A stretch of DNA of 64,000 bases from Pristiophorus japonicus (taxonomy: Eukaryota), in assembly GCF_044704955.1 (NCBI RefSeq), contig NC_091990.1:177630001-177694000 (forward strand). Direction: 5' to 3'. The position numbers and the translations under genes are program-made. Positions within the stretch are counted from its first letter, which is position 1. Each line of letters opens with the position of its first letter. Positions 1 to 64,000 of this stretch are shown here, one piece after another. The notes under the pieces are model-generated. The model made no database searches and was not told the DNA's origin. It saw only the letters and a list, made by a program, of their open reading frames with translations.

Positions 1-1825
1 CTATAAATATGTGAAGAGAATAAGATTAGTAAAGACAAACGTAGGTCCCTTGCAGTCGGTTTCAGGTGAAATTATAATGGGGAACAAAGAATTGGCAGAC
101 CAATTGAACCAATACTTCGGTTCTGTCTTCACGAAGGAAGATACAAATAACCTTCCGAAGGTACTAAGGGACAGTGGGTCTAGTGAGAAGGAGGAACTGA
201 AGGATATCCTTATTAGGCGGGAAATTGTGTTAGGGAAATTGATGGGATTGAAGGCCAATAAATCCCCAGGGCTTGATATTCTACATCCCAGAGTATTTAA
301 GGAAGTGGCCCTAGAAATACTGGATGCATTGGTGATAATTTTCCAACAGTCTATCGACTCTGGATCAGTTCCTATGGACTGGAGGGTTGCTAATGTAACA
401 CCACTTTTTAAAAAAGGAGGGAGAAAGAAAACGGGTAATTATAGACCGGTTAGCCTGACATCAGTAGTGGGGAAAATGTTGGAATCGATCATGAAGGACG
501 AAATAGCAGCGCATTTGGAAAGCGGTGACAGGATCGGATCAAGTCAGCATAGATTTATGAAAGGGAAATCATGCTTGACGAATCTTCTGGAATTTTTTGA
601 GGCTGTAACTAGTAGAGTGGATAAGGGAGAACCAGTGAATGTGGTGTATTTGGACTTTCAGAAGGCTTTTGACAAGGTCCACACAAGAAATTGTTGTGCA
701 AAGTCAAAGCACATGGTATTGGGGGTAATGTACTGATGTGGATAGGGAACTGGTTGGCAGACAGGAAGCAGAGAGTCGGGATAAACGGGTCCTTTTCAGA
801 ATGGTAGGCAGTGACTAGTGGAGTGCCGCAGGGCTCAGTGCTGGGACCCCAGCTCTTAACAATATACATTAACGATTTGGATGAAGGAATAGGGTGTAAT
901 ATCTCCAAGTTTTAGATGACACTAAACTGGGTGGTGGTGTGAGCTGTGAGGAGGACGAAAAGAGGCTGCAGGGTGACTTGGACAGGTTAGGTGAGTGGGC
1001 AAATGCAGTATAATATGGATAAATGTGAGGTTATCCATTTTGGGGGCAAAAACACGAAGGCAGAATATTATCTGAATGGCGGCAGACTAGGAAAAGGGGA
1101 GGTGCAACGAGACTTGGGTGTCATGGTTCATCAGTCACTGAAAGTGGGCATGCAGGTACAGCAGGCGGTGAAGAAGGCAAATGGTATGTTGGCCTTCATA
1201 GCTAGGGGATTTGAATATAGAAGCAGGGAGGTCTTATTGCAGTTGTACAGGGCCTTGGTGAGGCCTCACCTGGAATATTGTGTTCAGTTTTGGTCTCCTA
1301 GTCTGAGGATTGATGTTCTTGCTATTGAGGAATGCAGCGAAGGTTCACCAGACTGATTCCTGGGATGGCTGGGCTGTCATATGAGGAGAGACTGGATCAA
1401 CTGGGTCTTTATTCACTGGAGTTTAGAAGGATGAGAGGGGATCTCATAGAAACATATAAGATTCTGACGGGGCTGGACAGGTTAGATGTGGGAAGAAAGT
1501 TCCCGATGTTGGGAAAGTCCAGAACCAGGGGACATAGTCTTAGGATAAGAGTAGGCCATTTAAGACTGAGATGAGGAGAAACTTCTTCACTCAGAGAGTT
1601 GTTAACCTGTGGAATTCCCTGCCGCAGAGTTGTTGATTCCAATTCACTGGATATATTCAAGAGGGAGTTAGATATGGCTCTTACGGTTAAGGGGATCATG
1701 GGGTATGGAGAGAAAGCAGGAAAGGGGTACTGAAGAAATGATCAGCCATGATCTTATTGAATGGCGGTGCAGGCTCGAAGGGCTGAATGGCCTACTCCTG
1801 CACCTATTTTTCTATGTTTCTATGT
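1..1825 (+). mobile_element. CR1-clade LINE, 3' part of ORF2 (RT) with frameshifts, plus 3' UTR; runs off the left edge
   Basis: ORF fragments contain [54 protein letters not shown] and RPHLEYCVQFW. The 3' end has the (TTTCTATG)n tandem tail typical of CR1 at 1809-1825. Confidence 0.95.
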
Positions 1826-2857
1826 CCCATCGCGGGACGCAGTGTTCCTTGAGATGGCGTGAATTGCCGATCCCCTTTCCATTGTCCTTGTTGCGGGCCC
1901 ACCCTAGAGCCTGTTGCTGCCTGGTCGGCTTCGAAATGCCCTTGCCTGCCTGCGGGGTCCCGAGCCGCATTCACCATGTTAAGTCCCTGGTCCGTCGTCA
2001 CGTTTGGACCAGGGCTGCAAGCGTAAATTAGCTTGGTCTCCTCTTCCTCTGCCATAAAGGTCTGAGCTATCAACACCGCCCCTTCTAAAGTCAAGTCCTT
2101 AGTCTTTATGAGCTTCCTGAAAATGCCGGCATGATTAATGCCCTCGATGAAAAAGTCCCTTAACATCTCCCCCCTGCAGGCATCAGAGAACTTACAGAGA
2201 CTGGCCAAGCGCCGCAGTTCTGCCACGAAGTCCGAGACATTTTGTCCCTCCCGACGTCGGTGAGAGTAGAACCGGTGCCGGGCCATGTGTACGCTACTCG
2301 CCAGCTTGAGATGCTCACTGATCAGCTGGCTGAGCTCTTCAAAGGACTTGTCCGCCGGCTTTTGGGGTGCGAGCAGGTCTTTCTTCAGCGCATACGTCTG
2401 TGGTCCGCAGCTGGTCAGTAGATGCGCCCTCTGCTTGTCAGCTGCTGTCTCTTCCAGCCAGTCCTTTGTGACAAAGCTCTGCTAGAGTCTTTCCATGAAG
2501 TCGTCCCAGTCCTCGCCCACACAGTAACGTTCCTCTGTGCCACTGGTGGCCATCCTCGTGGTTCAGTGATTCCCATTTCTCGTCGCCAAATGTACTGTCC
2601 CTGCACCTTACTACAAACTCACACGAGGCATGTCTATATCAGACACGGTCACTTTGTGACCTTCACCTTTATTCCCAGGACCAAGGAGTGCTGACCATGG
2701 GTGGGACCTCCCCTTTTATACCTGGAAACCCAGGTGAGGAGTGTCTCCCGCAAGTTCACCCCCTGTGGTCAGGGTATGTATTTCTAGGGTACAGGTACAG
2801 TATGCATGAGTTCCAGTTACATGACTATGTCATTGCAAGACGGTTAAATACATGACA
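1826..2857 (-). mobile_element. Ty3/Gypsy LTR retrotransposon, 5' fragment (5' LTR 2591-2857, PBS, gag N-terminus), cut at 1826 by the CR1
   Basis: Minus strand reads TGTCATG...ACA followed by PBS TGGCGACGAG. The gag text (RFYSHRRREGQNV..FVAELRRLASLCKF...MLRDFFIEGI) is homologous to the elements at 44014 and 52583. Confidence 0.9.
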
Positions 2858-3490
2858 AAGGGAATATTCATTAAATTGTAGGACACTGAGAAGTGTAGAG
2901 GACAAGAGGGACCTTGGACTGCATGGCCACAGATCTCCGAAGGTAGCAGGTAGATAAGGTGGTTAAGAAGGCATATGGGATATTTGCCTTTATTAGCTGA
3001 GGCATAGAATACAAGAGCAGGGAGGTTATGCTTGAACTGTATAAAACACTAGTTAGGCCACAGCTAGAGTACTGCTTGCAGTTCTGGTCACCACATTACA
3101 GGAAAGATGTGATTGCAATGGAGAGCGTACAGAGGAGATTTACGAGGATGTTGCCTGAACTAAAGAATTTTAGCTAGGAGGAAAGATTGGATAGGCTGGG
3201 GTTGTTTTGTTTGAAATAGAGGAGGCTGAGGGAAGACCTAATTAAGGTGTATAAAATTATGAGGGGCCTTTGCAGAGTGGTCAATAACCAGGGGGCATAG
3301 ATTTAAAGTAAGTAGTAGGAGGTTTAGAGGAGATGTGAGGAGAATTTTTTTCACCCAGAGGGTGGTGGGAGTCTGGAATTCACTGCCTGAAAGGTTGGTA
3401 GAGGCAGAACCCCTCATAGCATTTAACAAGTACTTGGATATGGACTTGAAGTGGCTTAACCTACAAGGCTATAAACCAAGAGCTGAAGCT
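2858..3490 (+). mobile_element. Older degraded CR1 LINE 3' fragment
   Basis: RPQLEYCLQFW-like and FFTQRVVGVWNSLP motifs with stops. Confidence 0.85.
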
Positions 3491-4569
3491 AAAGAACCAA
3501 TTCTGTTGCTGGCTGAATTTTGTGAAGACTGACGAGCATTGTATTGAAACGTGAAGTCACGTCTCTAATCCCCTCCTTCCACGGGCAGATGAAGTAAAGT
3601 TTACTTCCTCATGCACTGTTATCCTAAGGCCGGATAAAGTACACCAACAAAAAAATTAACACCGCTGAAGAATCATTGTTGGGCCTTATCCTACCCAGTA
3701 ACTAACTCGTGAGTGGTTCCATGTAACAGTTCTGGCCGTGGGATAAAAATAGCTTTGATAAAACGAGCAGCCAAGTTCAGAGTTTTTCGAGGGGCTGTGT
3801 TGGGGGCGGGGAGAATGTACTCGGTCACAAATGAGAGAAATAACACGCATGATGCTGCAGCGAAAGTATCCGCCTTGAAAGCTCTAATAACAGGGGGCAG
3901 GGCAGGAGCGGCCGGCGCTGGGAGTAAGAACAAAACTCCCCGTCCTGCCACCTCCATGTTGCAATTAAATAACTGAAATCATCCCTTCCCACAATCTGTT
4001 ACCTGAGGCTGAAAATAAGAGGTTGACAGCACTCAACGTTAGGAGCGCCTTCGCGGCGTAAAATCCAGCAACAGGCGTCATTTCTGCCGAGTCATACGGA
4101 AGATCTTCAGTCAGATCCGAGCCCTTTCGCTCTGATTGCTTGAACCAGGGCTGGCAAAGTGTCGGTGAGCGGAGCGCCCGGCATCTCCCGGTCACAGATA
4201 TCTCTGGTAACCAGCTCGCTTCCACTCACCCCCCGGGAATAAAGGTGCCCGCTGCCGCTGGACACTCATCCGCCTTAAATAAAAAGCACGGCGTTCTTCT
4301 TACAGTGAGCTCACTGGCCGTGTGACCGCCCCCTTCCCGAAATAAATCTGGGACTGAAACTGCTTTTAGCCGTAACAAAGTGCTCATCCATTTTGCCCTC
4401 TGGGAATACTTTGGTTTAATGCCCATCTCCAGCCCCAGTGCTTTCTTCAGCTTACTAAACACAGATTCAAGGCCTCGAGTTGATGACAACCTACCTTTTA
4501 TTACAGTAATGGTTATTATTAAGGTGGCAATAAGGCAGCAAAATGACTTGACAGCAGGCAAAGGGGTGC

Positions 4570-4947
4570 CTGCAAATCCCCTGGGAGGACAGACACACCA
4601 ACATCAGTGTCCTTGCCCAGGCTAACATCCCCAGCATTGAAGCACTGACCACACTCGATCAGCTTAACTGGGCAGGCCACTTAGTTCGCATGCCAGATAG
4701 GAGACTCCCTAAGCAATTGCTCTACGCAGAACTCCTTCATGGCAAACGAGCCAAAGGTGGGCAGCGGAAACGTTATAAGGGCACCCTCAAAGCCTCCCTG
4801 GTGAAGTGTGACATCACCACTGACGCCTGGGAGACCCTGGCCGAAGACTGCCTGAGGTGGAGAAAGTGCATCCGGGAGGGCGTTGAGCTCTTCGAATCTC
4901 AACGCTGTGAGCATGAAGAGGTCAGGCGCAGGCAGTGGAAGGAGCAT
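4570..4947 (+). mobile_element. RTE-clade LINE fragment (5' half, split by the ERV)
   Basis: MPDRRLPKQLLYAELLHGKRAKGGQRKRYK is a typical RTE ORF C-terminus. The sequence resumes at 13231 and matches the uninterrupted copy at 22417-23075. Confidence 0.92.
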
Positions 4948-5409
4948 TGTCGAGGAAATATTTAGCTTAAATTAACTCAGGCGGAGACTTTCAGAACTGC
5001 ACTTCGAGAGAATTTATTTTAAAAAGCAAGATATATCTCGGAGAGCCTGCTTGGACCTTACCAAGGCAAAACTCTGTCGTACAAGCAAATTGCACTTATC
5101 TTTATACAGAAATTGAATACAGAAATAGAAAAGAATCTTATTCATTAGTCCCGCGAGTACAAAGGTCGTCTCGGGAGGTGCACACTCTATCTGTCCTTGC
5201 ATAGTTTTTCTCTGTTCACAGTCTGTTAAGCAGAATCAAAAGGAGACTCCCTTTTAATACCAGATGGTCATTTAATTGCACCTCTAAGTTTCAAGGCTAA
5301 AAAGCGTGGCTATTTTTCTAGTCTTATTATTTCTTTAAGCATAGCAAAAAACAGAATTTAACCCTTCCCTCTAAATTAAGCCAGGTGTTCATAGTTTCTC
5401 TCTTCCACA
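4948..5409 (-). repeat. ERV 3' LTR (462 bp)
   Basis: Direct repeat of 12769-13230. Minus strand starts TGTGGAAG and ends CGACA, with TATTAAAA at 5252-5259 and AATAAA at 5013-5018. Confidence 0.97.
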
Positions 5410-5420
5410 ATTCCCTCCTT
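5410..5420 (-). promoter_or_regulatory. Polypurine tract (PPT)
   Basis: Minus-strand AAGGAGGGAAT immediately precedes the 3' LTR. Confidence 0.85.
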
Positions 5421-5455
5421 GTTGATCTTTTTATTTTTTAGATCAACACAATTTC

Positions 5456-7530
5456 CTATATTCTCTTCTTGAGCAAAAGGGGGTGTATACCTTCAGGATA
5501 GGGTCGCATTTTGAGATAATCGTCTTCATCAACCTTTTCCTCTAAGCGACTTAACCTTCCTTTCATGCATACACCTTTTCTTTTTATTTCGGAGAGCAGG
5601 CCTATTACTTGACTAATTAAATTTTTTAGTTTTATCCACATTCTGCAAAGGATTATTAATAATACAAGCATAACCACACCTACGATTACTATGGGGTGTA
5701 TAGCGAGCTTCAGTACTGCTGTAGCTTTTGGGGACCATCCGGTAAACATATCCCACCAGTGGTGTACTGTCAAAGAGGTAACTTCATCTGCGATTCTCAC
5801 TAGCTGCCCCTTCTTGTAACTCATTTTGACTCTAAATTGGTGGATGTCTCTGCCTTGCTTTGACAGAGCTTCCTCAATTTTCTTGTCATTACGTATCAAA
5901 TTGTGCAGTCTGGTCAGATTAATTACAGGGGGTAAGGGTTCAATCTTGTGCATAGACAGATCATTTTCTACATTTTGCCACTGCCCAAAGGTATAAGTTC
6001 TTTTTATTTCAGGGTCATACAGGGTGTAGACTCTTCTCACGCATTTATTAATGGGGGGTTTATACAAAATTCCATCCAGATAGACAGGTTTATTTCCTGT
6101 CACACAGATCTCATTCTGTCCTATTTCCGTTATCTCAGTGTCATTTGTTAGCTTTAATTCCCATTTACATACTCCAATGGAGTGCTGCACTGAGCATGGT
6201 TCGTATATGGCGGTCTGATAGGGACATACCATTCCGAATGGCCACCTAGCACATCCCCTCTGGTGATGTGTCATATTCTTCTCATCCACCCAATCTCCTT
6301 TAAATTCTGGGTACCAGAAGTTCTGTCCAAACAGCTGGGGCATTACTTGGAACTGACACCAAATTTCTTTTCGTGTCATACTTACTATCTCTCCAGTAAC
6401 GTTACATCCTTTTGAATTACAACTGGTATATCTTTTTTTGAGGGTTAATGGTTAAATTAAGAAGCTTATCTCTTTTGTTAATTTCCAGCAACCTTTGCCA
6501 TGTGTTAGCATGGAAGGATAATATTTTCCTTTCTAACTTGGCTCTTAATAGCTGTCTGATCATTTCTTTAAACAGGCAATGGGTGTACTTGTTTATTCCC
6601 TGTTGTTCTTTCATTAGGTTCTCTATTTCCTTCTCTATCCCTTCATTCTGTTCCCAGGTCATTTCATTTAGGACGTAACCTGATATCTGTAATTGTTGTA
6701 ATCCTTCATCCCAGACATTCTGATCTTTATATCTTCCCCTACCAGTCCTCCGACGGCCTGGATTTTATTTTGTAGGGTCTCGATATCCATGGAGTTCAAT
6801 GCTCCTATTCCTGCTCCCACTCCACCTAACACAGTCTCTAATACATCCCGTTTCTTTCTTTGGGGGCTTTCTTTTTCAAAAGATACCTTAACACTGGTTG
6901 TGTGGCAAGCATCTTCTTTCTTTGGGGGATATTTAATTCGTATTGTTAGATTTAATACACCTGGGGATCTTACCACTGGGATGCAAGTGGTCAGTATCCT
7001 TTTTAGATGTCCCGGGTCCCGGTCTTCTGGGTGGCCGGATTCTTTTACTGACCATTTTACCACGAATGGGTCTCCTCCATTCACCGGGGTGTTATTCATG
7101 CACAACATCCGCTGCCCTTCTACCATACTTGTAAATGAATAACGGAGGAAGTCTTTTCTCTCGTCCGGCCCTCCTATGTACCCCCATCTCTTGTTTTTCC
7201 CTGTGCTCAGGGTACACTTCATCCACACATCGGCCTGGTATTCTATGAACAACTGATACCCTTTCCCCAATATAAACTGGAATTCCCCTCTTTCTTCCTT
7301 CATTCCACACGCCTCACATCGTGCCGTAAAATTCCCTACTTTACAACTTTGGCCTGCTGGGCATATAAAATTGCCTTGCTGCCTGCACTATTACTTCTTT
7401 CCCATACCATATTTCCCTTCCATACTCTTCCTTCTTTTAGGACTTCTTCCTCCTGTCGGGAGTTCCCTGTTGCTAAAATGATCAGTATACCTAACGTCCA
7501 TTTATAATTTTTCCAAGAGTCCCTTCCCAT
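5456..7530 (-). pseudogene. env: ERV envelope glycoprotein (premature stop at 7336-7338 and two frameshifts)
   Basis: Signal peptide MGRDSWKNYKWTLGILIILATG, furin site RKKR (6848-6859), fusion peptide DVLETVLGGVGAGIGALNS, Cys-rich ectodomain, HHWWDMFTGWSP membrane-proximal motif, TM anchor IVIVGVVMLVLLIIL, and a tail with YLKM. Confidence 0.9.
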
Positions 7531-7657
7531 CTTCCCTTTCTTGTTTGTTTCTATACCACTCTTGAAATAAGTCGTTACAATAATAACACGTCCACACGAT
7601 AGTAACAGTGATCCAAATAATAAAGGCCCAAACTGGCACACAAATGAGCTCTGACAT
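7502..7657 (-). CDS. Putative 51-aa single-pass membrane accessory protein overlapping the env start
   Basis: Open ATG ORF MSELICVPVWAFIIWITVTIVWTCYYCNDLFQEWYRNKQEREDGKGLLEKL lies between the pol stop (7746) and the env ATG (7530). It has a hydrophobic N-terminus and a charged tail. Confidence 0.5.
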   Translation of the reverse strand: MSELICVPVWAFIIWITVTIVWTCYYCNDLFQEWYRNKQEREDGKGLLEKL

Positions 7658-7745
7658 TCGTCCGTGAATTTTGGGCAATATTTTCAAGTCCAAATATTTA
7701 ATACAAGAGCAGGTACAGTTCTTCAGTGAGAAGATGGTTGTTTTC

Positions 7746-10700
7746 TTAGTCGGGCGACCGTAGTACGTCCTGGTTCAATGCCTTTTCCTTCGGCTGTAAT
7801 TCGTCGGGGAAATAATATTTACAGCGGGTCGCATGCACCCAGTTCGGGTGCTTTTCCAACTTCAAAGCGGTTCGTGTTGTGAGAATTATCTGATACGGTC
7901 CTTTTCACCTAGGAGAAAAAGATTCTTTATTTAATGTTTTTACTAACACTTGATCTCCAGGCCTGAAAGGGTGCATATTTCCTTCCGACGGGGCACCTGT
8001 GTCTGCTTTATTTGTTCATGCAGACTCCTTGCTATTTCACACATGGCCTGAGCATACTTTAGTGATTTTTCATCATTCCAAATTAATGCTATTTTTTCAT
8101 CTGTCAGTGGTGGTTTTACGCCAGTAGGCATTGGTCTTCCCAATAAGGCGTCATGTGGTGTCAAATCATTGTTTCGGTTTTTCTGGTTTCTTATTGTATA
8201 CAATACTAATGGTAAGGCTTCTGGCCACTTCAGTCCAGTCTCCTGACATACCTTGGTAAGGGTAGATTTTATTATCCCATTTACTCTTTCTACCATTCCC
8301 GAGGACTGTGGCTGATATGGTATATGTAACTTCCACTGGAACTCTAACGCTTCTGCAAGGTTTTGCACTATTTTTCCGGTGAAGTGTGTTCCCCTGTCAC
8401 TGTTGATTCCCATCGGTATCCCATATCTTGGTACTATTTCTTTAAATAGAATTTTTACTACTGTTCGGGCATCGTCTTTCCTACTGGCGTACGCTTCTAC
8501 CCACCTTGTGAACATATCTACTATGACTAATAGATACTTAAGACCTGATACTGGAGGCATGTGGACAAAGTCAATTTGCAAATTTTCAAAGGGCATACTT
8601 GGTTGGGGTAGATGATCATATCCAGCAGGTGTTTTACCTCTGTTATTTTGCTGACAAATTTGGCATGTCCTAGCAACTTTCTCAATTACTACTGTTATTC
8701 CTGGTGCATACCATTGTGCATTAATAGCATGTATCATCCCTCCTTTGCCCATGTGAGCCTGACCGTGTGCTAGGCGAGACAGGGGCAAAAATAGAGATTT
8801 AGGGCAAACAGTTCGCCCATCAGGGTGATACCAAATGTCGTTTTTTAGAAAACAACCCTGGTTTTCCCAAGTTCTTCCTTCCTGCATGTTAACTTGTTGT
8901 TGGGCTGTTTTAAGTAGTTGGATGTCAAGTACCTGTGGAGGGGAGACTGAGACTGCTTGAAGGCAGTCTGCCTGTGCCGAAGCGGCCTGTTTGGCTGCTT
9001 TGTCAGCCCTCCTATTTCCTACTGATACTTCATCCTCACCGGTTGTGTGAGCTGCACATTTGATAACGGCTACCTTACTTGGCAACTGAATGGCGTCTAA
9101 TAGATTAAGCACCAGTTGAGAGTGCTTAATATGCTTTCCACCAGAGGTGATAAAGCCTCTGTTTTTCCACAGTTGTCCAAAATCATGGACCACACTGAAT
9201 GTATATCTGGAATCAGTATAGATATTAGCAGTTTGATCTTTAGCTATTATACAAGCTCTAGTGAGGGCAAACAATTCAGCAGCCTGAGCCGAGGTTCCGG
9301 GAGGCAGGGCGAATGATTCAACAGTTTCGTGGGGATTTACAATAGCATAGCCTGCCAAAAACAAATCATCCGACGGTCTATGTGATGATCCATCCGGATA
9401 GAGAATAAGATCAGGATTGTCCATGGGCTCTGTGAGCAAATCTGGTCTTGGTAAGGTGGCTACTTCCACCGTTAACAGACAATCATGCTGGCCTGGATCC
9501 TCTACTTCTTTAGTAGGAAGAAAGGTGGCTGGGTTCACTACCGGTGCACATCGAAAGGTATAGTTAGGGTGTGACAGCAGTAATACTTCATGACCTGTTC
9601 TTCGATACGCTGTAAAGTGTTGTGTGGCAGCTGAATTCAAAAGTAATAACACAGCATGGGCTGTAATGACAGTACATGGATGATCCAAAACAATAGATAC
9701 CGACTTCTCCACCATGACCGCAGTAGCAGCTACAGCACGTAGACATGCTGGCATTCCCCTTACTACTGGAGGCAGCAAAACCGAATAATAAGCAACTGGT
9801 CTATCTCCCCCACCATGTTCTTGGGTTAGTACTGCTGTTGCAAATACTGCGGGGCTTTCGGTGTATCCTTGGGGCAGCCTGGTCCATGTGTACTGCTGCT
9901 TCTTGTGGGTCAAAACAAACAGATACTGACTTTCTTGATTTAACGGGATAGAGTAAAAAGCTGAACACATGTCTATTACAGTAAAGACAGTTGCTGTTGG
10001 TGGTATAGCAGATAGTATAATGTTGGTGTCCGGTACCACAGGGGTGATAGGACTACTATCTTATTAATAGCTCTCAAATCTTGCACAAATCTCCATTCAT
10101 TCGGCCTATTAACCTTTGGTATGGGCAGTATCGGAGTGTTACACGGGCTCTGTGTCTTTTCTGAAACTCCTTGTTCCAACAATGCAGAAATTACTGGCTC
10201 TATCCCATTTTCTGCCTCTGGAGGCAGTCTGTACTGCCTAATGCTTGGTAACACGGCGTTCTTTATCAATTGTACCCGATGGGGTACTGCAGAGTGTACT
10301 TGCCCAACATGATTCTTATGCTTTGCCCAAAGTTCATGAGATACTTGATTCAATGCCAGTGGCAGCTTAGGGCTTGGTTGTTCCGGGGGTTGCTGTTTTT
10401 CAAAAGTGGAGGCATGATTTTTACCTTTCCACTGGAGAATCCCCCTGTTGTGGGTGATAAAGTCTATCTGAACATTTTGCAGTTTTATTACTGCCCAAGG
10501 TTGCTGTTTTTCTCTTTCTATTCCTACAATCATCAGACCCATATCTTTAGGTTTCGCTGGCGGTTTTACAGCCAAGGTCAGATGGGGTGTCGAGTTCGCT
10601 TCTCTAAACCGCTGCTGCTGTAAGGGTGTCAAATCCATGGGTACCCCCAATCCTTCTGGTCCAAAATAAATGCGGGGCGTAGCTTCTACTATTTCTTCTC

Positions 10701-11343
10701 TATTTAAAAAGGATTGTACCAAACACTGGTAAGTTTCAGCTTTTTGGCGAGTGTACCAGGCTGTACAGTGAAGCTGAACTGCCTCAAAGCTTGTCAAAAT
10801 TATATCCATCAATTCTTCAGTATTAGAGTCAAATTTAGCTTTTAAGTTTTGTATAACTTCATGTATCAAGGGGGAATAGTAGTTGCCAATCAATTGCCAA
10901 CAATAGAGGGCAGCCTTTTCTTTGTTATCCTCCCTTTTCTCTTTTTTAATCCCATTAAAGAACTGATGAATATTATTTGGAGGGAGCTCCATGTACATTC
11001 CTTCCTTTGTGCAATACATTGTGGCTCCTAGTTTGCACAAAGTCTGTCTTCCCAATAAAGGGAGCGGTGTTGTTTTAGAGACTATCAAAGTCTCATCATT
11101 AACTGATTGTCCTTCAATTATCAATTTGGTAGGTTCAGATAAAAATTCTTTCATGGGGATACCGGCCACACCCATACTTAAGACGGTGGTGTTGCTTACA
11201 GATAATCCCACAGAGGATGGTACAGAAGACATAGTAGCACCGGTATCCACCAGGAACTTTACATAAGTGTCTCCTACTTTTACTACTGCCAGAGGGTTTT
11301 CTTCTATGTCTGCCGATAAGCGGAGGGCTGGCGCCTGTAACAC
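7746..11343 (-). pseudogene. pol: ERV pol: protease, 2H-phosphoesterase-like insert, RT (YxDD region deleted), RNase H, integrase; frameshifts near 10035 and 7970
   Basis: FLVDTGA and LLGRQ (protease); WRFVQDLRAIN, VIDMCSAF and TWTRLPQGY (RT); YPDGSS, SAQAAEL and YTDSRY (RNase H); HGQAH...CQIC, LQIDF, SDRG and MVERVN (integrase); GPYQIIL in the terminal frame. Confidence 0.93.
10399..10911 (-). other. 2H-phosphoesterase (CNPase-like) domain embedded in pol between protease and RT
   Basis: In-frame ~170-aa insert with LHCTA (His codon 10768-10770) and PHLTLA (His codon 10582-10584), 62 aa apart, followed by P.KDMGL. Boundaries are approximate. Confidence 0.8.
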
Positions 11344-11369
11344 TAAGCCTCCTCGGCATCCCTCTGCTG

Positions 11370-12425
11370 ATTATTCTGTGCCTGTCCTCGTCCCTTTTGC
11401 TGATTTACTGACCTGTTTTAGCCATATTTTCCTTATAGGTAAGTAGTCCCTCTCTATCCATGTTAGCCAGTACTGTAACTGTCTCTTTCCAACTTTTTCC
11501 TTGCCAGTCCAAAACCCTTATTTTGTATGTTCTTGCTTGTTGTGGCAACATACAATTTAACAAGGTTTGCACTGCCAAAGGTTCATTTTGATCCATTAGT
11601 ATTCCTGCATGCTCGTCCTAACTATTTTTCCATCTGCCTGCAAAATCTATTCTTCTGCTTTCTGCAAGCAGCGGGTGACTTCCCCTATATCTCCATGCTT
11701 TTTAGCTCCCTTTAATAAATGGTACAGGTTTGCTCAAGCCAGTTGTGAAAGGCTACTGGCTTCTTAACAGGATTAGGGGCAGCTGATATCATATCCCGAG
11801 CTTCTCCCGGTGTCCAGGGCTTTAGGACAGCCGTTGTTCTGATCATTATACGGGGGCTTGTGTCGTGGGGGTAGTGGAGGAATCGGCCTGTTTTATCCAG
11901 CTGAGCGGCCACTATGTCTATGATCTCCTGCCAATCATCCGGCTCGGTGGTTGGAAGACGGGGATATAAGCCGACAGGGGAAGCGGTCAAAACCGGGCCA
12001 CTCGGGGGGGCTGTAAGAGGGAGGGGGCTTCTCCTTACCCTCCTCCTCTTTCTTTTTATTTTTTAAAACAATTCTCCATATAATCTTTATCCCAACTGGG
12101 GTCCCCTGTCCCATTTTTGGTGGTCTGTCTCCATTCCTCAATTAAGGACAATTTAAAACTTCCTCCATATGGCCAATCCCCATCAGACCAACCGTACAAA
12201 TCGCTACTAAACGTTACCGCGTATCTGTCGTCTCCTGTTTCTTTAATTACAGTGTCCGCCGGCGAGCCGGGCGGCACAATGGGATCTCCTACCTTCTCTC
12301 GTTGCTTTACTGATTCTTTTCTCATTCTTAGGATGTACTTTCATTCTTTCAGTTGAGAGGTCGTCCTTCTTTCCTTTTCTAGGAGCTGGGCGCGAGCGCC
12401 CTGCTCGACTAGAGCCGTTTCCCAT
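11370..12425 (-). pseudogene. gag: ERV gag (frameshifted and deleted; no nucleocapsid zinc knuckle seen)
   Basis: MGNGSS myristoylation-type start, WPYGGSF matrix motif, PPSY late domain and a capsid-like KPWTP...PNP segment, spread over several frames. Confidence 0.82.
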
Positions 12426-12743
12426 TCTTCCGGGTGCAACGTCTCGCGATCTTTTCTGAAATGAGAGTTAGAACAATCCTACAAAATATACAATAATTTA
12501 CAAAGCGCTCACCGGTGTTCTCTTTTCTGCTCAGCTCGGGGTCTCCTTTTGCCTTTTTGTTATTTTAGCTTCTTAGCGGTAGCTACCTTATGCCTCACCC
12601 TCTCGGGGATCTCGGCGGCCCATCCCCCTTTCAGCTAGGACGGCCTAGGCACCTTCCTCCTTTCAGCTAGGAAGGTCCTTAAAATTCCTCTTTTCTCTTT
12701 AAAAGTTAAATTTGGTTCTTTTGGATCTCGTTTTTTTTTTAGA

Positions 12744-12763
12744 GATCCTGCCGGACTACGCCA
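12744..12763 (-). promoter_or_regulatory. Primer-binding site complementary to the tRNA-Ser 3' end
   Basis: Minus strand TGGCGTAGTCCGGCAGGAT. The vertebrate tRNA-Ser(AGA/TGA) 3' end is ATCCTGCCGACTACGCCA, a match apart from one extra base. Confidence 0.85.
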
Positions 12764-12768
12764 GAATC

Positions 12769-13230
12769 TGTCGAGGAAATATTTAGCTTAAATTAACTCA
12801 GGCGGAGACTTTCAGAACTGCACTTCGAGAGAATTTATTTTAAAAAGCAAGATATATCTCGGAGAGCCTGCTTGGACCTTACCAAGGCAAAACTCTGTCG
12901 TACAAGCAAATTGCACTTATCTTTATACAGAAATTGAATACAGAAATAGAAAAGAATCTTATTCATTAGTCCCGCGAGTACAAAGGTCGTCTCGGGAGGT
13001 GCACACTCTATCTGTCCTTGCATAGTTTTTCTCTGTTCACAGTCTGATAAGCAGAATCAAAAGGAGACTCCCTTTTAATACCAGATGGTCATTTAATTGC
13101 ACCTCTAAGTTTCAAGGCTAAAAAGCGTGGCTATTTTTCTAGTCTTATTATTTCTTTAAGCATAGCAAAAAACAGAATTTAACCCTTCCCTCTAAATTAA
13201 GCCAGGTGTTCATAGTTTCTCTCTTCCACA
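12769..13230 (-). repeat. ERV 5' LTR (462 bp)
   Basis: Repeat of 4948-5409; one mismatch seen by eye (CTGATAAG vs CTGTTAAG). Confidence 0.97.
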
Positions 13231-13388
13231 AGCATGCGGTAAATCAGTCCCACCAACCTCCCCCCCTTCCCCTGACGAATGTCTGTCCCACCTGTGACAG
13301 GGTGGCTCTCGTGTTGGACTGTTCAGCCACCAAAGAACTCACTTTAGTAGCCTTCCTCCATTCCGAGGGACTGCCTATGATGATAATG
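13231..13388 (+). mobile_element. RTE LINE 3' end (continuation after the ERV)
   Basis: CPTCDR zinc-finger remnant and a GGACTGCCTATGATGAT tail matching the other RTE copies. Confidence 0.9.
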
Positions 13389-15099
13389 CATTAATACAGC
13401 CAAATATGGAGCCCCCAGTAAAACCATAACACAGAAAAACTGCATTCAACCATTAGATCATTTTCACTTAAGTGTAGCATATTGTGACATGACTTGCTTT
13501 ATTATTAATGTGTGTGAGCATTCTGTAGACCTATTCTTCAAGCATTTAACTATGTGCTTATGATTTATTGGATTGGAACAGGTTATGGGGGAGGTGTGGA
13601 GGGGCCCCAAATGTTCTTGGTGTCCAAAGCCAGAGGAAACTTTGAAAGAGCTCTGGGCAGTTGTTTCAGTCCACATGGCAACACACGTGCCACATTTCCT
13701 AGGGGCTATTCACTTCTCCCTCCCTCCCCCTTCCCAATGATTTTTTCAGAGGGATCAGGGACAGGTGCAGACAGAAAACAACTTGTGGATGAGCCCTGTA
13801 TCTTCTCCTCCCTGCTATTTCCCACCATCTGGTCCCATTGGGGTGCATTATTGCTGTTCACCATGTTTCTCATCATTTGTACTCTTCAAATACTGGACTC
13901 TAGGTCCACCTGTTAGGCTCCAGCATTCAGATACCAGCAGAACTGGCTTCAGGTCAAAAAGATGACAGCTCTATACAAAGACTCGCAGAACATGGCCATG
14001 CACAGACGCTGTTAGCTTAAACCTAACAATTTCAATCTTTAAACAGTATTTTAAAACCAGGAAGTTTGCCAACTTTTTATCTTGCTTTCTCTTCCCCTCC
14101 AGGCCTCCCATAGGGGGCGTGACTCAATGGCAGAAACTGGAGATCCTGCCTCCGGTGTGTAAATGGCACTGGTGCCAGATATATTGCTGGAGGCCACAGA
14201 TACCCTTTACCCTGCTGAGTGTTCCAGCATTTTCTGTTTATACTCCATATTATCACCACTTTTTACGTGGCCATTTTGCACTGTACACCTCCCTTCCACC
14301 TTAATGTTATAGTTAAGACATAAAGAGCCGAGCAGAGACTAAGTTATGGAGATCCGTCAGGGGTAGAGAGCCATCTGCTTGAAAGATTCATAATGCTTTC
14401 CCAGAGGATCTGAGGTTTGCTAACAATGAGTATTTGTCAAACTCAAGATGCTTTTCAGATATGAGCTAGAGTTTCCATTATTTTTGCATGCATAACGCCC
14501 ACTTAATGTCCATTTTACCGCTGAAATGAGGTGTAACGCCCAGATATCGCCCATTTTTCGGACACTTATCACCGAGCGTTACTTTCGGCATGTACTAACG
14601 CCGGGCAAAAATAATACCACCCGCCCTCTTTTTTTGGGCAGATCATCAGAATGGGTAAAACTAACGCCCATAATATCGGCCAGCGTTACTTTCGGCACGT
14701 AATTAACGCCGAGATTCAATAATACCGCTCGTCCATTTTATTTTTTGTCGTAAAGATCAAATTTGCCAAAACTAACGCCCAGTATATCGCCCAGCCTCAC
14801 TTTCACCACCTCGCACACATCTCACCCACAATATCGCTCAGCCAAAACACCGCTCAGAAAAAGTGTAACTTTTCTGAACTAATCACAGCGGTGTGGGCGC
14901 CATTTTTCAAATTGCAGGTCGCTTCATTGATAAGGCTGATCCAACTTCGGGGGAGTTTGGATTGATTCTGGAGTTCTTCTCAGGTGAAGTAACCATCTCA
15001 ACAGACATCCTTTCAGACTCTGGGCGATTGGGTTTTACTGTAGGTGTCCTTTAGTGTTGAAATTATTGCTTCTGATCAATCGGTATTATACTTTCAATG

Positions 15100-16302
15100 G
15101 AATGGGGCCAGCCATTTCCCAGCCTGCATCAATTAATGCACTGATGCTGCAGAGTGCTAATGGCACAACGTCAGTGCAGACCATGATGTGCCCAATCTAA
15201 GATGTGCCAGAATGAGGAGGCGGTCCAGGCCATACACACTGCGCACTTACAGAGAGGAGGTCTTACCTCGACGTGTCCGAGAACACCCATCTTTGGAGAC
15301 TGCGCTTCCACAAAGTGGTGATCACTGAAATATGTCAGCTCATCAGGGCAAATCAGTAGCCTGCCATCACCTTCAGGACATCACTGTCCGTCGAGGTCAA
15401 GGTCACCTCTCCACTGTCCTTCTACGCGTCCGGTTCCTTTCGGGCCTCCACGGTCGACATTTCCCCTCTGTCTCACCATGCCACACATCGCTGCATTAGA
15501 CAGGTCACGGAGGCCCTCTACATGCATAGGATGGAGTTTATCAGCTTCCCCATGACCACGGAGGCTCAGACTGACAGGGCTGGAGCATTCTACCACATTG
15601 CTAAGTTCCCCAGGGTGCAGGGAGCAATACAGTGTACTCACATCGCCAAGACCTTCTCAGGACCCAGAGCTTTATTGCAACAGAAAAGGATTTCACTCCC
15701 TGAAGGTCCAACTAGTTATCGACCACAACCGGATAATAATGGCAGTGAATGCCAAATGTCCGGGCAGCTTCGACGAGGCTCACATCCTGCATGAGAGCAC
15801 TGTCTCTGACATGTTTAAGAGTCAGCCATAAGGACAACGCTGGATGCTTGGTGACAACCGATATGGTTTAGCCACCTGGCTGATGACCCCCCCTGCGTGA
15901 ACCCATACCGAGGCCGAGAAGCGATACGAGAGCCACAGAGCCACATGCAATGTGGTCCAGAAAACAATAACTGTGCTTAAGCAGTGCTTTAGATGCCTGG
16001 AGCACTCAGGAGGGGAGCTACAATACATGCCTGAGCAAATAGCTCAACTCGTGGTTGTGTGCTACATGCTGCACAACCTGCCTATCAGGAGGGGACAAGA
16101 ATTGTCAGAAGGGACTGATGGTCCACCTTAGCAGAGAGGAAGAGGAGGATGAGGGGCTGGATGCTGACCTCGGGCCAGACAATCAGGCTGACTATGCAAC
16201 CATGCCCATGCCCCCCCTCCAGACTGCAGGAAAAGGCCCCGTGGTGGCTACATAGCTGCAAGACTTTTATGTAAGCAGCTCATTAATGAACGATTTGCCT
16301 GA
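15100..16302 (+). pseudogene. Harbinger DDE transposase (HARBI1-like), frameshifted
   Basis: Catalytic-region motifs distributed over ORFs 15522-15794, 15598-15831 and downstream, with an acidic C-terminal tail. Confidence 0.85.
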
Positions 16303-16734
16303 AAGAACGTTGCTGTAATTGACAAAGTTGACACATTGCTGTGTGTGTGCAGCTCAGACATCAATGGTGGGCATCATCTTGGTGCCAGTTAAAGTTTAAG
16401 TTGATTCAAGTTAAGTTTAATTTTACCCTTTCATGTTAAGGAATCACCAGTGTGTAACGGTCCAGCTATCTGAGACAATGCGCAACAAGGTTATGTTGAA
16501 TAAAAAACATTTTATAATGACCATTGGTCTGAAATCATAAGTATCATGGGCAAAAACACCCCACTACCACCACCCCACTTTTTCGACCATTGACATCAAT
16601 CAAATGGTCAACATGTCCAGCAACTCAGAATACAAATGTAAAGCAGGAGGGTGACCCCTCCCCCTCATACATTACAACAAATTGCATGCACCGAGATGGA
16701 GATATAACACAGCTATCATCTGCGGACATGCACC

Positions 16735-18482
16735 TTATTTTCCTTCGCCCCTCCCCTTCTTCTCCCCACCTCTACCCCTTCCCCTCCTCGCTCCACGCCA
16801 CCTGGCTGAGGAGCTCCTCAGGCAATGTCTCATTTGGAGGGATGAAGGCAGAGGCGGTGGTTGCATGGGTACAGGAGCGGGGGGTGCCGAGATGGGAACA
16901 TTCTCGGATCCAGAAACAGGATCTTGGTCCTGCCTCTCATGTGTCGTTGGCACTGGTGGTGCGAAACCTAGGAGTGGAGTGCGGTGCTCCGGGACCATTG
17001 GGAGACTTGTGCCAGCAGTGTTCCTGGCTATCACCTCCAGGGCCTCCGCCATCTGTGGAACATACTCAGTCATGGTGTCGGAGATGGTGGCCAGCTGTTG
17101 GGATATGCCCCCCGACGCATTGAGGATCTGGTCAGCAATGTCTACAGTCCTCCTGGACAACTTATCCATCTCTCTGCTCTCATCTGGCGTTCTTGGACCA
17201 GATCTGCCGCGTCCTCTGCAGGGTCAGCGCCATCCTGGGGACAAATGGGGTGCCCTGTGGCGAGGTGCTTGGGCCCGCTACCTCAAGAGTGGAGGAGGGA
17301 ATGGCCGGCGGAGCACTAGATGGCCTTGGGGTGGATGCAGACTCCTCAAATTCGGCGCTCTCATCCGTAGAGAACAGACCCAGCGGATTGACGGGCGAGA
17401 ATCGGAGCTCCTCAGCAGATGTAGGATTGTCTGCCGAGTCCGGCCCCGCACCTCCACCTTCTGGCCTCTGTGGTCTTGCCTTTGGACACGCTGCTGGCTG
17501 AGCTGCAAAACACAAATAAGGTTATTAGAGGAGAAGGTGGTGCGAGGGTCACAAGGCGAGTCCAGCGATACACACAGCATAGGCATGACAAAAGCATCAC
17601 CACTATCAAAATCATCACAGACATCACATTTCATGACCATCAACACATTGTACATTGCAATGATTTTCATTGGGCCAGCATTATTTATAGAACAATTTTA
17701 GAAACCATCTATCATATATTATTGTTCGGATATGAGTGGGTGTGGCATCAATTGACTTTAGATCACACAATGGTGTAAACTTTACCCACGTGGCATCACT
17801 TCAGCGTCTGCAGCTGCTTGCATGGCCATCCGGATGTGCCTCTCCATGAGTGTGAGCACCCGCTCCTCCATGTCAGTGATGTCGCTGGTGACTGGTGGCC
17901 CCCCACCCGTTCGCCTCTGCTCAGACCTCATCGTCGATAGCTTCTTTTGTCAAAGGTAACAGGACGACAAGGTATGAGATCATTGTGTAATATCATTGCT
18001 AGGTACTGTCACAGAAACTGATACAACACATAACCGACAGATGTAATCATGATTATTATGATAATTATCATTGTTTACTTAAAGACGTACACCATGAACG
18101 CAGGCTTTGAGTACAACATTCCCGGTAAAAATGAAACACCTCACATCTGATTATAATCACTCATGACTCTTATAAATCAAATTCTATAAATATATAAGTA
18201 CATGTAAATAAATGTAATACTCTTGTGGATACGACAAGGTCGTTCCATCGCTTGCGGCAATGGTTGCCCTCACGCACCTCGTTGGTCGTCGACGAAACCA
18301 CCTCGGCTATCTCGGCCCATATCTTCTGGTAGGCCTTTGGGGTGGGTTTCCTGTGTCAAATCACCCCAGCAGAACTTGACCTCCTGCAGCAGGGAGCTAT
18401 TTGCCTCGTCCGAGATCCTCCCCGCTCTTTTACGCCCTCCAATGTGCTCCTCTCCCAGCTCACTGCTCTTGTCAGTCTCCAC
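16735..18482 (-). pseudogene. Harbinger Myb/SANT-like DNA-binding gene (intron-containing, degenerate)
   Basis: RKRAGRISDEANSSLLQEV start, RKRWNDL-like helix near 18240, TGGGPP exon near 17900, and a basic C-terminus RGARRGRGRGG. Confidence 0.75.
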
Positions 18483-18932
18483 AGCGGGGAAATATCTGGC
18501 TGGTAACAGCTAATTTTTTTTTCTCAATTTGCTATAAAGCTCGAAACTCTTCCTCCTTCCTCCCAAAGCAGCCACACCACACCCACACATGCCTTCACTC
18601 CCTCTCAGCTCCCTCTCTCTCTGTCTCCTCTTATGTGCATGTCATGATGACCCTTGACCTCCTGAAGCAAGCGTTGCTATACTGTTGCTAAGGACGGTGA
18701 CACTTTACGGCAGAAAGTCAGAGAGATTTAACGCTAACGTCCATTTCATATCGCTCGCAGTAATGCCCAATTTCAAAAATGGAGACAAGGGACTTTGAGA
18801 TTGGGCGACAAGCCGGCGATCTGAAAACCCATTTTTACTGCCCACGCCGGAAATAACACCCATTTTTTGGCGATCTGCACAAAAGTGTAAAATTTAGCCC
18901 CATATCATTGACCTCATCAGGGGAAAGGTCCT

Positions 18933-20250
18933 GGGGCTGGATTTTCAGTTAGAGGTTTCTAAGGGCGCTAATGGCGGTGGATCGATAAATTTAGCACCCT
19001 ATAAAAGTTTGCGTCTCCATCCAGAAAATTCACCCGAAACTCAGTGACAATGATCAGCGGCGCTAAATCAGATGTTACACACCTGTGCTTGACCACCCCA
19101 ACCGAAAACTGCCATGCAAAAAAAACTCCTATCCTTGAGCATGCGCAGAGGCGTGCTTTATCTCCCCAAGTCAGCCGTGTGTTTAGGGCGCGGCAATATA
19201 AGTTTGGGCCTGTGCACTTCGAACAGAGCAGGAGAAATGGCGCAGCAGGAAGGATGCCAGAGAGCACGCTGCTTCCCTGTCATGGCTGCTGAGGCACTAA
19301 TACAGGCCTTTGAGAGGAGGTGGCCTGCCTTGCATCTTGCTGGAGGAAGGAGGCCCCTGCCAAGAGTGTTTTGGAGGATTTGGAAGGAGATTGCACAGGA
19401 GATGTCCGCGACAGACACGGTGCCTAGAACTGCTACCCAACGTCGCAAGAAGTTTAACGATCTCACGAGGGTCGTCAGGGCGTGTACCCTTTACATTTAT
19501 GCAGCCCTGCCATGGTTGCAACATCACTGTCTCACACAATGTAAAGTCTTTGACGGAGCTGCCCCTTCTCCATGTGTTCCAGGCCATGGTGTGGTTTGGT
19601 GAAGCCACCTGAAAGCTAGAGGCTCAGTTCACCAGCCATGCCCTCTGTATTCAGGCGGTGCGGACCCTCTTGTCCCCTATTCATTTTCACCCCTCCTCGC
19701 ACTACCCTTTGACTCTTGATATGTGTTGGCCAAGTGTCACCCTGAGCCGCAGTCCTAGCTGGCTTCCCACCTGGTCAGTGCACAGCCACACAGATTATAA
19801 TGCACATCTTTACACTTCCAAACAGTAGCAGCTAATCTACAATGGAAAGCACATGTGCCACACGATGAGCTGCACACTCACTGACACCTTCTTCTTGTTC
19901 TTATTGTTGGCAAAATTGGCGCATAATCGCCGGGAGCAGCAGTGGACCGGAGGTGGAGAGCCTGATCTGTAGCACCTCACTGAGATGGAGCAGCGAGTGT
20001 CGGCCCTCATCGGCACCCCAGTTTGTGCGGTGACGTCCGGTGAGGCAAACCCCTCTATGGGTAGTGAAGATATGTGAATGGCGTTAGCGATTTATAAGTT
20101 TCTTGACCCCAATATCAAGTAGACTACACCCTTTACATATAGATGTCTAATGCCACTTTCATCTTATCTCCCTGCCCCCTCGGCTGCTGCTAACCACACG
20201 TCTGTTGCTTTGTGCTTACAGATGACCAGCCAAAAGCGCAGTAGCCTACC
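18933..20250 (+). mobile_element. Harbinger remnant carrying Myb/SANT gene fragments
   Basis: GGGGCTGGATTTTC TIR-like start; ALIQAFERR...IWKEIAQEM..PRTATQRRKKFNDLTR; next exon KLAHNRREQQWTGGGEP. Confidence 0.78.
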
Positions 20251-20374
20251 CCTTCAATAACAGGATACAGTTTGCTTACTCTACTGTTCTCTACACAATA
20301 GCTACTAACTACGTTAGTTAGTTACTTATTTATAAATGCTATCACCAAGCTTTCAAGCAGATGAACCCTGTCTT

Positions 20375-20480
20375 ACAACAGTGACTACACTCCAAAAGTA
20401 CTTCATTGGCTGTAAAATGCTTTGAGACATCCGGTGGTCATGAAAGGCGTTATATAAATGCAAGTCTTTCTTTTTTCTTT
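20375..20480 (+). mobile_element. 3' fragment of a Deu-type tRNA SINE
   Basis: Same tail as the SINE at 41780-42241 (AAAAGTACTTCATTGGCTGTAAA...ATATAAATGCAAGTCTTTC). Confidence 0.75.
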
Positions 20481-21370
20481 CTCACACAGTTTTGGTTGGG
20501 TTTGTGTGCAGCAGTCAAAAATGAAAGGACACTGCTTACCCCAACACACCACTCAGTCCTCATCACCTATACAATTTGAGTTAAACCCGCTGTCTCAACA
20601 TGTGCAAAGGGGAAATAAATCACAAGGTTCATAAGTGAAAGTGAGTCATGAGATAAAGTTAGTAACAAGTTCAATATTTCTTTAATATATTTTGTTTGTT
20701 ACCTTTTCCATATTTCCAAAGTTGTACCAATATTTCACAGTTTCTTGCATCAGTCAGTTTCTAGTATCTGTTTTAAAAGCAAAATCTGAATGTCCAAGGG
20801 TGTCATTACACCACAGATACTGGTGTGAAACTGGCAGACCAGAGTTATACTGCAAGTTTCGCATCACTCTGGCCTTTTCAAGCAAGATTTCTATGCATAT
20901 GTGTAGAATGCTACTCACCATCATCTGAACATCAGTTAAAGTTTAATATTAAAAATGGGACAGTCACCTTTATACGAATATTAAAATGATGAAAAATGAA
21001 GTTTAATAAGTTGCAATGTAATAATGTAGCAGCCAGTATGAAGTAGCTCCTGGAGGTACTCTTGTCCACTTCCCTAAATTGAATTTGGGCAATTTCACAT
21101 CCAAATTACACTACATAGCTTCAAACAATTCAAAGTTAAAAAAATTTGCATTGCCACTAATGATGTATTACAATGTGCCAATTAAATAACTTTTCAAATT
21201 AATTCTGGGGCAGGTGGCACTATACTGCAAGTCACAAGATAATAACTTTCTGGGCAATATTGGTTTTATCGTCACTGCAGGTCAGTATTAGGTTCTATAT
21301 ATAATAGCACCTCCTGTGTAATAACACAGTGATCAGAAAAAGTGTTAGTAATTACAACCATTCCACATAC

Positions 21371-21667
21371 CCAGTTGATCCAGCGTCCAGTCACTTCTCA
21401 ACTAGGCTCAACTAGGCTGTTGTGGTAAACACATCACAAGCACTCCTTAACAAAATTCTCTTCAGTAGGTACCAATTTTAGAGTACTGGTTTCGTAATCC
21501 AGACAATTGTTTCCACAAGTAGGATTGCTAATTTCTGCTTTTCCTCACCATTCTTGCACCAGGCAACTCAAATATTTTTGGGGAAGAAAGAATGGATTCT
21601 ATAATTTAACATCAGTTCTTCCTCTCTGATTCTGTAAACTTTCATATTGTGCCCAGATTTGGAGTGG
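21371..21667 (-). pseudogene. Decayed immunoglobulin C1-set domain exon
   Basis: 297-bp segment between a pyrimidine-rich CAG acceptor and a GTATGT donor. It translates, with stops and frameshifts, to LNYRIHSFFPKNI*VAWCKNGEE...STLKLVPTEENF...L*CVYHNSLVEP, matching the C1 pattern LxCxxxxFxPxxIxVxWxKNG...CxVxHxSLxxP. Confidence 0.7.
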
Positions 21668-22224
21668 CTGAAGATGGAAAGTAAAATGAAACATTGGAAT
21701 AAATGATTCCCTCAGTAAGCGTTTACTTGCCTGCAAAGTTAAGGGTGTAATTTATTTGAAATACTTAGCAAAATTCCAGGAATGACCTGTATCTTCTGGG
21801 AACAGATTATAACTGTAGGTTAATCAGTATTAATAGTATTTATCATAGATATTTGTTAAGGTTATACAAAGCTTTTAAATGCATTTATAAATAAAACGGC
21901 CAAATATTAGTTGCTTCATTTAAACAGTACCTCATGATAGAGTTCTAAAATGGTTTTATTTCTCTGTATTTGCCTTAAAAACAGTCATGTATGTGATTCA
22001 CTTTTAAAAGATTATTAAAAATAATCAAAATAAAACATTTTTTAAGCACATGTGGGGTCCCCAGCAGCGTTCATTATCTTCATGCCAGTTCCAAGTCTGA
22101 ACACATATGACGATTTGTCACTTAGTCTCAGATCTCAGCATCAGCCCCAGCTTCACTGTTTTTTATTGAGCAGGGAACAAGAGCGGGAAGGAGCTGACAG
22201 CCAAAGACACTGTAATAATGCATT

Positions 22225-23640
22225 GGCCCAGATTTTGCGGTCAGCGGCGAAAGAACAACACTCGCCGTTTACAGCTTATAGTTGGTATGACTGCACTGGG
22301 TTGTGGGTGAGTTTAAGGGGTGGTTAGTGAGATGTGGATGCAACAATGTAGTTGGAGAGAGAGGGATGGGTGGAGATGCAAGGTACGCTGGTGTGAGTAA
22401 GGATGTGCAGGAGTAGCTCATGGTCTACAGGGCTGTAGTAATACCCACCCTCTTGTATGGATCAGATGCATGGACACTGTACAGAAGACACCTCAAGTCG
22501 CTGAAGATATATCACCAACGATGTCGCCGCAAGATCCTGCAAATTCCCTGGGAGGACAGGCGCACCAACATCAGTGTCCTTGCCCAGGCTAACATCCCCA
22601 GCATTGAAGCACTGACCACACTCAATTAGCTTCTCTGGACAGGCCACATAGTTCGCATGCCAGACACGAGACTCCCTAAACAATTGCTCTATGCGGAGCT
22701 CCTTCATGGCAAACGAGCCAAAGGTGGGCAGCAGAAACGTAACAAGGGCACCCTCAAAGTCTCCCTGGTGAAGTGCGACATCACCACTGACACCTGGGAG
22801 TCTCTGACCGAAGACTTCCCTAGGTGGGGAAAGTGCATCCGGGAGGGCATTGAGCTCTTCGAATCTCAACGCCGCGAGCGAGAAGAGGTCAGGCGCAGGC
22901 AGCGGAAGGAGCTTGTGGCAAATTGGTCCCACCCACCCCTTCCCCCGACAAAAGTCTGTCCCACCTGTGACAGGGTCTGTGGCTCCCCTATTGGACTGTT
23001 CAGCCACCAAAGAACTCACTTTAGAAGTGGAAGCAAGTCTTCTTCGATTCAGAGAACTGCCTATGATGATGATGATGCAGGAGTAGGGTAGGGAAGACAG
23101 AGTGATGGGGATGTGATGATAGGAACAGGAGGATGAAGCGGAGTGTGACTTTGTACTAACGTTTCGTGATCTACTGAGATCATTGAAAGGTTTGCGCCAC
23201 TGCACCCAGGTCCTCCTGACGACAGCCCTGCTTGTGACCTCCTCTGCAATGTGCAACCAGGCTGTGTTGGTCTTCTGGGGATGTCTCTTCTGCCCATAGG
23301 AAGGGACGAGGACCTCCTTGTATGCTATGAATCCCTCCATAAGCATATAGAGGGAGTCATGGGAGAACTTGGATGCAGCCCTACACCTCTGTGCAGTGAT
23401 TGTCAGTATTTGCAGCACCTCAGTGCTGTAGACCACTGACAGCACAACTGTAAAATCAATGTGGACAAGGTCCCTTTAAGGAAATTGGCTGATGACCTGT
23501 CATCAAATTACATCACCAGAACTATTTCCTCTAATTGCACTGGGAAACACGCTGGGCAGGCTTTAAAAGCCCCATCAACGTAAGTGCCTTTTAGGCAGTG
23601 GTATGGAACCAGCAGCGGGGTGCAATGTGCCAAGATAGGA
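22225..23640 (-). mobile_element. Harbinger-derived Myb/SANT remnant interrupted by an RTE
   Basis: ASKFSHDSLYMLMEG...AWLHIAEEVTSRAVVRRTWVQWRKPFNDLSR is a Myb/SANT-like motif. Confidence 0.7.
22417..23075 (+). mobile_element. RTE LINE 3' fragment with TSD (TGCAGGAGTAG)
   Basis: VYRAVVIPTLLYGS..W, LPKQLLYAEL, CPTCDRVC...GLFSHQRTH, (GAT)n tail, and a flanking direct repeat. Confidence 0.92.
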
Positions 23641-24080
23641 AAATCCCCACCAAAGGTGGAATTAAAAGAGAGAGATAAAAGAGTCATATTAATTAATTAA
23701 TTAATTTTTAAATATCTCTTCAGAATAATTTAAATTTGAAGGAATAAGACTCCACACGTAAAATAAATTTTCAGGGCCAGAGAGGTTGTTTGGCAGTAAT
23801 TAAGACTGCTGACACCATTTAAAAAATCGCTTACATTTCAATGGACAAGCCCAAACTTTTTCTGTCGTGTTTAGTGGGTAACTTTTGAGTAAGTACCACA
23901 ACTTCATGCCCTTCATGTGTTTGAATGCCAAGTCTCTCAGTGAGGTAGCAGTGTAGCGAAGCTTGTGCAGGTGCAGGGCAAATCGGACAGTAACTTCCTG
24001 ATTTTCACATTTAACTGCGCAAGTGCAGATGCTGGAAGTTGCTGTCCAATTTACTCCTTAGTAATGGTGAGCGCTGATAT

Positions 24081-25151
24081 ATTAGTGTGAATAGAGGATT
24101 GGCCAACTAACAGAAAACGGTGAGTCAGGATAAATAAGTAATTACAGGTTGGCAAACTGTAACTAGTGGGGTGCCACAGGTTCAGTACTGGGGCCTCAAC
24201 TATTTACAATCCATATTAATGACTTGGATGAAGGAACCGAGTGTAATGTAGCCAAATTTGCTGATGATACAAAGATAGGTGGGAAAGCAAGTTGTGAGGA
24301 GGATGCAAAGTATTTGTAACGGGATATAGATAGGTTAAGTCAGTGGGCAAAAATTTGGCAGATGGAGTATAATGTGGAAAAATGTGAGGTTATCCGCTTT
24401 GGTAGGAAAAATAAAAGTGCAAATTATTATTTAAACGGGGAGAGATTCCAAAATTCTGTGGTACAGAAAAGGGGGTCCTTGTACATGAAACACAAAAAGT
24501 TAGCAAGCAGGTACAACAAGTAATTAGGAAGGAAAATGGAATTTTTGCCTTTATTGCAAGGGGGATGGAGTATAAAAGTAGGGAAGTCCTGCTACAACAG
24601 TACAGGGTGTTGGGCATTGGTGTATAGTTTTGGTCTCCTTATTTATGGAGGGATATACTTGCATTGGAAGCAGTTCAGAGAAGGTTCACGAGGTTGATTC
24701 CTGAGATGAAGGGGTTGTCATATGAAGAAAGGTTGAGCTGTTGGGTCTATATTCATTGGAATTTAGAAGACTGAGAGGTGATCTTATTGAAACATATAAG
24801 ATTCTGAGGGGCTTGACAAGGGAGATGCAGAGAGGATGTTTCCCCTAGGGGGCATAGTTTCAGAATAAAGGGTCGCCCATTTAAAATGGAAATGAGGAGG
24901 AATTTCTTCTCTCAGAGGGTCGTGAATCTTTAGAATTCTCCGCCCCAGAGAGCTGTGGAGGCTGAGTCATTGAAAGTATTTAAGGTGGAAATAGACAGAT
25001 TTTTGAGCGATAAGGGAGTCAAGGGTTATGGGGAGTGGGCAGGGAAGTAGAGTTGAGGTAAAGATCAGATCAGCCATGATCTTATTGAATGACGGAGCAG
25101 GCTCGAGGGGCCAAATGGCCTACATCTGATCCTACTTTTTATGTTCTTATG
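24081..25151 (+). mobile_element. CR1 LINE 3' fragment, degraded
   Basis: GVPQ.SVLGP, FADDTK and a TTATGTTCTTATG tail. Confidence 0.9.
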
Positions 25152-26597
25152 ACAGCCCCACCATGATTCCTACCACAAAATCCAGGCAGTTGTGTTTTTG
25201 TACCCAGCCTTGAATATGCTAAGGTACTGGGCAGGCAAGTTTAAGGAAATACTGTTCATTACATACTGGACTATATATTTTAAGTTGAGTAATTGAAGGA
25301 AAAGGCCATATTAAGAACTTATCCTGAAGTCTACTTTGAAAAAGGAAGCCTAAGAGAAATAATTTGTATTTAAGAACCTGTATGCAGAGTTTTATTTCTG
25401 CATTTCTAAGATGCTAGATGACTAGTGAAAATTCATTGTTCCTCTTTTAAGCAAGTTTTGCACTTTAGTCACCATACAATCTGAATGATGAATGGTCATA
25501 TATTTCACCATTTCTTCATGTGACTATTATTATCAGCTATTTGAGAGAATGCTTGTGGTACTATATTGAGCTCTACAAAGTACTGCTCCTAAAAGCAAAT
25601 GGATGATTAGTAGAGACATTTACCACTTTATAGAAATGTCTGGATCAATAGCAACACAACAAATACATATCGCTTACAGGGCAAATTACTGTGAAGAACT
25701 GCAGAATAGAAAATAGGATTCTGACAAAGGGAAAGCTACAAAAAAACAATGGCCGAGAAACATTTCCGAACCGACCTCCAGGCACCCAGGCTGCAGAGAA
25801 TTCGGGTCTCGGGCCTCCAGATGTACGTCTGCGTAAAGGCCCAGGGTTCCCAGGGACACAGGCAGTTGGGAACATGTGGGCCAAGTATCCAAACACAAAG
25901 GAAGATTCCATTGCAGTCATTTCCAAACGGAATCCCCTAATGACATGCAGTGGAATCCCCAAATAATTGAACAATTTACACAAATCTAATAAATATAAAT
26001 GTTATGAATTTCAGTTTTATTCATAAGTCCCTTCATTACACCAAATACAATAAAAATGTAATTTTTTGAAAAATTATGTTAAACATCTTACTCCAGGTCA
26101 ATATTTGCATAAACTAATTTAAAGTGTTTATGCATCATTTTTTATTTTTAAATGTTTAATTTAAGATTGATAGTAACCCTTATACAGTACTGCTGAAAGT
26201 TGGCCCTAAACATGCTTTTATCAACCCCGTTTCATGGCCAATTGTTGGACAGTTATTGGGCAAACAGCCCAACTCGGCGCCAGCAATACTGATTTTACTT
26301 TCGGTTTGGTAGATCCGTCGAGGCGTCTTTTGACAGATCGCAAGCTCATGCGGAAACCCAGAAGTTGCAGAACCTTTCCGACAGTGTATTCTGTGCAGCG
26401 CCATCGAAGAAAGCACTTTACAGCCAATGAAGTACTTTTGGAGTGTAGTCACTGTTGTGACGTAGGAATTAGCAATAAAGTACTCTGCTATTATGAAATT
26501 AAATACCATTAATTTAACTTCTAATAAAATAAAAGAAAAAACTTGTATAGCATGTCTCAATGTCCTTCACAGGAAGTGAATTATTTTCTGTAATATA

Positions 26598-27670
26598 GGG
26601 CCCAAGTTTCCACATGATTTGCGCCTGATTTTTAGGAGCAACTGGTGGAGAACGGACTATCTTAGAAATCGCAATTCTCCACATTTTTTTTTCTGCAGTT
26701 CTCGTCAGGTAGAACAGTTCGAGTTTGGAACAGAATTTTTTCTTCAAAAGGGGGCCACTGACGCCTGATTTGAAAGTTTCCACAGTGAAAATGTACTCCA
26801 AACTAAAGTAGAATGGAGCAAGTGAAGATTTTTGTAGAACTGAAAAAACCTGTTCTACACATTAAAAAATCAGGCGCAGGTTACAAATCAGGCGTCCAGA
26901 ACGAGGTGGGGGGGGGGAGGGGAACTCATTAAATTCTACAATAAATTCTTATTTATACTTATACAATTATTATACAAATAAAGCCAACCTGAATAAACAT
27001 TTATAAGCAAAGAAAAGATTAAATAAACCATCTTCCTACCTGTGTGAAAGTGCTTCAGCCAGGAAGAATGGTGCAGCAAGCGTCACAAAACGAGGCAGCC
27101 GTTACCGAACGCAGGCGGGAGGGAGGGGAGGAGGGAGCCGACAAAACGCAGGGGGGGGGAGCCGACCGAACGCGGGGGGGGGGGGAAAGAGAGAAGGCTG
27201 CAAGAAGCCTCAAAAATTGAGGAGCCATTTCCCGACGGCAAAAGGGGGAGGTCGTCGGGAAACGGCTGGCTCAACTTTCTGAGGCTTCCTGCACCCTTCT
27301 CACTGCTACAAGAAGCCTCAGTGCTGATGTGCTGATGGCAATGTACTTTTATAAAAAAATGTTCAAAAACTAAATAGCTGCAAAGAACTACAAAAATGGC
27401 CGACTGCCAATGTTTTTTTCACACTGCGCGTGTGCGAACGCTCCAATGCGCACACGCAGCGTTGCCGGCAGGAAAAAAACGAATTAAAATAGTACCCGCC
27501 CCCTCCCACTTACAAAATCGGCGCGAGTGTAGGCTCCGCCCCCCTGGGCGCCGCGCTAGGCAGACAAGGAGCTGCAAAGCGCTCGAGAATCGCGAGTTTT
27601 TTATTAGGCGCGAAAAACGGGCGCCCAGCTCAGAGGGGCGCCCTTTTTTTTCGTGAGGAAACTTGGGCCC
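26598..27670. mobile_element. Non-autonomous Harbinger-type element (MITE-like, 1073 bp)
   Basis: Perfect 14-bp TIR GGGCCCAAGTTTCC / GGAAACTTGGGCCC with a 3-bp TSD ATA (26595-26597, 27671-27673); no coding motifs. Confidence 0.88.
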
Positions 27671-27673
27671 ATA

Positions 27674-27940
27674 GTCACTGTTATTATGGAGGCAAAAACA
27701 ACAGCTACCTTACAAATAGCAAGGTCCCACAAACAATAATGTGATAAATGCGCAATTAATCTGTCTTAGTGGTTGAGGGATAAATGTTGACCAGGGTACC
27801 AGCAGCACTCCATTCCTCTGCTTCTTAGATAGTGCCATGGAATCTTTTACATCCAGCTGAGCAGGCAGGCTATCAATTTACAGTCTCATCTAAATAACGA
27901 CACCTTCATCAGCGTGGCACTCCTTCAGTACTGTGCTCAG
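27674..27940 (-). mobile_element. Degraded Deu-type SINE fragment (minus strand)
   Basis: Reverse-complement similarity to the body of the SINE at 41780-42241. Confidence 0.55.
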
Positions 27941-28068
27941 GTCACAGCTTTCTACTTAACAAAGCAGATTGACGGCACGCACCCAGAGTGCAAATTGCTA
28001 CCCCATTCAGAACGCAAGATAAATGGTATGGAGAATGGATATTTCACTGCTGCAATAGTAGATGTGTT

Positions 28069-31000
28069 ACATAAGAACATAAGAACATCAGAATTAGGAA
28101 CAGGTGTAGGCCATCTAGCCCCTCGAGCCTGCTCCGCCATTCAATAAGATCATGGCTGATTTGGCCGTGGACTCAGCTCCACTTACCCGCCCTCTCCCCG
28201 TAACCCTTAATTCCCTTATTGGTTAAAAATCTATCTATCTTTGACTTGAAAACATTCAATGAGCCAGCCTCAACTGCTTCCTTGGGCAGAGAATTCCAGA
28301 GATTCACAACCCTCTGGGAGAAGAAATTCCTTCTCAACTCGGTTTTAAATTGGCTACCCGTATGTTGAGGCTGTGCCCCCTAGTTTTAGTCTCCCCTACC
28401 AGTGGAAACAACCTCTCTGCCTCTATCTTGTCTATCCCTTTTATGATTTTAAATGTTTCTATAAGATCAGCCCTCATCCTTCTGAACTCCAACGAGTAAA
28501 GACCCAGTCTACTCAATCTATCATCATAAGGTAACCCCCTCATCTCCGGAATCAGCCGAGTGAATCGTCTCTGTACCCCCTCCAAAGCCAGTACATCCTT
28601 CCTTAAGTAAGGTGACCAAAACTGCACGCAGTACTCCAGGTGCGGCCTTACCAATACCCTATGCAGTTGCAGCAGGACCTCCCTGCTTTTGTACTCCATC
28701 CCTCTCGCAATGAAGGCCAACATTCCATTCGCCTTTCTGATTACCTGCTGCACCTGCAAACTAACTTTTTGGGATTCATACACAAGGACCATCAGCCGGT
28801 CCAGGCAGCGGGCGGTCGAGGGGGTCGTTCAACCTGACTGCCTGCCTCTCTTCCGCTCTTACATCCGGTCCAGGGTGTCCTTGGAGATGGAGCACGCGGG
28901 GTCCACCGGTACGCTCGCGGCCTTCCGTGAGAGGTGGGCACCGGAGGGACTGGAGTGCATCATCACGCCCGGCAACCAAATTTTAATTTGATTTTACCTT
29001 TTAAAGTTTAATTTGTTTTAATTGCCGGTGCTTTTAGTGTCCCCTTCCCTTTTATAGGGGGCACTGGAAAAATCTGATTTTAGCGCCCAAAAAAAAACCA
29101 AAAAAAAATGAAAAACACAAAAAAAAACCAAAAAAAGGAAAAAAGGGCCTTGTAAATGTCTGGTGTGTCACCCAGGTCGGGTGGAACGGTTTAATGTTTT
29201 ATGTTTTTGCAGGTGAACTCCAAAAAGAGTTTCATACACAAGGACCCCCAGGTCCCTCTGCACCTCAGCATGTTGTAATTTCTCCCCATTCAAATAATAT
29301 TCCCTTTTACTGTTTTTTTTCCAAGGTGGATGACCTCACACTTTCCGACATCGTATTCCATCTGCCAAACCTTAGCCCATTCGCTTAACCTATCTAAATC
29401 TCTTTGCAGCCTCTCTGTGTCCTCTACACAACCTGCTTTCCCACTAATCTTAGTGTCATCTGCAAATTTTGTTACACTACACTCTGTCCCCTTTTCCAGG
29501 TCATCTATGTATATTGTAAACATTTGTGGTCCCAGCACCGATTCCTGTGGCACACCACTAACCACCGATTTCCAACCCGAAAAGGACCATTTATCCCGAC
29601 TCTCTGCTTTCTGTTCGCCAGCCAATTCTCGATCCATGCTAATACATTTCCTCTGACGCCGCGTACTCTATCTTCTGCAGTAACCTTTTGTGTGGCACCT
29701 TATCGAATGCCTTTTGGAAATCTAAATACAGCACATCCATCGGTACACCTCTATCCACCATGCTCATTATATCCTCAAAGAATTCCAGTAAATTAGTTAA
29801 ACATGATTTCCCCCTCATGAATCCATGCTGCGTCTGCTTGATTGCACTATTCCTATCTAGATGTCCCGCTATTTCTTCCTTAATGATAGTTTCAAGCATT
29901 TTCCCCACTACAGATGTTAAACTAACCGGCCTATAGTTACCTGCCTTTTGTCTGCCCTCTTTTTTAAACAGAGGCGTTACATTAGCTGCTTTCCAATCCG
30001 CTGGTACCGCCCCAGTGTCCAGATAATTTTGGTAGATTATAACGAATGCATCTGCTATAACTTCCGCCATCTCTTTTAATACCCTGGGATGCATTTCATC
30101 AGGACCAGGGGACTTGTCTACCTTGAGTCCCATTAGCCTGTCCAGCACTACCTCCCTAGTGATAGTGATTATCTCAAGGTCCTCCCTTCCCACATTCCTG
30201 TGACCAGCAATTTTTGGCATGGTTTTTGTGTCTTCCACTGTGAAGACCGAAGCAAAATAATTGTTTAAGATCTCAGCCATTTCCACATTTCCCATTATTA
30301 AATCCCCCTTCTCATCTTCTAAGGGACCAACATTTACTTTAGTCACTCTTTTCCGTTTTATATATCGGTAAAAGCTTTTATTATCTGTTTTTATGTTTTG
30401 CGCAAGTTTACCTTCGTAATCTATCTTTCTTTTCTTTATTGCTTTTTTAGTCATTCTTTGCTGTTGTTTAAAATTTTCCCAATCCTCTAGTTTCCCACTA
30501 ATCTTGGCCACCTTATACGCATTGGTCTTTGATTTGATACTCTCCTTTATTTCCTTGGTTATCCATGGCTGGTTATCCCTTCTCTTGCCGCCCTTCTTTT
30601 TCACTGGAATATATTTTTGTTGCGCACTATGAAAGAGCTCCTTAAAAGTCCTCCACTGTTCCTCAATTGTGCCACCGTTTAGTCTTTGTTTCCAGTCTAC
30701 TTTAGCCAACTCTGCCCTCATCCCACTGTAGTCCCCTTTGTTTAAGCATAGTACGCTTGTTTCTGACACAACTTCCTCACCCTCAATCTGTATTACAAAT
30801 TCAACCATACTGTGATCACTCATTCTGAGAGGATCTTTTACTAGGAGATCGTTTATTTTTCCTGTCTCATTACACAGGACCAGATCTAAGATGGCTTGCT
30901 CCCTTGTAGGTTCTGTTACATACTGTTCTAAGAAACAATCCCGTATGCATTCTGTGAATTCCTCCTCCAGGCTACCCCGTGCGATTTGAGTTGACCAATC

Positions 31001-31752
31001 GATATGTCGGTTAAAATCCCCCATGACTACTGCCGTTCCTTTTTCACATGCCTCCATTATTCCCTTGATTATGGTCCGTCCCACCGTGAAGTTATTATTT
31101 GGGGGCCTATAAACTATGCCCACCAGTGACTTTTTGCCCTTACTATCTCTAATCTCCATCCACAATGATTCAACAGTTTGTTCATTGGAGCCAATATCGT
31201 CTCTCACGACTGCCCTGATATCATCCTTTATTAACAGAGCTACCCCACCTCCTTTCCCTTCTTGTCTATCTTTCCGAATCGTCAGATACCCCTGTATGTT
31301 TAATTCCCAGTCTTGGCCACCCTGCAACCACATTTCTGTAATGGCCACCAAATCATACCCATTTGTAATGATTTGTGCTGTCAACTCATTTACTTTATTT
31401 CGAATGCCGCATGCATTTAGGTAGAGTGTTTTAATCCTCGTTTTTAAACCATGATTTTTAGTTTTGACCCCTCCTGCAGCCCCTTTATATTCAGTGGCCC
31501 TTTTTGTTTTTTGCCTTGGGTTTCTCTGCCCTCCACTTTTACTCATCTCCTTTCTGTCTTTTGCTTTTGTCTCCTTTTTGTTTCCCTCTGTCTCCCTGCA
31601 TTGGTTCCCATCCCCCTGCCATATTAATTTAACTCCTCCCCAACAGCACTAGCAAACATTCCCCCTAGGGCATTGGTTCCGGTCCTGCCCAGGTGCAGAC
31701 CATCCGGTTTGTACTGGTCCCACCTCCCCCAGAACCTGTTCCAATGCCCCAA
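28069..31752 (-). mobile_element. CR1 LINE: ORF1 C-terminus (SGNH-esterase DGLH motif), near-complete ORF2 (APE endonuclease + RT, one frameshift) and 3' tail
   Basis: ORF 29639-31546 has YLNA, AITEMW, GDFN, LDLV, SDH and RT motifs; FADD lies in 29290-29637; KPDGLHLG is at about 31690; (CATAAGAA)n tail at 28069-28087. Confidence 0.96.
28791..29230 (+). mobile_element. 5'-truncated Tx1/L1-like LINE 3' end inserted in CR1 ORF2, 16-bp TSD
   Basis: TSD TTCATACACAAGGACC at 28775-28790 and 29231-29246. ORF end SRQRAVEG...CLPLFRSYIRSRVSLE.EHA....AFRERWAPEG..C resembles a Tx1-type ORF2 C-terminus. A-rich tract at about 29089-29124. Confidence 0.72.
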
Positions 31753-32299
31753 TCTTCTGGGGCTACAGTGCATTTGTGGGGGGGGCGGGGGGAGGCAAAG
31801 TCGAAGGAGCTTTAATCTGCATCTATGATATATCTAACCTGGAAGTACTTGATACTGACACTGACTGCTCAGTACAGCAAAGCATACCATTTTCCAAGAA
31901 TAATATCCCTCATCTTAATGAGCACAAAATTAAAAACTAAAAAAAGGTTTCTTTTCAATCGCATCTATAAATAATTACATGGTCGTTGTCTTTGTTTAAG
32001 GGTCAAATTAATGATTCACTCCCAGGGCTGAAGTGCTAACTCATGTTTGCTGCAATATTTTCCTACAGACCATTTCGATTGTCAGCACTGTGAAGATCAA
32101 TCATTTAGCAAGCAGCAGGACAAACTGGTAAGTAGGTCAACTGAAATCTGAAAAGGATTAATTTAATTTTGAAAATGCTCAACATTGAATATTGGTTACA
32201 AATTTCATAATGTGGCAAAAGTTCAAATACTTCGAGATGAAGGTCAGAATTTCTGATTAATAGTAGGTCTGCTAGCATTGTCCGTGCTAAGTTTCCAGC

Positions 32300-32330
32300 T
32301 ACAGTCTCTGTCTTATCTGTTGGTTTTCTT

Positions 32331-32362
<32 letters not shown>

Positions 32363-32790
32363 TTCTGCCTTTCTCTCTGCTCTCTTTTGCTTCTTTCTTT
32401 CCTCATTTGTTTCTCTATCTTTTGAGGTTCTTTCTCCAGCCTCTGTCTTCCTTTTTTCTTGCATTCTGTCTCCCACATTCTGTTTTTTGCCGTCTTTGTC
32501 GTCTTGGTATTGCTGGAGTTTTCTCTATATCCACTTTTTCTCTCGCTCTTCTGCTGCCTTGCTGCAGCTTTTCCATCTCTATTTATCTTCATTTATCTTT
32601 CCCTATATTCTTCGCTTCTGGTTGTATTATTTTTTGGTTCTCTCTCAGGGTATGAAGGGGAGTGGAGGGGAGGAAGAGAGAGAGAGAGGGGGAAGGGGAG
32701 GGAGTGAGGATTGGAATGAGGGGAGGGGAGCAAGAGGGAGGAGAAGGGAAGTGGAGGGGGAGAGGAGAGAGAGGGAAGGGAAAGAGCAGA
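32300..32790. repeat. Low-complexity CT-rich tract followed by a GA-rich tract upstream of the dioxygenase ATG
   Basis: (CT)n at about 32330-32351 and pyrimidine-rich to about 32645, then nearly pure purine at 32655-32790. Confidence 0.85.
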
Positions 32791-32877
32791 GAATTTTCTT
32801 GATTTATGAGATTTAAATCATTTTGTTCTATCTTTATTTACTGAAAGCTCTTAAGAAGCTAGATTCCTTGGAAGACG

Positions 32878-33030
32878 ATGAGCATTGAAGTGGTTGACTT
32901 TGGCTCATTTGGCTTTGGAAAAGCTGAGCCCTCGGACAATGAAATGGAACGATTATCCACAGCGATTTTAAGGGCCTTCGGTGAGATTGGCTTTGTGTAC
33001 CTCAAAAACACAGGGATCGAAGAACAAAAT
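32878..33030 (+). CDS. Dioxygenase exon 1
   Basis: MSIEVVDFGSFG...AFGEIGFVYLKNTGIEEQN followed by a GTGTGT donor. Confidence 0.88.
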
Positions 33031-33634
33031 GTGTGTATCCATTTTATTGTCTCATTATATGTATTTATAGTGCTCCCTTACTGTATGCTAATGCATGCCA
33101 CATATGTATTAACAATGTCGATGTAAACGGTGATTCAGTTCAACTATTCAACAATAACCCATGGCTGGGTCTGTGTCATAAAGCAATTAATACTTTACAG
33201 GTTTAATAACTTCATCAACTGAAGGAATAATGTACAAGCAATTATAAATGCCATCTAAATCCTGACACCACACCTTCAATATTTGAATATATAGTTATTC
33301 TGTACTTTACATTAGAGACCTTTATATGAAGAGAATTCTGTTTGATATTGTAAATAATTCAGTCAGTAACCAGACTGCCATGCTTGCCACAAGACATCCG
33401 CATTGTGCCCTCCCCTCTGCTATCCCCTGCAACTACCGATTTGATGTCTCTCTTCTATTCAGGTCCTCATATGACTAGTCCCACCACCTCTATGTAATTA
33501 CTTCCTAGCTGGGGTCCTTTCCATCATTTCCCGAGAGTATTGTATATGTTCCCAGCGCATTGAAATATCTTCACATGATGTGTAACTGCACACAGGTCAC
33601 ACTTTGTCATTACTCCAGTGTACTTGACTCTGTG

Positions 33635-36600
33635 GGGTCAAAATTCAGTTGCTAACGCCTGCTGTAACACTGGTGTTAGGTGTTAAATAGGAGTTAGGCG
33701 GTTGGGAGTGGCGCTCGATGCTGTTCATGCCGGACGCAAAATTCGGTGGTAATTTTTTAAGGGCGTTAAAACGTAATGTACTGCCAGCTAATGCCATGGA
33801 AATCAGTACGTGTGCAACACCTCCTTGGTGCTCTTCACGCCACATTCAGTTTTGCTGCCTCACTTAATGGCTGGAGTCCATGACGCCTGAAAAAGTTGGA
33901 CTGCAAAAGACAAAGAAACTAATTGGGGCGTTATTTAAACAGAGTTGCAGCCAGGGCTCAGAGGTCTCGGTCAGTGCTGCATTTGATGCTCAGACAGTAG
34001 GGTGTTGGCATCGTACTACTGTTGACTCATCAGATTGACTACTAATATCTGGGACACATTGGCTTCCATATTGGATAAATTTGAAATCTCCATTTCGCTG
34101 TGACCTGTGCCAAGTGATGGGGGCAGTGATGGCACACCACGTCGTCCTGCGGCGCTGACTAGAAAGGCACTGGCTTCAGAGACAGCTTAGGCCCCAGACG
34201 GTGGGGCAGGAGGCCGTACACACACAGGGTTTGTCGCGCGCATACTCTTATCTTGAGATGTCCGATGAGCCGTGCTTACGAAGGCTGAGGTTCCGCTAGG
34301 AGGTGGTCACGGAACTTTGCAACCTATTGTGGACATACCTGGCAGCTAACATTGGCACTAGGACCTCACTGTCAGTGGCAGTGAAATCACAGTAGCATGA
34401 TCTTCTATGCTACCGGCACCTTCCAATCTCCTGTAGCCGATATATGCAACATCTCGTGGCTTGCAGTACATTGCTGCATTCGCCAGGTGACCAATACTCT
34501 CTACGTCAAACGATTGGACTACATCAAGTTCAGCATAGAAACATAGAAAATAGGTGCAGTAGTAGGTCATTCGGCCCTTCGAGCTGATCATTCACCTCAG
34601 TACCCCTTTCCTGCTTTCTCTCCATATCCCTTGATCCCTTTAGCCATATCTAACTCCCTCTTGAATATATTCAATGAACTGGCATCAACAACTCTCTGCG
34701 GTGGGGAAGTCCACAGATTAACAACTCTCTGAGTGAAGAAGTTTCTCCTCATCTCAGTCCTAAATGGCTTACCCCTTATCCTTAGACTGTGACCCCTGGT
34801 TCTGGACTTCCCAAACATCGGGAACATTCTTCCTGCATCTAACCTGTCCAGTGCCGTCAGAATTTTATAAGTTTCTATGAAATCCCCTCTCATCCTTCTA
34901 AACTCCAGTGAATAAAGGCCCAGTCAATCCAGTCTCTCCTTTTATGTCAGTAGCTATCCCTGGAATTAGTCTGGTGATCCTTCGCTGCACTCCCTCAATA
35001 GCAAGAACGTCCTTCCTCAGATTAGGAGACCAAAACTGAACACAATGTTCCAGATGAGGCCTCACCAAGGCCCTGTACAACTGCAGTAAGACCTCCCTGC
35101 TCCTGTACTCAAAACCCCTAGCTATGAAGGCCAACATACCATTTGCCTTCTTCACCATCTGCTGTACCTGCATGCCAACTTTCAATGACTGATGTACCAT
35201 GACACCCAGGTCTCGTTGCACCTCCCCTTTTCCTAATCTGCCGCCATTCAGATAATATTCTGCCTTTGTGTTTTTGCCCCCAAAGTGGATAACCTCACAT
35301 TTATCCACATTATACTGCATCTGCCATGCATTTGCCCACTCACCTAACCTGTCCAAGTCACCCTGCAGCCTCATAGCATCCTCCTCACAGCTCACACCGC
35401 CACCCAGTTTAGTGTCATCTGCAAAATTGGAGATATTACACTCAATTCCTTCATCCAAATCATTAATGTATATTGTAAATAGCTGGGGTCCCAACACTGA
35501 GCCCTGCGGCACCCCACTAGTCACTGCCTGCCATTCTGAAAAGGACCCGTTTATCCCAAATCGCTGCTTCCTCTCTGCCAACCAGTTCTCTATCCACGTC
35601 AGTACATTACCCCCGATACCATGTGCTTTAATTTTGCACACCAATCTCTTATGTGGGACCTTGTCAAAAGCATGTCAAGGGAAGGCCAGGATGAACACAC
35701 CCGTGGCTTTACCAGGAGAGCAGGCTTCCCCAGGTTCAAGGAACCATTGATTGTACGCATGTGGCATTGACAGCCCCGCCCCACTATGGAGAGCTCTTTC
35801 GGAATCGCAAGGGATTCCACCCCCTCAACGTACAGCTGGTCTGCGATCGCAAGCAGATAATCCTCACTGTCAATGCCCGATACCCTGACAGCTGCCGCGA
35901 TGCCTTCATGCTGCGGGAGACCACTGTGCCACAACTCATTAAATCACCGCATGAAGGCCGTGACTGGCTCCTGGGCGACAAAGGTTATGGTATGGCCCCC
36001 TGGCATGACACCCCTCCACAATCTCACCGACCCTGCCGAGCAGCGCTACAACAACAGCCATACCATGACCCGGGCCATTATCGAGCAAACTATCGGGGTT
36101 CTGAAGCAGCATTTCCGCTGCCTTGACCGGTCTGGAGGGACATTCCAGTACTCCATGATCACTGTTGCCTGCTGCATGCTGCACAACCTGGCCATTATGA
36201 GGGGCCAGCCATTACCACCAGGGATGGATGATCCACCTCAGGAGGAGGACGAGGATGAGGAGGAAGACGAGGAGCCTCACCGATGGAGGAGGCAGCCTGA
36301 CACTGCTGGGAGGGCTGCTTGTCAGAGACTCATCGCTCGTTGATCCCAATGAGTCTTGACATGCTGAATGGCCAGCCGATACACGTGGGCATCAACTCAA
36401 CACATCTCTACCCACCCTGTAGCCCTCCATCTTAAATAATGAGTGCCTCATCATGTGAACAATCCCAACTTGGATTATTGCAAACATAAATCATGTTTGC
36501 TGAAAACAAGCACAAGACAACAACTTCATCCCCAACACATCAACATACCCACAAAACCCCTTCAAACATTCTCATAGAGATCCAAGTGCACCTATTGACA

Positions 36601-39152
36601 TCAGGTAGCCATCTCGAGCGATATGAAGCAATTGTTGCATCGTTCATCCAAGTGCAACAATTTACATGAGCTCATTGCAACAACCTAGCCGTCTCTGTTG
36701 ACTATCAAGCAAGTGTCATACAAGCGCAACTAGTTTTAAAAGCGCATAACTTCACAAGGTTAGCATATGTGGCCATCTTCCCACAGGTCTTTACTTTGTC
36801 TTAAAGAGGACTTTACCACCCTTCCCTTCTCCCCCTCCCATGCCCACTGCTCCTCCTCAATGAGGTCTCAGGGCCTTCAGCAGGGCTGGTAGTTAGTTGG
36901 TTGCTGACTTGGATCCGCAGCCACACATGATGGCCTAGGAGGATGTCCACGACCAGCTCAGGCCCTGGAAGACCCGGCTGTGGACTGCATCACCTTAGCA
37001 CAGCTGGAAGCAATCTGTTGTGGATGGGGTGCGGAGAATGGCAACTGCGAAGGCGGAATGATGTCGTCTTGAGAAACGACATCGCGGTCCAACTGGCCCC
37101 ACAGGGCAGAGCATCATCATCTGCAGAAATCTGGCTGAGGTCAGATTCCTGCCCTGGTTTGGCAAGGTTACGTCCCTATTGAACTGATGGGGCCCACACC
37201 AGATGGCAGTGGTCAGTGCGTCCGTTGAATCTAGTTGTCTCTGCAGTACATCAGAGAGTTGACTCCGGACACCATGCACTGGTGCTCAATGGCCACTGCA
37301 ATGTCAGCCATAGCCAGTGCCACCAAGTCTGGGATGCCATGGTCACTGTTTGCATCCAGCAGCCATTGATATCCACCAAGGATGGGCTCAGTGGTCTGCG
37401 AGAGGCATGAGCAACAGTTGAGTCTGACTCCTCCACCCACACAGCTAGTGCATCAAGACTCTGTGGCACCCTTGCTAGTGCACCCAGCAGATCGCTGTGC
37501 AACTGCAGGGATTGTCTTGCGACAATCTCTAAGTCGGGCTTATCATCAAAGTGCTGCCAAGCATCACTCAGGCAGGCATTCACCCTTTGGGGAGCTGGCC
37601 CCCGAGCTTCCCCTTCCCCATGGTGTTGCTGGAGGCCACTGGGTCCCAGAAAATCACCCACCTCTGCCCCCCCCACCACCCCTTGATCAGCAGCACTGCT
37701 GGCTCCACTCTCATGAGGCCCTGCGTGAGGTCGAAGGAGGGTATTGTCTTCCTGCTCCTCCTCGTCCCCTTGTTCGCCGCCACCATGTGTACCCGTGGAA
37801 GGCGCCTGAGAAGGCCGCGGTGAATCTGGCTGGTCATCTGAAAGATCAAACACAGAACAGCGGTTACCTGCAGGGAAGGAGGCCAGGAGCCTGAATGCCA
37901 GTCTCATGGAAATAGCTGCATGTTGATGGTGTGAGGGCCAAGTATCCTGCAGGTCTCAGCAAAGGAACTCAACTTACGGTCACTGTCCCAAGGAGAATCA
38001 GCTGCACCCACCGCTATCGCATCAACTTGGACAGCCATCAGGGCAGCGATCCGTTCTTCCAATGGAGTGAACACTTGGAGGTCTGGCTCCCCTCCACCAG
38101 TCCGCATTTGCTCCCGTCAGTTGTGTGCAGGCTTTGCCTGCAACATTAAACAGAAAGTCGGAGTTAGAGGCCTGCTATCAATGTGTCCCAAGTGCCTTAC
38201 TTTAGAACATGCTCCTTACTCTATGAGAGTCTTCACAGCTCGATGTTTAGTACATTTTACTCTATGACAGTCTTCACAGTTCAACGAAATTCATTCGCGG
38301 CGTGGACTTGCTTGAATTCGGATGCCAGGACCTCACAGTAACGGGGAGATTACTGACTTCGAGACGTATATTAAGACTGAGGAGTCAACAACTTCAGGGG
38401 TGGGTCTGCAAAACCGAGTAGCAAGATTAACAGCACCTGTAGGCCCTTGTAGTGGAAATAGGAACCTTGACTGTGGCCTCACCCACATAGAGCATGGATT
38501 CAGAAACACTACATTGAGCAGAGAGTGCACATTGAGGTCAGAGCATAGCATGTTAAACTTTGAAATGAAAGATACTCACTCTCACTAGCTGTGTCAGGTC
38601 GTTCCAAATTTTATGACAATGCATAGCTGTCCTTGGCACTGTGTCACTCACAAACACTTGCTCTGCTATTTCCCTCCATAGCCTTTGGTATGTTTGGGGT
38701 TGGGGTCTTCTCCCAGCCTCTGTCCTCAGCACCTGCCGACGCCTCTCCAGGGCATCAAGGAGTGCATCCAGTGCGGCGTCCGTGAACCGGTGGGCATGCT
38801 GATGAGCTGCTGCTGTTAGGTTTGCCATGCTCACCACCTGAGTGAATGCGAATAGCGACAAGGCGTTGAGGCACCCAATCAACACCTCAATTCAATCCAG
38901 GTTGAGCCACTATGTCTGTGGCACAGCTCCAAATGCTGCCTAAGTCCTGGATGTTGAGCCCACATTTAATGGCCCACTTAGCGCAGTGCAGCGCATCCAG
39001 CTGAGTGTACAACACCATGATTTTATGCTGCTATCAATTCTTTAGGCGTCAACACTGAATTTCGTGTTTGGGGACCGCGCCTGAAACGAGGTGTTAAAAT
39101 TTCTCTCCTGCGTTGACAACGCCTCAAAAATGGTGGTACAGAATTTAGACCC
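33635..39152. mobile_element. PIF/Harbinger transposon in dioxygenase intron 1 (transposase on +, Myb/SANT on -), with a nested CR1
   Basis: TIRs GGGTCAAAATTC / GAATTTAGACCC. Transposase motifs FRNRKGFHPLNVQLVCD, WLLGDKGY, IEQTIGVLK..FRCLD and CCMLHN. Myb motif RFTDAALDALLDALE...LWREIAEQV...CHKIWNDL at 38553-38885. Confidence 0.9.
34533..35671 (-). mobile_element. CR1 LINE 3' fragment inserted in the Harbinger transposase
   Basis: ORF 34898-35644 has [10 protein letters not shown] and FADDTK and is close to the CR1 at 1-1825; CATAGAAACATAGAAA tail. Confidence 0.93.
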
Positions 39153-39526
39153 CTGCATTCCTCACTGGTACCCAATAACCAGTATAATAATAAATGTACA
39201 ATACATTCCAAAATCTTTCTGCTACTCTGTCTCCATGAGAATCCTGCTCTAAGCATCAGAAAGAAGGATTAACTGCACATGCCTGCATGCACTTACCTTT
39301 TCACTTCCCATGATACATTTCTCTTACTCCAGAGTGATATATCTAGTCTGTCAAAAAAAATTAGGGATAACAAGACAGAAAATGCACAGAACAGAAAGAA
39401 ACTGAAAGAACCAGTCGGTTTATCAAAGTGAAAATGCTAATGATTAAAACCTAGTGAGACTCCAATATTACTTTATCAAAGAGGCAAAATACATTTTATC
39501 GTCTTTTAAATGTATTTGCTCCTCAG

Positions 39527-39651
39527 GTAATTAAATTGATGGATGCCTGCGAGCAGTTCTTCATACTTCCAAGTGATATTAAACACCAATGTGTCCGTTC
39601 AATGGATTCTGAAGTTCCAAATCATGGGTGGGTAGCAGCAGAGACAGGAAG
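39527..39651 (+). CDS. Dioxygenase exon 2
   Basis: CAG acceptor; VIKLMDACEQFFILPSDIK...NHGWVAAETG; GT donor, phase 2. Confidence 0.85.
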
Positions 39652-39724
39652 GTAGAAAAACCTCAAGAACGTCCTTCAGCAAAACCTTTTCCTATAACAA
39701 TCCTGAGTACATGTCTGAAGATCA

Positions 39725-40300
39725 GATATAGAGACAGAGTACAAAAGCAAGGAAGTTATGCGAAAGCTTTATTCATCATTGGTAAGGCCTCAGCTGAAGT
39801 ATTGTGTCCAATTCTGGGCACCACACTTTAGTCAGGATGTCAAGGCCTTGGAGAATGGTACCAGGGATAAAGGATTCAGTGATGTGGAGAGACTGGCAAA
39901 GTTGTGATTGTTCTCTTTAAAGCAAAGAAAGTTAAGGGGAGATTTAATAGAAGTGTTCAACATTCTGAGGGGCTTTGATAGAGTAAATAGGGAGAAATTG
40001 TTTGCACTGGCAGGAAGATCAGTAGCCAGGGGCACAGACTTTTGGTAAATGGCAAAAGAACCAGAAAGGAGTGAGGAAAAAAAATAATGCATCAAGTTGT
40101 TATGATCTGGAATGCACTACATGGAAGCGTGGTGGAAGCAGATTCAATAGTAAGTTTCAAAAGAGAATTGAAAAACTATTTGAAGGGGAAAAGAATTGTT
40201 GGGCTATGGGAAAAAAGCAGTGGAGTGGAACTAATTGGATAGCTTGTACAAAGAGCTGGCGCAGGCACAATGGGCCGAAATGCATCCTTCTGATTCTATG
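39725..40300 (+). mobile_element. Old CR1 3' fragment
   Basis: RPQL.YCVQFWAP and LRGDLIEVF-like degenerate motifs. Confidence 0.75.
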
Positions 40301-40753
40301 GTGTCACGTCCCTGACGATTACTTCAGCAGCATGGTAGTGAAGTTTTGTAGAACAATATTTTATTAATAAACAAAAGTAGCTGAGGATCATGAATAATTA
40401 TTTAATCATGTATCTAAGAGTAGATAGACCAGTCTAGGACTGCTTATGTTGTCTTTCTAATAATTAGTAGTGACAATACCTGGATAGATACATATACTGG
40501 AATTTTCCCTGAATGTTGTTGCGGAAGTTAAAAAATAAGTTTTGCTCAAGAGATTCCCTGAGTGAGGTAGATTCCATGAAAAGGTAGATTGTATATGATC
40601 TGTGGAAGAAGCAGGCTTGTTAGGTCAAATGACTTTTTCTTGTTCCATTACTTATGCTCTAGTCAAGCTAATTAATCACATGCTAAGTTCTGAATAAAGA
40701 TTTAGCTTTATCTTTGTATAACATAAATAAAAATAAATGTTTTTTCTTCACAG

Positions 40754-40820
40754 CTTAAATCCTACAAGCCCTGGTGGCCTGAAGGAAGCATTTAATGTGT
40801 CAACGTTATCTTCACATATT
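40754..40820 (+). CDS. Dioxygenase exon 3
   Basis: Polypyrimidine tract + CAG; (S)LNPTSPGGLKEAFNVSTLSSHI; GTAAGG donor. Confidence 0.85.
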
Positions 40821-41282
40821 GTAAGGTCTAACAAGTTCCAATTATGGTTGTTCTTGAACTGCATGTCGTAAATTTGATCTGATAGAAAGTAGATTTGAGG
40901 GGGCATTTGACCAGTCACTCATTAGGCCAGCTCAAGACCCAGTCTCTGTCTCAGCAGCAGTTGGTAAAGAACCTATTGGTCCCCTTGTAGAAAAAGCTGA
41001 TCATGCAGGAAGTCTTCGGAAGTCAAGGCCAAGACTCCAAATGAGCCGATGATCGGAAACCTGGCTGTGGTTGAGAATATTCTTGGTTCTCTTTCACCCC
41101 CCACCCCACAGCCATAGTACCTCAGTTGGGGGAAGGAATTGGCCTCATTGCAGGGCTGCACCAAAAAGCTATTCCCTTGCCCCATGACTGTTCCCCTGGG
41201 GCCACACCCAATGATCACCCATTGCTTCCCATTCTTACCACCCCTTTATATTCGGCTCCTTTGTTGTCTTTCCTCTCTCTCA

Positions 41283-42530
41283 GCTAATGTCCCAGACTCC
41301 TCCATCACCATCCCTGTGGTATGTCCAGTCCCATCGGCAGGACAGACTCACCAGAGGTGGCAGCACACTGTTATACCATGGGAGGGAGTGGGCCCTGGGA
41401 GTCCTCAACATTGACTCAACATTGAAGTCTCATGGCTTCAGGTCAAGCATGGGCAAGGAAACCTCCTGCTGATTACCACCTACTGCCCTCCCGCAACTGA
41501 AGAATCAGTACTCCTCCATATTGAACACCACTTGGAAGAAGCATTGAGGGTAGCAAGGACACAAAATGTACTCTGGATGGGGGACTTCAATGTCCTTCAC
41601 CAAGAGTGGCTCGGTAGCCCACTACTGACCAAGGTGGCCGAGTACTGAAGGATATAGCTGCCAGACTGAGCCTGCGGCAGGTGGTGAGAGAACCAACATG
41701 AGGGAAAAACCTACTTGACCTCATCCTCACCAATCTACCTGTCGCAAATGCATCTGTCCATGACAGCATTGGTAGTAGTGTCAGCTATGGCTCAGTGGGT
41801 AGCACATGTGCCTGAGTAAGAAGGTTGTGGGTTCAAGTCCCAATCTAGGAACTTGAGCACATAAAATATCTAGGCTGACACTCCAGTGCAGTGCTGAGGG
41901 AGTGCTGCACTGTCAGAGGTGCTGTCTTTTGGATGAGACATTAAACCAAGACCCGTCTGCCCTCTCAGGTGGATGTAAAAGATCCCTTGGCACTATTTCG
42001 AAGAAGAGCAGGGGAGTTATCCCCAGTGTCCTGGCCAAACTTTATCCCTCAATTAACATAACAAAAACAGATTATCTGGTCATTATCACATTGCTGTTTG
42101 TAGGAATTTGCTGTGGGCATGTTGGCTGCTACATTACAACAATGACAACACTCCAAAAGTACTTCATTGGCTATAAGGCGCATTGAGACATCTGGTGGTC
42201 GTGAAAGACACTATATAAATGCAAGTCTTTCCTTTTTCTTTCGTTCAGTCATCACGGCCCAGTCCTTGTGGAGACAAAGTCCCTCTTCTCAGACACCCTC
42301 CATCATGTTGCGCGGCACTACCATCGTGCTAAATGGGATAGATTCAGAACAGATCTAGCAGCTCAAAATTGAGCATCCATGAGGTGCTGTGGGCCATCGG
42401 CAGCAGCAGAATTATATTCCATCACAATCTGTAACCTCATGGCCCGGCATATCCAATTACCATCAAGCCAGGGGACCCACCCTGGTTCAATGAGGAGTGC
42501 AGAAGAGCAGCCAGGAGCAGGCAGAAGGAT
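41283..42530 (+). mobile_element. LINE endonuclease-domain fragment (CR1/L2/Jockey group), interrupted by a SINE
   Basis: EVSWLQVK.GQGNLLLITTY.PP, WMGDFNV and LDLILTN endonuclease motifs. Confidence 0.7.
41780..42241 (+). mobile_element. tRNA-derived SINE (Deu-domain/SacSINE1-like)
   Basis: Pol III A box TGGCTCAGTGGG, B box GGTTCAAGTCCC, and tail ATATAAATGCAAGTCTTTCCTTTT. The family name is from recall. Confidence 0.78.
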
Positions 42531-42639
42531 ATATTTGTCTTGGAGGCGGTGCAACAAATGTTCGTTAGATTGATTCCTGGGATGAGAAGGTTGTTCTATG
42601 AGGAGAGTTGGAATAGATTTGTCCTATACTCTCTGGAGT

Positions 42640-43130
42640 TTAGAAGCCATTGGTGAAGGCCTGCGTATACTCATTTGATTGCTGCATTGAATGCTCCATG
42701 GTCATTCTATCCATGGAGGAAGACATCATTGCAATGACCTGCAACTGCTTCCCACTCATCCTTGAGATGGACACCTCCAATCTCTCTGTAATCATGGACA
42801 ATGTGCTTAGAACCTCTGCCAGTACATCATACATTCTCTGCTGTTGCTCAAGAAGTATCCTTTTTATTGATGGCCACCGGTACAGCATCTGCGTCTTGCT
42901 GAGCAGAGCTTGGAGAGGCCTGCAGCATCTGACGCGGACCCTCCACTGTTGTTCCTCACTCCACCATCTGTTCTTGCTTACATGTGAAGTGCTAGTCACT
43001 ATGTGAAAATCTAATTATCTCTCTAACTAGTCCCACCAAAGTGCAAATATCTGACCAGGTGCATGGTCTGCATAGGTCCTATGATCACCTCCTTCTGAAC
43101 GAGTGTAGGCCCTGTGGGAGATGAAAGACA
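42640..43130 (-). mobile_element. Harbinger Myb-gene C-terminal remnant
   Basis: Coiled-coil-like ORF 42640-42999 resembles the C-terminal exon of the Myb partner at 37251-37907. Confidence 0.45.
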
Positions 43131-43237
43131 TGAATGAGTACTGCCAAGTAAAGACAATATTGCTTTTTTGTTTGTTATTTCAGTAAAAAAATATGAATAA
43201 AATTGAGTCCTGCTGTTTTCACTTCTTTTTTTTATAG

Positions 43238-43394
43238 AAATGGCCTTCTGTCAACAATAATTCTGAGTTTAGGGACTGTCTGGAATCGTTCTTCAAAATC
43301 TGTGAGCAGCTGTCTGCCCGGATTATGAAAGTGATTGCAGTAGGCCTGGGTCTTGAGCGCGATTTCTTTACTAACAAGCACACAATGATGGGCA
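43238..43394 (+). CDS. Dioxygenase exon 4
   Basis: TAG acceptor; KWPSV...FRDCLESFFKICEQLSARIMKVIAVGLGLERDFFTNKHTMMG; GTAAGT donor. Confidence 0.88.
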
Positions 43395-44013
43395 GTAAGT
43401 AGCTGTTTAAAAAGCAGTGCCATCTGGCTCTGCTTTCTGTAGCTAAAGATCGTGTGTACATTAAAGAATGTGGACTAACTCTAGCCAAGCTCTTAATGTT
43501 CCAGTAGAAACACCAGCAAACTCATCCTGAGGGCAATACTTATCCCATCTACACTTGGGATATTTTGTTGGAGAGTGTGGGAATCTCCTGGACAAATGAA
43601 ATAAGGAAAATCAGTATAAATATTTAAAAGGAATATGAGTGCTGTCGTTTTCGCTTTAGCTTGTTCATTGTTTAAAAAAACTAGTCACATTCCATAACTC
43701 ATCCTTCTTTTCATTTGTCATCTCATCACCATCAGATTACAAAATAAAAATCACAGCTAGCAGCCATGACAGATCCCAAACTTCAACAAAACATTATTTC
43801 GTGACCGCAAAAAGGCTCCTGTACGACACACAACCCAGCCACAATTTTCCAAATAATCCTGAGCATACTGAAAGTGAATTTCTCAGAGCCCTGCGTCTGC
43901 AACTAGATTATAAAAAGCCAGATGTATAACATAGGCCTAAGTTTACACGACACTAAGATACGAGTGGTTTTAATGCTACTTGCCCAGCAGAGATCCGACA
44001 GTAGGTAGTCAAA

Positions 44014-47000
44014 TGTCATGTATGTAACACCACTGTATTACTGTACACACTTGACCTTGATGCACACCTTGACCACAAGGGGTGCACTTGTGGGAGACTG
44101 CCCCATACCTGGGCACCCAGGTATATAAAGGGAGGTCCCACGAAGGGTTGGGTTGTCTTAGTGCTGTAAAGAAAGAGTTAAGGTCTGTGTGTGACCTTGT
44201 CCCCAGGATGTGCCTCGTGTGATTTCATACTATAGAGTAAGGACTTTACAGTGGCGACGAGAAACAGGAATTCACAACCCACGAGAATGGCCACTGGTAG
44301 CACAGAAGAACGGTACTGTGTTGGGGAAGATTGGGACGATTTTGTTGAGAGGCTTCAGCAGAGTTTTGTTACGAAGGAATGGCTGGGGGATGCGGCGGCT
44401 GACAATCGCAGGGCTCACCTCTTGACCAGCTGTGGACCAAAGACTTACGCACTCATAAAAGACTTACTAGCACCCGAAAAGCCGGCGGACAAAACCTTTG
44501 AGGAGCACAGCAAGTTAATCGGGGAGCACCTCAAACCGGCAAGCAGCGTACACATGGCCCAACACAGATTCTACACCCACAGACGTCGTGAAGGACAGAG
44601 CATACCGGACTTTGTAGTGGACATTCAGTGTTTGGCCAGCCTCTGTAAGTTCACAGACGCCTGTAGGGGGGGAGATGCTAAGGGACTTCTTTATCGAGGG
44701 CATCGGTCATGCGGAAATTTTCCGTAAATTAATTGAGACCAAGGATTTGACCTTGGAAGCGGCGGCGTTGATGGCTCAAACTTTCATGGCGGGGGAGGAA
44801 GAGATGAAAACGATATACGCGCGCAATTCTGCCCCCAATACTGTGATGGATCAGGGAGTCAATATTATTAGTGCGACTCAGAGCCCCGCAAGCAGGCTGG
44901 GGCAGTCCAACACTCCCCAGGCAGCAATAGACCCCAGAGTAGTTTTCCACAGAGACAATGGCAGACTGAACGGACATTTACGCCATCACAGTGGATAATG
45001 CGGCCTGGGATGGGGCCATTGTCACCCAATAATAGGGTACTTAAGAGTAGTCAAAGGGACATTCAGAGCGGAATGCCTGGCCATAGTCCTTTCATTCCCA
45101 ACAATGGAAACTTTAACTCCTGCTGGAGGTGTTGGGGTAAACACTCAGCCAGATCTTGCAGATTCCAACTGTTTGTCTGCAGAAACTGCAATCTCAGTGG
45201 CCATTTAGCTCAAATGTGCAGGAAGACTAATATATGAGGCGAATGAACCAGAAGAGGGTTCTTTAAGGCAGGATGACTTTTGGGGCAAATCGATGGACGC
45301 CAAGGTTCAGCGGGTCCATGTGGCGAATATCATCAGAACACCACCAATGATGATGAGGGTTTTATTAAACGGCATCCCAGTATGCATGGAGCTGGACACG
45401 GGGGCCAGCAAGTCACTCATGGGCATTCAGCAATTTGAGAAACTATGGCCCATCAAAGCCAGTAGACCCAAACTAGAACACATTGAGACACAATTACGGA
45501 CGTACACTAAAGAGATTATTCCGGTGCTAGGCAGTGCAATGTTGGCTGTCACACACAATGGGTTAGTGAATCGGCTGCCGCTCTGGATTGTCCCGGGCAA
45601 TGGTCCCGCACTGTTGGAAAGGAGCTGGTTAGCCGAGATGAATTGGAAATGGGGGGATGTTCATGCAATGTCATCTGTGGAGCGAAGTTCGTGCTCATAA
45701 GTCCTACAACAATTTGATTCACTATTTCAACCTGGCGTCGGGACTTTCAAAGGCACTAAAGTAGTGATACACATCACCCCGGACGCCAGGCCGGTGCACC
45801 GCAAAGACAGAGCTGTGCCTTATGTGATGCGTGAAAAAATTGGCTGTTGAGAGAGGGCATCATCTTGCCTGTTGAATTCAGCGACTGGGCGAGTCCCATC
45901 GTTCCCGTCCTAAAAGCGGATGGCTCTGTCAGGATCTGTGGCGACTACAAGACCACCATCAATCGGGTGTCCCTACAAGATCAGTACCCGCTTCCGAGAG
46001 CGGAGGACCTTTTCGCCACGCTGGCAGGCGGCAAGCTGTTCACCAAGTTGGACCTCACTTCAGCCTATATGACACAGGAACTGGCCGACGAATCTAAACT
46101 ACTGACCACCATCACCACGCACAAGTCGCTGTACAAGGGACTGTTCGCTGAAACAGGTGTCCGTTTGGCATTCGGTCAGCGGCCGCGATTTTTCAAAGAA
46201 ACATGGAAATCCTGCTCAAATCCATACCTGGAACAATCGTATTCCAGGACGACATCCTCATCATGGGTCGAGACACCGAGGAACACCTCCACAACCTGGA
46301 GGAGGTGCTACGCCGACTGGACCGGATAGGCCTGCGACTCAAGAATTCTAAATGTGTGTTTTTAGCTCCTGAGGTTGAGTTTCTGGGCAGGAGGGTTGAT
46401 GCAGATGGGATTCGGCCCACCGAATCCAAAACAGAGGTGATTCGACGAGCACCCAGGCCACATCAGAGTTGCGTTCATTCCTGGGACTGTTGAACTATTT
46501 TGGGAACTTTCTTGAGCACGTTGCTGGAGCCGCTACACATGCTCCTGCGAAAGGGGTGTGATTGGTTTTGGGGGGACTGTCAGGAACGGGCTTTCGATCG
46601 GGCACGGAACGTACTTTGTTCTAACAAATTGTTGATCCTGTACGACCCCTGTAAAAAAATTGGTTCTGACATGTGATGCATCGTCCTATGGGGTTGGGTG
46701 CGTGTTGCAGCAGGGCAATGCTGAGGGTCAACTGCAACCTGTGGCTTATGCCTCCAGGTCGCTCTCTCAAGCTGAACGGGGATATAGCATGGTTGAGAAA
46801 GAAGCGCTTGCATGTGTCTATGGTGTGAAAAAAATGCATCAGTACATCTTTGGTCGGAAATTTGAATTAGAGACAGACCACAAGCCGTTAACGTCCCTGT
46901 TGTCAGACAGCAAGGCTGTCAACACCAATGCATCAGCTCGCATACAGCGATGGACCCTCACGCTGGCTGCTTATGACTACATAATTCGACACCGGCCCGG

Positions 47001-48695
47001 CACCGAAAATTGCGCAGACGCACTCAGCAGGCTTCCACTGACCACCACTGAGGGGGCAGCGGGGCAATGCGCTGTCGACGCCTTTGACAGCGCAGGCTCC
47101 CCCATCACAGCCCGCAGATCAAAATCTGGACAAACAGAGATCCCCTCCTATCCCTGATTAAGAAATGTGTTCTGACTGGGGATTGGGCGCCCGCACATGG
47201 AGCATGCCCTGAGGAGGTCAGACCCTTCCACAGACGGATGGATGAGCTCTCCATCCAGGCCGACTGCCTACTATGGGGCAGCCAGGTAGTTATGCCCCAG
47301 AAGGGAAGGGAGGCATTCATCAAGGAACTCCACAGCAAGCACCCAGGCATTGTGATGATGAAGGCCATTGCCCGGTCACACATTTGGTGGCCTGGAATTG
47401 ATTCAGACCTGGAACATTGTGTTCGCAAGTGCACGATGTGTGCCCAGCTGGGTAATGGCCCCAGGGAGGCCCCACTCAGCCCGTGGCCCTGGCCCACCAG
47501 GCCATGGTCACGCATTCATGTTGACTACGCAGGCCCATTCATGGGAAAGATGTTTCTCATCGTGGTGGACGCGTACTCGAAATGGATCGAGTGCATCATT
47601 TTGAATTCATGCACGGCATCCATCACCGTGGAAAGCCTACGTGCGATCTTCGCAACCCATGGCTTGCCCGACATCCTGGTTAGTGATAATGGCCCATGTT
47701 TCACAAGCTACGAATTCCGGGAGTTCATGTCGGGTAATGGCATCAACCACGTCAGGACAGCGCCGTTCAAGCCGGCCTCCAATGGCCAGGCGGAACGTGC
47801 GGTCCAAATCATTAAGCAAGGTATGCTCAGGATCCAAGGAACCTCTCTGCAATGCCGCCGATCGCGCCTCCTGCTGGCCTATAGATCCCGCCCGCACTTG
47901 CTCACGGGCTCCCGCCCGCAGAGCTACTAATGAAACGGACACTCAAAACTCGGTTGTCCCTCATTCACCCAGTCCTGTCCGACATTGTTGAGGGCAAGCG
48001 CCAGTCCCAAAACGAGTACCATGACCGCAATTCAAGGGGGAGGTTTATAGAAATAAATGATCCCGTATTCGTCCTCAATCACGCCATGGGGCCCAAATGG
48101 CTTGAGGGTACTGTAATTGACAAAGAGGGGAATAGGGTCATTGTGGTAAAACTCAACAATGGTCAGATATGCCGCCAGCATCTGGACCAAGTAAAAAAAA
48201 AGTTCAGCACCGACATGGAGGAACCTGAAGAAGACCACGAGTTGGAACTCACACGACCGCCAGTGAATGACCAACAAGAGCAATCAGCAGAATGTACAGT
48301 CCCTGCGGCCAGCCTGGACAGGCCGGAATCACCACAGGTGACAGACACTCAAGTTAGTGTCCAACAACCAGAGCCCCAACCGCGGTGCTCCACGAGGGAG
48401 CGTAGACCACCTGAAAGACTAAACCTATGATCCCAATAAGACTTTGGGGGGGAGGTGATGTCATGTATGTAACACCACTGTATTAGTGTATATACTTGAC
48501 CTTGATGCACACCATGACCACAAGGGGTGCACTTGTGGGAGACTGCCCCATACCTGCGCACCCAGGTATATAAAGGGAGGTCCCACGCAGGGTTGGGTTG
48601 TCTTAGTGCTGTAAATAAAGAGTAATGGTCTGTGTGTGACCTTGTCCCCAGGATGTGCCTCCTGTGATTTCATACTATAGAGTAAGGACTTTACA
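44014..48695 (+). mobile_element. Full-length Ty3/Gypsy LTR retrotransposon (degenerate) in dioxygenase intron 4
   Basis: 237-bp LTRs at 44014-44250 and 48459-48695 (about 10 mismatches by eye), TSD TCAAA, PBS TGGCGACGAG, G-rich PPT. Gag CCHC knuckles, ELDTGA protease, FQDD RT, RNase H, and IN (HVDYAGP, SDNG, AERAV). Confidence 0.96.
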
Positions 48696-49702
48696 TCAAA
48701 ATCGCCCAGATTACTTAGCCACCCTGGAGCTGCTGGGATCTGATGGTTCACAATTTTAACCTACCCAACTGATTAGGTAGCTAGAACACTCACCTAAAGC
48801 CGGTGCAGTCCTTTTTTTACATATGCATGCCAGGCCTGCGTGTTCAGGATCCGACTGCAAATTTAGCTCGGTGGCCTGAGCAGTTAAACCACAGTGACTT
48901 TACCGCTAGATGACGATAGCTGGAAAGAGGATCCAGGGCCAGAAGAGGCCCAAACAAGTAAGATTTTTAAACATTTTTTTTACTGCCATTGTGTGGCCAG
49001 AAGGAAACATTATACTCCCCCCCCCCACCCACACCCAGCCAGGGACTCGTCCCCTTCCGATCACTGGACTCCCGTGAGACAGCCCTGGGAGCTGATCCTG
49101 AATGCGACCTGATGTCAGCTGGCGGCCTCCAGGCCATGTGATTTTTTTTACCACATCCTGCCCAGAATATGTCGACCGGCGGAATTTAAATAAAGCCCAG
49201 GATTTTTAAAATATCTCGGCTCTAAGCAGTGGGTTAGTTGTTAACTCACACCGCTACTCACCTGCCCAAAACCAACCCAAGTTAAAATCAGGCCTTGAGA
49301 ATGTCAATCGATAAGCAAGAGCTTTATCGACATGATAGCGGTATTTAATGTATAAGGAGACCTATGTACATAGGCCTATATGGAGGCAAGAATAGCATGT
49401 TATGTATGAGCATAAGACTGGAATGAGCACAAACATTAAAATGTTAATTGGCCTATTTTAAGGGTACAGATTTATTTCTAATTTGTAACTGCAATGGGTG
49501 AGTTACATAAATGCACTTTTGTACTTTTTTTTAAAGATTTATCTTCAAGCTATGCCATAGGAGATTTATTAGTATTTATATAAAAACACTTGGAGATTGT
49601 CCTTCACATAGGATATGTTATGCAGAAGCATGGAAAGGATGAAATAAATAAAACAATTAGTTCATTATATTCATTTTAATCATTTGTGCAATCTCTTAAA
49701 AA

Positions 49703-49848
49703 GTAATAAAAATCCTACAACTCTCCGGTCTCTGTATTATCCATCAGTACAGAAATCCTCAGTGAAAGGACATCAGATCCGATGTGGAGAGCATTCTGAT
49801 TATGGCACATTCACTTTACTCTTCCAAGATAAGAATGGGGGTTTAGAG
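49703..49848 (+). CDS. Dioxygenase exon 5 (HxD iron-binding motif)
   Basis: NPTTLRSLYYP...IRCGEHSDYGTFTLLFQDKNGGLE; GTAAAT donor. The in-phase acceptor position reads AA, not AG. Confidence 0.88.
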
Positions 49849-49924
49849 GTAAATGAATATCTCTGCAATGTGATGTTTCTTTCAGCTTTAATTGTATTTT
49901 TTTGATGTGTTATAATAAATTACT

Positions 49925-50200
49925 TATGCACCTTCCAAAACCTTGTGCATCAAGCTGCACCTTTTAATGGTAAGTTGATCATATATGGCTCCAGGTGGGG
50001 TGGAGTGTAAAATGTTGTGATACATGGAGTATCGCAGTTGTGGGGGGCAAACTGGTTGGGCCGGATGCTCTTTACCTGTCCGCCATTGTTCATTGTTCAT
50101 CGGCTGCTGACCGAGGGCCTTGTGGCTCTTTGTCAACCGGCGAGGACACGATGGGCCGAAATGGTCTTCTTCTGCGCTGTAAATTTCTATGTTTCTATGA
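49925..50200 (+). mobile_element. CR1-like 3' UTR fragment
   Basis: Ends in the TTTCTATGTTTCTATG tail. Confidence 0.6.
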
Positions 50201-50772
50201 TGTGTTTGCTCCTTACTACTGTATATACATTTCAGTACTGCCTACACATTCCTAAGGATCTGAATTTTTATAAATGGTACTTTGAGCACATGTTCTCAAT
50301 GTCAGCACTTCATTATATTGTAACAATCTTTTTGTTTTCTGCTCACATTGACTTTGTTTACAATAATAGATTTACTGTGGCAGGGTGTGCTGTACTAACA
50401 AGACTCATCACCCTGTGGTTTGTTCAATGATTACATTAATACTAGGGGCCAAGATAAGCATGTCTCCAGGTGAATGGATGCCTTGTTTTTTTACTCTTTA
50501 AGTAAAAGACCAGGAAAATTCTCAGATTCAATTTCTAGTCTGTGCTAAGTTAACTGATAGAGGTGTCATAGATGGGCATAGAACCTATGAGCTAGGAAGA
50601 GTGGATCAAGAAACAGCAACGTTTCCTGCTCTTGATCATATCCAGTGACCTTTGCAAGAAACTGCATGTGTGTGGATGTTAGGTCATTAATTAGACTTCG
50701 ATATCATTAGTTGACTTGTCTGTCAATATTCACTGTTACGGTTCAGTGTGTGAAAGGTGGCTACTTTGAGCA

Positions 50773-51205
50773 AGGTACTGTTCGCATGCCAAACACGAGA
50801 ATCCTAAAGCAAGTGCTCTACTCGGAACTCCTTCATGGCAAACGAGCCAAAGGTGGGCAGAGGAAACTTTACGAGGACACCCTCAAAGCCTCCCTGATAA
50901 AGTGCAACATCCCCACTGACACCTGGGAGTCCCTGACCAAAGACCGCCCTCAGTGGAGGAAGTGCATCCGGGGAGGGCGCCGAGCACCTCGAGTCTCATC
51001 GCCGAGAGCATGCAGAAACCAAGCGCAGGCAGCGGAAAGAGCGTGCGGCAAACCTGTCCCACCCACCCTTTCCCTCAACGACTATCTGTCCCACCTGTGA
51101 CAGGGACTGTGGTTCTCGTATTGGACTGTTGAGCCATCTAAGGACTCATTTTTAGAGTGGAAACAAGTCTTTCTCGATTCCGAGGGATTGCCAATGATGA
51201 TGATG
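50773..51205 (+). mobile_element. RTE LINE 3' fragment with a long (~45-bp) TSD
   Basis: RMPNTRILKQVLYSELLHGKRAKGGQRK; (GAT)n tail; flanks 50728-50772 and 51206-51250 are imperfect direct repeats. Confidence 0.9.
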
Positions 51206-51380
51206 ATTCACTGTTATAGTTCAGTGCGTGAAAGGTGGCCACTATAAGCACCCAAGAGCTGGCAGTGAATTGATACTTTCAGATGAAGAAATAAATGTGG
51301 AGGGAGGGTATATAAAAAAACTAATGGTTTTAATATGATTGCTGGCAGCGTTTCAACACTTTACAACATCTGTATTTTAG

Positions 51381-51490
51381 GTTATGCACAAGTCTGGCCA
51401 GTACATTGCTGCTCCCTACATCCCAAACACTATTCTGCTCAACACAGCCAACCTCCTGCAGAGGTGGCATCTGACACGTTGATTTCCACA
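51381..51490 (+). pseudogene. Dioxygenase exon 6 with an apparent 1-nt deletion
   Basis: VMHKSGQYIAAPYIPNTILLNTANLLQRW is followed by a shifted frame reading (T)SDTLIST up to a GTGAGA donor. The 110-nt length is not a multiple of 3 and TGA is reached in frame. Confidence 0.8.
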
Positions 51491-52582
51491 GTGAGATGGC
51501 ACTCGTTTTGGTAAAATACTCATTTGAAAATTTAAAATCTTATTCTTAATTTTTTTCTTTTGTAGGGGAGATGCAGATGCAATCTTTGGGAGATGATATC
51601 CTTCCATACAATATTTGTAACGCATTGCTTATCATGTTTACATAAAATTCCTCCGTTTTGATATGCATTTGGATGAAATTGTTCCACGCTGTATTTATAA
51701 TGCATTGATTAACACGTATGTGAAATTTTCCTGTTTATTATTTTAATGAAAGCATTAAATGATTTTAAACTACACAATTTTGTCCAAATGCATTAACTAA
51801 TCTTTTACAAATATCGCACGGGAGAATCTAAACTCAACAATTAACTTTCAGATTGGATAGTGACATTTTATTTATTTTATAGCCTTCAGGGAATAGTATT
51901 AACAGATACATTGAATATTATGAACAGCGTATAGTTATAATTATACATGTATTAATTCACTAATATACCCACGAGGTCCACTTCCTGCTTCCTGGTATAA
52001 TATTAGCAAATCTCCAGTCATCCGGCACTACTCCTGTACCCAATACTTCAGAATGTTTTATTTAAGTCCTGTTTCACGACAGTAACATGTAAACACATGA
52101 AAATCCCCACCATTATGTCATTCCAAAGCTGAATACATCATAACAAAATCAAAAAAATTGTGTCCCAATAGGCAGGCAATTATGTTTACAATGTTTATGT
52201 AGCTGCAACACCAATCTCTGACATTAATGTTTGACATTTAAGTTGAAAAGTATGAAAGGCAGATTTTGGGATATTGTATTGAACTTCAGTTTTTTTTGCC
52301 AACTCACTTGCACATCAAATCGTTTGTTTTTTGCTACAATATGGAAAGCATGCATTGCATTAGATTTGAAAAAATAGTGCTAAAGCTGCGGCCGCCACTC
52401 TTTCGCCAGCTTCTGACGGTTCCCGTAGCAGCAGCTGTTTTCACGCTTACCTTTGCGCTGCTGGTAACTGGCATTGCCATACTGGAGAAATAGCAGCGTT
52501 GTGAAGTAAATCGGTGTATGTCGCAAGTGCGAACTTTGACCCTAGTGCTGAATTCAGTGCTGGGTCCTAAGCACGCCAGGTT

Positions 52583-55500
52583 TGTCATGTCTTCAACTAT
52601 CATTGTAACCCATGTATAACTTGACCTAAGTGGTACACCTTGAGAACATTGACCACAAGGGTGTGAACTTGTGGGCGACACTCCTAACCTGGACTTAAAA
52701 GGGGAAGCTCCACCCACCTTCATCACTTAAAGGTAACTGGTCACAGAGTGACCTTCTCTCAAGTATGGACCTGGTGTGCATTTATACTGTATAGGAAGGA
52801 CATATCATTGGTGATGAGAAACTGGGATTTAAACCACGCGAGCATGGCCACTAGCAGCACAGAAGAGAGGTACTGTGTTGGTGATGATTGGGGTGACTTT
52901 ATTGAGAGACTACAGCAAAGTTTTGTCACTAAGGAATAGTTGGGACAGGATTCAGCCAACAAACGCAGGGCTCATCTCCTGACGGTTTGTGGATCCAGAA
53001 CGTACTCCCTGATGAAGGACCTTCTAGCGCCAGAGAAGCCGGCGGACAAGACATTCGAAGAGCTCAGTAAGTTGATCGGGGAACACCTTAAACCAGCGAG
53101 CAGCATGCACATGGCGAGACACTGGTTTTACACGCACCAGCAGCAAGAAGGGCAAAGCGTTCCAGACTTCATAGCAGATCTCCAGCGACTGGCAAGCCTA
53201 TGTAAATTCCCAGATGCATGCAGAGCGAAGGTTCTGCGAGCTTTTTTTATTGAGGGCATCGGGCATGCTGGGGTTGTCAGGAAACTGATTGAGACCAAAG
53301 ACTTGACCTTGGAAGCGACCACTCTGATAGCCCAGACATTTAGCTCAGGGGAAGAAGAGACCAGAATGATGTATGACAAAAATCTTGGCTCAAATGCGGC
53401 AAACGACCAGGGAGACAACATTGTTAACGCGGCCCACAGTTCTCTAGGCAGACAAGGGCAATCGGACATGCCCCAGCATGTAGTCGAACCCAAAGGGGGA
53501 ATTCAACAGAAACAATGGCTAGCTGTACGGCGATTCATGCCATCGCAATGGACAATGCGGCCAGTAATGGGGCCATCAACACCTGTCAATGGTGCGCTTA
53601 AGGACAGTTAATCAGAGACAGTCAGAGACGATTGACTGATAATGGACCTTTTGTTTCCAACAACAGGGCCTCCAGCTCATGCTGGAGGTGTGGAGGCAAA
53701 CACCCAGCCAGAGCTTGCAGGTATCAGCAATATACCTGCAAAAACTGCAATGTCAGCGGTCACTTGGCGCATATGTGCAGGAAACCTGCAGCCAGGTTGA
53801 TGTACGAGGAGGACGGGCCCGATGTAAGCCCTACGAGGCCAAATGAATATTGGGGGAAATCGCTGGAAGCTGAAGTTCAGCGAGTTCATGTGGAGCACAT
53901 ATACAGTTCATATACCAGGACGCCACCAATAATGATGAAGGTGCTCGTCAATGGCATCCCAGTATTAATGGAGATAGACACGGGGGTGTCAAACAGTTCA
54001 AAAGGTTGTGGGTGTCAAAGGCCAGGAGACCAAAATTATTGCCGATTGACGCACAGCCATGGACATATACAAAGGAGATCATTCCGGTGCTAGGCAGTGC
54101 CACGGCAATTGTGACCCACAAAGATTCGGAGAACAGGTTACCACTCTGGATTGTCCCGGGGGACAGTCCCGCACTATTGGGGAGGAGTTGGCTTGCTATC
54201 ATGAACTGGAAATGGGGCGATGTCAATGCAATTTCTTCAGTGGAGCGAGTATCAAGCTCACAGGTCCTGGACAAATTTGACTCATTACTTCAACCCGGCA
54301 TCGGCACTTTCATGGGGGCCAAGGTAGTGATTCACGTAAACCCGGATGCCAGGCCAGAACACCAAAAGGACAGAGCGGTGCCGTACGTGATGCGGGAAAG
54401 GATAGAATGTGAATTGGACCGCTTGCTGAGGGAAGGCATCATCTCGCCAGTCGAATTCAGTGACTGGGCGAGCCCGATCGTGCCAGTGCTCAAGGCAGAT
54501 GGGTCAGTCAGGATATGTGGCGATTACAAGGTCCACCATCAATCGGGTGTCACTCAAAGACCAGTACCTGCTACTGAGAGCGGAGGACCAATTTGCGACG
54601 CTATCCGGTGGCAAACTTTTTTCAAAATTGGACCTGACCTCAGCTTACATGACCCAGGAGCTGGCGAGTGAGTCGAAGAAGCTGACCACCATCATGACAC
54701 ACAAGGGGTTGTTTGAGTACAACAGATGTCCGTTCGGGATTCGTTCACCCGCCGCGATCTTTCAGCGAAATATGGAAAGCCTCCTCAAGTCGATTCTAAA
54801 GACGGTGGTTTTTCAAGACAACATCCTCATCACGGGTCGCGATACTGAAGAACACCTCCACAACCTGGAGGAGGTGCTACGCAGACTGGACCGGGTAGGG
54901 CTGCGACTGAAAAAGGCGAAGTGCGTCTTCTTAGCTCCAGAGGTAGAATTCCTGGGGAGGAGGGTAGCAGCAGACGGGATCAGACCTACTGCGTCCAAAA
55001 CGGAAGCGATCCAGAGAGCACCCAGACCCCGTAACACGACGGAGCTGCGTTCATTCCTGGGGCTCCTGAACTATTTTGGTAACTTTCTTCCCAAATTGAG
55101 CATGCTGTTAGAGCCGCTACACGTGCTCCTATGCAAAGGTTGCGATTAGGTCTGGGGGGACAGCCAGGAAAGGGCTTTTGATAGAGCATGCAATTTGTTA
55201 TGCTCCAACAAACTGTTAACATTATATGACCCATGTAAGAAACTTGATTTAACATGCGATGCGTCGTCCTATGGGGTCGAGTGTGTGTTGCAGCATGTGA
55301 ATGCCAATGGTCAGTTACAGCCGGTAGCTTATGCCTCCAGAAGTCTGTCCCAGGCAGAAAGGGGCTACAGGATGGTAGAAAAGGAAGCGCTAGCATGTGT
55401 ATATGCAGTAAAAAAGAGGCACCAGTACCTGTTTGGCAGGAAATTTGAGCTGGAGACAAATCACAAACCCCTAACGTCCCTTTTGGCTGACAACAAGGCC

Positions 55501-57302
55501 ATAAATGCGAATGCATTGGCCCGCATACAGAGGTGGGCACTCACGTTAGCAGCCTATGACTTCACAATTCGGCACAGACCGGGCACTGAAAACTGTGCCG
55601 ATGCACTCAGCAGGCTCCCACTAGCCACCACTAAGGGGGCAACTGAGCATGATGCTGAGATGGTCATGGCTGTTGAAGCTTTCGAAAGCGAAGACTCACC
55701 TGTGACAGCCCGTCAGATTAAAGACTGGACAAATAAAGACCCGCTACTGTCTTTAGTTAAGAAATGTGTCCTGAATGGGGACTGGGCAGCCAGGTACGGG
55801 GCATGCCCTGAGGAATTTAAACCGTTTCATAGGCGCAAGTGTGAACTCTCGATTCAGGCCGATTGCCTACTGTGGAGAAACCAGGTAGTGATGCCCCAGA
55901 TGGGCAGAGAGGTGTTTATCAGAGAACTTCACAATTAGCACCCAGGCATTGTCATGATGAAGGCAATTGCCAGGTCACATGTTTGGTGGCCAGGGATAGA
56001 TGCAGACCTGGAACTTTGTGTTCGCAGCTGCAACACATGTGCTCAGCTGGGCAACGCACCCAGGGAAGCCCCCCATAGCCCCTGGTCCTGGCCCGCCTTG
56101 CCATGGTCATGCATCCATGTGGACTACGCAGGTCCTTTCATGGGAAAAATGTTTTTGGTTGTAGTAGATGCCTACTCCAAATGGATTGAGTGTGCCATTT
56201 TAAATTCAAGCACATCCTCTGCCACGGTAGAAAGTCTACGGGCAATGTTCACCGCCCATGGTCTACTGGATGTCTTGGTCAACAATAATGGCCCGTGCTT
56301 CACAAGCACTGAATTCCAGGACTTCATGGCAGGCAATGGAATCAACCATGTCAGAACGGCACCGTTCAAGCCAGCCTCAAATGGCCAGGCAGAACGAGCA
56401 GTGCAGATAATCAAACGGGATGCTCAGAATACAAGGGGGTTCCCTACAAAGCCACTTATCACGCCTCCTGTTGGCCTACAGATCCTGACCACACTCGCTC
56501 ACAGGAGTTCCAGCCACAGAGCTGCTCATGAAAAGGACGCTTAAAACCCGGTTATCCCTTATACACCTCACCATGAAAGAAATTGTTGAGAGCAGGCATC
56601 AGTCACAATGTGACTACCATGACAGGAATGCGAGGGCGCGATGTACTGATGTCAATGACCCTGTTTTTGTCCTTAATTACGCTGCAGGGCCCAGATGGCT
56701 TGCAGGCACTGTGATTGCCAAAGAGGGGAATAGGGTTTTGGTAGTTACACTTACCAATGGACAAATCTGCCGCAAACACGTGTGTCAAACTAAAAGGAGG
56801 TTCAGCAATCCCATAGAAGAAGCAGAGGAAAAACACGATGCAGAGTTCACTCCACCACAGGTGACCGAACACTGGAACCAAGTGGAGGAGAGCCCAGTCA
56901 CTGTGGGTAGTCCGGACAGGCCTGAGGCACCACAAACAGCAGACACTCAGGCCAGCGCCCAACAACCGGAGCCCCAACTCAGGCGCTCTACAATGGAGCG
57001 TAAACCACCAGAGAGACTTAACCTGTGATCCCAATTCGACTTTGGCCGGGAGGTTATGTCATGTATTCAACTATCATTGTAACCCATGTATAAGCTGACC
57101 TAAGCTGTACACCTTAGAACATTGACCACAAGGGGGTGAACTTGTGGGAGACACTCCTAACCTGGAATTTCAGGTATAAAAGGGGAAGCTCTAACCACCT
57201 TCATCACTTCAGTGCTGGCTAATAAAGGTTACTGGTCACAGAGTGACCTTCTCTCAAGTATGGGCCTCGTGTGCATTTATACTGTATAGTAAGGACCTAT
57301 CA
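52583..57302 (+). mobile_element. Full-length Ty3/Gypsy LTR retrotransposon (degenerate), same family as 44014
   Basis: LTRs 52583-52807 and 57057-57302, TSD AGGTT (52578-52582, 57303-57307), and gag-PR-RT-RH-IN fragments. Confidence 0.95.
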
Positions 57303-57514
57303 AGGTTAACCTGTCATACAAGCAGGCTGACAGTGGCGATGTCAGCACCTCTTAAAAGGACTGACACTTCGTTCATTGGATTGAAGGGCTTTTTTTTATT
57401 TTATTAAACTGGTGGCTTGCTGCAATAGATGTGAAAAGTTCGTTAAGTGTGTAGGGAGTGCTGCTGGCCGATTGCAAAGGCTTGGATGGTAAATTAAGGC
57501 CTTTGAGAAGAAAG

Positions 57515-57622
57515 AAAATGCAGCAAATACTCAGCAGGTCAGGCAACATCTGTGGTGAGAAAAACAGATTTTACGTCTCGGGTCGAGATGCTGTCTGACC
57601 AGCTGAGTATTTCCAGCATTTT
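57515..57622. repeat. Short palindromic (MITE-like) element
   Basis: ~36-bp imperfect inverted repeat AAAATGCAGCAAATACTCAGCAGGTCAGGCAACATC / GATGCTGTCTGACCAGCTGAGTATTTCCAGCATTTT; a related half-copy lies near 14195-14236. Confidence 0.65.
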
Positions 57623-57639
57623 ATGCTATCATTTCACGT

Positions 57640-58750
57640 TTACAGCATCTGCTTGCAGAGGGAAGAGGAAGACATAGAAGAGGAGGAAGCCGCAGAGGAG
57701 CAAGCTGAAGAGGAAGAAGGAGAAGAGGGGGAATCAGAGTGGGGGGAAGCAGATGGAAGGATGCATCTCAGACAGCCACTTTGTGGCCAGGATATCGGGA
57801 TGGACTCATCTGCAAGTGGCCACAACCCCAATTCATTTTTCAATATTAGTCCCATACCTTACCATCTGTTACTGACCATCACAACATTCTCTTGGCCATG
57901 ATGCTGACATAAAAGCCACCACAAAGCAAACTTTCCAAACCACCTATATACATCCATTGTGACATCAAGAAATCAACTCTCCTGTATGCATTCTCTTAGT
58001 GAGTGTCTTGTGTGTGCCTTTGCCTATCCTACTCATGTCAAGCATGGTTGGTGGAAGGCTACTGACTTTCAATGGGGGACACTGAAAATAGCCTTGCTGG
58101 TTGACCTTGAGGAGCAGATAGCTTGGAATGTCAAATCAATCTTCTTCTTCTTCATGCTCCTCTCCCTCTTCTCGTCATCCACTGGCTGGGCAGGCTGCAT
58201 TTCTTGAGTGTGTGAAATGAGGAAGGCACAAAGATGGAGTGTGGTAATAGGAGGGTGAGAAGGCATGAGGTGCATGCCAGAAGGAGGATAACGTATGAGG
58301 ATACCCCAGCATAATTTGTCCTTTCAGCCCGACCAAGGGCGCAGCCCTGCCCCTGTCAAGAATGGCCTGCACTGTCCCCTCCAAAGGGGGTGAGGTAGGG
58401 CTAGGAATGGGAGATGTGCCTCATGATTGTTGCAGATTGTTGGTAGGAGAGTAATTGGGGGTGGGGTCATGCATTGAGCAGTGTATGAGGCTAGTGTTGC
58501 AGTTGGTAGGAAACGGCTTTTGAAGATGCATTCACTGACCTTGACCAGTGGTCTGAGGTCTTGAAGATTCTTTGATCACTGGAGCCAAGTGGTGGGAGCA
58601 AAACTGCTGGCAGTGAGGGCCTCGGTGATATGATCCCACATCGTTCTTTCTGGAGGGCCTCCTGGCCCCTGTGAGTAGAGGGCCTGTCTTGCAGTGTTGA
58701 CCCCCTGCACAAAGCTAGAGTGCTGCATGCGAGACCCTGGGTGCCCCCTC
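57640..58750. mobile_element. Highly decayed Harbinger remnant (transposase acidic tail on +, Myb-like remnant on -)
   Basis: Poly-Glu tail followed by R.....G...R, as in the other Harbinger transposases; Myb-exon-like text near 58540-58700. Confidence 0.45.
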
Positions 58751-59501
58751 CATAGCTTGCTGAGCCATTTGTGTAAGTGCTGAGGTATTTATCCCATTTT
58801 TTGAGATTAGGAAGGGAATTAAGCTTTAAGAGCTGAATATTTACATTTAGGACTTTTTAAACATGAAAGATTTTTTAAATGGCAGAAAAGGCTGAAAACC
58901 GCATTATTTCACTTAATTTTAATTTGTATTGCTTCAGTGTGCAAGGTCCCTTTAATTCTCATACCTCTTCATTGCCCACAATTCCTTGTGAGCTCCACAA
59001 CCTCACTTCCAGAGGCCATGGGAAGTTCCAACGCTGTGCCTGCATGCAAACTTCGCCTCGGATGCCTCCAGAAACGCCACCAGGATGGTAGGTAAGTGCT
59101 GCGCCAACAATCTCCCTTCCCCACCCCAGATCAATTTTGCTCCGTTAGCATTGCGGCCATTTTCAGAGGCCGTTAGCTCCATGGCTAAAATTTATTTCTC
59201 CCTCGGAGAGTCAAAAGCATTTGAAGCACTGGAATGTTGCCTCCCTCAAAAGTAATATGCTCCCTCTAGACAAATTTGCATATTTCGCCCAGCACACAGA
59301 CAAAATAATTATTTTCAGAGGCTAATTTTAAATTCATATTGGTAGATTTTCAACTATCAAAGCAGCTTTGCGGATCGGTTGGCCTTATAGAACCCGCTCG
59401 ATTTTCATTTCCAATCTGCATTGAAGTTTTATGCTTAGGTAGTAAGTTGAAAATCTACCCCGTAATATATTGGCTTATCTAAAACTTCACATAAAACTAT
59501 A

Positions 59502-61738
59502 TGATACGTCCTTACTATACAGTATAAATGCACATGAGGCCCATGCTTGAGAGAAGGTCAGTCTGTGACCTGTCCTTTATTCCTTAGCACTGAAGAGATG
59601 GAAGTGGGTGGAGCTTCCCCTTTTATATCTGAAGGTCCAGGTTAGGAGTGTCTCCCACAAGTTCACCACCTAGTGGTCATTGTTCTCATAGTGCACAACT
59701 TGGGTCAGATTATACATGGGTTACAATGCTGGTTGAATACATGACATCACCTCCCTCCCCAAAGTCTTATTGGGATCACAGGTTGAGTTTCTCTGGTGGT
59801 TTACGCTCTCTTGTAGAGCGCCTGAGTTGGGGCTCCGGTTGTTGGGCGCTGGCCTGAGTGTCTGCTGTTTGCGGTGCCTCAGGCCTGTCCGGACTGCCCA
59901 CAGTGACTGGGCTCTCCTCCCTTTGGTTCCTGTGTTCGGTTACCTGTGGTGGAGTGAACTCTATATTGTGTTCTTCCTCTGCTTCTTCTATGGAGTTTCT
60001 TGACTAGAGACAATAGCGGGTCTCTATTTGTCCAGACTTTAATCTGACAGGCTGTCACAGGTGAGCCTTCGCTTCCGAAAGCTTCAACAGCCATGACCAT
60101 CTCAGCACCATGCTCGGTAGCCCCCTCAGTGGTGGATAGTGGGAGCCTGCTGAATGCATCGGCGCAGTTTTCGGTGCCCGGTCTGTGCCGAATTGTATCG
60201 TCATAGGCGGCTAATGTGAGTGCCCACCTCTGTATGCGGGCCGATGCGTTTGCATTTATGGCCTTGTTGTCGGCCAAAAGGGACGTTAGAGGTTTGTGAT
60301 CTGTCTCCAGCTCAAATTTCCAGCCAAACAGGTACTGGTGCATTTTCTTTACAGCATATACACATGCGAGCGCCTCTTTTTCTACCATCCCGTAGCCCCT
60401 TTCTGCCTGGGACAGACTTCTGGAGGTATAAGCTACCGGCTGTACCCTCATCCCCAGGAATTCTACCTCTGGAGCTAGGAAGACGCACTTCGACTTTTTC
60501 AGTCGCAGCCCTACCCGGTCTAGTCTGCGTAGCACCTCCTCCAGGTTGTGGAGGTATTCTTCAGTATCGTAACCCGTGATGAGGATGTCGTCCTGAAAAA
60601 CCACAATCCCTGGAATCGACTTGAGGAGGCTTTCCATGTTTCGTTGGAAGATCGCGGCGGCCGAGCGAATCCCGAACGGACATCTGTTGTACTCAAACAA
60701 CCCCTTGTGTGTCGTGATGGTGGTCAGCTTCTTTGACTCACTCGCCAGCTCCTGCCCAGTAGTGCGGGACCGTCCGCCGGGACAACTCAGAGTGGCAACC
60801 TGTTCTCCGAATCTTTGTGGGTCACGACTACCGTGGCGCTGCCTAGCACCGGAATGATCTCTTTTGTCTGTAGCTGTGCGTCAATCAGCGATAATTTTGG
60901 CCTCCTGACCTTGGACGCCCACAACTTTTCAAACTGTTTGATACCCATCAGGGACTGGCTGGCCCCCGTGTCTAGCTCCATTGATACTGGGATGCCATTG
61001 AGGAGCACTTTCATCATTATCGGTGGCATCCTGGTATATGAACTGTATACATGCTCCACATGAACTCACTGAACTTCAGCTTCCAGTGTTTTCCCCCAGC
61101 ATTCATTTCTGCAATTTCTGCAGGTATTTTGCTCAATCTCTGCAAACTCCAGCTGAGTGTGTGCCTCCACACCTCCAACATGAGCTGCTGTTGGAAACAA
61201 AGGGTCCCTTGCCAGTCGATCGTCCCTGACTGCCCCTGTGATTGTCCTTGAGTGCGCCATTAACAGGTGTTGATGGCCCCATTATTGGCCGCATTGTCCC
61301 TTACAATGGCGTGAATCGCCGTTCAGCTTGCCATTGTCTCTGTCGAACTCCCCCTCTGGGTTCAACTACATGTTGAGGCATGCCCGATTGCCCTTGTCTG
61401 CCTAGAGAACTGTGTGCTGCTTTAACAATGTTGAATCTCTGTCCCAACCATTCCTTAACACAGTACCTCTCGTCTGTTCTGCTAGTGGCCATGCTCACGT
61501 GGTTTAAATCCCAGTTTCTCGTCGCCATTGATACGTCCTTACTATACAGTATAAATGCACATGAGGCCCATGCTTGAGAGGTCAGTCTGTGACCTGTCCT
61601 TTATTCCTTAGCACTCAAGAGATGGAAGTGGGTGGAACTTCCTTTTTTATATCTGAAGGTCCAGGTTGGTCATTGTTCTCACAGTGTAAACTTGGGTCAG
61701 ATTATACATGGGTTACAATGCTGATTGAATACATGACA
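59502..61738 (-). mobile_element. Internally deleted Ty3/Gypsy element (2.2 kb)
   Basis: LTRs 59502-59746 and 61529-61738, TSD CTATA/ATATA, PBS TGGCGACGAG, and patchwork gag/PR/RT(FQDD)/RH/IN-tail fragments. Confidence 0.92.
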
Positions 61739-61933
61739 ATATATAAGAGATATTTTATGGTTTGAAGCAAGATTAAGATCTGCTTTCAATAAACCGGTCC
61801 TAATTTTATTGAGCCCAAAATTTTAACACTTAGATTTTAAAATTCTCGTTGCTAACAGTGACTGTGTGCTGCTTTCCTTCGTTCAGTGTAAAGCAACATG
61901 AAGGCCAATTGTATTTACAGTGCTAAACATCAT

Positions 61934-62650
61934 GTGCCGAAAATTCCGGCCTCGCCGGCTGCGTACGAAGGGTGGAGTTTCCGGGCGAGATGCGCATGCG
62001 CCAAAAACCGGCTTTTCCGATCTGTCAAGATTTCTGTAGACAGATCCTCCGCATCCCCAGAAGGACATCCGCGCGGGCGAGTTTGGGCTATTTGCTCAAC
62101 TCATGCCCAACGAATATCCTTCAAACTTTTACGCCTGGTAAAAGCAGGCACATAGCTTACTTTTACCAGCATAAGAGTTTTAAAACATATAAAAATTAAA
62201 AATGTAATCATTCATTTTTATGTTAAAACCCTGTCCATTAAGATAAGTTTATTTTAACCCCATTAAAAAAAATCCAAAAAATATGTATTTTTTCTAAAAC
62301 GTTTAATTACATTTAATTTCAATTCAGTTTAAATATGTAAGGTGTTTTTTTTTAAATTTATTATGTGTTTCTAGTTTTAGGGTTTATTCTCATTGAGAGT
62401 AATGGAAACTTGTAAAAACAGAGTCCCCATTATTAGCAATGGGAATACGACCTAGTGATTGGTGGTCCAGGCCCATATGACTTCAGCATTTCTGTACGTA
62501 TGGGGAAGTTATCTCCCCGTACACTGCGCATCGAGTGAAGGCCTCCGACCGCAATCGAAGGCGCCTCCGTGACCGCCAGGTATTTTCTTTAAAGAATTTT
62601 GGGTTGGAGGCATTCATCCGAAGGAAGCCTCCAACCACAATTTTCCCCCC
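61934..62650. mobile_element. Probable non-autonomous Harbinger-type MITE
   Basis: GC-rich ends with imperfect GAAAATT/AATTTTC TIRs around an AT-rich core, laid out like 26598-27670. Confidence 0.45.
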
Positions 62651-63178
62651 ATTATTGCAAAGTGTGACGTTTGAATTTATAAAAATTACAAGTAGAAAAC
62701 ATGTATCTACTTCAGAAAAATATTTTCTTCTTCCCATTTGCTGGGATTAGAAAGTCTCTTGACCTCTAGGGGAACAATACTGCAAAATGTTCTAAAAGTC
62801 AAGTAAGCTGAGCTTTGTACAACACACCTGATGTAACCTTTTGCTGTGCTATCACTTAATTATCTGACCAAAGTGCAATCTTATTGCCCAGACTGCTGGC
62901 AGTAACTTGTGATGGAGCATCTTTGTTTGACATGTAGTAGTGATGGACCTGTTCCTGATTCAGTCAATCTTAATATCATTGGGTCTTTAAGCCAATTCTC
63001 AGCAAAAGGCTGAGAGGATGGCAGAGGAGAGAGAATGGGGCAAAGAGAGAACAGGATGAGCGGAATTGTCTAAAAAGTTTAATTAAAAGTGCTTGCCAAT
63101 GTTTTTTGTATTAGAGGGTTATTATTACAGTATGAAGATGTCTCCTTATACTTGTGTAATTTCATATCGACACGCCTG

Positions 63179-63996
63179 AAGGCCAAAATTGCCCCTTTCT
63201 ATAAGGCCCGTGGCCATCTGAAAGCAGCGGCCATTTTACAACGATCCAAATTGCCGCGGAGGGGCCACCATTTTGAACATTGCCCTCCTTTACTTTTGGA
63301 GCGGTGTAGGGCACCACTCCGCCCATTTTCCCGCCGCTTCGTGCACGCGCCGCCCTCTTACCGACCGGCAGTGGCTCCTTTCCAAAATTGCCCCTTGGGA
63401 AATTACCCCGTTCGTACATTGTCCCGCGGGATTGGCGTTGCCGTCGGTTGGCGCCCACGGCAGCTTTTTCTGTCAGTGCCCATTCTGTGGATTGGCAGGG
63501 CGGCCGCCCTTAAAGGGGAGCTGCCGCTGCCGGCGACTCCATGCTTTTTTTAAAAAATCGGTCCACTGCCAGGTCGGGCCGACAATTATGGCCATGGGTT
63601 CGACTGGGTTGCCATAAGGCAGCCTGGCATCCCCTCTTGAGTGCCAGGCCGCTGACCGATCCAAAAGCCTCCCTGGTGGCCCAGTGTTTGCCGTTAAAGT
63701 GGCCACAGATTTCGCAGCGGCCCTCCCCTTTAACTGATGGGGAGAGACGTTGTGACACACCAGCGCGATGACATCATCAGCGCGGCACTGATGACTTGCA
63801 GCGTCGGCCACTCCGACCCATCCCCACTTCAGCCCCGCTAGTGACGGACCGCACTTCTGTCCCGATGAAGAGGCCACTTCCGCTCCGCTCAAAAAAAACC
63901 CACAAAGTGCTGCATTTCTCCGGATTTTTTGCCCCATCCATTGGGGAACACGTCAAGAGGGGCGACTCGTTTCGAGTGGTGGGCAATTTTGGCCCC
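63179..63996. mobile_element. Non-autonomous Harbinger-type element
   Basis: TIR GGCCAAAATTGCCC / GGGCAATTTTGGCC with a 3-bp TSD-like CTG/CTA; CpG-rich and non-coding. Confidence 0.8.
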
Positions 63997-64000
63997 CTAG

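Follow-up and report, generated by a model that had tools for sequence, protein, structure and literature searches.

The 64,000-nt stretch of Pristiophorus japonicus DNA analysed here (hereafter the window) contains a minus-strand provirus (4948-13230) that, with a probability of roughly 0.68, represents a recent, defective copy from a multi-copy shark endogenous retrovirus (ERV) family, combining a class I (epsilon-like) gag-pol with an F-type (class Ib) env that was exchanged between classes. Env swapping as such is common and unsurprising, and has been published (PMC11468914), as have F-like Envs of foamy viruses and lokiretroviruses (PMC11468914, PMC7947760) and, in 2009, a connection of Ovex1-type env with class I GGLTR11 and with TERV (PMC2717909). 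The present case adds an env of predicted F type on a class I (epsilon-like) shark ERV.

The provirus is delimited by two 462-bp LTRs on the minus strand (5′ LTR, 12769..13230, TGT...ACA; 3′ LTR, 4948..5409), which differ at one position only and thus point to a young insertion. It is flanked by a 5-bp target-site duplication (TSD), AGCAT (4943..4947 and 13231-13235), and interrupts an RTE-like LINE, of which contigs with uninterrupted copies join both flanks (about 4945 to 13262). The primer-binding site (PBS; 12746..12763, minus strand), 5 nt inside of the 5′ LTR and beginning TGG, is presumably tRNA-Ser-like; no tRNA gene was found in the 64-kb window. A purine-rich tract (5410..5440, minus strand) adjoins the 3′ LTR, there is no room for an accessory ORF between LTR and gag or beyond env, and no cyclin ORF was detected. 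The nearest named proteins are from P. japonicus (78-93% identical), and in all four runs examined, among 12 listed, related contigs fill 28-30 of the 30 bins into which the element was divided, which indicates a multi-copy family, contig depth over the element not being equivalent to copy number. This copy is defective and cannot replicate alone, with frameshifts in env and a reverse transcriptase (RT) without YxDD. That the locus is an assembly chimera is scarcely credible, as near-identical LTRs and a TSD enclose gag, pol, and env, and in 4/4 runs examined the related contigs reach env as well as pol, with none of those listed spanning both genes.

The pol gene is class I and epsilon-like, as originally predicted, a placement on which PDB matches, protein matches, RT, RNase H (RH), and integrase (IN) trees, and most AU tests agree. 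The RT and connection (9500..10380, minus strand) contain a frame break near 10050 and, near 9845, lack about 175 internal codons, YxDD among them, as seen against the sister protein P0128 (residues ~178-341 unmatched). An MLV/epsilon-like RH (8970..9420, minus strand; Pfam E 4e-22) is followed by an IN (7750..8800, minus strand) with HHCC and D-D-E motifs, whose C-terminal part, with a GP motif, lies in another frame. The best PDB match of pol is MLV/XMRV RT-RH (E 1e-68), and the best 120 of 299 protein matches include WEHV1 pol at 40% identity and many proteins with an MLV-type integrase C-terminal domain. Among reference retrovirus genomes from IMG/VR, to which virus names were assigned by inference, the closest named pols are WDSV/WEHV-like (RT ~49%, IN 41-44%), with IN identities of 38-44% for gamma, 28-33% for foamy, and 31% for SnRV-like viruses. 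In trees of 19 references and 21 fetched proteins, or subsets of 16-19 rows, with RT placed via P0128, RT, RH, and IN group with gamma and epsilon viruses (support 80-93); the integrase groups with epsilon-like rows (92/95), though not within the WDSV/WEHV clade (itself 100/100). With a pol outside this clade and no accessory ORFs, the element is not a member of the genus Epsilonretrovirus. Neither does it group with class III (ERV3/ERV-S/Ovex1/SnRV) pols: the trees put it in class I, and 7 of 10 AU tests rejected class III grouping at p<0.05 (six on IN or RT, one on RH), those without rejection being window+SnRV+foamy on RT (0.149), window+SnRV on RH (0.286), and window+Ovex1-like on IN (0.069). 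The class I placement, in trees that include no lokiretrovirus sequence, argues against a lokiretrovirus identity. Separately, the RT deletion is common to P0127 and the window copy, which suggests that both belong to a subfamily of non-autonomous elements, or else that they are one locus, and deleted copies may have spread by complementation.

Two traits typical of class I are absent, namely a 4-bp TSD, which here is 5 bp despite a class I integrase, and a CCHC zinc knuckle, which was not found in the broken gag; both the 4-bp TSD of ERV1 insertions and the zinc knuckle of class I ERVs are described as typical, not strict (PMC4299795). Gag (11400..12340, minus strand) is split over several frames and shows a weak capsid likeness to WDSV-like gag (BLASTP 12/41 identical, E 0.012), with no informative Pfam match. 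It precedes an aspartyl protease (PR; 10981..11300, minus strand; DTG 11253-11239; Pfam RVP E 2.9e-9) and, in the PR-RT interval, a putative 2H-phosphoesterase-like insert (10471..10845, minus strand; HxT motifs 10773-10759 and 10587-10573), which had no Pfam or PDB sequence match and is 23-26% identical to inserts of SSSV-like (L065) and SnRV-like (L110) pols, with both HxT motifs aligning. Fish retroviruses are known to carry 2H domains (PMC9503650), and related 2H-like domains occur in them at three sites: PR-RT (L065), RH-IN (L110), and the Env tail (L002).

The env gene departs from the gamma type in its layout. From a putative start (MGRDSW, 7530) on the minus strand, a signal peptide and SU (6848..7530; 682 nt, ~227 codons; frame break near 7385) end in the furin site RKKR (6859-6848), and the TM (5459..6847, minus strand; 1390 nt, ~463 codons; frame breaks near 6725 and 6440) runs from a fusion peptide (from 6847) through a heptad region, a Cys-rich beta core, a second heptad, HHWW..GWSP, and an anchor (5698-5636) to a tail of ~60 aa, with HHWWDMFTGWSP at 5764-5729 and the last codon at 5459. 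The gene is broken into four segments whose frames differ (7683-7339, 7387-6671, 6764-6420, and 6451-5459); since relatives P0001, P0002, and P0004 cross parts of this region as single, uninterrupted proteins, the breaks belong to the window copy or its assembly. The original prediction of a furin site after ~227 codons, a ~460-codon TM, and these motifs was accurate on the minus strand, as was its report of no gamma-type immunosuppressive domain (ISD) or CX6CC: [LM]QNRxxLD, QNxxxLD, and CX6CC are absent from all three minus frames of env. Without these hallmarks, and with a TM of ~463 codons rather than about 180-230 aa, the protein is not a gamma-type Env; TMs of gamma-type references measured 178-226 aa (six of nine envs, those in which the site was found). 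Its order of furin site, fusion peptide, and long fusion subunit is, by sequence, that of class Ib, and 14 of 19 long homologs have TMs of 401-449 aa (four are shorter and one was not cut).

This env is no chance ORF, given that its C-terminal piece matched 98 representatives at E<=0.001 (1.84 billion searched). Named relatives among 20 representatives looked up come from horn shark, basking shark, bichir, five frogs, a caecilian, two turtles, four birds, koala, and marmoset. A chicken protein (P0054, 873 aa) matches the window env at E 2e-7 and is presumably Ovex1 ORF3, being of equal length; homology across the TM and common motifs in the alignment place the window env in the Ovex1-type family, so that the motif link to Ovex1-type env drawn in the original prediction holds. 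Within this family, a 32-row TM tree joins the window env to those of sawshark and horn shark and to P0003 (100/99), and the Ovex1 group is separate (100/100); support resolves terminal clades and not deeper branches. The window env is 51% identical to the horn-shark env, 19% to that of basking shark, and 17% (TM core) to Ovex1, and the window SU is 36% identical to horn shark P0004. This suggests that the window env is part of an old shark clade, and that its association with pol is old as well. Two env relatives came with backbones, L120, an ERV3/ERV-L-type element whose env is 99% identical to koala P0012, and L121, which is Ovex1-like. L120 (1-6894) is filed as a Bacteroidales MAG and is actually a vertebrate ERV3-type element, i.e., host contamination of a bacterial record; several pol matches named Plesiomonas or Cetobacterium, among the best 120 of 299, resemble similar contamination. 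Long open frames of the family occur in marmoset (P0032, 601 aa), koala (P0012, 603 aa), and galliform birds (P0054, 873 aa), and could represent fusogens that were co-opted or else young ERVs.

Predicted structures support a foamy/paramyxovirus-F-like fold for this family. Models of two intact natural homologs, used in place of the broken window gene and of moderate confidence, match paramyxovirus and pneumovirus F and foamy Env (class Ib), in line with the comparison proposed at the outset. Foldseek alignments to RSV and NDV F (E ~2e-6) extend from an SU strand (~residue 195-199) through the TM, and those to foamy Env and F have 5-16% identity. In both models, the SU consists of an N-terminal beta-sandwich and a long strand belonging to the F core, i.e., a class Ib core with an SU-contributed strand. 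The koala-type L120 env yields the same F-type model. An env encoding a class III (gB/chuvirus-like) fusogen is hardly tenable in this light: atlas features of a 331-aa piece alone gave Monjiviricetes_fusion 0.95, but the whole TM gives the F clan, and no gB, gp64, or VSV G is among the PDB fold matches listed.

Furin site, fusion peptide, long fusion subunit, and a modeled SU strand in the TM core are common to the window family and to foamy Env, paramyxovirus and pneumovirus F, and lokiretrovirus Env, the last compared by description (PMC11468914, PMC7947760). Unlike foamy Env, with its inserted receptor-binding domain, the window family has a small SU with an N-terminal beta-sandwich, and the window pol is not spuma-like. 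Ovex1 ORF3, GGLTR11, and TERV have a homologous TM of ~440 aa with the fusion-peptide and HHWW..GWSP motifs and no ISD or CX6CC (PMC2717909), but the Ovex1 SU is 430 aa without signal peptide, and its pol is outside class I. In its description, ORF3 was given no fold and its identity as an envelope was doubted (PMC2717909).

Pol and env of the window are discordant, as originally noticed, with nearest relatives inverted between the two genes. WDSV-like virus is nearest by pol (44% identical) with an undetectable env, whereas the ERV3-type L120 is nearest by env (25% identity across 234 aa, E 6e-20) with a pol only ~28% identical (28% in integrase) that was rejected as sister; Ovex1-like env gave a weak match in the same pairwise comparison (E 0.07). 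This inversion, observed across three backbones, makes it likely that env was exchanged between class I and class III lineages, in either direction. The combination of an epsilon-like pol and a long F-type TM is not anomalous by itself, because epsilon Envs are also long-TM and non-gamma: the WDSV-like env has a long TM, and exogenous epsilon Envs are described without gamma hallmarks (bioRxiv 2021.11.23.469661; PMC9967133). For true epsilonretroviruses, the assumption of a ~200-aa TM bearing ISD and CX6CC is therefore mistaken.

Part of this evidence would also fit a history without any swap, in which an F-type Env ancestral to epsilon-like (or all) retroviruses was kept in the window ERV, WDSV/WEHV, SnRV, ERV3, Ovex1, and foamy viruses, gamma-type Env being a later replacement in most class I lineages. 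In BFVD, the best structural match is an unnamed 928-aa viral protein (A0A384ZVF2, E 3e-12), but WEHV1 Env comes second (E 3.6e-8), with baculovirus and paramyxovirus F behind it, and WDSV Env is also matched (3.6e-4). Long TMs occur in the WDSV-like and the SnRV-like env alike; against the family ectodomain profile, the SnRV-like TM reaches 10.5 bits, above all 300 shuffles (max 5.6), and the window env occupies its own deep shark clade. We nevertheless consider this history unlikely, since Env would need integrase-level conservation between class I and ERV3 (25% vs. 28%) while being unrecognisable in a WDSV-like virus with 44% pol identity (6/300 shuffles as good; hhalign probability 2.5%), and since the epsilon ancestor has been argued to have had a gamma-type Env (PMC9967133). 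Beyond env sequence, WDSV/WEHV differ from the window in having an accessory ORF, a longer Env tail, and a 2H domain at the Env tail rather than at PR-RT. The SnRV-like L110, named by inference, has a weakly homologous TM and a related 2H-like insert, but the latter lies between RH and IN, and its pol (~28-38% identical) was rejected as sister on IN and RT.

A stricter version of the exchange, in which a class I gag-pol fairly recently took the env of a class III (ERV-S/Ovex1) virus, is quite improbable. The env family does contain Ovex1 ORF3 and an ERV3-borne env, a basking-shark protein consists of env fused to a gag-like stretch resembling, by eye, that of L120, and the TSD is 5 bp. However, the window env is far closer to horn shark (51%, in the 100/99 clade) than to Ovex1 (17%) or basking shark (19%), no close class III donor was found, and human HERV-S and XtERV-S have class I envs (PMC4724089 and PMC8278194, respectively), for which reason "ERV-S-like env" is a poor label. 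The original description of env as class III-like thus stands as to homology with Ovex1 ORF3 and ERV3-type env, but the family is not diagnostic of class III, given its links to GGLTR11 and TERV. A PBS of the tRNA-Ser type, cited originally as consistent with such an env, cannot testify about env because it travels with the 5′ backbone.

Under the preferred reading, an F-type env exchanged between classes, Env of the parent virus would have been cleaved by furin at RKKR, freeing a fusion peptide rich in glycine, with a long heptad repeat behind it. The SU strand would stay woven into the Cys-rich TM core of a presumed trimer, as in paramyxovirus F2/F1 and foamy Env, and the N-terminal beta-sandwich of SU would likely be the receptor-binding module of this putative membrane-fusion protein. 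Because the env family is found on ERV3-type and Ovex1-type backbones, at least one ancient transfer of its cassettes between class I and class III lineages is probable.

Where retroviral env came from is still unsettled. Existing schemes assign the Envs of orthoretroviruses to class Ia (PMC11468914) and give epsilon Envs no class. Fish and amphibian Envs have been surveyed with gamma/beta baits, by which the F-type family is missed. The literature searched, whose coverage was limited, yielded no report of an F fold for Ovex1-type or epsilon Env, or more broadly of orthoretrovirus-like ERVs with an F-type Env. Given a class I ERV that carries an F-type Env, and given the structural resemblance to WEHV Env, cophylogeny can be used to test an ancestral F-type Env against repeated swaps. 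At somewhat short of even odds, we tentatively propose that F-type Env is a widespread, possibly ancestral retroviral Env that unites epsilonretrovirus, SnRV, Ovex1, and ERV3 envs, was traded between classes I and III, stands apart from the gamma/beta scheme, and persists as long ORFs in animals ranging from sharks to marmoset and koala. The structural evidence likewise lends a probable fusogen fold to Ovex1 ORF3 and to the long ORFs of marmoset and koala, whose co-option is worth checking.

Elsewhere, the window contains related Gypsy-like LTR elements (44013-48695, 52583-57302, 59555-61667, and 1800-2860, one inverted), CR1 LINE copies (1-1820, 29642-31648, and 34694-35674), and RTE-like copies (near 22465-23475 and 50780-51184).

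Follow-up and report, generated by a model that had tools for sequence, protein, structure and literature searches.

CNPase-type domains are known from retroviruses of bony fish. Epsilon-like endogenous retroviruses (ERVs) of ray-finned fish carry CNPase (Basta et al. 2009, as summarised in PMC4977317), and a 2H domain was described in walleye dermal sarcoma virus (WDSV; Mazumder et al. 2002, as cited in PMC9503650). By these two accounts, the placement of the domain in fish retrovirus Pol is already in print in the 2002 and 2009 papers, and the occurrence of such domains in some fish retroviral polyproteins, mentioned in the original prediction for the present locus, is borne out. Sharks are not mentioned in this context in the passages of PMC4977317 and PMC9503650 on fish retroviruses, the words CNPase and phosphodiesterase are absent from the elephant-shark ERV paper, and the main text of a 2025 survey of 2H enzymes (bioRxiv 2025.08.21.671373) mentions no retroviral member. 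A functional test of a retroviral Pol CNPase-type domain was not found in the literature searched.

The window analysed here is a stretch of 64,000 nucleotides from Pristiophorus japonicus (contig NC_091990.1, positions 177,630,001 to 177,694,000). It contains a provirus on the minus strand that, like the fish epsilon-like ERVs and WDSV, is a class I fish retrovirus with a predicted CNPase-type 2H domain; the host is a cartilaginous fish, in contrast to their bony-fish hosts. WDSV is likened by description, and its sequence is absent among the related Pol matches found. The features of the provirus are as follows, in window coordinates.

13231..13235, no strand: 5-bp target-site duplication beside the 5' LTR, identical to 4943-4947
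12769..13230, minus strand: 5' LTR, 462 bp, TG...CA, one mismatch to the 3' LTR
12746..12763, minus strand: primer-binding-site-like stretch judged from sequence, beginning TGG, 5 nt past the 5' LTR
11371..12340, minus strand: gag remnant, frameshifted, with internal deletions and the zinc-knuckle end gone (sibling gags match zf-CCHC)
11017..11304, minus strand: retroviral aspartyl protease, DTG at 11247 (Pfam PF00077, E 2.9e-9)
10387..10929, minus strand: predicted CNPase-type 2H phosphoesterase domain (predicted structure against mouse CNPase; Foldseek E 1.5e-8)
10762..10770, minus strand: putative first catalytic motif H-C-T, aligned to CNPase His230-x-Thr232 (numbering of PMC4643303)
10576..10584, minus strand: putative second catalytic motif H-L-T, aligned to CNPase His309-x-Thr311
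10510..10566, minus strand: predicted b5-a7 loop and helix a7, a CNPase-specific element (DSSP of the model; alignment to CNPase/RICH)
9840..10250, minus strand: 5' part of RT, frameshifted near 10051; the YxDD region is lost to a ~0.5-kb deletion near 9840
8981..9412, minus strand: RNase H (Pfam PF00075, E 4.4e-22)
8309..8803, minus strand: integrase zinc finger and core (Pfam PF17921, PF00665)
5459..7683, minus strand: env, spread over several frames, with a furin-like RKKR at 6859 and a hydrophobic stretch near the 3' end; no Pfam family matched
4948..5409, minus strand: 3' LTR, 462 bp, with a purine-rich tract just ahead in viral sense
4943..4947, no strand: 5-bp target-site duplication beside the 3' LTR, identical to 13231-13235

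A single base of 462 separates the two LTRs. The provirus is a recent insertion yet defective, with gag, RT and env broken; in its present form it is unable to make Gag-Pol, and it is most likely a passenger that makes no enzyme. Its RT lesions are common to many siblings and are therefore inherited. Emphasis had initially been laid on both motifs being intact amid damaged genes, which is true but uninformative for the window copy, since LTRs this similar leave little time for decay. The assignment to class I (gamma/epsilon-like) follows from the LTR-gag-pro-pol-env-LTR layout, the RT-connection-RNase H-IN order and the in-frame stop at the gag-pol border, which is seen in 23 of 29 siblings; for WDSV, read-through is predicted in the relevant passage of PMC3185560. 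The nearest Pols, 42-47% identical over PR-2H-RT, are those of teleost class I ERVs with an MLV-type IN C-terminal domain.

The stop-to-stop pol frame spans 9979-11370 on the minus strand (464 aa), a strand that the original prediction did not name, with Pfam RVP at residues 23-118. Landmarks were placed at nt 11247 (DTG), 11052 (GRQ), 10770 (HCT), 10584 (HLT) and 10560 (PAKPKDMGL), and at nt 10146 for PCNTP in RT. The insert of ~170 aa between protease and RT, with two motifs 62 aa apart and the PAKPKDMGL stretch, was confirmed in this frame as first described. When the 171-aa segment was shuffled 20,000 times, two HxT/S-hydrophobic motifs spaced 50-90 aa apart arose by chance in 0.3% of cases. 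Protease and RT lie 303-378 aa apart in the 24 related Pols in which the domain and both landmarks are present, compared with 160-201 aa in 54 of the 56 Pols lacking the domain, so the domain is a true insert. Its length is 513 nt in the window copy as opposed to 525 nt in all 29 siblings; an in-frame gap of 12 nt lies near nt 10501, past the second motif, and is also found in 2 of 40 further copies.

By its predicted fold, the domain belongs with the 2H phosphoesterases of the vertebrate CNPase type. Its AlphaFold model, built on a 33-row alignment, reaches a pLDDT of 83.1 and a pTM of 0.78, with low confidence at the termini, where a lid would sit. In a VIA comparison over 48,161 chains, 2H members top the list, as the original prediction of a 2H fold with CNPase likeness had implied: model residues 8-188 align to mouse CNPase 160-378 with Z 17.6 (rmsd 3.0, 180 aligned), and the next best match has Z 7.9. 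The Foldseek matches listed at ranks 1-49 are all CNPase or RICH (best E 1.5e-8, TM ~0.7), at just 14-20% identity. DSSP of the model places both motifs on strands (E61-67 and E123-128) of a bilobed 2H fold and helix a7 (H135-147) after the second motif. Together with the HxT pair, the b5-a7 loop, this helix and a conserved Gly 15 residues after the second His are common to the model and vertebrate CNPase and goldfish RICH (2xmi, 1woj, 2i3e; PF05881), as is an aromatic residue five positions after the first His (cf. CNPase Phe235), which was counted by hand in 23 of 28 relatives with both motifs. Unlike CNPase and RICH, the viral domain is embedded in a polyprotein and lacks the N-terminal PNK-like domain, the CAAX tail and a conserved equivalent of CNPase Arg307.

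In sequence comparisons the likeness lies under Pfam detection. The domain is without Pfam annotation in Pol, no PF05881 (CNPase) match was obtained for it or for 18 relatives, neither a Pfam search nor a single-sequence PDB search of the domain gave a 2H match, and no match emerged when the domain alone was used in a word-index search against longer proteins. A 6-row profile searched against PDB yielded 23 matches at E<=10, 22 of which are CNPase/RICH (best E 0.004). The same profile aligns to an exon of the host's own CNP gene (47 columns, E 3e-4, probability 39%). The best ESM Atlas matches were the 2H families tRNA_lig_CPD and 2H-SAK, with a weak recognition value below threshold. Judged by these comparisons, the viral domain would be a divergent CNPase homologue below Pfam-level membership, and the closeness of the predicted fold makes a host CNP gene its probable source.

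At the family level, the domain was shown to be under purifying selection. Across 40 copies chosen by integrase and hence independently of the domain, 32 of which cover it, pN/pS is 0.32 (95% 0.24-0.41; pairwise values pooling non-independent pairs, multiple hits uncorrected). PR (0.16), RT (0.10), RNase H (0.14) and IN (0.10) are under stronger selection. Frameshift counts from these copies were set aside, as they contain alignment artefacts between subfamilies. This set is preferred to a first one (2H 0.37, PR 0.32; 27/30 loci, three tandem duplicates removed), because the latter had been chosen by likeness in the domain itself. Motif 1 is intact in 38/38 and motif 2 in 37/37 copies covering them. 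In a comparison of two subfamilies, the domain is 70% identical at the amino acid level; the motif blocks, which were picked post hoc, have 9 silent and no replacement changes over 37 codons, and fixed 9-residue windows around each His differ at 1 of 18 positions (p 0.015; two subfamilies). Of 38 full-length relatives, 28 also retain both motifs, at ~14-32% identity to the shark domain. The original prediction had looked to motif conservation and selection across family copies, and both speak for a maintained domain. A His or Thr/Ser is lost in the other 10 of the 38, some of them long open Pols (P0099 may be an alignment artefact), so catalysis appears dispensable in some lineages. Deletion derivatives that lack the domain partly or entirely have also been copied, which implies that it is not needed in cis and nothing more.

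The domain was found in 37 of 120 related Pol-like matches, with carriers labelled as teleosts, bichir, newt, hagfish and skate, and in 0 of 38 amniote-labelled Pol matches (hand count; some are truncated and kin are non-independent). Among 15 named hosts with both motifs, 13 are ray-finned fish (11) and newt or hagfish (label P0017 is ambiguous), lineages reported to be without OAS-RNase L in the pertinent part of PMC10400998. One of seven matches in the representative search, the calpain-like repeat protein P0122, was discarded as a chance match. In the RT tree, teleost ERVs are sister to the shark family (SH-aLRT 92, with a newt element). Carriers and non-carriers interleave in this tree, a quick version with many open nodes, which may fit one gain with losses or repeated exchange alike. 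The domain has long been part of aquatic class I retroviruses. The host genome contains an OAS gene cluster (16 matches), and a search of it for the RNase L family returned IRE1-like exons alone.

We consider it likely, with reasonable rather than strong confidence, that the Pol insert is a conserved CNPase-fold 2H domain acting as a 2',3'-cyclic-nucleotide 3'-phosphodiesterase. Processing of 2',3'-cyclic phosphate ends had been named at first as a secondary option, and the CNPase-type predicted fold makes it the better-supported one. Such an enzyme would convert cyclic-phosphate RNA ends and 2',3'-cNMPs to 2'-phosphates. In working family members, the domain would be made within Gag-Pol through read-through of the gag stop, enter virions alongside RT and integrase, and be freed by the protease or left on RT. 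When metal-independent host RNases cut viral RNA and tRNA, the enzyme could clear the resulting cyclic-phosphate products in the virion or entry compartment; the most plausible benefit would be that these products are sensed less or that usable 3'-OH ends are regained. Counting against this reading, the host already possesses a CNP gene of its own, and 2H enzymes switch substrate easily, according to the 2025 survey sections on specificity (bioRxiv 2025.08.21.671373).

Another reading is that the domain mainly binds RNA or protein without catalysis, or serves as a spacer in Pol; it might, for instance, act as a decoy for host CNP. Mammalian CNP is described in parts of PMC10761555 as an interferon-stimulated restriction factor that curbs HIV-1 assembly by binding Gag. 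Retention of the domain in the 10 relatives with lost catalytic residues and a pN/pS above that of the core enzymes fit this reading as well. On the other hand, the Gag-binding Asp72 of CNP (same passages) lies outside the captured catalytic domain, both motifs persist in most relatives at low identity, and in the shark family no part of the domain is more constrained than the motif blocks. A non-catalytic role is therefore regarded as unlikely, though deserving of consideration.

A narrower form of the phosphodiesterase reading concerns innate sensing. Endolysosomal RNase T2 and PLD3/4 generate 2',3'-cGMP and purine-cyclic-phosphate RNA fragments, which are natural TLR7/TLR8 ligands as reported in the passages used of PMC11470960. 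That a virion-borne captured CNPase destroys them is a speculative idea of rather low probability; if true, viruses would have a new means of counter-defence, in which an enzyme erases the TLR7 pocket-1 ligand. The idea agrees with a CNPase-type site and with carriers lacking OAS-RNase L.

The headline of the original prediction was antagonism of 2-5A or cGAMP. A 2',5'-phosphodiesterase that removes 2-5A and so disables OAS-RNase L, as coronavirus ns2 and the rotavirus VP3-CTD do, would be compatible with a 2H fold carrying both motifs and with the OAS cluster of the host, and a cartilaginous-fish OAS-RNase L pair works in yeast tests (PMC10400998, in the part cited). MHV ns2 (4z5v), VP3-CTD (4rpt/6o3v) and AKAP7 belong to the same superfamily with two HxT/S motifs, but their likeness to the model is far lower than that of CNPase (Z 6.8 for ns2, 6.6 for VP3, 6.2-6.3 for AKAP18). 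Their ligand is bound on the side that helix a7 blocks in CNPase (PMC5283653), and the model has this helix, aligned to that of CNPase, rather than an open 2',5'-ligand side. The named hosts, mostly from lineages reported to lack OAS-RNase L, and the amniote-labelled Pols without the domain also count against this activity, which is judged improbable.

A phosphodiesterase for cGAMP or other cyclic dinucleotides, directed against cGAS-STING in the manner of Acb1 or the penguinpox PDE, is slightly more improbable still. Reverse transcripts are plausible cGAS ligands, a point in its favour. Animal viruses do deploy 2H enzymes in this way, as stated in sections of bioRxiv 2025.08.21.671373, where substrate class is also said to be set by the core and not by the lid. 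Acb1 (7t27), phage PDE-9 (9q2y) and the penguinpox PDE (9bkq) are virus-encoded members of the 2H superfamily, but they bear lids on a different core and reach Z values of only 7.2, 6.6 and 5.7, whereas the predicted core of the shark domain is CNPase-type, with a7 closing one side. The proposed 2-5A/cGAMP antagonism is thus unlikely because of the predicted CNPase-type fold, helix a7 and the host range. Chance motifs or a neutral remnant of a decaying provirus, which a defective and probably untranslated window copy and the Pfam and single-sequence PDB searches might suggest, are refuted at the family level by the confident CNPase-fold prediction, motifs conserved across vertebrate classes and a pN/pS well under 1.

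The structural result shifts the first assay from 2-5A/cGAMP to 2',3'-cyclic nucleotides. CNPase's own physiological substrate is called unknown in the passages cited from CNPase papers, and with a viral homologue that is small and soluble and occurs naturally in active as well as His-less form, the viral and the CNPase substrate questions would both be cheap to test. As a likely 2',3'-cyclic-nucleotide 3'-phosphodiesterase, the domain would be a fifth enzyme activity of a retroviral Pol, kept under selection across elements labelled as from sharks, bony fish, amphibians and hagfish.

The insert in Pol is encoded on the minus strand within a provirus. The layout of this provirus and the remaining elements of the window are as follows:

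4948-13230 (-): provirus enclosing the domain, with LTRs flanked by a 5-bp target-site duplication
9979-11370 (-): frame with protease (Pfam RVP), insert and start of RT
10387-10929 (-): 2H domain
10770 and 10584 (-): motifs HCT (motif 1) and HLT (motif 2)
5459-7683 (-): env, with furin-like RKKR, Gly/Ala-rich peptide, heptad-like stretch and long Cys-rich ectodomain
44013-48695 and 52728-57302 (+): tandem Ty3/gypsy-like LTR elements, each with its own LTR pair
~59570-61580 (-): inverted Ty3/gypsy-like LTR element, related to the other two
~14800-19600 and 22465-23475: Harbinger-like remnants
15556-15828: DDE_Tnp_4 transposase piece within these remnants
19093-19599 and 22465-23475: Myb/SANT domains within these remnants
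1-3300 and 24179-35674: several LINE (CR1/L2-like) endonuclease-RT fragments
29642-31648 (-): longest LINE (CR1/L2-like) frame

The original prediction of two HxT motifs spaced by 62 residues, in an insert between protease and RT, was borne out on both points. The motifs lie at this spacing, a comparable HxT pair arising in 0.3% of shuffled sequences, and the domain is a real insert because the protease-to-RT distance is 303-378 aa in domain-carrying related Pols (24 with both landmarks) versus 160-201 aa in 54 of 56 related Pols without it. For env, no Pfam, PDB or word-index match was obtained with the long Cys-rich ectodomain. For its 3' piece, a feature comparison in ESM Atlas puts Monjiviricetes/gB/rhabdovirus-G (class III) fusion clusters first (0.95, 200/256 shared). 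Unlike this ranking, the env anatomy looks class I, akin to F-type envelopes, and the class III resemblance of the 3' piece is a lead only.

The window copy of the provirus is defective. Its gag is frameshifted, has lost internal parts and lacks the zinc knuckle, RT carries a frameshift near 10051 and a ~0.5 kb deletion that takes out the YxDD region, and env is broken across several frames. The RT frameshift is common to many siblings, i.e. other genomic members of the family; the lesions were therefore passed on to a derivative that was copied in trans. All 29 siblings compared have a domain longer by 12 nt. The gap in the window copy, also present in 2 of 40 further copies, is located past helix a7 (the helix after motif 2), where length varies between families. 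The motifs are intact amid damaged genes, as noted originally, but this is weak evidence here, since the LTRs (462 bp each) differ by one base and left little time for decay. In a search of the 5.9 Gb host genome with the domain, the 150 copies scored of 1,274 candidates are all 91-100% identical. Long, open pol frames that include the domain occur in some genomic copies, and a database protein labelled Pristiophorus japonicus (sawshark) is 98% identical in RT. About 30 domain matches at ~5.35 kb spacing mark an extended tandem array whose unit is a deleted provirus (host genome G000:C3:232761897-232920440), and smaller arrays are found on contigs C10, C11 and C37.

Pfam and single-sequence PDB searches gave no 2H match for the domain. 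A 6-row profile searched against PDB returned 23 sequences at E<=10, 22 of them CNPase or goldfish RICH (best E 0.004), and its alignment to these proteins brings both motifs into register. An AlphaFold2 model from a 33-row alignment (pLDDT 83.1, pTM 0.78) was compared by Foldseek, where ranks 1-49 among the matches listed are all CNPase/RICH (E 1.5e-8, TM ~0.7). VIA-align against 48,161 chains gave Z 17.6 for mouse CNPase (180 residues, rmsd 3.0), 7.3-7.9 for bacterial CPDase/LigT, 7.2 for plant CPDase and for Acb1, 6.8 for ns2, 6.6 for VP3, 6.2-6.3 for AKAP18 and 5.7 for penguinpox PDE. Past motif 2, the model has a loop followed by a predicted helix (135-147). Helix a7 is reported to be kept in vertebrate CNPases and missing from other 2H enzymes (PMC4643303). 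A Gly follows the motif-2 His by 15 residues in domain and CNPase alike, whereas identity to CNPase is 14-20% and the residue equivalent to Arg307 is absent. The suspected 2H fold with CNPase likeness held up in prediction; a CNPase-type fold is almost certain, and helix a7 is predicted as part of it.

Among the best 120 of 174 Pol-like relatives above the cut-off, 37 match the iterated domain profile, as do five short proteins in a representative search. Host labels of the carriers include many teleosts, bichir, a newt, hagfish and skate. Among the matches listed, teleost elements come closest, at 42-47% identity over PR-2H-RT; a quick RT tree built from 122 rows, poorly resolved in its backbone, places them as sister to the shark family. 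Both motifs are covered in 38 relatives, with four more being partial; 28 retain both and 10 are without a His or Thr/Ser. In the sister clade, catalytic residues were lost on more than one branch. The domain is present with its catalytic His or Thr lost in P0003, P0006-P0008, P0010-P0012, P0041 and P0066, several of them long open Pols; such relatives are candidate pseudo-enzymes. That the domain is mostly a non-catalytic module in Pol is unlikely. In 40 genomic copies chosen by integrase, the motifs are kept, as anticipated (motif 1 in 38/38 and motif 2 in 37/37 covering copies).

These copies split into two subfamilies, ~82% identical in DNA. Among them the domain has a pN/pS of 0.32 (0.24-0.41), compared with 0.16 in PR, 0.10 in RT and 0.14 in RNase H. 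Comparing one copy per subfamily gives 70% identity in the domain versus 87-92% in the core enzymes. All 9 changes in the 37 codons of the two motif blocks, picked post hoc, are silent, and the fixed windows differ at 1 of 18 residues (p 0.015). Judged from these sequence comparisons, selection works on the active site at the protein level. The second subfamily, with dozens of copies of equal integrase score on many contigs, shows recurrent RT deletions that leave PR and 2H domain untouched; it expanded in a burst very recently and gave rise to non-autonomous derivatives.

The headline of the original prediction, antagonism of 2-5A (OAS-RNase L) or cGAMP signalling, is disfavoured by the predicted fold and the carrier host range. 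Helix a7 is described as occluding the ligand-binding side used by 2-5A-cleaving enzymes (PMC5283653). OAS-RNase L reportedly arose, probably, after the split from jawless fish and was lost in the ancestors of ray-finned fish and of frogs and salamanders (PMC10400998). The 15 named hosts of the 28 both-motif relatives comprise 13 in lineages reported to lack the pathway and 2 skate records, and 0 of 38 amniote-labelled Pol matches listed fit the domain profile (hand count; some partial, relatives not independent). This range is the opposite of the pattern expected from a dedicated 2-5A antagonist. The shark genome has an OAS cluster of about five units (G000:C8:218423330-218595169) and a single CNP gene (G000:C21:4663645-4668531); an RNase L family search returned IRE1-like exons, not RNase L. 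A 2-5A phosphodiesterase is very improbable on fold and host range, although a lineage-specific switch to 2-5A may have occurred. A cGAMP phosphodiesterase is about as improbable, given the fold. Chance motifs are extremely improbable as an explanation.

As stated originally, some fish retroviruses are known to carry 2H domains: CNPase is encoded by some epsilon-like ERVs of ray-finned fish (Basta 2009, cited in PMC4977317), and 2H domains are reported in fish retroviruses including WDSV (Mazumder 2002, cited in PMC9503650). The domain goes unmentioned in the elephant-shark ERV paper, and no functional test was found in literature listings and abstracts, with subscription papers outside this coverage. 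The domain in Pol is a real, selected 2H domain of CNPase type, a kind already known.

The best explanation as a whole, held with moderate confidence, is a CNPase-type 2H domain putatively acting on 2',3'-cyclic phosphates, the substrate class being predicted with somewhat greater confidence. An in-frame gag-pol stop is visible in 23 of 29 siblings, and read-through of the gag stop is predicted for WDSV (PMC3185560). The domain would be translated within Gag-Pol by stop read-through, packaged and then freed by the protease. By analogy with the two-His mechanism described for CNPase, it would hydrolyse 2',3'-cyclic phosphates to 2'-phosphates. In the boldest version, which is quite unlikely, it destroys 2',3'-cGMP, described as the natural TLR7 pocket-1 ligand (PMC11470960). 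Processing of cyclic 2',3' ends has been suggested for some RNA-viral 2H domains (PMC9503650), and the likeliest purpose of the CNPase-type domain would be to remove what host RNases produce when they attack viral RNA or tRNA.
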